Source: a virus (lineage: Duplodnaviria; Caudoviricetes). Taken from it: a DNA stretch of 41,683 bases. The position numbers and the translations under genes are program-made. The DNA lies in the IMG/VR virus record IMGVR_UViG_3300048597_000189, positions 1 through 41,683 of that record; one strand, written 5' to 3'. The notes beneath the pieces were generated by a model. It did not search any database, was not told the DNA's origin, and saw nothing but the letters and a program-made list of their open reading frames with translations. Position 1 is the stretch's first letter. Every line of letters starts with the position of its first letter. Positions 1-41,683 of this stretch are shown in pieces.

Positions 1-121
1 TTAAATTAACCATGTCGGGGCTGAATACGCTGGTTTTTCTGTCGGTGGCCCATGGCTGATCTCGCCCTGTCGCAAAGCCGCCGCAATCTCGGGTCTGACG
101 AATTTCACGTCTGGCCGGGTC

Positions 122-126
122 TCACG
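122..126 (+). repeat. 5-bp target-site duplication, left copy (TCACG)
   Basis: TCACG immediately precedes TG at 127 and immediately follows CA at 41584; a 5-bp duplication is the Mu signature. Confidence 0.93.
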
Positions 127-174
127 TGTAGCGCGACGGATCAAGTGGCCAGCCGCGACGGATCAAGTGGCCAG
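127..174 (+). repeat. Phage end equivalent to Mu attR: terminal inverted repeat with two tandem transposase-binding sites
   Basis: TGTAGCGCGACGGATCAAGTGGCCA at 127-151; CGCGACGGATCAAGTGGCCAG occurs identically at 132-152 and 154-174 (22-bp period, like Mu R1/R2). Confidence 0.9.
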
Positions 175-183
175 GTTTTTGAA

Positions 184-423
184 ATGCGTCGGCAGGGTTC
201 AACCACGATTGAACAGGTGGTGAAGGACAGGCACAATCGTCTCATGCGGATACGTCGCAGAGAGAGCAGGAAGCGCCGAGAACCTATCCTGGACGCTCGC
301 GCTCGACAGGCGGCCATCACGCGCAGGCTGATCTTGGTGGCCGCCGCTCTGGCAGGAGCGACGGCCGCGATGGTCGTGTTGCGATGGCGCTATCTGGCTA
401 CGCTCATCTGGCCTGACGGCTGA
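184..423 (+). CDS. Putative small membrane protein (basic N-terminus, C-terminal hydrophobic helix)
   Basis: In-phage part of ORF 52..423; Arg-rich stretch followed by LILVAAALAGATAAMVVL; start uncertain. Confidence 0.35.
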   Translation: MRRQGSTTIEQVVKDRHNRLMRIRRRESRKRREPILDARARQAAITRRLILVAAALAGATAAMVVLRWRYLATLIWPDG

Positions 424-631
424 GGCCGAGGACCAGCGTCCCGTCGTCCACAAGACAAGCCCGCAACGCTTTGCCGCTCGTCGCGAGCAAGAATGTCAGC
501 AGCACATGTCGGCTGTCCGCATCCATGTCCACGTGATCGGCGAACAGGTCGGCCATCCATTCCAAGATATGGGCGGCCTCTATGTCCTGGCCTGGCCCAC
601 GGCCAGGGGAGTGGGCGAGTAGCGCGCTCAT
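404..631 (-). CDS. Hypothetical 75-aa protein downstream of luxI
   Basis: ATG lies 3 nt after the luxI stop; globular-looking composition. Confidence 0.55.
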   Translation of the reverse strand: MSALLAHSPGRGPGQDIEAAHILEWMADLFADHVDMDADSRHVLLTFLLATSGKALRACLVDDGTLVLGLSRQAR

Positions 632-634
632 GCT

Positions 635-1234
635 TCACCCCACCTTACTGAATACAGCTGGCTCCGCCATCTCGCGGAGCCGCGCCAGGGTCAGCACGTC
701 GAACCGAGCCGTGACCGCCAGGACATCGCGGCCTTCCATGCGATGCGGCAGACCGAGCGGCGTCACCCGGAAATGCAGCTGGACGAGCCGGAGGAGCCAG
801 AGCGGGTCCATCTCGATGATGATGGTGTCAATGGCGCGGGGCAGGCCCCATTCGACGATGCCGGTCAGCAGCGACAGGGCCACCGGCGAGAGCTTGCGCC
901 CACGCTCGCGGTGTTCAGGCAGGACGCAGTAGCGGGTCCACTCCCAGATATGGTCGCCGATAGGGCGTTCGCCCTCGCAGAGCTGGGGCAGCACATCGGA
1001 CAGGAGATGTGGGCGAGTCGAGGGCAGCATGCGCTGGTAGCCAAGGACGCGCCCGCCTTCCACATGCAGCATGTGCACGGCGCGGTCGTCGTCGAACTGG
1101 TCGATCTCCAGACCATCGGACCGTCGAAGGTCCTCCCAGCCCATCTCCTCCACGAACACTCGATGACGCAACGCATGGGCCTGCCGCATGAGATCGCGAT
1201 GCTGGCCGAGGGACTCTGACGTGACGATGAGCAT
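635..1234 (-). CDS. luxI: LuxI-family acyl-homoserine-lactone synthase
   Basis: Conserved motifs LRHRVFVEEMGW, EIDQFD, RMLPSTRPHLL, WEWTRYCV, TPLGLP; AGGAGG SD at 1244-1249. Confidence 0.96.
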   Translation of the reverse strand: MLIVTSESLGQHRDLMRQAHALRHRVFVEEMGWEDLRRSDGLEIDQFDDDRAVHMLHVEGGRVLGYQRMLPSTRPHLLSDVLPQLCEGERPIGDHIWEWTRYCVLPEHRERGRKLSPVALSLLTGIVEWGLPRAIDTIIIEMDPLWLLRLVQLHFRVTPLGLPHRMEGRDVLAVTARFDVLTLARLREMAEPAVFSKVG

Positions 1235-1290
1235 GATGTCGTGCCTCCTGATGCCGAACGGATAGGACTATCCTCCGGGCGTCAGGACGC

Positions 1291-1316
1291 GGCTATGACA
1301 TGATCATGCCATGGCC
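1291..1316. promoter_or_regulatory. Candidate LuxR-binding palindrome upstream of luxI
   Basis: GGCTATGACATGATCATGCCATGGCC, 26-bp imperfect palindrome centred about 70 bp upstream of the luxI ATG; -10-like GATAGT at 1272-1267 on the minus strand. Confidence 0.5.
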
Positions 1317-1321
1317 CCGCG

Positions 1322-2035
1322 TCACTCGACCAGACGCAGTCTCAGGGCCTCGGCGACAAGCTGCGCGCGGCTCGAAACCCCGAACCGCGTGTGGAGTGCG
1401 CGGACATGGTTGTTCGCGGTGTCGTCGGCGATGCCAAGGATCGCGGCGATGTCTCCGGTCGTCTTGCCCGCCACCAGCCATTTCAGGACCTCGAGCTGGC
1501 GGGGCGTGATGTCCGGTGCGGGCCTGCGCGCGCTCAGGAGCAGGGTCTGGCCGATCGCGTATGTCGCCAGCAACGTGATCTTGCCCAAGGCGCGCGGCGG
1601 CAGATCGAGGCGCTCGCCGGCCAGCGATAGGCCGATGATGCCGCCCTCCAGCGGGTGAAGAGGCACGGTGACGCCGTGACGCAGCCCGAAATCCCCTGCC
1701 TCGTCCAATACCCGCTGCTGGGCTTCGTCGTCCGCCTTGAGATCCGACCAGCCGAAGGGACCATGGGCATTGCGCACCGCCGAGATCGCCGGATCGATGC
1801 CGATATAGCCTCTTGCGAAATAGCGTTGCGCCCATTCCAGAGGCCAGCGGTCCATGATCACGCTGTCGCGGGCCTGTGTCGATGGCTGGGCGGCGTCCGG
1901 GATGAAGCCGCCCAGAAGCGCGCCGATGCCATAGTCGGAGCACAGATCGAGAAGCGTGGCGCAGACCTCGCCGACAGAGGCAGCCGCGTTCAGCCGCGTG
2001 ATCGCGTGCAGCGTGTCGTCAAACTCGTTCGCCAT
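1322..2035 (-). CDS. luxR: LuxR-family AHL-binding transcriptional regulator
   Basis: Autoinducer-binding residues W..RY....Y...DP, PFGW, GVTVP; C-terminal LuxR HTH (TPRQLEVLKWLVAGKT..DIAAILGI); SD GGAGG precedes MANEF at 2035. Confidence 0.95.
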   Translation of the reverse strand: MANEFDDTLHAITRLNAAASVGEVCATLLDLCSDYGIGALLGGFIPDAAQPSTQARDSVIMDRWPLEWAQRYFARGYIGIDPAISAVRNAHGPFGWSDLKADDEAQQRVLDEAGDFGLRHGVTVPLHPLEGGIIGLSLAGERLDLPPRALGKITLLATYAIGQTLLLSARRPAPDITPRQLEVLKWLVAGKTTGDIAAILGIADDTANNHVRALHTRFGVSSRAQLVAEALRLRLVE

Positions 2036-2088
2036 GCCCAGCCCCCTCCGCAGAGAAGACCGGGCGCGGCGGGATTGCAAGAATGACA

Positions 2089-3069
2089 TCACATGATGGA
2101 GGACTTTTGCCCTACGCGATTGGTCGCATCATGCGGTGCCGGATTCAGCTGTTCGGCCACCAAGTCGATCCGCGAGAGTGCGATACGCGAGCGCCGCAGC
2201 CAGGCTGACCACTCCGTTGCCGGCGCATCTGGTTCGGTCCAGCCGATGGGCCACCCCATGATCCAGTCCGTGAAGGCAGGGTTCAAGGGCAGGGCTCCGG
2301 CCGGCTGCCGCGTGCCAGCCCTGCAGATCAGATGGAGCGGGTGCGAATAGGGGTAGCTCTCGGGCGTCGGCCCCGGCCGGAAGCCCAGACACCGCGCCGC
2401 CATCCAGATCAGCGTCCAGCCCCTCGCCGCCTCCCTCAGCCCCACCTGATGGCCCGACTGGTCCGTGCGGGTCATCATGACGAGGCCCCGCTCGTCCAGA
2501 CGCCACTCGGTCTCGTTCCCGCTCATCCCGACCGTCGGCGTCGGCCAGGATGAAGAGCCGAACGCGCCAGTGCGCAGCGCCGACCTCAGCCGCCGAGAAC
2601 AGGCCCGCCTCGATGCGGTAGCCCATGCCCGATAATTCTCGGGCGACCACGTCGAAACCGAGATCGACATGGCCGAGCACGTTTTCGAGGAAGACCCGGC
2701 CGGGTCGGCACTCGCCGATGATGCGGGCGATGTCGGGCCACAAATGGCGCGGGTCGGCCTCGCCCTGGCGCTTGCCCGCCGAGGAGAATGGCTGGCACGG
2801 ATATCCCGCCGAGAGGATGTCGATGCGGCCACGCCAGGGCCTGCCGTCGAATGTGCGGACGTCGCTCCAGATAGGGGCGTCATGGAGCGCGCCGTCCCGC
2901 ATCCGCGCCGTGAGGACGCGCTGCGCGAATGCGTCCCGCTCGACATAGGCGAGCGTGCGGTAGGCTGGCTCCGCGATGGCGAGGCCGAGCTCGAGCCCGC
3001 CGACGCCTGAGCAGAGGGAGAGGCCGTCAAGCCGGCTGGCTGCGGGCCATGGGGTTGATAGATCCACAA
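2089..3069 (-). CDS. Overlapping alternative-frame ORF, probable beta chain of the C5 methyltransferase (target-recognition region/motif IX)
   Basis: 326 codons open across the whole MTase; contains WPTPT and LNPAFTDWIMGWPIGWT, which is motif IX-like and missing from the alpha frame. Confidence 0.65.
   Translation of the reverse strand: MWIYQPHGPQPAGLTASPSAQASAGSSSASPSRSQPTARSPMSSGTHSRSASSRRGCGTARSMTPLSGATSAHSTAGPGVAASTSSRRDIRASHSPRRASARARPTRAICGPTSPASSASADPAGSSSKTCSAMSISVSTWSPENYRAWATASRRACSRRLRSALRTGAFGSSSWPTPTVGMSGNETEWRLDERGLVMMTRTDQSGHQVGLREAARGWTLIWMAARCLGFRPGPTPESYPYSHPLHLICRAGTRQPAGALPLNPAFTDWIMGWPIGWTEPDAPATEWSAWLRRSRIALSRIDLVAEQLNPAPHDATNRVGQKSSIM
2129..3067 (-). CDS. C5-cytosine DNA methyltransferase (alpha chain)
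   Basis: Motif I LCSGVGG, motif IV GYPCQPFS, motif VI ENV, motif VIII-like HWRVRLFI, motif X AGNGVV; probable GTG start at 3067 after GGAG (alternative ATG at 3115). Confidence 0.92.
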   Translation of the reverse strand: MDLSTPWPAASRLDGLSLCSGVGGLELGLAIAEPAYRTLAYVERDAFAQRVLTARMRDGALHDAPIWSDVRTFDGRPWRGRIDILSAGYPCQPFSSAGKRQGEADPRHLWPDIARIIGECRPGRVFLENVLGHVDLGFDVVARELSGMGYRIEAGLFSAAEVGAAHWRVRLFILADADGRDERERDRVASGRAGPRHDDPHGPVGPSGGAEGGGEGLDADLDGGAVSGLPAGADARELPLFAPAPSDLQGWHAAAGRSPALEPCLHGLDHGVAHRLDRTRCAGNGVVSLAAALAYRTLADRLGGRTAESGTA

Positions 3070-3248
3070 GTGTCGTCTCCGTGACGCTCGATGCGGCGTT
3101 CGGATCGCGGCTCATCTGCCCTGGCGGGCGGCCTCATGACGTTGATGGACCGGCAGCGCCGGCACTTGATCTCTAGCCGATCCTGGATGGCCTGTCTGGT
3201 GGCCTTGAACAGCAATTGCCCGCAGCCGCATCGCACCTCCTCCATCAT
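3027..3248 (-). CDS. com: Com-family zinc-finger translational regulator
   Basis: EVRCGCGQLLFK...LEIKCRRCRSIN; overlaps the start of a DNA-modification gene, as in Mu com-mom. Confidence 0.88.
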   Translation of the reverse strand: MMEEVRCGCGQLLFKATRQAIQDRLEIKCRRCRSINVMRPPARADEPRSERRIERHGDDTCGSINPMARSQPA

Positions 3249-3249
3249 C

Positions 3250-4047
3250 TCAGCCGCCACCGCTGATGATCAGTTCGCGCGCCGGCGTGCCGTTGGCGAG
3301 CCCGACGCTGTAGCTGAGCTCGGCGTCCTCGATCCGCGCCCATGAGAACAGCTCGCGCAGCTCGGGCACGTCGTTGACGGTGAGGATGAAGCGGCCTTGA
3401 AGCCCCTTCAGAACGCCCGCCAGGTGCTCGAAATCCTCCCGTCCGAACAGGTCGCGCCCGTAATAATGCTCGGTGCCCCAATAGGGCGGATCGACGAAGA
3501 ACAGCGCCTCCGGACGGTCATAGCGGGTGATGAACTCGGCATAGGGCAGACACTCGATCCACACGCCGCACAGCCGCTCATGCGCGGCCTCGAGCAGCGG
3601 CACCAGCTTGGTGAGATCAAAGCGCGCCGGCTGGCCGGGCGCCGTGCCGAATGTCCGCCCCGAGACCTTGCCGCCGAAGCCGAGCCGCTGGATCTGGAGG
3701 AAGCGGGCGGCGCGCTCCAGATCGGTGAGCGTGTCAGGATCGGTCGCCATCAGCCGCTCGAAATCGGCGCGGGATGCGAGCCGCCATTTCAGCATGTCGA
3801 GGAACGGCTCGTAATGCCGCTGCAGGATGCGGAAGAAGGTGGCCACGTCCCGGTTGAGGTCGTTGACCGCCTCGACCTTCGGCCGGGCCGCACGGCGGAA
3901 GAACACCCCGCCCATTCCCACAAAGGGCTCGGCATAGAGCCCGTGCGGCGTCGCCTCGATCATCGGGGTGAGGCGTTTGGCGAGCTGGCGCTTGCCCCCG
4001 ACATAGCCCGCGACTGGCGAAACCGGCCTGACCTTCTGAGTGTCCAT
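3250..4047 (-). CDS. Dam-like (D12 class) N6-adenine DNA methyltransferase
   Basis: YVGGKRQLA, YAEPFVGMGGVFF, NDLN, FFVDPPYW. Confidence 0.95.
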   Translation of the reverse strand: MDTQKVRPVSPVAGYVGGKRQLAKRLTPMIEATPHGLYAEPFVGMGGVFFRRAARPKVEAVNDLNRDVATFFRILQRHYEPFLDMLKWRLASRADFERLMATDPDTLTDLERAARFLQIQRLGFGGKVSGRTFGTAPGQPARFDLTKLVPLLEAAHERLCGVWIECLPYAEFITRYDRPEALFFVDPPYWGTEHYYGRDLFGREDFEHLAGVLKGLQGRFILTVNDVPELRELFSWARIEDAELSYSVGLANGTPARELIISGGG

Positions 4048-4196
4048 CTTGTGCGCTTCCCCGAATCATCGCCTTGAGGGTGCCGCCGCCTTCGGGCGGC
4101 CGGCGGGCGATGTTTCGAGGTCTCGTCATCGGGCGGGGTTTGAGCTTGCCGGCATTGGCCCCGCTGCGGCTTTCGGGCCGCCCCGTCGTCTGCCCA

Positions 4197-4361
4197 TCAG
4201 TTAGCGAGATGACCCGCGCCCATCGCCTCGAACTCATCGTCGATGCGGCGCGGTTCGTCGGCGGTCGTGGCGGGCGATGTCGCCACCGCATGGATGGCGG
4301 CGTATTGCTCGATCTCGTCGATGCAGTCGGCCGCGCTCAGCTTCTCGTGGTCATCACCCAT
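4197..4361 (-). CDS. Small acidic hypothetical protein (54 aa, not in the ORF track)
   Basis: MGDDHEKLSAADCIDEIEQYAAIHAVATSPATTADEPRRIDDEFEAMGAGHLAN; GGAGG SD; overlaps the upstream stop. Confidence 0.45.
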   Translation of the reverse strand: MGDDHEKLSAADCIDEIEQYAAIHAVATSPATTADEPRRIDDEFEAMGAGHLAN

Positions 4362-4947
4362 TGCCGCCTCCCATCGCCTGCGCAGTCGCCATCACCTGCT
4401 CGCGAAGATCAGCAAGCACGGCGTCAATCTCCGTTGGCGTCGTGGCGGCGGCGATGGCGGCCTCGGCCTGCCGGCGCAGCCCTTGCTCGGCCACCATGAT
4501 CGCGCTGAATTGGCTGGCATTGGCGATCACGCTCGCCGCTATCTGCGCCAGCGTCACGCCGCGCGCGGCGGCGATCATCGCCAGCGTCGGCGCATCCTCC
4601 GGCCCGCCTCCGGCCGCCACGGCGCGCGCTTCGGCGGCCTGCGCCGGCCAACTGTCAACCTCGGCCTGCGTGTAGGCGTCGCGGATCGGGCGCGAGAGCC
4701 CGCCGATGATCGCCATGGCGCGGCTCACTGCGCCGGCCCGCAGCATTTCAATGGGCGGCGCGGGCGGGATGATGTCCTCGAAAGTGACCTTGTCGCCCTT
4801 GAACACCGCTCGGACCGAGCCGATGCGCGAGATGTCGAAATCATGAGGGGACGGGATGGCCCGCTGGCCGGGTGCAAGCCCGAAATCCCCCGACGCGGTG
4901 CCGGCAACCCGGCCATCGTCGTTGATGATGAGATGATCCATGGTCAT
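4354..4947 (-). CDS. Tail-fibre assembly/chaperone-like protein
   Basis: Follows the fibre gene with ATGA overlap; Y..AEVDSWPAQAAEARA...APTLAMIAAARG pattern typical of post-fibre proteins. Confidence 0.6.
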   Translation of the reverse strand: MTMDHLIINDDGRVAGTASGDFGLAPGQRAIPSPHDFDISRIGSVRAVFKGDKVTFEDIIPPAPPIEMLRAGAVSRAMAIIGGLSRPIRDAYTQAEVDSWPAQAAEARAVAAGGGPEDAPTLAMIAAARGVTLAQIAASVIANASQFSAIMVAEQGLRRQAEAAIAAATTPTEIDAVLADLREQVMATAQAMGGGNG

Positions 4948-6305
4948 GCCTCAATGAGTGCGTTGACGGCGACGCTCCAGCCGGTGATCTGCAGCGTGCC
5001 GCTGATGATGATCTGGCTGTCCACCCAATCATGCTCGGCGCGGATGGTGAGGCCGTAGCTCGTGATATTGAGCGGCGTCGCGACATTCGAGACGCCGGAG
5101 ACATACTGGAACACGAGCCCTGTCGTGTTCCTGACATCGCAGGTCGCGATGATCTTGTCTGGCACACGCGCCCAATTAAGGGCGGATTGAAAATTACCGA
5201 CCACATAGCCGCCGGCATCGAGCGTCACATTGTCCGCGCCCGAGACCCATGTCAGCGCCCACCCAATATTGCCGGTGGTCCGGGTGAACGCAGCGCGGAG
5301 CACCGCCTTGTTGGCGAGGGCGGTCAGCACAGGGGCCGAGCCGGCAGCACCCGTCACCACGCGGGCGAGCAGCACGTCCAGCCGCGTCGAGCGGAAGCCG
5401 CCCAGGGTCGCGGCGTTCGGTGTGCCGACCAACCCGCCCGGCGCGGCGTCGGTGTCCGTCCCGCGCTGGATGTAGACCTCCGGGACGCCCGCATTGAGCC
5501 GCAGCCGCACGAAATAGGTGCTGTTGGCCACAAGGTTGGCAAACGCTGCAGCCGGCAGGATGACGCGCCGCTGACGCCCCATTCCGCCACTCATGTCCTG
5601 CCCGAGCGTGACGATCTCGCCGCCCGTGACGGTGATCGATCCGCCATTGCCGGCCGACGCCCCGACGCTGATCGCGGCCCGCGCATCGGCGGTGTAGATT
5701 TCCGGGAAGGGCATCGACCCGATGGGCTGATCGCCTATCCCCACCAGATCCTCCGGCACTGTATAGGCGTTGACCTGCGCGCCGGATTTGACCTCTGCGG
5801 GCGTCGCGCGGCGGGCATGCCCGAAATCCGTCGTGCTGGCCTGCACCGGCGTCCAGGTCAGCGCGGTCAGCTGGCGCAGCTCACGCGCCGGCGAGGTCAC
5901 CGGCGTCGAGCGGTCGATGATCCGCGCGCCGAGCGGGAGCGCAGTGAACACCCAGGCCGCCCCGTTCCAGATCGCGAGCTTGCCGGCCTGCCCCGCCCAC
6001 GCGCCGCCTGCGCCTGCACCCACCAACCAGGTCTCGCCGGCGGCAGGGGCGCCCGGCACGGCGGCGGTCACGGAGATCACCGTCACGAACTCGCGCTGGC
6101 GCTGCAGGATGGTCAGCAGCTGGTCGCGCGCCGCCCCCAGGGGCAGACCGGAGCCCTCGATGGCGTTGGCCAGCTCCTCCTGGACGTCGTTCAGCCATGT
6201 GTCGATCAGCGGCGTTCCGGGTACGCCGGCGGCGGTGTTCTTGCCGCGGAAACCTTTCTTGCCGGGTGCGATGTCGATGGTGTTGGCGGTGTCGATGCGG
6301 CGCAT
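4944..6305 (-). CDS. Tail fibre protein (Mu S position) with DUF2793-like segment
   Basis: N-terminal PGT....WLNDVQEEL of Mu-type fibres; PGAPAAGETWLVGAGAGGAWAGQAGKLAIWNG; TGATG overlap with the upstream gene. Confidence 0.85.
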   Translation of the reverse strand: MRRIDTANTIDIAPGKKGFRGKNTAAGVPGTPLIDTWLNDVQEELANAIEGSGLPLGAARDQLLTILQRQREFVTVISVTAAVPGAPAAGETWLVGAGAGGAWAGQAGKLAIWNGAAWVFTALPLGARIIDRSTPVTSPARELRQLTALTWTPVQASTTDFGHARRATPAEVKSGAQVNAYTVPEDLVGIGDQPIGSMPFPEIYTADARAAISVGASAGNGGSITVTGGEIVTLGQDMSGGMGRQRRVILPAAAFANLVANSTYFVRLRLNAGVPEVYIQRGTDTDAAPGGLVGTPNAATLGGFRSTRLDVLLARVVTGAAGSAPVLTALANKAVLRAAFTRTTGNIGWALTWVSGADNVTLDAGGYVVGNFQSALNWARVPDKIIATCDVRNTTGLVFQYVSGVSNVATPLNITSYGLTIRAEHDWVDSQIIISGTLQITGWSVAVNALIEA

Positions 6306-6916
6306 CACGGGCCTCCCGAATAGTCGAAGGCGACGAGGGTGTGGGCGGGCGCACGCCGCCTGATGTCGCATTCGATGTCTGACAGTGTGAAATCGTAGAG
6401 AAGGTCGCCGGCCTGCGCCTCGCCGGCGATGGCGAAATATTCCTCGACCGGAGCCGGAACATGCACCGTCCAGGCGAACTGCTCGGGCGACATAACCAGC
6501 TCGTCGCCGGCCACCGCCCCATCTGTTCCAAACGCCACGGACGCCACCTGCTCGGTGATGGTGATGGCCACTCCGCGCCTCGCGGCGAGCGTGATGAAAT
6601 AGTTGATCGACGCGCCGCCGCGCGCAGTCCAGCGCTGATGGGCGGACATGCGCCGCGCCTCCAAAGTCAACGCGCTGCCATCCGGACGGCAGGGATCAGG
6701 CCCAAGCACACGCTCGTAATCGGGCAGGCAATGGAGCGCGGTGCGCGGGTCGAACTCGTCGAGCAGCTGCGCGACCATGGCCTCGAGCTGCGCCACGCCC
6801 TGCGCGAACCCGCCGAGGATCGCGGCATAGACGCCATCATCCTCGGGCATCAGCCAGCCGGGCGGATCGATGGCGAGCGCCTCGGCGAGGATCGCGTCGC
6901 GGTCGCGGGCGATCAT
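6305..6916 (-). CDS. Baseplate wedge protein (Mu gp48/YmfQ, DUF2313)
   Basis: EFDPRTALHCLPDYERVLGPD, GGASINYFITLA, C-terminal ECDIRRRAPAHT. Confidence 0.88.
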   Translation of the reverse strand: MIARDRDAILAEALAIDPPGWLMPEDDGVYAAILGGFAQGVAQLEAMVAQLLDEFDPRTALHCLPDYERVLGPDPCRPDGSALTLEARRMSAHQRWTARGGASINYFITLAARRGVAITITEQVASVAFGTDGAVAGDELVMSPEQFAWTVHVPAPVEEYFAIAGEAQAGDLLYDFTLSDIECDIRRRAPAHTLVAFDYSGGP

Positions 6917-6926
6917 GCGAACCTCC

Positions 6927-8051
6927 TCATGGCAGCACGTCCCAGGCGAGCGCGCCTGGCACCGGAAGCTGCGTCGCCCCGGCGATGATGTCGGCTGCGG
7001 GCACAGTCACCTGGTGGCGATATTCCCCAGCCGCCGAGGAGATCGCCTCCGAGAGCCGTGACAGGGCAATGCGACCGCCGATCTCCGCATCGCGGGCATA
7101 GAAGGCGCCCCACGCCGCCTCGACGGCGGCGCGGATCTGCAGCGTGTCGGGCGCGATGGCGACGGTGAGGTTGTTGGCGAGCAGGCTCGCGGCAACGACG
7201 GTGACCTCCGCCGTCACCGGCTTGAGACCGGTGGTCGAGTTCATCACCCCCAGATGCGCCTGCATGGCCGCGAGCTCGGCCAAGGTCGGCGCGCGCGGCG
7301 CGGCCGCGGTGCCCATGGCGACCACCACGCCGACAGAGCCGAGACCTGTCCAGTTGGGGATGGTCTTGACCTTGGCGACCGCGAAGGCGTTGCCGATCCA
7401 TTTGGGATAATCGAAGCCCGCTCCGCCATGGCCCGGCTCCCGGATGACGGCGAGCAGCCTCCCGAGCATCGCGTCAGGGCTCTCGACATCGGCGCCGCCG
7501 GCCATGCCGCCGGCGTCAAGCGTCACGCTCTGCGGATCGAGGCTGGCGAAGGGCGTCACCAACGGCAGCGCGAGCCCGCCCGCGGCGTTGCCGTCGATCC
7601 CGGCCTCGACCGCCCTGAGGCTGACATTGACCGTTCCGCCAGCGCCGATCACCTCGCCGCCCGGCCAGACTTCCGCGAGAGCGCCGGAGGGGAGCCTGGC
7701 TTGCAGATTGGCGGGAATGGGGGTGCCGGGCACCCCGGCAACGGAAGCGATGCCCACCGCGCGCGTCGCAGGCCGGAGCCTCACGCCCCAGACCTCGCCA
7801 TGACGGATGAGATATTCCGGCTCCGCCGTGTCGGGCAGGAGCTGGTCGGCCACCCAGCGCAGATGCATATGAGCGCCGAACAGGATCTGCGCTTGCGTCC
7901 TGGCGACCATGGCCAGCATGCCGCGCGGGCTGCGCACGGCCCGAGCGATCGCCGCAGGCGGCAGGTCGGGGCGGATGCGCTGGATCTCGCTTTCGAGCGC
8001 CGCCTCCTGCTGGCGCGTCAGCTCGGTGGGCGTGGGCAGGGGAAAGGTCAT
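6927..8051 (-). CDS. Baseplate J-like protein (Mu gp47)
   Basis: QLLPDTAEPEYLIRHG, GGADVES, PGHGGAGFDY; position in the tail operon. Confidence 0.92.
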   Translation of the reverse strand: MTFPLPTPTELTRQQEAALESEIQRIRPDLPPAAIARAVRSPRGMLAMVARTQAQILFGAHMHLRWVADQLLPDTAEPEYLIRHGEVWGVRLRPATRAVGIASVAGVPGTPIPANLQARLPSGALAEVWPGGEVIGAGGTVNVSLRAVEAGIDGNAAGGLALPLVTPFASLDPQSVTLDAGGMAGGADVESPDAMLGRLLAVIREPGHGGAGFDYPKWIGNAFAVAKVKTIPNWTGLGSVGVVVAMGTAAAPRAPTLAELAAMQAHLGVMNSTTGLKPVTAEVTVVAASLLANNLTVAIAPDTLQIRAAVEAAWGAFYARDAEIGGRIALSRLSEAISSAAGEYRHQVTVPAADIIAGATQLPVPGALAWDVLP

Positions 8052-8539
8052 GCCGCACCTGTCGGGAGAGCGAGCGACACGTCGCCGTCCGCCACCTTGC
8101 AGCGGAGCGCGAGCACGCCGCGCCTCAGCCAGGCGGCGTCGACCTCCGCCGGAATGCCGGTCTCGTCCTCGACCCAGTCCAGCGCCTCGCCGGCCCATGC
8201 CCTGACAAGAGCCAGGGTGAGATCGTTCTCCTTGGCCCGGTCGAGCAGCCAGAGGCGCGAGCCGGTGCGCTCGCCATTTGCGTCGACGCCATCCTGCGTT
8301 GCGCCGCGCCGCGCCATCAGATTGTCGATCTCGGCGCTGCCGGTTGAACGGGCGTTCAACGCCGCGTCGCGCCCGGCCGGCAGCTCATCATCAGAAAGCG
8401 CACGCCGGTCGGCCCCGAGCGAGAGCAGCATCGGCGTCACCGGCGTCTCGTCGATGACAAGGTCGCCATCCGCGCCGATGGCGAGGTCGGTTCTCCGGGT
8501 CACCGGATCATAGACGAGGGCGAGGTCGAAGAAGGCCAT
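8048..8539 (-). CDS. Baseplate protein gp46
   Basis: LSLGADRRA, GSRLWLLDRAK, EALDWV. Confidence 0.9.
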   Translation of the reverse strand: MAFFDLALVYDPVTRRTDLAIGADGDLVIDETPVTPMLLSLGADRRALSDDELPAGRDAALNARSTGSAEIDNLMARRGATQDGVDANGERTGSRLWLLDRAKENDLTLALVRAWAGEALDWVEDETGIPAEVDAAWLRRGVLALRCKVADGDVSLALPTGAA

Positions 8540-8548
8540 GATGGCGCC

Positions 8549-8594
8549 ATTGTCGCCGCGCGCGCGCGGACCGCGCCACGCCCCGCGCGCGGGG
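8549..8594 (-). promoter_or_regulatory. Putative late promoter (baseplate/fibre operon)
   Basis: CCCCGCGCGCGGGGCGTG + 22 nt + GACAAT; motif shared with two other late-operon starts. Confidence 0.6.
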
Positions 8595-8624
8595 GATCAA
8601 GGGCCGGCGTCAATGGGTCGGGGT

Positions 8625-9194
8625 TCAGGTGCCGGGCTCGGGTTCGGGCGCAACCACGGGCACGACGGAGCAGATCACGCCGGTGTCGTCGACGGCGAGG
8701 AAATGCCCACCCTTCTTCATCTTCACATAGGCCGGCCTTGCGACGAAACGCGGCGCGGCCGCGCCCTCGCCGATACGGGAGATGACGCGGTCTTCCGTCA
8801 CCTTGACGCTGACGGTGCGCACCTTGACCGTGACCGCCTTGTCGCTGGTGACCTCGATCGTGCCATCGGCGCGGACGATTACCCGGTCGCCCTTGGCGCC
8901 GAACATCGCCGCCTCGCCCTCGGCGAGGTCTCCCATGCGATAGGCCGGCGCGCCCATGGGCAGGCCGATCAGGTCGCCGTGATCGCCGCCCACCGCGAAG
9001 ACCAGCATCGTGCCGGCCCCGCCCGGCGGGCGCGAGGCGAAGCCAAACTGGCTCGCCACCTCCACATCGGAACGCTCGACATGGCGATGCGTCTCGATGG
9101 TCGCGGTCTGCGATCCGCCATCGTCGCGCGTCGATTTGACCACGGCGCGGTTGACGAGGATGCGCAGCTGCTGGGCTAGTTCGGAAAGGTCCAT
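8625..9194 (-). CDS. Baseplate spike/assembly protein (Mu gp45)
   Basis: DVEVASQFGFASRPPGG, VFAVGGD, LAEGEAAMF. Confidence 0.9.
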   Translation of the reverse strand: MDLSELAQQLRILVNRAVVKSTRDDGGSQTATIETHRHVERSDVEVASQFGFASRPPGGAGTMLVFAVGGDHGDLIGLPMGAPAYRMGDLAEGEAAMFGAKGDRVIVRADGTIEVTSDKAVTVKVRTVSVKVTEDRVISRIGEGAAAPRFVARPAYVKMKKGGHFLAVDDTGVICSVVPVVAPEPEPGT

Positions 9195-9218
9195 GCGAGC
9201 CTCCTCATTCCAGCGATG

Positions 9219-10460
9219 TCATTCCAGGGGCCTGGCTTCGCTGTCGAGGCCAGCCTCGTGCGTCAGGCCGCCTTCGCTCTCCTCGCCGCGCGACGAACGC
9301 CGCTCGCCCTCGGGCAGGAGGTCATAGGCTTCGGGGCCGGTGAGCTTCAGCCGCGTGCGCACGCCTTCCGCGCCATAGGAATAGGTGACGCCGGCCACCA
9401 GCATGTCGCGTGCGATGCGGGCCCAGCGGTCGGAGACGTCGGCGAGCTCGTTGGGCCGCCAGAGCCGGCCGCCGGAGCGGTAATCCTCCACCATGTGGTT
9501 GAGGGTCTCGCCCTTGCCGCGCCGGGTGCGCTTGTGCCATTCGGCCTGCGTCTGCGCATCCACCCCGTTCGCCTGCGTCCGCGCCGCGGCGACGAAGGGC
9601 CGCCAGCGGGTGATCTCCTCGTCGCGCGCATGGCCCATGACGAGCGCGCCGCCGCCTTCCGAAGGCTGGCCGTCGACCGGCTCCGGCGCGGGAGCCTGCG
9701 CCGCGCGCGGCGCGTCATTGGCGGAAAGGCCTGGTCGCGCGCCCCGCCGCCCGCCATTCTTCTCGGCCTGCGCCTTGATGAAATAATCCGAGAAGCGCTC
9801 GCGCATGGAGAGCCGAGCCCCCTGCCGGAAGGCGAGGCCCGGGAAATGCGGCGCGCCCGGCGCGCGCCTCGTGCCGGAACGGGTGAGCAACAATCCGCCG
9901 ACGCCATCCGAGAGCACGAGAAGCGCCCTTTGCCTGGCGTATTTCTCGATGGCGGACATCACCTTTTCGCCGGTCTCGATCACGGCCCGCTTGATCGGCG
10001 CGCCGGTGTCCACCTCCGCCGTGACGCTGATGCCGAAGGGCTTGCACAGAGCGGCGGCGAATTCCTCCAGCTTCACGTCGCGCCACTCATGCCGGCCCTT
10101 CGGGTCATGATGGCAATCGACGAGGTCGCCCGTCAGGTCGCGGCCTGCGACCGCCAGCGAGAACCTCCCCTCGGAGGCGTCGGTGATGACATCATCCACC
10201 CAGCCCTTGAGCACCGGCTCGCCATCGATGGAGAGCAGCGCCGCCGCGCCCCAGTTGATCGGCTTTCCCTCAATCATTCGCGTCGCCCAGGGCAGCGCGG
10301 AGAGATCGCGCCAGCCATCCTGCAATTCGAGCTGGAAGGAACCGGAGATCTCGGAAAGGTCGCGGATGATCTCGGCGCGCGTCCAGCGGTCGAATGTCAC
10401 GCCGTCCAGCGTCAGCGCGATGCGGCGGATGGGCTCTCCCGCCTGGCCGGGCCAGATCAT
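9219..10460 (-). CDS. Baseplate hub/tail protein P (Mu gp44)
   Basis: FDRWTRAEI..ISGSF, GRDLTGDLVDC, RERFSDY, LWRPN; ATGA overlap at 10457-10460. Confidence 0.92.
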   Translation of the reverse strand: MIWPGQAGEPIRRIALTLDGVTFDRWTRAEIIRDLSEISGSFQLELQDGWRDLSALPWATRMIEGKPINWGAAALLSIDGEPVLKGWVDDVITDASEGRFSLAVAGRDLTGDLVDCHHDPKGRHEWRDVKLEEFAAALCKPFGISVTAEVDTGAPIKRAVIETGEKVMSAIEKYARQRALLVLSDGVGGLLLTRSGTRRAPGAPHFPGLAFRQGARLSMRERFSDYFIKAQAEKNGGRRGARPGLSANDAPRAAQAPAPEPVDGQPSEGGGALVMGHARDEEITRWRPFVAAARTQANGVDAQTQAEWHKRTRRGKGETLNHMVEDYRSGGRLWRPNELADVSDRWARIARDMLVAGVTYSYGAEGVRTRLKLTGPEAYDLLPEGERRSSRGEESEGGLTHEAGLDSEARPLE

Positions 10461-11743
10461 GGCAGCACCTCGATGCGCCCGCCCGGCAGACGCCCCGGAT
10501 GGCGCAGCCTGTTGCGGCGCATGATGTCGGCATAGACGCCCGTGAGCCGCTGCGGATTGTCGCCGGCGACGGACTGCGCGATGAGCCAGGCGCTGAGGCC
10601 CGGCCCCGTCTCGATCGAGATGACGGAGGGGAGCCGCCCCACGGCCTCGTTGATGTCCCGCGCCAGCGCCGCGCGCGTCGCGGCGACGCGTCGCCATGGC
10701 AGGGCGGCCTGCCCCGGCGCGGCGGCGGCATGGGCGGCGATGCGCGCCCCATGCGCGGCGAGTGCATCATCGACGCGGGCGCGCCAAGCCTGCGCATCCT
10801 GCCGGCTCTCGAAGGGGATGGCGCTGGCGAGTTCGACGAGCGCGGACATCGCCATCATCTCGGCGGCGAGCGGAATGGCGGCGGCCGCAGGCGCAGGCGC
10901 AAGCGCGGCGAGGCGCCCGGCAAGGCCGATCATGGCGAGCGCGCCGGCCCGTGGGTCTCGGGGAGCCGGGCGCGAATACCCGGATTGATTGGCCGGGCCA
11001 ATGGAGGGTTCGGGCAGCGGCATAGACGCCTTGCGGATGGCAAGCACCGAAAGCTCGATGGCGGAGGCCAGATGCGCAGGCGCAGCGTCAGGGCCGGCGA
11101 GATCGGCGCGGGTCAGGGCGTCGAAGGCAAGCCCGATGTCGCGGGCGGCAGCCGCCGCATGTCGGCCCTCCGAGACGAAGCCGGCGGCGATCTCCACCAC
11201 GGCGCCCGCCGTCGCGCGGATCTCCGCCACCAGCCCGAGCGCCCCCATCGGCAAGGCAAGCACGTCAAGCGCGAGGGCGCGCGCCGCGGCCAGCAGATCT
11301 CCGGCCGCGCCGAGAAGCCCGGCGAGCGAGGAGATAAGGCCTATGGGGCCGCGCGGGCGCATCTCGGGGTCGAACTCGGCCTCGATCCTTGCGACCATCA
11401 GCTCGTCGGAGGCGAAAGATATGCGGGCTGGCCGAAGCAGCACGCAGCGGATCTGCCCGCGCCAGGGATGCAGCAATGTGCCTGCGCCTGCTCGCGCGAA
11501 GGCGGCCTCGAGCCTGCGCGCCTGCGCGACATAATCCGGCCCGATGACGAGACCCGAAACGGGGATCGGCCCATCGAGCCGGCCAAGGTCCTGATGCGTA
11601 TTGAGGTCCAGCCCCGGATAGAGCGTGGTGATGATGCGCCGGCCAACCGAGTGTTCGGCATCGATCATATGGAAGGGCACGCCGCGCCAGGCGGCGGGCA
11701 TCAGGCCGGGCAGCAGGCTGGCGGGATCGTCGAAAAGGCCCAT
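10457..11743 (-). CDS. DNA circularization protein N (Mu gp43)
   Basis: AAWRGVPF, GRR....YPG, DLGR, GAGTLLHPWRG, RNRLRHPG. Confidence 0.92.
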   Translation of the reverse strand: MGLFDDPASLLPGLMPAAWRGVPFHMIDAEHSVGRRIITTLYPGLDLNTHQDLGRLDGPIPVSGLVIGPDYVAQARRLEAAFARAGAGTLLHPWRGQIRCVLLRPARISFASDELMVARIEAEFDPEMRPRGPIGLISSLAGLLGAAGDLLAAARALALDVLALPMGALGLVAEIRATAGAVVEIAAGFVSEGRHAAAAARDIGLAFDALTRADLAGPDAAPAHLASAIELSVLAIRKASMPLPEPSIGPANQSGYSRPAPRDPRAGALAMIGLAGRLAALAPAPAAAAIPLAAEMMAMSALVELASAIPFESRQDAQAWRARVDDALAAHGARIAAHAAAAPGQAALPWRRVAATRAALARDINEAVGRLPSVISIETGPGLSAWLIAQSVAGDNPQRLTGVYADIMRRNRLRHPGRLPGGRIEVLP

Positions 11744-13890
11744 CAGGCGCGCCCCAGCATGGCGCCGCGATTGGGCTCAAGCGGCACGGCGGCGTTGGTG
11801 CTCTCGACATTGACGATGCGCGACCCTTCCGTGGCCGCGACCGTGATGCGCCCGCCGACCTCCGCCTTCTGCACCCCGCCGGAGGGCGGCAGTGGCTTGG
11901 AGGGCAGCGAGGTCGGGTTGAAGCCTTCCATGGTGGATGCGGGCGGAGCGCCGCCCTCGCCACCCTTCGGTGCGCCGCCGCCGCCACCAAGCCATGACGG
12001 CATTGAGGGCCATTTGATGATGCCCGACAGGTCGATATCGCCAATGGCGGCGACGATGCGGGACGGGATTGTCTGCACCCAGGCGATGAACTCGGCAAAC
12101 TTGCTCTGAATTCCATCCCACAGTGACTGGATGACGCGGCTGCCGGCCGCCTGCACGACCGCCAGATTATTGACCACTGCTTGCGCGATCTCCCCAACAA
12201 TCTGCGCCATCACAGTCGCAGAGTTCACTGCGAAAGTGCCTAGGCCAATGATGAACTGGCCTATGAGCTCCGAACCGAGCCGTAGCCACTCCGGACCGCG
12301 CGCGATGATGAGAGCGACAAGATTGGAGATGCCGGCTTCGAGCCAGGCACCAAACGCTTTCAACGCATCGCCCGATTTGATGGACTCCCAGGCTGCGCTG
12401 AATGCAGCCGACAGGGATGCCCAAGCCTGTTGGAGAGCCGGCAGAACGGTGGACCAGTTCTGCCAGACCCAGTACGCGGCATAGGCTAGCGCCGCGAGGC
12501 CGGCGAGGATCAACGTGATCGGCGAGAAGATCAGGCCCATCATCGCCCCAAGTGCCCCGAAGACCGGTGTCAGGATCGCCAGCGCCGCGCCGAAAGCCAG
12601 AATGGCACCGGTGATCGTCAGGACGTTGTTGATCAGATTGGGGTAGGAGGCGTCGGTTTGTTTCACCCACTGCAGCAGTTCCGTCAGGCCCTTGTTGGCC
12701 ATGGGCAGGTTCTCGGCGAAGGCCAGCCCGACGCGTCGGCCGACCTGTTTCGAGACCTCGCCAAAGAAAAGCATCTGCTGACTGAGGCCCCGCATGCGGC
12801 TGTCGAAGTCCTTGGCGATGACATCGACACCGGCGCTCGCGATCTCCTCCTTGAAGCGCTTGAACTGGTCCTTGTTGAGGAGCATCGGGATCAGGAAATC
12901 GAGCACCTGCATGTCCTGGAAGATGCGGCCGATCTTGGTGCCGCTGATCAGCTGCTCGATGCGTCGGCGAACCTCGCCCTCGGCCTCGGAGCCCTTCAGC
13001 CCTTTGTGGCCGGTCTCCTTCATGATCTTGTCGATCTCTTTCTGTGGCACCTTGAGCTTCTCGCTCATCTTCTGGACCACGGCCTCGACAGGGTTGATGC
13101 CCTTGGCGGTGGCGTTCGCCATCAGCTTGACGACATCGACGCCGAGCTCGTCCTTGAAGTTCTTGATCGCCTCGGGCGCGGCGACTTTGGTCAGGAAGTT
13201 CTTCAGGTTGTTGGCGGCCTTGTCGGGGCTGTCCGTGCCGAGCATCGCCGTCTGCAGCGCGGCTCCGAGGAAGTTCACCGCCTCCATGCCGGTAACGCCA
13301 AGCTTCGCCATCTGGTTTGTGAGTTCGGGAAACTCGCCGGCCATGTTCTTGAACTCAAAACGGCCAAGCTTGCCGGCTGTGACGAGCCGGGCCATGGCCA
13401 GCTCCATCTGCTCGGGCGCAATCTTCAGCGTGTTGGCCAGCGCGAAGGCGGTCTTTGCGGTGTCCTCGATTGTAGCGTTTGCCGCGGTGGCGACGCGTCC
13501 GATCGTGGGCATGATCTGCTGGATCATAGGCTCGGCCATGCCGGCGGCGATCAGCACCTGCGCCCCCTTGGCGAGGTTTTCAGAGGTCTGGCCGACCTTG
13601 AGGGCTAGTGCCTCATAGCTCCTCGCGGTCGTCGCAATGAAGCTTTCGACCTCCTTGCCGGATCGGCCGGAGGTGATCGCGATGTCCCTCAGCTGCGCGT
13701 CGAAGGCGGCGGCCGTCTGCATCGGCCCAAGGAACGACACAGCGGCCAGGGCCCCGCCGATGACGCCTATCTGCCGGCCGACATTGGCGAGGCGGCTGCC
13801 CATCGCCTGGAACTGCCCGACCAGCCCCCGCATTGGCGCGGTGAGCCTGTCGACGAGACCGACGACGACCGAGACCTTCATGTCCGCCAT
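11743..13890 (-). CDS. Tail tape measure protein
   Basis: 715 aa, Ala-rich helical; GKLGRFEFKNMA, AANNLKNFL, hydrophobic segments; position. Confidence 0.92.
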   Translation of the reverse strand: MADMKVSVVVGLVDRLTAPMRGLVGQFQAMGSRLANVGRQIGVIGGALAAVSFLGPMQTAAAFDAQLRDIAITSGRSGKEVESFIATTARSYEALALKVGQTSENLAKGAQVLIAAGMAEPMIQQIMPTIGRVATAANATIEDTAKTAFALANTLKIAPEQMELAMARLVTAGKLGRFEFKNMAGEFPELTNQMAKLGVTGMEAVNFLGAALQTAMLGTDSPDKAANNLKNFLTKVAAPEAIKNFKDELGVDVVKLMANATAKGINPVEAVVQKMSEKLKVPQKEIDKIMKETGHKGLKGSEAEGEVRRRIEQLISGTKIGRIFQDMQVLDFLIPMLLNKDQFKRFKEEIASAGVDVIAKDFDSRMRGLSQQMLFFGEVSKQVGRRVGLAFAENLPMANKGLTELLQWVKQTDASYPNLINNVLTITGAILAFGAALAILTPVFGALGAMMGLIFSPITLILAGLAALAYAAYWVWQNWSTVLPALQQAWASLSAAFSAAWESIKSGDALKAFGAWLEAGISNLVALIIARGPEWLRLGSELIGQFIIGLGTFAVNSATVMAQIVGEIAQAVVNNLAVVQAAGSRVIQSLWDGIQSKFAEFIAWVQTIPSRIVAAIGDIDLSGIIKWPSMPSWLGGGGGAPKGGEGGAPPASTMEGFNPTSLPSKPLPPSGGVQKAEVGGRITVAATEGSRIVNVESTNAAVPLEPNRGAMLGRA

Positions 13891-13921
13891 GATGCCGCCT
13901 CCTCAGCCGCAGCCCTTTGGG

Positions 13922-14084
13922 TCACCCCTCCTTTTCGCGCTCGGCGACTTGGTTTGCCGCCCAGTGCCAGAATGACAATTCCCGGAGCGTCAGCCGCTCG
14001 ACTTCCGTGAAGCCGCCGCCATACCAGCGCGCGACGCTCGCCATGATCGCCGGCCAGTCCGGCGGCCACTCACTCTGAAAGAAA
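13922..14084 (-). CDS. Frameshift extension of the tail assembly chaperone (gpGT/GpE'-like)
   Basis: WPPDWPAIMASVARWYGGGFTEVERLTLRELSFWHWAA in the +1/-2 frame after TTTCTTTC. Confidence 0.65.
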
Positions 14085-14495
14085 CGAGATGCACGCCGAC
14101 GCCGCGTTGATGTCGCGCGTCCCCATCTTGTCGAACAGCGCCGTCATCACCGCCATGCTGATGCCGGTGGCGCGGGCGAAGCCGACGATGGGCTGGCGCT
14201 CCGGCGAGGCCTGCATGACCATGCGCATGTCGGCGCCATTGAGCTCGCGGAAGACGAGATCGGAATAGACCTCCTCGCGCGTCTTGCCGTTGGAGCCCTT
14301 GATGGTGAGCGGCACCGGCTTGAGGAGCGGGAGCCTGACGGAACCGTCGGCGAGCAGCTGCGCCCGCTCCGGCAGGGTCTTCTTGCCCTCCGGCCTGTCC
14401 TCGATGATGACGGCTTCGGACGCCGCCTCAGGGGCCGCGCCCTGCTCGTCTTGCGTCAGGTCGACCTCGACCTTGCCTGTTTCGATCCGGCCCAT
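14070..14495 (-). CDS. Tail assembly chaperone (Mu gp41)
   Basis: LPLLKPV, LVFRELNGADM, FDKMGTRD; lies between the tube and tape-measure genes. Confidence 0.85.
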   Translation of the reverse strand: MGRIETGKVEVDLTQDEQGAAPEAASEAVIIEDRPEGKKTLPERAQLLADGSVRLPLLKPVPLTIKGSNGKTREEVYSDLVFRELNGADMRMVMQASPERQPIVGFARATGISMAVMTALFDKMGTRDINAASACISFLSE

Positions 14496-14854
14496 TACGC
14501 GATCTCCTCATAGCTGCCAGCCGACCATTTCAGCGACACCTTGCCGCCCTCGCCGCCGGTGATCTCGCGCTGGTCCGTCAGGAATGCGCCGGGGAAGACG
14601 AAGGTCTGGCCGGTGTCGCAGGCGACCTGCAGCTCCCCCTCGTCGACGCCGTAAAGCTCGGAGAACTTCTGGCCGCGCTCGAGCACGGTCGTGGCCTCGA
14701 TCTCCGAGGCCATGAACTCCTGCGCGCGTCCGACCTGGCGGCCATAGACCACCGCCTTGTTGGCGATGCCGCCCAGTTTCAGCTTCGCGCCCTTCTCGAC
14801 CGGGATGTTGCGGCCGCGCCAGACGATGTCGACAATTCCCAGAACCTGCGCCAT
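14495..14854 (-). CDS. Tail tube protein (Mu gpM)
   Basis: 119 aa after the sheath; GAKLKLGG, ACDTGQTF. Confidence 0.88.
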   Translation of the reverse strand: MAQVLGIVDIVWRGRNIPVEKGAKLKLGGIANKAVVYGRQVGRAQEFMASEIEATTVLERGQKFSELYGVDEGELQVACDTGQTFVFPGAFLTDQREITGGEGGKVSLKWSAGSYEEIA

Positions 14855-14900
14855 CGCGCCTCTCCTTCAACCGTTGCTTCAATCGGCCTTGAACCGGCCG

Positions 14901-16382
14901 TCAGGCCTCGAACTGCAGCCCGGCCGCGAGCACCATCATGTTGCCGATGATGCGCAGCGGCTGGCGGGCGTTGAGCCGGTTGCGGTCATTGGCGTCGATC
15001 ACGAAGACGCTCCGCGCGACCGTCTCCTTCGCCCCCTCGATCCAGCCCAGCCGCTCATAGAGATTGCAGCGCGCCGCCCAGGAGCCCTGCGCACGCTTGG
15101 GCGTCACCACCACATCGCTGGTCTGCGCCGCGATGGCGTCGTCCTGCGCCAGCTTGTGGCGCGGATACATGAGCGTGAAGTAGGAGGCCCAGTCGTAGCG
15201 GATGCGCGTCATGGTCTTCGGCACCATGATGTCGAGCCATGCGTCGTCCGCGACGCCAAGGCTGGAGGTCTTGTAGGTGGTGATCACCCGGTCCAGCACG
15301 ACCGTGCCGTCCTCGAGCGCGGTCCAGGTCGAGATGCCCTGGCGCAAGAGTAGATCGCGCTCGGTCAGCGTGAACTGGTCCTTGGGGTCGGGCGCGATCA
15401 CGCCGGGCAGCACGAGGCTGCGCAGCTGGCGTGCCGGATCATTGGTGAGATGGAACATCGCGACGCCCGCGAGGCTGGCGGCCCAGTCCCATGGCGGGGT
15501 CATCGACGCCTTGGCGCCGATCGGCGTCAGGAAGGGCGAGTTGGTCAGTGCGCCCTTGGTGCCGAGCTGGCCATAGGTTCCGCGATGGCCGACGAAGCCA
15601 TGGACGTCGCGGTTGCCCATCGCCTTGTAGCGCTCGGTCATGTCCGCGACCAGCTTGGCGAGGTTCGCCGCGTCATCCCAAGGGGTGACGATGTCGGTGA
15701 ACCACTCATTGACGATGGCGTCGAGCGCGCCCTGGATGTCCGGATTGCCGACGCCGCCCGACATCGTGGTGACCGCGACGGTGAGGCCTGCGGGAGCCGC
15801 TTCCTCGACAAAACGCCCGACGCGCAGGTCGATAGCGTTGCCGCATTCGCCCTTGTGCCTGGCGGTGAGGATAACCTCGTTCTCGGCCGCGCCGGCGCCC
15901 TGGCTGGCCACCACCTCCATATCGGAGATGGCGTTGATCGCCGCGACGGCAGCGGCCGCGCGGGCCGGGTTGGTCTGCGCCGAGCTGGTCGCGAAGCGGG
16001 CGCGGATGCCCCCGACATAGAGCGAGACCATGCCATCGCCGGAGCCGGTGAAGACGAATTTGCCCGTCGCCTGCACGCCGCCGCCAAGATCGGCGAGCGC
16101 GACGGCATAGACGCGGTTGGTGCGGTTGGCCTTGCGGAACGAGGCGACCATGCGCGCGCCGATGGAGCCTGCGCCGAACAGCGCCACGCCCTCGGCCGCG
16201 CGGGTGATCTCGTAGAGCCGCCCGGTGATGGCTGTGCCGGCGGCGAGCTTCTGCACGAACAGGATGCCGCGCGCCATGAAGGGCACCGCGCCGCGGCGGC
16301 TGTAATCCGGCTTGATCTCGAGATAGGCGCCGGGAGCGCGCCAGTCATAGGGAATTTCGTCGAAGGAAATGACCTGGTCCAT
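14901..16382 (-). CDS. Tail sheath protein (Mu gpL)
   Basis: ISFDEIPYDWRAPGAYLE, FGAGS, DPARQLRSL, ITTYKT, DANDRNRLN. Confidence 0.95.
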   Translation of the reverse strand: MDQVISFDEIPYDWRAPGAYLEIKPDYSRRGAVPFMARGILFVQKLAAGTAITGRLYEITRAAEGVALFGAGSIGARMVASFRKANRTNRVYAVALADLGGGVQATGKFVFTGSGDGMVSLYVGGIRARFATSSAQTNPARAAAAVAAINAISDMEVVASQGAGAAENEVILTARHKGECGNAIDLRVGRFVEEAAPAGLTVAVTTMSGGVGNPDIQGALDAIVNEWFTDIVTPWDDAANLAKLVADMTERYKAMGNRDVHGFVGHRGTYGQLGTKGALTNSPFLTPIGAKASMTPPWDWAASLAGVAMFHLTNDPARQLRSLVLPGVIAPDPKDQFTLTERDLLLRQGISTWTALEDGTVVLDRVITTYKTSSLGVADDAWLDIMVPKTMTRIRYDWASYFTLMYPRHKLAQDDAIAAQTSDVVVTPKRAQGSWAARCNLYERLGWIEGAKETVARSVFVIDANDRNRLNARQPLRIIGNMMVLAAGLQFEA

Positions 16383-16390
16383 GATTGGCC

Positions 16391-16738
16391 TCACTCGTCG
16401 GTTGTCGGGGTGCGCCGGCCCTTGCGGGCGGCGTCAGGGGCGGTGTCTGCAGGGGCGTCCGGCGCAGGCGCGTCGCTCGCGAGGATCTGCGCCTCGGCGC
16501 GCGCTTTCTCCTCGGCCTCGGCTTCGGCTGCGGCGCGCGCTTCCGCCGCGGCCTTGACGGGATCGGCCGCGACCAGGTCGCCATCCTCGAGGCGACGGCG
16601 CACGAACTGCGAGGCGTGCGTCCAGTCGCCATGGACTGGCCAGGGCGAGCCGTCCGCGCGGCGCAGGGAGACGCCCTCCGCCGGCTTGAGGAACAGGTCG
16701 CCGCCTGTCGGGTCAGGGTTTCTGGGCAGATCGGTCAT
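16391..16738 (-). CDS. DUF2635-like protein (Mu gp38 position)
   Basis: FLKPAEG...RRRLEDGDLV; ATGA overlap. Confidence 0.75.
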   Translation of the reverse strand: MTDLPRNPDPTGGDLFLKPAEGVSLRRADGSPWPVHGDWTHASQFVRRRLEDGDLVAADPVKAAAEARAAAEAEAEEKARAEAQILASDAPAPDAPADTAPDAARKGRRTPTTDE

Positions 16739-17322
16739 GGCCTCACCTCGAAAGGGTTCTGTGGCTGTTGGGGCTGTGCCGGGGGAGCGCCCCAGTCCTC
16801 GCCATCGGTCGAGAAATTCGCGAGTACGCGGAGGAAATCCGGCTCGCTGGCGGTGGCGTTGAAGTAATCGCCCCAGGCGAGATTGATCTCGATGTCGACC
16901 GTGGCGATCGCCATCGACAGATCGTCGAAGCCTTCGGCATAGGTCTGCCCGACGCCGGTGACAAAGAACGTGCCGAGCCCGTCCTTGGTGTGGCCTTGGA
17001 TCAGCGCCACCGCCGCGCCGATGGCGGGGAACAGGCCGGGCCCGCGCGCGTCGCCCAGGAAACGCTTCGAGCGCTGCGACTGGTTCTTGACGATGATCGT
17101 CAGGCGCATTTCGCATTTGCCGGTGAAGCGCCGGCCGGGCGAGGCGACCGGCGTCAACCCCATCCAGGAGAGCGCCAGCATCGGCGTGTTGCCGACGACC
17201 GACCGGAACTCCCCGGACGTCATCGGGTGCGGCGTCAGCTCGAAAAACCACTTGTTGCCCGGGAATGCGGTGCGGAGCCTCGCCTCCAGCGCCGTGACGG
17301 TGGCGGTGAACGGGTCCATCAC
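16735..17322 (-). CDS. Tail completion/terminator-like protein (Mu gp37 position)
   Basis: Position between gp36 and gp38; coupled overlaps on both sides. Confidence 0.65.
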   Translation of the reverse strand: MMDPFTATVTALEARLRTAFPGNKWFFELTPHPMTSGEFRSVVGNTPMLALSWMGLTPVASPGRRFTGKCEMRLTIIVKNQSQRSKRFLGDARGPGLFPAIGAAVALIQGHTKDGLGTFFVTGVGQTYAEGFDDLSMAIATVDIEINLAWGDYFNATASEPDFLRVLANFSTDGEDWGAPPAQPQQPQNPFEVRP

Positions 17323-17747
17323 CAGCGCCTCAGCTCGTCATGGCCGAACATGCGCGGCCGGTCGAGCGCATCGGCCCGCCCGCCCTGCGAGGGGGCGGCC
17401 GCGCCTTCCAGCGTGACATAGCCTTCCGCGATCTTGTTGAGCCAGGAAACGACGTCATTGCGGTCATTGCGCATCTGCGTCGAGGGCTCGCGGTCGCCGC
17501 CCGTGGCGAGATCATAGCGTGCGAGGATGCACACCGCCCGCGTCACCTCGGCCGGAATGGGGGCCTGAAGCGGGACGCTGACGCGCCGCCTCAGATAGCC
17601 CTCGACCATGGAGGTGGCGTCGTCCAGGGCGCGCAGCACCGGGGCATCGACGATCAAGTCGGGCAGGTCGCCGCCATTCGCCGAAAGCCGGAGAACCTCC
17701 ACTTCCGTGAACCGGTCGATCATGTCCTGGATCGTCGCATAGGCCAC
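17319..17747 (-). CDS. Head-tail connector (Mu gp36/gpJ, DUF1320)
   Basis: MAYATIQDMIDRF, ALDDATSMVEGYL, CILARYDL. Confidence 0.9.
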   Translation of the reverse strand: MAYATIQDMIDRFTEVEVLRLSANGGDLPDLIVDAPVLRALDDATSMVEGYLRRRVSVPLQAPIPAEVTRAVCILARYDLATGGDREPSTQMRNDRNDVVSWLNKIAEGYVTLEGAAAPSQGGRADALDRPRMFGHDELRRW

Positions 17748-17779
17748 AGCCTGTCACCCCTTCTGGTCGCCCTTGCAGG

Positions 17780-18022
17780 TCAGCTCGCGTCGGCCTCGCC
17801 GGCGCTATCGATCACCGTCAGCAGCGGCTCCGCCCTGAGGAGCTTGAGCTGCGCGGCGGTGAAGGCGCCGGCCGGATGGGTGACATCGCCGGTATGGGCG
17901 ATGCCGGCGCGGCGCAGGCCGTCCTTGCGCGAGATGATGCGGACGCCCTCGGCCGCGGCCTTGGCGGCCTTCGGCTTCTTGACGTTCTCGGCGGCGGGAT
18001 GGGTCTGGTTGGGGTCGGACAT
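17780..18022 (-). CDS. HI1506/gp35-like small head-associated protein
   Basis: IISRKDGLRRAGIAH...FTAAQLKLLRAEPLL. Confidence 0.75.
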   Translation of the reverse strand: MSDPNQTHPAAENVKKPKAAKAAAEGVRIISRKDGLRRAGIAHTGDVTHPAGAFTAAQLKLLRAEPLLTVIDSAGEADAS

Positions 18023-18120
18023 GATGGTCTCCGTTTGGGTTGCCGTCCTCTCTGAAGCCGCCGGGGATGAGCCGGCGGCTCTGACAGGACGTCGCCGTCA
18101 GGCAATCAGGCGAGGCGGGA

Positions 18121-19020
18121 TCAGGCCAGGAAGGGACAGACGAGCAGCTCGGCGGTGCCCTTGTAGACGTTGGTGGCTCCGGCCGCGTCGCGCTCCGCGT
18201 TGAGGATCTCCAGCGCCTGGCCCTCAAGCGAAGGCGGGACGACCAGGAGGCGGGGCTTCAGGCCGAGCGGGCGGTCGAAGTCGCCCTTCATGCCCATCAT
18301 CGCCTCGCGGGCGATCTTGTAGTTCGCCTTGGTGAGGGCTTGCTTCGAGCCCCAGCTCGTCTGCCAGAAGCCAAAGCCGACATTGTGCCGGGCGTCGACG
18401 CCGTAGACATATTCCTTGCGGTCGAAGACGTTGTCGTCGGTGTCCTGATCCTTGCGGACCAGCTTCCACGCCTTGCGCTTCTGCAGGATCAGGGGCTTGA
18501 GCGCCCGGCTGTCGTCGATCAGGAACCAGGGCGCGCCTGCGCCGCCATCGGTGTTGGCGATGGACGTGATGTTGCCATTGGCGTCGAGAACCGGGTGGTC
18601 CGTGTCGAAGAAATACTGGCCGTCATAGCAGAAGCTGGCGAAACCGGCCTTGAGCAGCCCGAAGACAAGCTCGTCATAATGCGCACCGGACGCCGCGCCG
18701 AGTTCGGTGAACATCGGGGTGTAGATGCCGATATTGTCGTCCTCGATGTCGTCGCGGTCGACGGAGATCGTGAGCTCGTAGCTCTTGTTGCGGATCGCGT
18801 ACCCGGAGCTCGAGATGCCGTGGACGACGCGGTCGCCGACCCATTCGCGCACACGCGGCATCTTGCCGAGCCAGCCATACTCGTTCTCCTTGGTGGTGGA
18901 GGTGACGGGCGTCGCGACGCGGGCATGCTGGGAGGCGCCCGCCGAGGTGAGGCCACCCTGAAAGGCTGTGTTGAAGGCGATGCCGAGGGTGCGCATCGTG
19001 GCGGCGTTGATCTGGGGCAT
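18121..19020 (-). CDS. Major capsid protein (Mu gpT)
   Basis: YGWLGKMPRVREWVGDR, DIEDDNIG, CYDGQYFFDTDHPV, FGFWQ. Confidence 0.97.
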   Translation of the reverse strand: MPQINAATMRTLGIAFNTAFQGGLTSAGASQHARVATPVTSTTKENEYGWLGKMPRVREWVGDRVVHGISSSGYAIRNKSYELTISVDRDDIEDDNIGIYTPMFTELGAASGAHYDELVFGLLKAGFASFCYDGQYFFDTDHPVLDANGNITSIANTDGGAGAPWFLIDDSRALKPLILQKRKAWKLVRKDQDTDDNVFDRKEYVYGVDARHNVGFGFWQTSWGSKQALTKANYKIAREAMMGMKGDFDRPLGLKPRLLVVPPSLEGQALEILNAERDAAGATNVYKGTAELLVCPFLA

Positions 19021-19048
19021 TGGACTGGCTCCGGGAATGGGTTGGGGA

Positions 19049-19462
19049 TCAGAGACCGAGGCGGACCCAGACGCCCTGGGCGTCCACATCCATCACGCGG
19101 CCCGCGACGGACCTGGTGTTCGTGCCGTTGGTCTTGGCGACGGTCTGGTCATCGACGATGAAACAGTCGCTGCCGATCTCGGTGGCGGCGATGGCGTCGC
19201 CCGCGGCCGAGTTCGCGAAGCGGAAGATGCCGCGCCGGATTGTGACGTCGATGGCGCCGGCGGAGCCCGCGCTGTTGTCGGCGAACTTCTCGACGCGGCC
19301 GAGGCCCTTGATCGTCGTGGCGGTCGCGCCGGGCGTGGCGCGGCCTGCGGCGTCAAGCGCGGCCAGCGCGCCGACGTAGAACTTCTTCGCGGCGGCGGCG
19401 GGAAGGACGATCAGCTCGCCATTCTTCTCGGGGGTGTTGCGGTCGGCGGTCAGGGCGGCCAT
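19049..19462 (-). CDS. Head decoration/cement protein
   Basis: MAALTADRNTP, CFIVDDQTV, GVWV; lies between protease and capsid genes. Confidence 0.75.
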   Translation of the reverse strand: MAALTADRNTPEKNGELIVLPAAAAKKFYVGALAALDAAGRATPGATATTIKGLGRVEKFADNSAGSAGAIDVTIRRGIFRFANSAAGDAIAATEIGSDCFIVDDQTVAKTNGTNTRSVAGRVMDVDAQGVWVRLGL

Positions 19463-19491
19463 GTCGGTTGCTCCGGTTCAGCTTGGGCGCG

Positions 19492-20601
19492 TCAGAGGCG
19501 CGCGGTTTCAAGTTCGGCCTTCGATTTGGCGAAGGCGGCCTGGTCGATGCCCATCAGCTCGCAGACCTCGGCCTCGTCCGCCGAAAGCGAACCGGGCGTG
19601 CCGGCACCCGCATTGGGGTCGCGGGGCGTCAGGCCGCCCGCATGGATCGAGGCGAGCGCGGCGAGTTCTTTCTCGACGCCGGCCGGGTCCTGGGCATGCC
19701 GCGTGATGTAGTGGTCGCGCAGCGGCTTGATCGGCTTGCCTGCGGCGATCGCAGCGTCCACCACGGCGGTGGCCTTGTCCTTCGCCGTGCTGGCGGTGAG
19801 GGTCTGGATCTGCGACTGCAGGGAGATCACCGTCTTGCGCAGATCCTCGGCATCACCCTTGCCCGACAGGGCTGCCTGAAGGCTCGTCACGATCTCGTCC
19901 GCGCCGGCGCCCTCCTTGAGGCCGGAGGCGACGGCGATCTTCTTGCGGTCGGCTTCAGCCGCCTGCAGGGACGTCTCGATGGCCGTGAGCGACCCTTCCA
20001 GCGTCTCGTTTTCCGGGCGGCCGGCGGCCTTGATGAGCGCGGCGACGCGCGACTGCGCAGTGTGCATCGAGGCTACTGCGGCGAGCGCCGCCTCTTCGGT
20101 GGCGACCGTGAGGCCGATCGCAGCCGCGATCCTGGCGAGAAAATCCATGGCGGTGGTCCCTTGGCTGTGAAGTGTCTTGAGGGGGAGATTGGGGTCGTTG
20201 ACGAGGCTGGCGCGCAGCACACGGACGACGCGGCCGCCCTCGCGCGTCGTGGAGATGCAGGGCGAAATGCCGCGATAGGAAAGGTCGGTGAGCAGCGCCT
20301 TGCCGGCGGCGGTCCATTCGGTGCGGCCCCAGATGCCATCGGTGCGGGCCTGCATCTCGACGATCCAGCCACGCGCCGGCGAAGGCCCGCCTTTGGGGGC
20401 AGCGAGATCGATGGCGTGGTTCTCGTCGACAGGGAGCTTGCCGGTCGACATCGAGGAAGAGATCACCGCATCGGCGTCCTCCAATGTGAAAGGGCCTCGT
20501 CCATCCGCGCCACGGAACGTCCCTGCCGGCACCAGATGAACCCATTCGGGGATCTGGCCGTCGAGCGAGGATGCGTGCAGGGTGATGGCGCTGGCGTTCA
20601 T
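19492..20601 (-). CDS. Prohead protease I with C-terminal scaffold Z (internal start likely at 20148)
   Basis: WVHLVPAG, LPVDENH, PARGWI, YRGISP, LVNDPNL; internal AAGGGA SD before MDFLARI. Confidence 0.92.
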   Translation of the reverse strand: MNASAITLHASSLDGQIPEWVHLVPAGTFRGADGRGPFTLEDADAVISSSMSTGKLPVDENHAIDLAAPKGGPSPARGWIVEMQARTDGIWGRTEWTAAGKALLTDLSYRGISPCISTTREGGRVVRVLRASLVNDPNLPLKTLHSQGTTAMDFLARIAAAIGLTVATEEAALAAVASMHTAQSRVAALIKAAGRPENETLEGSLTAIETSLQAAEADRKKIAVASGLKEGAGADEIVTSLQAALSGKGDAEDLRKTVISLQSQIQTLTASTAKDKATAVVDAAIAAGKPIKPLRDHYITRHAQDPAGVEKELAALASIHAGGLTPRDPNAGAGTPGSLSADEAEVCELMGIDQAAFAKSKAELETARL

Positions 20602-20609
20602 GCCTGGCG

Positions 20610-20655
20610 AAGATGCGCTGGCGCGCGCCTGCGCCGCCACGCCCCGCCGCCGGGG
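20610..20655 (-). promoter_or_regulatory. Putative late promoter (PI-like)
   Basis: CCCCGGCGGCGGGGCGTG + 22 nt + CATCTT + 8 nt + ATG. Confidence 0.6.
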
Positions 20656-20723
20656 TGGCCTCAGCCGATGGATGTCGGGATTGAAAAGGCCTTCAACGCC
20701 GCCTCTCGGGCGGCGGCGATGCG

Positions 20724-21269
20724 TCAGCGACGCAAGGCGCGGCCTGATGATCGCCCGGAACCGGCCGCGCGATCAAGATGCAAGACGACCTGCTCCTCGA
20801 TGACCTCGGTTTCGTCGGGTCCGATGCCGAGATAGGGCCTTGCCGGGATGGTGACCGAGCGCGCGAAAACGACGCGGTTGCCGCCCAGACGGAAGACCAG
20901 GCTGCCGCTTGCCTTTGGCTTGATGGTCGCGCCGAACTGATGGACGGCGGCATGCACCGCATTGGTGCCGATGGTGACGCTGCTGGAGGCGGCGCGGAAT
21001 GTGAGCGAGCCCTGCAACCCGCCACGCATGCCGCGCTCGCGCAGGATGCCCGCTCCCTTCTTCACGAATGCATAGTCCGGGTTGAGCGGCGCCCATTTCT
21101 GCAGGTCGGGCGAAAGCCCCCGGTCCATGCGGCCCTGCGTCGTGTCGCGCACCCCTATTCCGATGGCGCGCATTAGCGGGGCGCTGTCCCTCAGTGCGAG
21201 GCCCAGCCGCTGCAGCGCAGCGCGCGCGGCAGCGTCGATGACATGGGTGGTGATGACGATGCCGGTCAT
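20724..21269 (-). CDS. Virion morphogenesis protein (Mu gpG)
   Basis: KWAPL, IGTNAVHAAVHQFG, IPARPYLGI. Confidence 0.93.
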   Translation of the reverse strand: MTGIVITTHVIDAAARAALQRLGLALRDSAPLMRAIGIGVRDTTQGRMDRGLSPDLQKWAPLNPDYAFVKKGAGILRERGMRGGLQGSLTFRAASSSVTIGTNAVHAAVHQFGATIKPKASGSLVFRLGGNRVVFARSVTIPARPYLGIGPDETEVIEEQVVLHLDRAAGSGRSSGRALRR

Positions 21270-21466
21270 CGTTCGCCGGGTTCGGCCCCCGAATATCCAG
21301 CGAACAGGCGGTCCATTTCCGCTGCATGGCGCTCGGCCGTCTCGACCATGTCTTTCAGGTCGCCCAGTGCACCGCCGCTGTATCGCCCGCGATCAGCTGG
21401 CCGCCCACTGACCGCGACGAGGCGATCAAGCAAGGCCCGCTCCTCGGCTTTCTTGTCGCTGGTCAT
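21266..21466 (-). CDS. Small hypothetical protein, candidate immunity protein for MuF-ART
   Basis: 66 aa; ATGA overlaps with both neighbours. Confidence 0.55.
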   Translation of the reverse strand: MTSDKKAEERALLDRLVAVSGRPADRGRYSGGALGDLKDMVETAERHAAEMDRLFAGYSGAEPGER

Positions 21467-22737
21467 TCGATCACCTCGATCACGATACGGTCCGCGTCTC
21501 TCTGCAAGAGGCGGAAGCGGGATCCGCGCGCCAGCAGCATCTCATACTGCCGGGCCCTCGGCTCCACATCGGGTTGAATATACGCTGCCTTTGCGCCCTT
21601 GGGAATCATCACCTCAATGATCCGCCCATCCGGTTGCGGAGCCATCCGTTTTGCGGTCAATCGCTGGAGCGTGGTGGCGGTATAGCCCAGGTCGGCGAAC
21701 TCACCGCCAACCTCGACACCATTCAGAAAATCGAGGTTTCGGACGCCCCGCCATGTCCAGAGGTCGCGTGGTGCGCGTGCTCTGGAAAGCGCGGCGTCGA
21801 GATCCTCGACATCCTGCTTGAGGATACCGAGATCCCGCGCCGCCCGCAGGCGCTCGTTGATCGCGGCGGCGTTCGGCCGGATCCAGCTGGAGATCGCGGC
21901 CCGCTCTCCGGCGGCCAGGCCTTCCGTCCATGGCGCGTAGGCCGCGCGCATGGCGTTGTGCCCTTCGGCCGCGTTGGCGGCGCGCCAGATGCCCGTCGCC
22001 ACCCCCCCAGCGGTGGCGGCGGCAATGGCTGTCGCTGCCCGGTCGCGCTTGATGTCAGCCCATGTCCGGCCGGGATTGTAGTCAAAGCCGGGATCCACGC
22101 CCTCTGAGACCGATTTGACCTCGCCCGTCGCCTTGTCGACCCAGCCGCGCCTGACGCGTTCCGGCCCCTTGTCCGGTGCCTTGCGGCCCATGCGCCTGAG
22201 GCCGCCCTCCGAGACGACGCGCACCCGGCACCCGCAGCCCCAGCCATTGGGGGGGTAGGCCCAGCTCCAGAACGGATCGTCGGCGCGCAGGACCAGCCCG
22301 TTCCAGGCGAGATGCTGCAGACGCGGATGCTTCGCGCCCGAATGGACATATTGCCAGTAGGGATAGGCCTTCAGCGTCGCCGGGTCGGTCATCTGGGCGT
22401 GCCGCCCCGCCGAATAGGCCATCGACAGATTGGTCTCGTAGATCACCCGCGCCCGCCAGCCCGGCTTGCCGGTGTGTTCCCAGCCATGCTTCCTGACGAT
22501 CTCGTCGAAGCGGGCCCGCCACTGCTCCCTCGTCTCGCCGCGTTCGGCCGCCGTGATGACCTCGCGCCGGAAATCATCGACCAGCGCCTGGCGCGCCGCG
22601 CCGGCCACGGAGAAGCTTTTGACATTGGCCTTGCGCCAGATGTCCGTCCATGTGCCCGATGGCACGGCGGTCTTCTGGCGCAGGTAATCCAGCGCCTCGT
22701 CGAAAGGTAGGTCAAGGGCCTCGGCTAGCCCGCTCAT
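21463..22737 (-). CDS. MuF minor head protein with C-terminal ADP-ribosyltransferase domain
   Basis: MuF: IYETN, PYWQY, HPRLQH, PPNGWGCGCRV, DPGFDYNPG. ART: INERLR, WRG, GYTATT, IPKG, QYEMLLARG. Confidence 0.85.
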   Translation of the reverse strand: MSGLAEALDLPFDEALDYLRQKTAVPSGTWTDIWRKANVKSFSVAGAARQALVDDFRREVITAAERGETREQWRARFDEIVRKHGWEHTGKPGWRARVIYETNLSMAYSAGRHAQMTDPATLKAYPYWQYVHSGAKHPRLQHLAWNGLVLRADDPFWSWAYPPNGWGCGCRVRVVSEGGLRRMGRKAPDKGPERVRRGWVDKATGEVKSVSEGVDPGFDYNPGRTWADIKRDRAATAIAAATAGGVATGIWRAANAAEGHNAMRAAYAPWTEGLAAGERAAISSWIRPNAAAINERLRAARDLGILKQDVEDLDAALSRARAPRDLWTWRGVRNLDFLNGVEVGGEFADLGYTATTLQRLTAKRMAPQPDGRIIEVMIPKGAKAAYIQPDVEPRARQYEMLLARGSRFRLLQRDADRIVIEVIE

Positions 22738-22891
22738 GACGACCCCGCGATAGCTGGCCGCTGGCCGGCCTCGGGGCCGCGCCGCCTCACTGGCCCGCAG
22801 AAATCCGCCTTGCGCCTGAAAACCCGTTTAAAACCGATTTCTCGGCGCATCCGGTGCGTGAGGCTCGCCGGCCGCGCGCCGCCCCGCCGGA

Positions 22892-24460
22892 TCATCGCTC
22901 GATCTCGTCCAGAAGCGCCGCCTGGCCGGCCAGATGCGCGAGCGCCAGCCCTCGCGCCATTGCTTCCGCGAACTCGGCTTCGGGCAGCTTCAGCGCGGCG
23001 AGCCGTTCGGCGAGATCGGTGAGGTCGGCGGCGGCGTCCATCTCGGCCCTGACCGCTTCGACCATGCCGGAGAGCGCCCCGGCCGCATCCTCGGCGAGCC
23101 GCGTCTGCAGCCGGTCGACGATGGCGGGATCGGGAGCGCTGGCATGGCGCGAGACGAGTTGGCGGGCGATCTCCAGCCCGTCACCCGGCGCGCCTTGTGA
23201 GGGCCTCACCCCGCCGATCACCTCGTCCTTTGCGCCCGGCTCCGAGAGGCCAAGCCGGTTTCGGACTTCGCTCGCCTTCGCCTTGCCGCCATGCTTCGCA
23301 AAAATGTCGAAGCCGTTGACGAAGTCCTTGATCGGCAGTTCGTCGGGCCGTCCGATCATCAGGCGCGGATATTTCTCCTGCGGCCCGAAGTTGAACGCGA
23401 TGATGTTGGGCACGAGCTGGCGGCGCAGCGTGGTGGCGAGCGTCTTGGCGTCGGCCCGCTCGATGTCCTCCTGCACAAGGCGGTGCTCCTGGCTGACGGC
23501 GTGCCCGCCGGAGACGGCGTCGGTGGTCGTCGTCTGGCCCAGCACCAGCTTGGAGATCTGGCGGTCGAGCCAGTCGGCCCGCTTCTCATAGAGCTCGCCC
23601 GATTTTGACGCGTCCTTGAGGGCGACGAACTCGATCTCCATGCCCTTGGGGATGATCGCCGCGCAATCGCCCGCGATGTTGCGCACCGCCTGGCGCAGCA
23701 CGGCGATGTCGGTTTCGGACGCGTTGCGGTCATAGCGGCCGACGCGGATTGGCGCACCATAGTTCTGGGTGAAGATCGCCCAGTCCTTCGCGGTGAAGCT
23801 CTTGTACATCCAGCTCCAGGAGGCGACGCGGGCGAGGCCCGAGCGGATGGTGAGGCCGCTCTTGGCCTTGTGCCGATGCACGATGAACTTGACCGGGCTC
23901 AGCGGCTCGCGCGTCGTCAGCTCCTGCAGGCGCAATGTCTCGCCATCGATCTCGTCGAAATGGAACCATTCGGGCCGGCGCCACTCGATCAGCTCCGGCT
24001 CGACGCGCTTGGCCGTGCTCGACCAGGTGATCTCGCAGACCGAATAGCCCTTGCCGATGGCGTCGAGCATGTCGAAGAGCGCTTCGTCGAGCACACCCCC
24101 GCCCAGCCAGTCGCGGATGAAGGCAGCGTGCTCGGCATGGTCCTTGTCGTCGCTCGCCGCCTCGATCGTGACCGGCAGCTGCGCCACCTGGCGCCGGCGC
24201 GTGCCGAGCACCGAGAGATAATGCGGGTCGCGCTCCTCGATGTCCTCTGCGAGCTCCAGCCAGGTGCGCGCGTCCCCATTGGCCGCAGCCTTGTGGATGG
24301 CGGCGAGCCGCCAGGGCGTGAGCCCCTCGGCGGGGTGCCCGGTGTGGGGCTGGCGCACGCCCGTCAGGCTGGGGCCGGCCTTCGGCTCGCCGAACAGCTC
24401 GTCGAGATCAACAGGCCGGCCATCAGGCCCCAGCACGCGCGAAAGCCTCGCCATGATCAC
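22892..24460 (-). CDS. Portal protein (Mu gp29/gpH, DUF935)
   Basis: LAEDIEERDPH, DAIGKGYS, YGAPIRVGRY, ISKLVLGQT. Confidence 0.95.
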   Translation of the reverse strand: MIMARLSRVLGPDGRPVDLDELFGEPKAGPSLTGVRQPHTGHPAEGLTPWRLAAIHKAAANGDARTWLELAEDIEERDPHYLSVLGTRRRQVAQLPVTIEAASDDKDHAEHAAFIRDWLGGGVLDEALFDMLDAIGKGYSVCEITWSSTAKRVEPELIEWRRPEWFHFDEIDGETLRLQELTTREPLSPVKFIVHRHKAKSGLTIRSGLARVASWSWMYKSFTAKDWAIFTQNYGAPIRVGRYDRNASETDIAVLRQAVRNIAGDCAAIIPKGMEIEFVALKDASKSGELYEKRADWLDRQISKLVLGQTTTTDAVSGGHAVSQEHRLVQEDIERADAKTLATTLRRQLVPNIIAFNFGPQEKYPRLMIGRPDELPIKDFVNGFDIFAKHGGKAKASEVRNRLGLSEPGAKDEVIGGVRPSQGAPGDGLEIARQLVSRHASAPDPAIVDRLQTRLAEDAAGALSGMVEAVRAEMDAAADLTDLAERLAALKLPEAEFAEAMARGLALAHLAGQAALLDEIER

Positions 24461-26088
24461 AATCCTCCTCTGAGACGCGGCATCATGGCGTCATCGCCAT
24501 CGGCGTCGTCCGCGTCATCGGCAGAACGCCGCCAGTCAGGCTCGCGCCGCAGCGCCTGGCCTGGCGAGGCCAGCGCCTCATAGCCGTAGGAGCCGATCTC
24601 GCCCTTGGTCGCCATGAAGGCGAGCAGGCCCGCAATGGCGCTGTCGCCATGGCGGAACTCGCCATCCTGTCCCTTGACCTTGTCGTCGGACATGGTGGGG
24701 AAGCCGTTGCGGAGCACGACCAGGCGGTGATCAGCGATGACGTCCTCGCCGGCGGGCAGTTGGAAAGACGCCTCCTCGAGCGCGGCGCGGTAATCAGGGA
24801 AGGCCAGCGCATACCATTGCAGCGTCGCCTTGACGCAGACGATCTTGTCGACGCCAAAATGTTGCTGGGCGGCCTCGGCATGGCTCTGGCCATTGCCGCG
24901 CGCGTCGAGCTGGCCCTGCTGGAACAGCGGGCAGGCCTTGATGATCTCGAAGAGCAGCCATTGCTGGACGTCGAACGGGATGCGCCGCAGCTCCAGCTGA
25001 AAGGAGGTGCACCACCGCGCCAGCCCCTGGTCCTGCGCCACCATGATGACCGACAGGTCGCCGTCGCGGCCGAAATCCTGCCCCAGCACCGTGCGCCTGC
25101 GCGGATCGAGCCTGTCAAGCACAGGCTTGAGATTGTCGGCGAACCACAGCTTCGCCTCGTCGAGCCGGCGGTCGTCGAGATACCAGCCCTCGCCCTTGGC
25201 GTAGGCAATGATGGGCACGCCCGCCACCTGCGCCTTCTGGACGAGCGCGCGCGGCAGATAGACGCCGGACGACTTGCGCGGGATCGCCTCCAGCTCCTCG
25301 TCGCGCGCCTCCGTGCGCGGGCCATAGGAGCGGAAGACCGTCTGCAGCCATGCCTTCTTGTCTGCGGACTTGGGGGCTTTGCCATCAATCAGGCAACGCC
25401 TCTCATACAGGCCATTCCGGACGGCTGCCGAGAACGGAATGTGATGCAGCGAATAGTCATAGAGCCCGGCCCTGCAGTCCTTGACCAGCTGGTTGAACGG
25501 GCTGTCCTCGCCATTATGCGTCGAGATGATGCGGATCTTGCCGCCCCAGATCAGCAGCGCGTTGACCGCCTCCAGCACCTCTCCAACGTCCTTGTGAAAC
25601 GCAGCCTCGTCGATGACGACGATGCCCTGCAAGCCACGGATGTTGGACGGCCGCGACGACAACGCGACGATCTGGAACCCGGAGGAGAACGAGATGCGGT
25701 AGGCCGCGATGTGTTTTGTCTTGCCGTCCGGCTGTTGATCCTCGAACAGGAACTCGTCGACGCTCGACAGCTCCTTCGCGACGATGCGGGCCATATGGGC
25801 GACGTAGCGGATGAACTCGCGCCCTTTGTCCTTGGTGTCGCCGATATAGAAGACATTGTCGCCGCCGGCGGCGCGTGCCGAGGCTGCGGTGATCGTGTCA
25901 TCCAGCGCCTCGGCATAGGTGATCCCGGTGCGGCGCCCCTTGACGCAGAGCTTCAGGGGCGAGCGATCCTCGATCCAATCCCTCTGGTGTGCCATGAGGA
26001 TGCCGTCCGCCAGCGGGTCATGGCCCTCCGGCAGTTCGGCGACGGGCACGAGCTCGTCAAGGATGGACGGGGTGCGGGTCTCATCCAC
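24457..26088 (-). CDS. Terminase large subunit (Mu gp28)
   Basis: KGRRTGITY, LSSRPSNIRG, IDEAAFH, ISTHNG, GQDFGRDGD, HGDSA. Confidence 0.96.
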   Translation of the reverse strand: MDETRTPSILDELVPVAELPEGHDPLADGILMAHQRDWIEDRSPLKLCVKGRRTGITYAEALDDTITAASARAAGGDNVFYIGDTKDKGREFIRYVAHMARIVAKELSSVDEFLFEDQQPDGKTKHIAAYRISFSSGFQIVALSSRPSNIRGLQGIVVIDEAAFHKDVGEVLEAVNALLIWGGKIRIISTHNGEDSPFNQLVKDCRAGLYDYSLHHIPFSAAVRNGLYERRCLIDGKAPKSADKKAWLQTVFRSYGPRTEARDEELEAIPRKSSGVYLPRALVQKAQVAGVPIIAYAKGEGWYLDDRRLDEAKLWFADNLKPVLDRLDPRRRTVLGQDFGRDGDLSVIMVAQDQGLARWCTSFQLELRRIPFDVQQWLLFEIIKACPLFQQGQLDARGNGQSHAEAAQQHFGVDKIVCVKATLQWYALAFPDYRAALEEASFQLPAGEDVIADHRLVVLRNGFPTMSDDKVKGQDGEFRHGDSAIAGLLAFMATKGEIGSYGYEALASPGQALRREPDWRRSADDADDADGDDAMMPRLRGGL

Positions 26089-26662
26089 CTTGGGTCTCCT
26101 TGGGCCGCACGCCGAGGATCTCCGAGCGCAGCCTTGCCGCCTGGTCCGTAGTCAACCCAGTGGCCTTCGCCACATTGTCGATCGCCGCCTCGGCCTTGAG
26201 CTCGAACTCCTGCTCGCGCTTGGCGCGCTGTTGCGCTGAAAGCAGCTGCGCCGCCACGACATGACGATAGCCCCTGGCGATCTCCCCCGCTGTCTTCGCG
26301 TCGATCTCTTCACCCCGCGCCTGGATCGCCGCCCACAGGATGCTCTTGATCATCTCGCCGACGACCAGGTTGCTGTCATCGACGTCCTTGCCGCTGAACT
26401 GATCAGCCACGCCGTTGAGTGAGAGCTTCCAGTCCCGCGCGTCCTGCTTCAACGCCCGCCGCAGCGCGTGCCGGTTGAATGCGCTCCTGGAGATCGCGTC
26501 GACGCCTGCCGCCGCCAGCCGCTCGTTGAGTTCCTCGAGTATCTCCGACTGGACGCGGTCCCGCCTGTCGAGCTCGGCGTCCGCCCACTCGACCGCCGGC
26601 CGGCCCACCTCGGGCACGAGATCGAGCGATGACAGCCACCCTCGGCCCTCGCGCGCCATCAC
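26081..26662 (-). CDS. Terminase small subunit (Mu gp27, DUF3486)
   Basis: SSLDLVP, ISRSAFNRH, C-terminal GLT.....LRSEILG. Confidence 0.85.
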   Translation of the reverse strand: MMAREGRGWLSSLDLVPEVGRPAVEWADAELDRRDRVQSEILEELNERLAAAGVDAISRSAFNRHALRRALKQDARDWKLSLNGVADQFSGKDVDDSNLVVGEMIKSILWAAIQARGEEIDAKTAGEIARGYRHVVAAQLLSAQQRAKREQEFELKAEAAIDNVAKATGLTTDQAARLRSEILGVRPKETQGG

Positions 26663-26962
26663 TCAACCCTCCGGAGCGGATGGGCGCTTGACGCCCTCGA
26701 TGACGATGCGACGCTCGACATGATCGCGTCCCTTGGCGAGGATCTCCGCGACGCGCACCGTGCCGGCCTCGATGACACGGACCGCACCGATCTCTGCAAG
26801 CCAGCGCAGCTCTTCATGAAGCCAGTCGCGCGAGCGTGTGATGCCGAACGCCTCAAGCACGGAGACGAGCAGCGCCGAATTCAGCCGCCCGTCCGGCTGG
26901 CTGTCGAGCTCGCGCAGGATGATGAGCCGCGCCTCGGTGCGGATGATGCGATCCATGCTCAT
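26663..26962 (-). CDS. Mu gp26-like winged-helix protein
   Basis: RLIILREL, ELRWLAEIG, GVKRP. Confidence 0.8.
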   Translation of the reverse strand: MSMDRIIRTEARLIILRELDSQPDGRLNSALLVSVLEAFGITRSRDWLHEELRWLAEIGAVRVIEAGTVRVAEILAKGRDHVERRIVIEGVKRPSAPEG

Positions 26963-27279
26963 CTCGGGCGCTCCATCAGCAGTTCCTGCATCCTCATCGC
27001 GGTGGCGGCGACCGGGCGCAGTTTCTCGTTCATCGCGGCCATCTCTCCCTTCATCTCGACGAGCGAGAGCTCCAGCCGGTGGGTGATCTCCTTGTCCGGC
27101 AGATGAGCGATCTCGCCCTCCAGGGTTGAGACGCGGCCCTCAAGGATCTCGACCTTCTTGGCGACATCACTTAGATCGCCACGCGTCGCGAATTTGGTGC
27201 TGATCAGCAGCACCGCGAATGAGCCGATGAGCGCAAGCGCCCCGCCATACTCATTTGCGAGTTTCAGGAGCTCGGTCAT
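26959..27279 (-). CDS. Mu gp25-like membrane-anchored coiled-coil protein (DUF2730-like)
   Basis: N-terminal TM, coiled coil, HLP motif. Confidence 0.7.
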   Translation of the reverse strand: MTELLKLANEYGGALALIGSFAVLLISTKFATRGDLSDVAKKVEILEGRVSTLEGEIAHLPDKEITHRLELSLVEMKGEMAAMNEKLRPVAATAMRMQELLMERPR

Positions 27280-27321
27280 CGGCCCTCTCGTCCTGTGTCA
27301 ACGGCGCGGGCCGCGATGCGA

Positions 27322-27534
27322 TCAGGACTTGCCGATCAACTTCGATGCGCGCAGGCGACCCCAGATGGCCAGAAGGCCACCCGCCGCCGAGGCGATGGTG
27401 GTGACATGGGCGATGGTGGCGGCCTGGTCGGCGGGGCTCACCTGATAGCCGGCGATGCCGCCGAGCGAGGAGCCGACGGCGATGAGGCCACCCCAGACGG
27501 TGGCGGATGAATACCAGGGCTTCACGTCGTTCAT
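27322..27534 (-). CDS. Putative holin
   Basis: 70 aa; KPWYSSATVWG, two hydrophobic helices, AIWGRLRA; located in the lysis cluster. Confidence 0.65.
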   Translation of the reverse strand: MNDVKPWYSSATVWGGLIAVGSSLGGIAGYQVSPADQAATIAHVTTIASAAGGLLAIWGRLRASKLIGKS

Positions 27535-27579
27535 GTTCTTTCTCCGAAGTGTTGAAGGAGTGTTGAAGGCGGTTTGAAC

Positions 27580-27666
27580 TCAGCGGGGCAGTGACGCCGC
27601 CACGGCGAAGGCCGCGACGGCGATGAGACAGAGCGCGACCAGGACGAGGCGCTCGCGCGGGCTCAT
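27580..27666 (-). CDS. 28-aa hydrophobic peptide in the lysis cassette
   Basis: MSPRERLVLVALCLIAVAAFAVAASLPR; ATGA overlap with the endolysin stop. Confidence 0.4.
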   Translation of the reverse strand: MSPRERLVLVALCLIAVAAFAVAASLPR

Positions 27667-28346
27667 GGCCCGGCCTTGATCGGCTTCGACACCGCCTTCG
27701 CCCATCTCGCGATGCGTTCGGCGAGCGGGGCGGTGACGATGTCGGTCACCTTCTCGCCCTTGGCGGCAAGCGCGGCATGGAGAGCGCGGCGCGTCGCCGG
27801 GCCATACTGGCCGTCGACCTTGATCGGCTGGCCAAGGGCGAAGAGATCGAGCTGCAGGGCGGAGACAGCCTCGCCATGGCTGCCGGGAACCAGCGTCGCG
27901 AGTTCGCGCTCGGTGGGCGCCGGCGGCGCGATCCGCCTGACGGATGTCGTGCCGGGATACTGGGCCCAGGGCAGCTGGAAATGCGGCCCGTCGAAGAACC
28001 CTTTCCAGTCGCCGCCCCATTCGATGGGAACCCCCAGTTCGCGGGCGGCCTGTTTGAAGGCGTCGGCGATGCGGTGGTAGAGAGGCGCCTCCCAGGAGAC
28101 GCGGCCACCGACCATGGCGACGACATCGATGGCGTGACCAAGGCCGTTGGGCGCGGCGAGATGGCGGCTGCGCATCGTGCGGGATGCGCCCTTGCGCACA
28201 AGTTCGCGCTGCCGGTTGAGCGAGCGCACGCCTTCGGTGATCTGGAACGCCTGCGACGAGATTTCGGCGGCGCGCCTGGCTACCTTGACGAGATCGGGAT
28301 GGACGCCCTCAAGGCGCTTCAGCGAGGCGGATGTGAGGCTGGCCAT
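27663..28346 (-). CDS. Endolysin: M15-family peptidase with a peptidoglycan-binding domain
   Basis: LEGVHPDL, ITEGVRS, SRH...GHAID, WGGDW, DGPHFQL; C-terminal GSHGEAV..LQ..L...DGQYGPAT. Confidence 0.93.
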   Translation of the reverse strand: MASLTSASLKRLEGVHPDLVKVARRAAEISSQAFQITEGVRSLNRQRELVRKGASRTMRSRHLAAPNGLGHAIDVVAMVGGRVSWEAPLYHRIADAFKQAARELGVPIEWGGDWKGFFDGPHFQLPWAQYPGTTSVRRIAPPAPTERELATLVPGSHGEAVSALQLDLFALGQPIKVDGQYGPATRRALHAALAAKGEKVTDIVTAPLAERIARWAKAVSKPIKAGP

Positions 28347-28378
28347 GACGGGCTCCCATGCGTGGACGGCATGGGGCG

Positions 28379-28423
28379 ACAATGGCGGTTCGGGGCGCGG
28401 CGCGGCACGTCCCGCCGGCGGGG
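28379..28423 (-). promoter_or_regulatory. Putative late promoter (Plys-like)
   Basis: CCCCGCCGGCGGGACGTG + 21 nt + CATTGT. Confidence 0.6.
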
Positions 28424-28425
28424 CG

Positions 28426-28791
28426 TCAACCCGCCTTGAAAAGATCGAGCTGGGCGCGCGTCTGGCGGTGGCGGGACAGCGTCTCCCAGACGGTATTCTC
28501 GGAGCAGCCCGCCTTCAGCGCGATCTCACGGTAGGAGAGGCCGCGCGCCTTGTAAACCAGCACCCGCCATTCGCGCGCCAGCGGCACCTTGACGGTCTCG
28601 CGGCCATAGGCCTCGGCCAGCCTGGCGGCGGGCTCCACGCCGATGATGTCCGCGACGGTGCGCCCCTCGATGGCCTCCCCGACATAGATGCGGGTGCCGC
28701 CCCGCGCCTCGACCAGAGCGAGCGCGGCCTCCGGACCGACGATGGCGACCAGGCGCGCGACGTCGTCCGTGGCTGGTGGCAGCGCGCTCAA
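28426..28791 (-). CDS. Mor/C-family late transcription activator
   Basis: LVAIVGPEAALALVEARGGTRIYV, C-terminal HTH (GLSYREIALKAGCSENTV); TTG start with GGAGAGG SD; directly upstream of the lysis genes. Confidence 0.85.
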   Translation of the reverse strand: MSALPPATDDVARLVAIVGPEAALALVEARGGTRIYVGEAIEGRTVADIIGVEPAARLAEAYGRETVKVPLAREWRVLVYKARGLSYREIALKAGCSENTVWETLSRHRQTRAQLDLFKAG

Positions 28792-29024
28792 TTTCCTCTC
28801 CCATAGAGCGTCGCCTCGAGCGCCAGCATCTCGCAGATCTTCTGCTTCACCCGATCCTCCAGGACCAGGCGGCGATGCACGTTGGGACGGTAGAGCGCGA
28901 TGTCGGCGCGCAGGCTCTCCACCTCGCGGGCCAACTGCCGGTGCCGCGCCAGCTCCGGCGCGACCAGCAGCGGCGCGTCCTGCGCTATTGACCGTGTGGC
29001 GGGCGGGCGATGGAGGCGCGGCAT
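28788..29024 (-). CDS. Hypothetical protein
   Basis: Coupled overlaps with both neighbours. Confidence 0.6.
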   Translation of the reverse strand: MPRLHRPPATRSIAQDAPLLVAPELARHRQLAREVESLRADIALYRPNVHRRLVLEDRVKQKICEMLALEATLYGRGN

Positions 29025-29269
29025 CAGATGCTCCCCCGGCGATGCGCGTCGAATGGCCCGTCGATGACGGTGACCACCTGGCCGCCCTTGACCACATAGG
29101 AGTGGCCCTCGGCCGTGATCACGTATTCATGCGCGCCGATGCTCGACGCCGCCTGTTCGGCCCGCGCGAGCGAGGCTGCGATGGCGCGCCGCAGCGCCTC
29201 GACATCGAGCCCGCCGGCGCGCTCCAGAAACCGGACAAGGGCGTGATCGGTGACGCGCAGGGTCATCAC
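29024..29269 (-). CDS. Hypothetical phage protein (VTDHA..RFLER motif)
   Basis: Coupled overlaps; motif often seen in small phage proteins. Confidence 0.7.
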   Translation of the reverse strand: MMTLRVTDHALVRFLERAGGLDVEALRRAIAASLARAEQAASSIGAHEYVITAEGHSYVVKGGQVVTVIDGPFDAHRRGSI

Positions 29270-29574
29270 GCGCTCCCTCCGCTCAATGGGGTAGGGTCAC
29301 GGTCAATGGGGTATTCGGCAGGGCGATCATGCCCTGTTGACGCCGCCGCTGGCGTGACGGTCTCGATCACCAGCTTGAGGTCTTTGTATCTGGCGGCGCA
29401 GCCCTTGATGATCGCGTCAGCGCCCTGCCGCGAGCAGACATAGGCGTCGCCCGCGCGCCGCGTGAATGCAAAGCCGCTGATCCTGTTGGTGGCCGACAGG
29501 ACCAACCAGCCCATATCCTCGTCGGCATAGCGCCGGCTGATCTGTGTGACGCGGATGCGGCAGCGCTCGCTCAC
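29266..29574 (-). CDS. Hypothetical protein
   Basis: GTGA overlap at the start; protein-like C-terminal part of ORF 29266..30042. Confidence 0.55.
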   Translation of the reverse strand: MSERCRIRVTQISRRYADEDMGWLVLSATNRISGFAFTRRAGDAYVCSRQGADAIIKGCAARYKDLKLVIETVTPAAASTGHDRPAEYPIDRDPTPLSGGSA

Positions 29575-29825
29575 CGGAAGCTCTCCCTGAGCACGAGCGC
29601 GCCGAGCATGAGGGTGCGCGCGCATGCCGCCGGCGTTTGGCCGTCCGCACGTGCGGCCTCGATCAGCCGTGCGAAATCGGCATCCGACAGATGTAGCTCG
29701 ACGATGCGCGTCATCGGATGCTCGGTGTCGCGGTGCTCGACCTGCCCGGCCTTGTTGGCCAGCAGGATGCCGTCCATCTCGGCGGCATAGGTGCCGCAGG
29801 TGTAGGCGCGCTGCCCCGCCATCAC
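29571..29825 (-). CDS. Hypothetical protein, possibly DNA-binding
   Basis: Coupled overlaps; VELHLSDADFARLIEAARADG. Confidence 0.55.
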   Translation of the reverse strand: MMAGQRAYTCGTYAAEMDGILLANKAGQVEHRDTEHPMTRIVELHLSDADFARLIEAARADGQTPAACARTLMLGALVLRESFR

Positions 29826-30802
29826 GCGGCCCTCGCCCTGGCGTCGTCGGCGACGGATTGGCGCAGCGCGAGGATGAGGCGCGAGGCGACATGCTCCGGC
29901 GAGCAGCGGTTACGCAGCGCCGTGCCCTCGAGCCAGCGATAGAGGCTCTCTGACACCGGGATGGTGACGTGGCGGGGGCTGAGCGCGACGGGCGTGTCGC
30001 GGGCCGGCTCCTGCGCCGATGCGGCCTCGCGCCCCGCTTCAAGCCTCGCCTTCAACTGCTGTTCAACCCTCGCCGCCAGTTCGGCGTTGCGGTCATTGGC
30101 GGTGGCGAGCGCGGCCTCGGCGGTGGCGAAGTTGGCCCTTGCCTCGTCGAGCTGCTCCCCACTCCTGTCGAGTGACTGGTGCATCTCCAGGACGGCGGCC
30201 TTGGCCGCTTCGACCTCCTTCGCCCATTCCTGGCATGACGCCGAAACGCCATCACAATCCCTGCGCAGCCGGGCGATCTCGTCGGCCGCAGCCTCGTTGA
30301 CGCAGAGCAGGCGGTTGATCTCGGTGCGGGCCTCGGCCAGCAGCGCCTCCAGTCCGGCGATGCGGGCGTCGTCGTCGGCCTGCACCTGCATCACGCCCTC
30401 GATAACGCTGGCGGGCGCAACGAGCGGGTCTGAAATGTCCTCCGCCGCATTCGAGGGCGCGGAAATTTCCGCCGCACCCACCTCGCGCACCAACGCGACC
30501 GGGTTGCCCTCCGCATCGACATGATGCAGCGCGAGCATGTCGGCGTCGTCGAACATCGGCGCGACGCCGAGCGCGGCCATCCGCAGGGCGAGCTTGTCCC
30601 ATTGGCCGCACACCCATTCAGGATCCACAGCCTCCCAGAGTTCGTCGCAGCAAAATTCGAGCGAGGGCGTGACGGCGCCGTCGAGCCACTCCAGCAGCAT
30701 CGCCTGCGTGGCGGTGAGTTTCAGGGTGCGCCCGCCGCGCGAAACGGTGCGCGCCCCGCCGTCGAAGCGCAGATCAACCGCCTTGAAATCAACCATTGGC
30801 AT
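29822..30802 (-). CDS. Hypothetical protein with winged-helix-like N-terminus and long coiled coil
   Basis: [20 protein letters not shown] resembles OmpR-type wHTH; heptad-rich middle region. Confidence 0.65.
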
Positions 30803-31214
30803 GATCGCCTCCCTTGATGCGTTTGATCCATGATTTCAGCGCCTCGGCGCATTTCTGGCTCTGCTCGACCGTCAGGAACTCGGGCGCGGAGACGCCGGTC
30901 TGACGGGCGACCCACGCCCGCAGCGCCTTGGCTCCGGGCGCGCCTTTGACCACCGCGCCGCGCGTCTGGAGATCGCCCCAGAGGGCGTAGACCAGCCGCA
31001 CATGGGCGGGGCGCTGCTTGCGCGGCGCGGCCGCACGTGCGGCCGGCTGGAAGCCGAGCGCCACGAACCCCTCCAGCGCGGTGGCGCGCTCGCCCTCGGA
31101 CATGTCGGCGGCCGAGCGTTTGCCGGTGCGGGCCTCCAGCACCGCGCGATACTCCTCGACCGTGAGGCCGAGCTTGGCGCGTGCAATGTGCAGCTGTGCA
31201 GTGAGGCGGCTCAT
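30789..31214 (-). CDS. gemA: GemA family protein (Mu gp16, DUF1018)
   Basis: LHIARAKLGL..EEYRAVL...TGKRSAADM, ALWGDL, EALKSW. Confidence 0.92.
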   Translation of the reverse strand: MSRLTAQLHIARAKLGLTVEEYRAVLEARTGKRSAADMSEGERATALEGFVALGFQPAARAAAPRKQRPAHVRLVYALWGDLQTRGAVVKGAPGAKALRAWVARQTGVSAPEFLTVEQSQKCAEALKSWIKRIKGGDHANG

Positions 31215-31492
31215 GGCGCGCGCTCCCCGTCGATCTCCAGCCCCTCGGACGTGACCTCCGGCTCTGCCACGAGGTTGACGCGCCAGAACGCGTCGCGTTC
31301 AAAGATCATCACGCTCGGCTCCTCGCGCCCGAGTTGCCATGCCGCGAAAGCCGCGACGAGGCCGACGAGGCCGGCCATGACCATCTGGCCGAGATGGCCG
31401 ATGCTCGCGCCCCAGACCAGCAAGCTGAGGCAGACGCCCGCGAGCGCGACGCAGGCGAGCGCCATCGGGTCCAGAATGCAGACGCGCCTCAT
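31211..31492 (-). CDS. Hypothetical membrane protein
   Basis: Two hydrophobic helices; ATGA overlaps. Confidence 0.6.
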   Translation of the reverse strand: MRRVCILDPMALACVALAGVCLSLLVWGASIGHLGQMVMAGLVGLVAAFAAWQLGREEPSVMIFERDAFWRVNLVAEPEVTSEGLEIDGERAP

Positions 31493-31854
31493 GATGCGCT
31501 CCTCGCAGTGCTCGGAGCGGTGGCGTAGCCAATCTTTTCTGATGTGCGCTCGAATTTCTCCCGAACGCATGTCGCCAAATCGAGGCCGGCGGCCTGCGTG
31601 AGCAGGTCGAGGTAGATGTAGACATCCGCCAACTCCTCGCCGAGTGCAAAGAGTAGGTGGCCCTGGCTCAGCCCCTTGCCAGGGACACCATCTCGGGCGC
31701 GGTTCATCTCCTTGACGACGCCGCACGCTTCGCCGAGTTCACCCTGCACGGCCACTAGCCATTCGGAGAGAGACCAGCCCTTGATCGGATGCCGGAAGCC
31801 GTCTGCGGCCTCGCAGCGCGCTCGGTTCTCGCGCGAAAACTCCTGCATGTTCAT
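31489..31854 (-). CDS. MazG-like nucleotide pyrophosphohydrolase
   Basis: GELGEAC...K and EELADVYIY acidic motifs; EKF. Confidence 0.85.
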   Translation of the reverse strand: MNMQEFSRENRARCEAADGFRHPIKGWSLSEWLVAVQGELGEACGVVKEMNRARDGVPGKGLSQGHLLFALGEELADVYIYLDLLTQAAGLDLATCVREKFERTSEKIGYATAPSTARSAS

Positions 31855-32075
31855 CACGCGGCCCTCGCGCGCTGGATGGTCTCGGCACATCCGAGTTCCA
31901 TGTCCTCGATCGGGACCGAGTAGCGTCGATCCTCGACCTGCACCTGACAGCGCGCGGCCGAGAGGATGCGCGTGACGCGGCCCTTGAGCAGGATTTCGCC
32001 GCGCTCCCAATCCTGCACGCGGATGGTGACGGTGTCGCCGGCGGAGAAGGGATTATCGGTGGTGTGATTGGTCAT
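31854..32075 (-). CDS. Hypothetical protein
   Basis: AAGGAG SD; small beta-rich ORF. Confidence 0.6.
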   Translation of the reverse strand: MTNHTTDNPFSAGDTVTIRVQDWERGEILLKGRVTRILSAARCQVQVEDRRYSVPIEDMELGCAETIQRARAA

Positions 32076-32092
32076 GGTAGTTCTCCTTGGTT

Positions 32093-32359
32093 TCATGGGG
32101 CAGGCAGCAGGCGCGGACGCTGGCGGACGGGATCGGCATGTAGGATCACGTCGTCGGCGCGGATGGTGGTGAGCTCGCAAGGGGACTGATCGTCGGGTGC
32201 TGACAGCAGCCACTTTTTGCGGCTGCCGAGGTAATCCGGTCGGGCGCGCTGGGCGCGCTCCATGATGCGGACGAGGGAGAGCCCGTCCGAGAGCGGCAGG
32301 ATGTAATCTTCAAACCCGACGCGCACTGCGCAGAGGGGACCGGAGGAGCGCTTGGTCAT
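32093..32359 (-). CDS. Hypothetical protein
   Basis: GAGG SD; ATGA overlap. Confidence 0.6.
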   Translation of the reverse strand: MTKRSSGPLCAVRVGFEDYILPLSDGLSLVRIMERAQRARPDYLGSRKKWLLSAPDDQSPCELTTIRADDVILHADPVRQRPRLLPAP

Positions 32360-32592
32360 CCCTCCTCTCCCCCGGCCTTAAGGGCGGCGGCGAGTGCAAG
32401 GATCAGGTCAACACCGAGGGCGGACACGCCCTCGCGCAGTTCAACGGCCATGCATGGCGTGATCCAGACCTTGCCGTCACGGCTCAGACCGTAGCCAGTC
32501 TCGTTCAGGACCTCGATCAGGAAGCCAGTGTCGACCTCCATCTCGCGAGCGATCTCGCTGGCCGTGACGGCGGTGATGATTGTCAGTGCCAT
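32356..32592 (-). CDS. Hypothetical protein
   Basis: GGAGG SD before MALTIITAV. Confidence 0.6.
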   Translation of the reverse strand: MALTIITAVTASEIAREMEVDTGFLIEVLNETGYGLSRDGKVWITPCMAVELREGVSALGVDLILALAAALKAGGEEG

Positions 32593-32603
32593 CGTCGCCT
32601 CCC

Positions 32604-33134
32604 TCACGCTGCCGACTGGGCGGAAAGCTCCGCCTCGAAGGGTTCGACGATGAAGTCCTCGCCCTCGCTGGCGACTGTCACACCCTGGATGGCGCCGGCG
32701 GCGACGCGGTCGGCGAGCATCGCCTCCTTGTTCACCTCCTCGGTGGTGCGGATGAACCTGCCGAGGCCCAGCGATTTCAGCCGCTCGATAATCTCTTCGG
32801 CCTTGCCGCGGAGGTTCACCTTTGCGGGGCGAAGCCGCCACGACACCTTGCCGGTGCCGAGATCCGCGGTCTTGGTCTTGCCGCCGCCGGTGAGGGCGTC
32901 GCGGTTGGCCTCGCACCACAATTTGAGGCCCTCGGTGCATGCCTTCACGGCGTCCTTCAGCGGCGCGGCCTCGGCCTCCGCCGTCTCCTTCAGCGCCGCT
33001 ATGCGGTCGTTCAAGGTGAGTTCAATCCGCGCGATCTCGCGGTTGGTGTCGCCGATGGTGCGGATGGCGGTCGCAGCCTCGTCGCGGCTCTGCGGGACGG
33101 GGAGGTTCGCCCCGCGCGTTTTCTGCTTAGCCAT
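32604..33134 (-). CDS. gam: Host-nuclease inhibitor Gam
   Basis: VPQSRDEA, WCEANRDALT.GGKTKT..LGTGKVSWR, EEVNKEAML, EDFIVEP. Confidence 0.95.
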   Translation of the reverse strand: MAKQKTRGANLPVPQSRDEAATAIRTIGDTNREIARIELTLNDRIAALKETAEAEAAPLKDAVKACTEGLKLWCEANRDALTGGGKTKTADLGTGKVSWRLRPAKVNLRGKAEEIIERLKSLGLGRFIRTTEEVNKEAMLADRVAAGAIQGVTVASEGEDFIVEPFEAELSAQSAA

Positions 33135-33663
33135 GGAGGGCCTCCTTGATGGGTCCGAAATGAGGGGTGATGGGCAGCGCCAGCGGGGCCGGCGGGGCGG
33201 TGTCGGGCGTCTCGTCGGGGCCGGCCATGGCGACGATCCACGCCGCCATGGCGATGATCTCGCGGGTGGTGGCGGCGACCGCCTGCCGCTCCGGCGAGGC
33301 GGCGATGGCGCGGGCGATCTCGACCGCATCGACAGCGCGGATGAGGCGCAGCACGCCGACCTGGGCCAGCCGCTCGACCAGCGCACGTGCGGTGGCGAGC
33401 TCGGCCGCATAGGCCGGATCGGAGGCGGCGAGCGCGCGCGCCGCCTCCATCGCGTAATGGACCGATGAGTGATCCCGGCAGGCGAGCGCCCGGCCGATCT
33501 GCGGCAGGCCCGCGCCTGTCACCTCGGCGGCGATGAGCATCGCCATCCAGCGGGCGCGCACGACCTCGCGCTGGCGCTGGCCGCCGACGATCTGCGCCTC
33601 GGTGACGCCGGCGCTCGCCGCGACCACGGCGAGGATCTGCGCGATGGTGACGCCGGCGCTCAT
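33127..33663 (-). CDS. Protein with DnaA C-terminal (domain IV) HTH
   Basis: R.R.VVRARWMAM....TGAGLPQIGRAL..RDHSSV matches the DnaA domain IV signature. Confidence 0.85.
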   Translation of the reverse strand: MSAGVTIAQILAVVAASAGVTEAQIVGGQRQREVVRARWMAMLIAAEVTGAGLPQIGRALACRDHSSVHYAMEAARALAASDPAYAAELATARALVERLAQVGVLRLIRAVDAVEIARAIAASPERQAVAATTREIIAMAAWIVAMAGPDETPDTAPPAPLALPITPHFGPIKEALHG

Positions 33664-34250
33664 GCCGCGTCCCCATCGTCAGGGCCGCCGCAGGTGCTGC
33701 GGGTGCGGGTGATGCGTCCCCGGTCGATATAGGGGAAAATCAGGACGTCGTTGCCGCAGCCGCCACGCCGCTCCAACTCCTCGATGCGCTGCTCATTGGC
33801 CTCGATGGCCCGCTGCATCTCCCGGTGCTCGCGGGTGAGCGCCTCGCGCAGATCCACGAGATTGCCGGCGGACCTCTCGTCACCGACCGTGTTGTCGAGC
33901 GCCATGATGTCCCGCGCCAGACGCTCGGCCTTGGCGCAGTCGATGCTGGCGGCGCCGGGACGCGTGACCTGATCCGGGCCGCTGGCATCGCGCGAGAGGC
34001 GGACGGGCCCGGTGGGGGCCGCGCCGATCTCGCCGGATTTGGCGTGGGCGATCAGGTCGCAATCGCGGGCGATGGTCTCCATCTCCACGAGGCGCGCCTC
34101 GAGCGCATGTGCGGCTCGGGACATCTCCTGCAGGCCGGCGAACAGGCCGGCGAGCGCATCGACGCTGGGCCGCTGGTTGCTGGCGACATAGCGCCGCATC
34201 ACGCGGGCGAGATCGTCCAGACGGGTGGAGAGGGGGAGCGCCTCAGACAT
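33660..34250 (-). CDS. Hypothetical protein
   Basis: Coupled ORF in the early operon. Confidence 0.65.
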   Translation of the reverse strand: MSEALPLSTRLDDLARVMRRYVASNQRPSVDALAGLFAGLQEMSRAAHALEARLVEMETIARDCDLIAHAKSGEIGAAPTGPVRLSRDASGPDQVTRPGAASIDCAKAERLARDIMALDNTVGDERSAGNLVDLREALTREHREMQRAIEANEQRIEELERRGGCGNDVLIFPYIDRGRITRTRSTCGGPDDGDAA

Positions 34251-34641
34251 CGGCGGCCTCCCGACGGTTGGGGCAGCGCGGGCATGCGCGATGGAGCCTG
34301 ACGCGCGCCGGATTGGCCGAAGAGAACGGGCGCCTCTGGTTGGCGAGGCAGGCGTCGCGCCCGATCTCGCCGAGCACCGGGCAACTCACCATCTCGCCCA
34401 TCAGCGCGCCACGGATCTTGGCGAAGACGAGGTCGGTGTCACCCGGATATTTGGCGGCCAGCACATGGCTGATGACGGCCGGCGAGTAGCCAAGCTCGCC
34501 AGACACCTTGCGGGCGGTGCGCGCCGCGCAGGCCTCAGCCAACGCGATCACCTCGGGTGGAGTGGGCTCGCCCCAAGCGCTTGCGGCGCGGGCGAGAAAA
34601 TCGGTGCTGCTGGCCGCGCCAGCCTTGGGGCCGCGCTTCAT
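34243..34641 (-). CDS. HTH plus Cys-cluster protein of Mu-like early operons
   Basis: LGYSPAVIS.VL..KYPGD, CPVLGEI, CPRCP. Confidence 0.8.
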   Translation of the reverse strand: MKRGPKAGAASSTDFLARAASAWGEPTPPEVIALAEACAARTARKVSGELGYSPAVISHVLAAKYPGDTDLVFAKIRGALMGEMVSCPVLGEIGRDACLANQRRPFSSANPARVRLHRACPRCPNRREAADV

Positions 34642-35252
34642 GCCGCCCTCCCGAAGCTGCGCAGCGGAGCGGGCCGCAGCCTGCCGACATTGCGGTCGAT
34701 CAATCCGGCTTTGGTCATGGCCGGGGCCAGCGGCCCCGAGTTCCGGGCCGGCAGGAGCCGCCATGTCGCCGTCTGCCCGCGACGGGTGCGACGGCCTATC
34801 TCGACGAGATAACCGGCGCGCGCCAGCGCCGCGACATACATGCGGGCGAGCGCCGCCTTGACCTCGACCTCGTCCGTGGAGGCGGTGACGATCAGCTCCG
34901 CGACGCTGAACGAGGTCATCAGGCGCATGGCCTGCCACAGCTGCTGGAGGCGGCGGCCCCGATCCGCCGCATAGTCCGCGCGGCGCACCACGGGCGCCTC
35001 CAGGAGGTCGAGGCGGGCGGCGTAGACGATCGCCGGATGATGGCTGCCGACATCACGGGAGCCGACCGGAGTGATCACGGCGAGATGCCGGCAGCGGCGG
35101 ATGTATTCCTTGACGACCGAGAGGCGCGGCCCGTTGGTGCGGTCATGCACGTCGCGCGCGGTGAAGCCGCCCGCCGTGGCGGTCAGGTCGCGCATCACCG
35201 CCCAGTAATGCGGCGGCTGCTCGGGATAGGGCGAGGGAAGGACGCGCTTCAT
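34638..35252 (-). CDS. Tandem winged-helix-like early protein following B
   Basis: LWQAMR...FSVAEL, YVAALARAGYL, NSGPLAP. Confidence 0.75.
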   Translation of the reverse strand: MKRVLPSPYPEQPPHYWAVMRDLTATAGGFTARDVHDRTNGPRLSVVKEYIRRCRHLAVITPVGSRDVGSHHPAIVYAARLDLLEAPVVRRADYAADRGRRLQQLWQAMRLMTSFSVAELIVTASTDEVEVKAALARMYVAALARAGYLVEIGRRTRRGQTATWRLLPARNSGPLAPAMTKAGLIDRNVGRLRPAPLRSFGRAA

Positions 35253-35986
35253 GCGACCCTCCTGAGGCGGCGGGTGGGCTCGCCCGTGAAGACGCGCCCG
35301 CCATAGGTCTCCCGGTCGATGGTCGTGACGCCATGGTTGCGCGACCACGCGACGATCTCGTTCAGGGTGGTGCAGATGCGGCGCGCGACGCCGCCGCAGG
35401 AGATGCGCACATGGTCGAGCAGATCATCCGCCAGCGTCAGCGCGGGTGCATAGACACGGGCGAGCTTCTTCGCATCGTCGAGGTCGCAGGGCTCGGCCGG
35501 CAGCCAGTCCAGCACGCGGTTATGCACGCGCTCGATCTGCATCAGCTTCTGCGGCAGCTTCTCCTCGCCGATCAGCACGACCGGCGCGAGGGAGCTGTCA
35601 TGCAGCTCGCGGATCAGCTCCATCCAGCCCTTGTCGACGGCGCGGTCGGCCTCGTCGATCAACAGGGTCTTGCCTTCGAGGCTGAGCAGGTTGATTGCCT
35701 GCTCGGCGAGGTCCGCCACCGTGCCGCGAGGCTTGGCCTCGCCCAGCTCGCGCAGCACATGCTCGAGGAATTTCTTGCGCGTCCAGCTGTCGCCGACGCT
35801 GACGATCGCCGCGCCGGTCTTGTTGGCGACATAGATCATCGCCTTGGTCTTGCCGTAGCCCGAGGGGCCATGGAGCACGCCGAGGCCGGGCAGATCGGCG
35901 TCGCGCGCCTGCAGGGTGTTGACCAGCTGCAGGAGTGCTGCCACATTCTTCAGAGGAGCGAAGCGTGACGTGGGTATGACGTCCAT
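35249..35986 (-). CDS. Transposition protein B (AAA+ ATPase)
   Basis: Walker A GPSGYGKT, Walker B LLIDEAD, LIGEE; follows the transposase. Confidence 0.93.
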   Translation of the reverse strand: MDVIPTSRFAPLKNVAALLQLVNTLQARDADLPGLGVLHGPSGYGKTKAMIYVANKTGAAIVSVGDSWTRKKFLEHVLRELGEAKPRGTVADLAEQAINLLSLEGKTLLIDEADRAVDKGWMELIRELHDSSLAPVVLIGEEKLPQKLMQIERVHNRVLDWLPAEPCDLDDAKKLARVYAPALTLADDLLDHVRISCGGVARRICTTLNEIVAWSRNHGVTTIDRETYGGRVFTGEPTRRLRRVA

Positions 35987-36073
35987 TTCAGTGCCTTCCT
36001 TCCATTGCGGCCCGCCCTGCACGGCGGGCCGTCGCTTTTTCGGACCCAACGCAACGCAACTCGTCTCTCCCGT

Positions 36074-38251
36074 TCACAGCGCGGCCTCGCCGAAATCGGC
36101 GGCGATGGTCGCCTGTGCGCGGTATTCGGGGCTCTGGCGGTAGCCGCCGAGCCAGATCAGATCGTCGGCGGCGGGCTGTGCGCCGGCCTCCAGCTCGGCC
36201 TCGATCGCCCTTGCCCGGCGGAAGCGCTGGGAGGGCGTCTCGGTGGCGCGCAGGCGGCGCACCGGCGCAGAGGAGCGGGTCGCGGCTTCCGCACGTGCGG
36301 CGAGATCGGCCTCGATCTCGGCTTGCAGGCCCCTCGCCGCCTCGCTCTGCCGCGTCTCGCGCGGCGGACCCTTGCGGCCCTCCAGCATCTCGGCTGCGGC
36401 CTCGAGCGCGGGCGTCGAGTGGCTTTCCGCGCGCCTCGGCATCTCGATGAGCTTGCCCGCTCGCAGCGCCGCCTGGCGGGCGATGGCGTCCGCCGCATGG
36501 GCCGGCTTGAGCTTGCCTGCGTCCTTGCGGATCGGAGCGATGGCGTCGGCGATCATGCGCGCCTGCATGGCGCGGGCCTCGGCCACGGCAGCCGCGCGGT
36601 CGACGCCGGCGAGCTCAGGGCAGATGGCGGTGGAAAGATAGGCGTCCGTCTCCGGATCGAAGCACCACACGCGCCCCAGATCGGCGGGATCGAGCCTGAC
36701 CATCACGCGCGTGCCCGGCATCAAGGTCGGCGCGATGTAGTAGCTGCCGTCGAGCCTGATGCCCTGCTTGCCGACGATGCGCGTGCCGTCGCCCTCCGCC
36801 AGCGGCGCGAGGAGCACCGAGAGCGCGGCCTCATCGGAAATGCGCTTGATCGTGCCCGTGTAAGCAGCGGCACGGGCGAAGGGCGTCTGGCCATCGAGCC
36901 CGCCATGGGCGCGGTGCGCATAGCGGTCATTCGCCCAGGCGTCGGCGCGGGCGGCGAGATCAGCCTCGGTCAATTCGACGCAGAACGCCCTCGCATCATC
37001 CTGGCCAAGCCGCTGCGCAAAGGCCTTGCGCGCCTCGATCACCTTCCGGTCGGCAACCGAGTGGCCGATGAAGCCCGGCAAGGGCGTCGCGAAATCGCGC
37101 TGGACGGTGCCGATGGCGCGCTCCACGACGCCTTTCTGTTCAGGCGAGAATGGCGCGGCGGTCTCCGTCGCGATGCCCAACGCAGCGAAGAGCCGCTTGG
37201 TCGCCCGCGCCGTGAAATCCGACCCGTTGTCGGTCTTGACCAGTTCCGGCACGCCCCATGCGAGGATCGCCTTGCGCATCAGCAGAGCCACAGCTTCGGC
37301 CCGCGGGGTCTTCGTCACCAGGATGATGAGCCGGCGGCTCCAGACGTCGATGCAGACATAGAGCGCGCGCCGCCCTTCCGTGGTCAGCACATCGGCAGGG
37401 GACGCGTCGATCTCCCACATCTCGTTGAGACGGGAGACAAGGTGCGCGCGCGATCCAGAGACCCGGTTGCGGCTCTTGAAGGCGTCCGGGTTCGTCAGCG
37501 CCAGGAGTTCCTGCGCATGGACGCGCCGCCAGCGTTTCAACGCGGATTGAAGCGTGCGGATATGCGGGAAGGGCTGGCCCTCGATCACCGCGCCGAATGT
37601 GTCGATCAGCGTCTCGCGGACATGATCAGCCGAGAGGTGATGGTTGTTTGCGATCAGCGCCAACGCGCGCAGCTTGATCCGGCCTTCCATGGCCGTATCG
37701 AGGAGACCGCAGGCCCGGCGGGATGCGCCGCGGTCCACCGCGAGGCAATCGACGCCGTCGCGCCCTGCGGCGGCGAACCAGCGGCGGATGCTGCGCTCGG
37801 AGATCCTCGGCAGCGCCTCGCGCACCCATGCCGGCACGGCCTCCTTGCCGATATTGTAGCGCGGCACATACCAGGTGGTGGCCTGCAGGCGGGTAAAGCC
37901 GCTCTCACGGGCGATGGCGTCGATCACGCCCATGACATGGATGCGGGCATCCCGGGCCAGCGCCGCGGCGGGCGGCACGGCGACGGAAAGATCAGGCGCG
38001 GCGGCGACCGCATCCTCCGCAGCCTCGGCGATCACGCCGCCATGACGCGTCGCCCATGCGATGCGCGCCTCGAGCGGCAGCAGTTCGAGGAAATACTCGA
38101 AGCCGCCTCCGCGCCCCTGCCGTTCACGGGCAAAATGGGGGTGATCGCGCCAGCCCTTGTCCTGCGCAAGGCGGGCGACCGCCTCCCGTGTGACGGGTAG
38201 ACCCGGCAACCCGGCCTCGGCGATCTCGGCGGCGGTGAGCCAGTGCTTCAT
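36074..38251 (-). CDS. Mu-type DDE transposase A
   Basis: N-terminal Mu DNA-binding domain (WLTAAEIA..GLP), WEIDASPAD, KTDNGSDF, KGVVER, C-terminal Mu transposase domain. Confidence 0.96.
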   Translation of the reverse strand: MKHWLTAAEIAEAGLPGLPVTREAVARLAQDKGWRDHPHFARERQGRGGGFEYFLELLPLEARIAWATRHGGVIAEAAEDAVAAAPDLSVAVPPAAALARDARIHVMGVIDAIARESGFTRLQATTWYVPRYNIGKEAVPAWVREALPRISERSIRRWFAAAGRDGVDCLAVDRGASRRACGLLDTAMEGRIKLRALALIANNHHLSADHVRETLIDTFGAVIEGQPFPHIRTLQSALKRWRRVHAQELLALTNPDAFKSRNRVSGSRAHLVSRLNEMWEIDASPADVLTTEGRRALYVCIDVWSRRLIILVTKTPRAEAVALLMRKAILAWGVPELVKTDNGSDFTARATKRLFAALGIATETAAPFSPEQKGVVERAIGTVQRDFATPLPGFIGHSVADRKVIEARKAFAQRLGQDDARAFCVELTEADLAARADAWANDRYAHRAHGGLDGQTPFARAAAYTGTIKRISDEAALSVLLAPLAEGDGTRIVGKQGIRLDGSYYIAPTLMPGTRVMVRLDPADLGRVWCFDPETDAYLSTAICPELAGVDRAAAVAEARAMQARMIADAIAPIRKDAGKLKPAHAADAIARQAALRAGKLIEMPRRAESHSTPALEAAAEMLEGRKGPPRETRQSEAARGLQAEIEADLAARAEAATRSSAPVRRLRATETPSQRFRRARAIEAELEAGAQPAADDLIWLGGYRQSPEYRAQATIAADFGEAAL

Positions 38252-39153
38252 TTCGCGGCTCCGGACTTGCCGCGCGTGGCCTTGCGCTGTTCGGAGGCTT
38301 GGCTGTCCTCGTCGCGCCAGTCGCTGGCGTGCTCGGCGATGCGCAGCTTCAGTTCGCGCGAGTAACCCACCCACGCGGTGAGGAAGCGCGCGAACACCTG
38401 GTCATCCGTGATCGGAGCATCGGGCGTCGTGTCGCCGAGCCTGAGGCGCGCCGCTTTCACGCTTGCCGACCCTGACGCGATGGCCTCCGCCACCGCGCGC
38501 TGGCGCTCGGCAGGTAGTCCCGCCAGCGCCTTCAGCTGGGCGGCGTTGTCGGCGAGCCTCGATCCGCGCAGGGCGGCGATGGCGGCGGGGTCTAGGGCGG
38601 CGGCGAGCTTGATGGCGGATTGGATCGTGCGGACCGAAAAACCAAGCTTGGCGGCGGCGTCATCCGCGAAGGCCGGGAAAGACGCAAACATTGCGTCTTT
38701 TCCATTCGGGCGCTCCTTGGCCTTCTTGGCCTTGCCGTGGCCTGTTTCCGGATGGAGGTCGAGATAGATGCGCTTGCGCTCCGCAAGAAAGTAGGCGCGG
38801 TCCAGCGCGGTCAGTTCGGCGCGGATCAGGTTCTCGTCGATCTCGACAAGGCGGGCGGCGGCGGCGTCCGCCCCCATCCAGCGCGCACGGATCGTCTCGC
38901 GCCCCAGCAGCGCCATGGCGGCGAGGCGATGCGCACCCGCCACCAGCACGGCCCGGTTGCCCTCGTCATCGGCGGGGCGGACCGTGATCGCCTGTAGAAG
39001 CCCATTTTCGGAGATCGAGGCGGCGAGCGCCTCAACAAGCGCCGGATCCGCGGGGCGAAGCCGGTCCACCACGTCGATGGCGGCGAGATCAAGCTCGAAT
39101 TCCGAGGGGCCGGAGACGCGGGCGGGCGCTGGCGGGATGAAGGGCTCGTTCAT
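38248..39153 (-). CDS. ParB-like protein
   Basis: LAASISENGLLQAITVR, LVAGAHRLAA, EIDENLIRAEL, HTH. Confidence 0.9.
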   Translation of the reverse strand: MNEPFIPPAPARVSGPSEFELDLAAIDVVDRLRPADPALVEALAASISENGLLQAITVRPADDEGNRAVLVAGAHRLAAMALLGRETIRARWMGADAAAARLVEIDENLIRAELTALDRAYFLAERKRIYLDLHPETGHGKAKKAKERPNGKDAMFASFPAFADDAAAKLGFSVRTIQSAIKLAAALDPAAIAALRGSRLADNAAQLKALAGLPAERQRAVAEAIASGSASVKAARLRLGDTTPDAPITDDQVFARFLTAWVGYSRELKLRIAEHASDWRDEDSQASEQRKATRGKSGAAK

Positions 39154-39416
39154 GACCGCCCCTCGGCTTTTGCGACGAGCGCAATCGCTTCGGCGATGAT
39201 CTGTTTGTCGTTGCCTTTGGCGAAGACTGGGTTGAGCCGCGCCTGGCGGCGGACGAATTCCAGCAGATCGGGAGCGGCGGCGATCAGGGAGTGGATCGCC
39301 CTGACATCCTCGCCTGTGGCGGCTTCCGGTGCGACGCGGCTGGCGACGATCTCGCCGCCCATGACGATGGAGCCGCAATCGAGGTTCCAGGGCGTGTGGA
39401 GATTGTGCCCGCCCAT
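39150..39416 (-). CDS. Hypothetical protein
   Basis: HTPW...LIAAAPDLLE motif common in phage early proteins. Confidence 0.7.
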   Translation of the reverse strand: MGGHNLHTPWNLDCGSIVMGGEIVASRVAPEAATGEDVRAIHSLIAAAPDLLEFVRRQARLNPVFAKGNDKQIIAEAIALVAKAEGRS

Positions 39417-39685
39417 CAGGCAGCCCGCCTGATCTGGCGACTGGAACGCTCTGGCCGCAGGCGGCGGCGTGATCCATCCGGCCCATAGAACTGCGGCCAG
39501 ATCATCTGCCGAGGCACACCGATCTTGGCGGCGATGATGTCATGCGCCTGTGGATGTAACCGCTCCAGCGAGGCCCTGAGGGTCGACGCTCCATAGCCCG
39601 CCGCGAGGGACATGGCCCGCAGGCTTGTTCCCTTCTTCCAGATTGCGGCGACGATGTCGGCGCGATGCCAAGGCAGGCTCTGCAT
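39416..39685 (-). CDS. ner: Ner-like transcriptional regulator
   Basis: WHRADIVAAI.KKGTSL, IIA..IGVP...IWP..Y. Confidence 0.93.
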   Translation of the reverse strand: MQSLPWHRADIVAAIWKKGTSLRAMSLAAGYGASTLRASLERLHPQAHDIIAAKIGVPRQMIWPQFYGPDGSRRRLRPERSSRQIRRAA

Positions 39686-39738
39686 GGATTTCCCCAAATT
39701 CGGTGCGTGTGTTAACCATCACGCAAATCAACACTGGT

Positions 39739-39788
39739 TGAATGTCACCAAAAATGGGAGCACGTCAACCCACATTTGGTGACATTCA
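39739..39788. promoter_or_regulatory. Immunity-region operator (inverted repeat) overlapping a putative early promoter
   Basis: 20-bp arms 39739-39758 and 39769-39788 (18/20, first 14 perfect); minus-strand TTGACG in the loop, GACATT 16 nt downstream. Confidence 0.7.
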
Positions 39789-39807
39789 CCGAAAGCGGTG
39801 ATCTATC

Positions 39808-40479
39808 GTGGATAGCTACCCAACTTTGGGGGAGAGGATCGCTCTGGCCGTTGAAAAGGCCGGCGGGAGGGCGGCTGCCGTGGATCTGATGGGCATCCCG
39901 GCAAGCACGCTGGAGCGCTATATTCGCAACGAAAGTGAACCTCAGGCAAGCAAGCTGCCCAAGATCGCTGAGGCCAGCGGCCTTTCAGTCGAGTGGCTCA
40001 TTTATGGGGATCGGCGGCCGCCGGAAACGGGGCGTCCCGCCCCCGAAAATGGTGAAGATGAGTCGGATACCGTCATGCTTCCGCTGATGAATGTGATGGC
40101 GGAAGCCGGGAATGGCATCGAGAACCATGATGTGGCGGTGCTCGACCACCTGCCATTCTCTCGCCGGATGCTGCGCAGCCTCGGGGTCTCGATCGAGCAC
40201 GCCCATGTCATCCAGCACACGGGCGACAGCATGGTGCCAACCCTCGCCGACGGCGGCATCTGCGTCATCGACACCAGCAAGACGCGCCCACGCGGCGGCG
40301 GCATTTTCGCACTGATCGTGGGCAACGAATTGCTCATCAAGCGCCTGGCGCTGAGCGCGCGGGGCTTGACCGTTATCAGTGACAACGCCGACAAATATCC
40401 CGCCGAGACCTTGACCGACGACGAGCTCGGCCGCGTCAGGGTGATCGGCAAGGTGTTCTGGACAGGAGGAGAGGTGTGA
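39808..40479 (+). CDS. Phage repressor, XRE HTH + S24 autopeptidase (cI/LexA-like)
   Basis: HTH ...SVEWL; AEAGNG cleavage site, GDSM Ser, IKRL Lys, VIGKV. Confidence 0.93.
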   Translation: MDSYPTLGERIALAVEKAGGRAAAVDLMGIPASTLERYIRNESEPQASKLPKIAEASGLSVEWLIYGDRRPPETGRPAPENGEDESDTVMLPLMNVMAEAGNGIENHDVAVLDHLPFSRRMLRSLGVSIEHAHVIQHTGDSMVPTLADGGICVIDTSKTRPRGGGIFALIVGNELLIKRLALSARGLTVISDNADKYPAETLTDDELGRVRVIGKVFWTGGEV

Positions 40480-40841
40480 TGAGATGGTCGACAGCCACGG
40501 CCCTGTTCATGCTGGCAAGTGCTGCAGCAATTGCGCAGGACAGGCACCCGCTAGTCGCCAAGGCGATCGAAGTGACTGCGGCAGGGCGAGCGGTCGCCGA
40601 TCTGTGTCCAGGCTGGTCCAGCAATCCAGCAATCACGCAGTTGCTGTGGTTCGCTATATCGGCATCCAATCTGAGCCATCAGTTGGAGCGTTCCCAATCC
40701 ACCATCGCCGAAATGCACGCCGACATCGTCTCGCGCGGCCGCTCTTCCGCAGAAGCATTTTGCGCCACCGCGACCCCAGTGACGATGGAAAACCCGTTCA
40801 ACGGCGGCGCACCGCTGCCACTCTATGTGCGCCAAAAATGA
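40476..40841 (+). CDS. Putative secreted protein
   Basis: Signal-peptide-like N-terminus (…ASAAAIA-Q), two Cys; overlaps the repressor stop. Confidence 0.65.
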   Translation: MMRWSTATALFMLASAAAIAQDRHPLVAKAIEVTAAGRAVADLCPGWSSNPAITQLLWFAISASNLSHQLERSQSTIAEMHADIVSRGRSSAEAFCATATPVTMENPFNGGAPLPLYVRQK

Positions 40842-40903
40842 TATGCGTTCGCGCATCGACCGCAGGTTTTCAAAAAGCCCCCTCCCGCCCCGAGTGCTCA
40901 GCC

Positions 40904-41218
40904 ATGTGGAAGCTTCTCTTTCCTTGCCTCTTGGCATCCGCCAGCGCAGCCGCCCAGGACCTCAAATCCATGACGCTGGCGAATGAGCTGGGCTCGGTGC
41001 TGGCTTCGGAAAGGTTGTGCGACCTCACTTACGACCAGGCCGCCATCGCCGCCTTCATCGAAAAACGGGTGCGCGCTGACGATCTGTCTTTCGCCACGAC
41101 CTTACGCGCCATGACAAGCGGCTCAGAGTTTCAGATGAGCAGCATGTCACCCTCCGCGAAGACGGCGCACTGCACGCAGACCCGGCGCGTCGCCAAGGCC
41201 CATGGCTTCATTAAATGA
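40904..41218 (+). CDS. Putative secreted protein
   Basis: MWKLLFPCLLASASAAA-Q signal peptide; two Cys in the mature part. Confidence 0.7.
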   Translation: MWKLLFPCLLASASAAAQDLKSMTLANELGSVLASERLCDLTYDQAAIAAFIEKRVRADDLSFATTLRAMTSGSEFQMSSMSPSAKTAHCTQTRRVAKAHGFIK

Positions 41219-41465
41219 GACGGACCGGAACGGCTTCAACGGTAGTTGAAATGCCTTCCAGCATCAAAACAGCCGTCACAGTTCCCGACACGGCCATCAC
41301 AAGCCGAAGTGACAGCTAAGCTATTGACTTAATGCGAGGTTTGACGCTTTGTGCCGCGTGTTTGCCTCTGTCTTGGCAAGTTCCCAGTTCGTCACAGTTC
41401 GCGGGTGGCGGTTTCAATGATTTCAATGGCTTGGCGTTTTCGTGCCAACCGAGTGCTGCCTGTTT

Positions 41466-41487
41466 TGGCCATTTGATCCGTCGCGGC
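41466..41487 (-). repeat. Second transposase-binding site (L2-like)
   Basis: Reverse complement GCCGCGACGGATCAAATGGCCA has one mismatch to 152-173; about 70 bp from L1, similar to the Mu L1-L2 spacer. Confidence 0.85.
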
Positions 41488-41559
41488 GGGTTCCGGCCAA
41501 ATTGCGCCTAAGCCTCTGTGATCCCATGCAATCCCGGCAATTTCCGCCTAATCCCGCTT

Positions 41560-41584
41560 TGGCCACTTGATCCATCGCGTTACA
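41560..41584 (-). repeat. Phage end equivalent to Mu attL, site L1
   Basis: Reverse complement TGTAACGCGATGGATCAAGTGGCCA matches 127-151 at 23/25 positions. Confidence 0.9.
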
Positions 41585-41589
41585 TCACG
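41585..41589 (+). repeat. 5-bp target-site duplication, right copy (TCACG)
   Basis: Identical to 122-126. Confidence 0.93.
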
Positions 41590-41683
41590 TCTGGCCGGGT
41601 TTCAGCCTGTAGAACACGTGCCTTCCGATGGAATCCATTTTCGTCAGGCGGCGCGCCCACCAGGGCCGCACATAGTTGGCGTG
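41585..41683 (-). CDS. 3' end of host cell-wall hydrolase (SleB/Hydrolase_2-like), partial
   Basis: HANYVRPWWARRLTKMDSIGRHVFYRLKPGQT*; the stop codon lies within the target duplication. Confidence 0.85.
   Translation of the reverse strand, partial: HANYVRPWWARRLTKMDSIGRHVFYRLKPGQT

What the first reader, a model, noticed from the sequence alone, without database searches (positions are those of the whole stretch)
404..2035. Complete LuxR-LuxI quorum-sensing circuit inside a Mu-like phage
Seen: luxR, luxI and a coupled small ORF lie 0.3-1.9 kb inside the transposase-bound end at 127, so they would transpose and be packaged with the phage. Both genes keep their catalytic or ligand-binding residues. 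Known: phage-borne receptors that eavesdrop on host signals (VP882 VqmA, LuxR solos) and peptide arbitrium systems in Bacillus phages are described. I do not know of a characterised phage that both makes and senses its own AHL. Inference: this may be an AHL-based phage-to-phage signal that counts lysogens and controls induction, or a way to rewire host quorum sensing.
Basis: partly seen in the sequence, partly recalled or inferred. Interest (0 to 1): 0.92.

Follow-up and report, generated by a model that had tools for sequence, protein, structure and literature searches.

The report
Host-type quorum-sensing cargo in Mu-like prophage
A complete jumping (Mu-like) prophage carries, just inside one end, an intact bacterial signal-making and signal-sensing gene pair plus a conserved small gene; unlike the signalling phages described in 2026 it keeps its ordinary repressor switch, so the cassette likely works as cargo that rewires the host rather than as the phage's own lysis-lysogeny switch.

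Summary
Observation confirmed. luxR (1322-2035), luxI (635-1234) and a 75-aa gene (404-631) lie intact inside a complete Mu-like prophage (127-41584, 5-bp target duplication). A lux-box-like palindrome precedes luxI, and the small gene has two relatives that probably sit beside the closest luxR/luxI. The novelty claim fails: a July 2026 preprint (Bunsick et al.) shows Phaeobacter prophages, one Mu-like, that make and sense AHLs to choose lysogeny. This cassette is not that module. It has no xre/hth genes, LuxI/LuxR are 28% identical to a Roseobacter module, it sits in the variable end slot, and the phage keeps a cI/Ner switch with no second lux box. It belongs to a patchy, mobile Hyphomicrobiales luxR-luxI-small-ORF family, laid out like cinR-cinI-cinS and mmaR-mmaI-mmaP. 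Unrelated phages captured this family independently (4 IMG/VR records; one clade rejected, p=0.0007). No related Mu-like phage examined carries it. Best reading: an autoinducing cargo cassette whose small protein likely binds a host XRE regulator. Boldest open reading: the small protein is an anti-repressor of the phage's cI. This scan noted similar cargo before in Microvirga and Devosia prophages. Nothing was shown at the bench.

The parts
127..41584 (.). Complete Mu-like (transposable) prophage
   Evidence: Terminal inverted repeat, TG...CA ends and 5-bp duplication TCACG at 122-126 and 41585-41589; Mu gene set; record rated 100% complete
127..173 (+). Phage end next to the cassette, with two repeated presumed transposase-binding sites (138-151, 160-173)
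   Evidence: the binding role is inferred from Mu biology
404..631 (-). 75-aa small protein, third gene of the cassette; predicted helix-helix-strand-strand fold; partner unknown
   Evidence: Starts 3 nt after luxI stop; relatives P0131, P0133, P0134, P0136; P0131 and P0136 come from contigs of the same lengths (2,848 and 793,358) as the closest LuxI/LuxR; model pLDDT 78.5
635..1234 (-). luxI, acyl-homoserine lactone synthase, predicted acyl-CoA-using type
   Evidence: PF00765; residues; best solved relatives 5w8a E 1.5e-32 and p-coumaroyl-HSL synthase 6wn0 E 4.4e-28, ahead of LasI E 2.3e-15
1246..1287 (-). Imperfect inverted repeat overlapping the luxI ribosome-binding site (AGGAGG at 1244-1249); role untested
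   Evidence: RNA fold of 1226-1325; no shuffle control run
1295..1312 (.). 18-bp lux-box-like palindrome ATGGCATGATCATGTCAT, centred about 69 bp before the luxI start
   Evidence: 8 of 9 pairs; reached by 38 of 2000 shuffles; a palindrome at the same place in 12 of 17 homologous loci against 1 of 17 in a control stretch; single copy in the phage
1322..2035 (-). luxR, AHL receptor and transcription factor
   Evidence: PF03472 and PF00196; alignment to LasR; 237-aa relatives at 72% and 65% support the start at 2035
2129..4047 (-). Context: C5 methyltransferase (2129-3115), com-like gene (3027-3260), adenine methyltransferase (3250-4047), marking the end slot in which relatives carry other cargo
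39416..40479 (.). Context: the phage's own switch, Ner-like gene (39416-39697, -) facing away from cI (39808-40479, +; HTH plus S24 peptidase)
   Evidence: SfsB/Ner model E 1.7e-13; HTH_3 and Peptidase_S24; AxAG, GDSM and KR motifs invariant with three relatives

Best explanation
The phage carries an intact luxR-luxI-small-gene cassette of a family that otherwise sits in bacterial genomes, and it likely acts as lysogenic-conversion cargo: LuxI is predicted to make an AHL, LuxR would bind the palindrome before luxI and amplify the signal, and the co-induced small protein likely binds a host XRE-type regulator, as CinS and MmaP do. Shown: genes, residues, position inside the phage ends, position-conserved palindrome, conservation of the small gene, retained cI/Ner switch, independent capture of the family by other phages. 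Inferred: AHL production, acyl-CoA substrate, autoinduction, co-transcription of the small gene, and its target. The result would be a density signal private to lysogens that changes host behaviour, while induction stays with the SOS-type cI.
For: (1) Layout luxR - palindrome - luxI - small ORF is shared with bacterial relatives and matches cinR-cinI-cinS and mmaR-mmaI-mmaP, where the small co-transcribed protein binds the XRE regulator PraR (PMC10790750 and PMC5977203, passages). (2) The closest relatives are Hyphomicrobiales genes at 65-81%; 35 of 401 genomes of one family hold one at E<=1e-45; neighbours differ from locus to locus (rpoH, gcv, hflKC, phn/recN, trb, IS21; 53 of 86 called proteins from 12 loci scanned; trb on a plasmid). 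(3) The slot between dam and the phage end holds unrelated genes in relatives. (4) The phage keeps cI with its cleavage motifs and Ner, and the lux box has no second copy; the best match between cI and ner is 10 of 18, a level reached by 454 other windows. (5) Signs of maintenance: no frame breaks, GC 0.66-0.67 against 0.68 for the phage, codon adaptation of luxI/luxR 0.66 within the core-gene range 0.61-0.82.
Against: The host genome is not held, so no PraR and no LuxR target outside the phage could be looked for. No related Mu-like phage carries the cassette (0 of 50 records; 0 of 13 end regions), so selection for it on the phage is not shown. There is no expression or chemical evidence.
Confidence: 0.48

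Rival explanations
1. Self-made AHL triggers induction: LuxR-AHL switches on luxI and the small gene, whose product inactivates the phage's own cI without cleavage, giving an SOS-independent route to lysis and transposition when lysogens are dense.
For: Phage small proteins induced by LuxR-AHL inactivate their phage's cI non-proteolytically, lack homologues, and can lie far from the switch (PMC10432266, passages). The cI here has an XRE-type HTH, the protein class that CinS and MmaP bind. This route needs no lux box at the switch.
Against: In the known modules the small gene is transcribed divergently from its regulator and no luxI is described in the passages read; here it trails luxI like a host-type gene. 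Its closest relatives accompany the nearest luxR/luxI on contigs whose phage status is unknown. Lysing when lysogens are dense is the opposite of the logic found in Phaeobacter.
Confidence: 0.17
2. A recent, one-off passenger: the cassette recombined into the tolerant end slot and does nothing that matters to the phage.
For: Not found in 50 related virus records (12 of them at least 90% complete, positive control) or 13 related prophage end regions; the small-gene profile finds nothing in 401 genomes or in IMG/VR (positive control).
Against: All three genes and the palindrome are intact; composition fits the phage; the same LuxI family was taken up by other phages at least twice more. The relatives tested are distant (gp47 27-57%), and the closest ones (portal 90%, gpT 92%) are 9-kb fragments too short to reach the end slot.
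Confidence: 0.2
3. The small protein is a feedback modulator of the circuit itself (binding LuxR or tuning LuxI), and the cassette acts on the host only through the AHL and LuxR.
For: It is tightly coupled to luxI, and the slot after luxI holds several unrelated small-protein families that track the LuxI subclade.
Against: The two characterised examples of this layout in Hyphomicrobiales act on PraR, not on LuxR. No fold match to any known anti-activator stood out (inconclusive).
Confidence: 0.08
4. It works like the Phaeobacter modules: LuxR-AHL directly reinforces lysogeny at the phage switch.
For: Precedent in a Mu-like phage.
Against: No xre or hth gene beside luxR and no match to a Roseobacter module's xre/hth; cI/Ner retained, whereas those phages lack them; no lux box at the switch; 38 kb from the switch.
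Confidence: 0.07

Closest known systems
hth / xre-luxR-luxI quorum-sensing switches of Phaeobacter inhibens T5 Phage A (Mu-like) and Phage B (Bunsick et al., bioRxiv 10.64898/2026.07.02.736140)
   Same: Prophage-borne luxR directly followed by luxI; one case is a Mu-like phage; alphaproteobacterial host.
   Different: There the module replaces cI/Ner, has xre and hth genes, and was found only in the Roseobacter clade. Here there is no xre/hth, a small gene follows luxI, cI/Ner are kept, the cassette lies in the end slot, the host is probably Hyphomicrobiales, and LuxI/LuxR are 28% identical to a type-D module.
cinR-cinI-cinS of Rhizobium leguminosarum and mmaR-mmaI-mmaP of Methylobacterium fujisawaense (PMC5977203, PMC10790750)
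   Same: LuxR/LuxI pair with a small ORF right after luxI, in Hyphomicrobiales.
   Different: Those are bacterial loci with a shown target (PraR). Here the cassette is in a prophage, and homology of the small protein to CinS or MmaP was not testable; a Methylobacterium bullatum LuxI with a 63-aa downstream ORF is 55% identical, but its assignment to MmaI is not established.
TF-smORF anti-repressor modules of VP882-like, Vibrio and Aeromonas phages (PMC10432266)
   Same: Phage LuxR-type regulator plus an orphan small protein, in a phage that keeps an SOS-cleavable cI.
   Different: Those respond to host-made signal and have a divergent smORF, with XRE needed in the LuxR cases; here the phage has its own synthase and the small gene trails luxI.

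Membership tests
LuxI/LuxR AHL quorum-sensing pair | Autoinducer synthase domain with conserved N-terminal residues | tested here: met
LuxI/LuxR AHL quorum-sensing pair | Receptor with autoinducer-binding and HTH domains and conserved pocket residues | tested here: met
LuxI/LuxR AHL quorum-sensing pair | Inverted-repeat operator upstream of luxI | tested here: met
   1295-1312; binding itself untested
LuxI/LuxR AHL quorum-sensing pair | AHL production and autoinduction | not testable with these tools
   Needs LC-MS and a reporter
Mu-like transposable prophage | MuA/MuB, TG...CA ends with repeated end sites, 5-bp target duplication, Mu-type head and tail genes | tested here: met
Roseobacter prophage hth / xre-luxR-luxI switch | xre upstream of luxR in one operon, with a divergent hth gene | tested here: not met
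   A methyltransferase lies upstream of luxR; no match to xre/hth of NC_023143
Roseobacter prophage hth / xre-luxR-luxI switch | No canonical cI/Cro or C/Ner regulators in the phage | tested here: not met
   cI and Ner-like genes present
Roseobacter prophage hth / xre-luxR-luxI switch | AHL promotes lysogeny | not testable with these tools
   Bench test needed
Cin/Mma-type luxR-luxI-small anti-repressor system | Small ORF immediately after luxI | tested here: met
   3-nt gap; conserved family
Cin/Mma-type luxR-luxI-small anti-repressor system | Sequence homology to CinS or MmaP | tested here: inconclusive
   No named CinS/MmaP sequence at hand; no match to 80 other candidate post-luxI ORFs or to Pfam, PHROGs, NCBIfam
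Cin/Mma-type luxR-luxI-small anti-repressor system | Small protein binds host PraR | not testable with these tools
   Host genome not held
Phage TF-smORF anti-repressor module | smORF transcribed divergently from its transcription factor | tested here: not met
   All three genes are on one strand in tandem
Phage TF-smORF anti-repressor module | smORF inactivates the phage's cI | not testable with these tools
   Needs a reporter or pull-down

The most novel reading that the evidence does not exclude
A transposable phage has turned a host-type luxR-luxI-anti-repressor cassette on itself: it makes its own AHL and uses the co-induced small protein to switch off its SOS-cleavable cI. That would join self-made signal (Phaeobacter type) with small-protein anti-repression (VP882 type) in a second, independently evolved design, recruited repeatedly by unrelated Hyphomicrobiales phages.
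Probability: 0.17. Interest if true: 0.8.

Novelty: new variant of a known kind. Interest (0 to 1): 0.48.

Why it matters
Phage-made AHL signalling was described in 2026 only as a switch module confined to Roseobacter prophages. This window, four IMG/VR records and earlier notes of this scan point to a second pattern in Hyphomicrobiales: whole host-type luxR-luxI-small-gene cassettes carried as end cargo by phages that keep their repressor. If active, phages move complete communication channels between soil and water bacteria, which would help explain the patchy spread of this LuxI family. The three-gene cassette is small and can be tested directly for which protein the small gene product targets.

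Tried and rejected
Complex prediction of the small protein with the cI N-terminal domain gave no verdict (score 0.00, partner fold uncertain); it is no evidence either way. Fold searches of the small-protein model found nothing clear (PDB, BFVD, VIA best Z 5.4). ESM Atlas gave only low-count epimerase-fragment hits or none. The word-indexed protein search found only the small protein itself; the full HMMER scan found its relatives. A likeness by eye to the ORF after luxI in L154 was not supported by BLASTP or the profile. The phage end motif found 0 IMG/VR records. The single-protein LuxI scan of IMG/VR found none; the alignment scan found 4. GenBank phages gave 6 distant LuxI-like matches at 29-34%. 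Sequencing runs: 3 small-share holders, no RNA holder listed; only scattered 151-230-base pieces matched closely, two of them across 1905-2198 in X1, and the phage body was barely covered, so occurrence in another sample is not shown. The sigma-70 scan found no promoter before luxI or luxR and no terminator. The + strand ORF 52-423 crosses the phage end and scores poorly on codon use; rejected as a gene. A careful 99-row tree did not finish; quick trees of 51 and 31 chosen rows were used. Identity with the Mesorhizobium R1-I1-crotonase circuit was considered and dropped: no crotonase follows luxI. The DNA around the closest relatives (P0002/P0126/P0136 and P0003/P0127/P0131) did not come up in the genome or metagenome scans, so whether they are phage-borne is open.

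Full report
What is there. The window is one virus record holding a whole Mu-like prophage from 127 to 41584, with inverted ends, repeated end sites and the 5-bp duplication TCACG. Mu transposition, head and tail genes fill it. Between the methyltransferase/com genes and the end at 127 lie, on one strand, luxR (1322-2035), luxI (635-1234) and a 75-aa gene (404-631). LuxI and LuxR match their Pfam families and keep the conserved residues. The host is probably a member of the Hyphomicrobiales. The flank encodes the end of a cell-wall hydrolase, 25 of 32 residues identical to one from a genome in the family of Microvirga pakistanensis, and named LuxI relatives come from Microvirga, Mesorhizobium and Aminobacter.

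Signs of a working circuit. An 18-bp palindrome sits about 69 bp before luxI. Shuffles reach it in 38 of 2000 cases, and 12 of 17 homologous loci have a palindrome at that place against 1 of 17 in a control stretch (two near-duplicate loci left out). The box of L006 and L007, which hold the closest LuxI among the genome loci, resembles it. The small gene is real: a full HMMER scan returned four small relatives. One of the two (P0136) diverges at its C-terminus. The closest solved synthases are 5w8a (recalled as BjaI) and the p-coumaroyl-HSL synthase 6wn0, which points to the acyl-CoA-using subgroup described in PMC10470506 (passages). The signal itself cannot be predicted.

Prior art. Bunsick et al. 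(bioRxiv 10.64898/2026.07.02.736140) show that two Phaeobacter prophages, one of the Mu family, make and sense AHLs through hth / xre-luxR-luxI modules that stand in for cI/Ner. They report 53 of 93 Roseobacter prophages with luxI, and modules confined to that clade. I read the outline, parts 1-3 of 9, section 14, the first part of the Discussion, part of the supplementary legends and selected passages, half of supplementary file 3, and a word search of all 8 files of the PMC copy. Their prophage hits were curated for xre-luxR-luxI operons, so cassettes like this one may lie unreported in their data; figures and the unread parts may bear on this. Seven library searches listed no paper on luxI cargo in Hyphomicrobiales prophages; the library lacks most subscription papers.

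Not the Phaeobacter module. No xre or hth flanks luxR. A type-D Roseobacter module (NC_023143) matches at 28% for both LuxI and LuxR, and its xre/hth have no match in the window. The phage keeps a cI with HTH and S24 domains and intact motifs, facing a Ner-like gene 38 kb away. The palindrome has no second copy; the best match at the switch is 10 of 18, which is background.

Where the cassette comes from. The LuxI family is patchy: 35 of 401 sampled genomes of one family. luxR precedes luxI in most loci, and a small ORF often follows, from several unrelated sequence families. Neighbours vary and include trb and IS genes. None of 120 luxI loci (overlapping fetches included; 49 of at least 10 kb) matched a phage protein of the window. 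Four other IMG/VR records carry the family at 69-72%: L158 after an endolysin, with a convergent HTH gene; the near-identical L159 and L160 between lysis genes and an integrase, with luxR convergent; L161 cut at its end. The window, L158 and L159 do not form one clade (AU p=0.0007, 31 rows; p=0.00006 with the window's three closest relatives added), so capture happened more than once. The window's LuxI groups with P0002-P0004 (SH-aLRT 93).

Results against a fixed role in this phage lineage. No LuxI was found in 50 of the 85 related virus loci that I could search (12 records at least 90% complete; the built-in control rang nowhere, my positive control did). None was found in 13 end regions of related prophages drawn from 14 genomes with a gp47 match (two regions cut by contig ends). 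Their end slot holds other genes, in two cases at 58% GC. These relatives are distant, and the closest are fragments. On the other side, the cassette is intact and fits the phage in GC and codon use.

How it most likely works. The layout is that of cinR-cinI-cinS and mmaR-mmaI-mmaP, where LuxR-AHL induces luxI with a small protein that binds the XRE regulator PraR (PMC10790750, passages and supplement search; PMC5977203, passages). PraR orthologues are conserved across Alphaproteobacteria, and related XRE proteins affect phage burst size in Caulobacter (PMC10688885, passages). I therefore read the cassette as cargo that gives lysogens their own density signal and a protein output aimed at a host regulator (0.48). 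The target is inferred from position only. The strongest rival with real novelty is that the small protein inactivates the phage's own cI, as phage smORFs do (PMC10432266, passages) (0.17). A neutral passenger (0.2), a feedback modulator (0.08) and a Phaeobacter-like lysogeny switch (0.07) make up the rest. The accessory-gene concept for Mu-like phages is from PMC4378225 (passages), where variable regions lie mostly in the left arm.

Earlier notes of this scan. A Microvirga prophage with a related cassette (e1-6224784) gave me the cinS/praR lead; L158 shows a comparable layout, which I checked only in part. Notes on a Devosia prophage and on a three-gene cassette at an att site were not tested.

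Verdict. Real and intact, a new variant of a kind first described in 2026. What remains is a different design in a different host order, with a testable small-protein output. Interest 0.48.

Noticed in passing
window 41585-41683 and 122-126; L216:9523-9560, L251, L252, L253: Possible insertion hot spot. The prophage sits on the stop codon of a cell-wall hydrolase (PF07486) gene. A Mu-type end (TGTAGCGCGAA...CAAATGGC) lies within 10 nt after the stop of the same gene in 3 of 31 loci examined, with a truncated end site in a fourth (one further motif hit, L256, looked spurious). G295 holds a deleted Mu-like prophage there; G158 and G067 keep dam fragments. Those four may share one old insertion, but the window's is in the opposite orientation, so at least two events are likely. 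Mu-like phages are usually thought to insert almost at random (recalled).
   Followed up: partly
window 105-126 and 41585-41601: The empty site would contain a near-perfect tandem repeat of about 16-17 bp covering the end of the hydrolase gene; perhaps the scar of an earlier insertion, or an assembly effect.
   Followed up: no
window 21463-22737 (-): Head morphogenesis protein gpF is fused to an ADP-ribosyltransferase domain (PF03496, E 9.6e-17); close relatives match only its first 226 residues, suggesting a variable C-terminal payload.
   Followed up: no
L217:9526 (G067): A related Mu-like prophage with clear ends and 5-bp duplication is inserted among genes that look like a gene transfer agent cluster (cluster identified by eye).
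   Followed up: no
L008, L010-L012, L105, L107, L110, L112, L158-L161; L015-L020, L137; L152, L154, L155: At least three further unannotated small-protein families follow luxI in this clade; the representatives scanned had no NCBIfam match. Candidates for new CinS/MmaP-like anti-repressors.
   Followed up: partly
window 2129-4047 (-): Two DNA methyltransferases (C5 and adenine) with a com-like gene stand where Mu has com-mom; most fetched relatives showed dam but no C5 match.
   Followed up: no
H5, PP882867.1:318-689: A Dinoroseobacter phage genome has a partial LuxI-like match (34%) annotated as hypothetical.
   Followed up: no
window 39740-39790: An inverted repeat (GAATGTCACC...GGTGACATTC) between ner and cI is a likely repressor operator (seen).
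   Followed up: no
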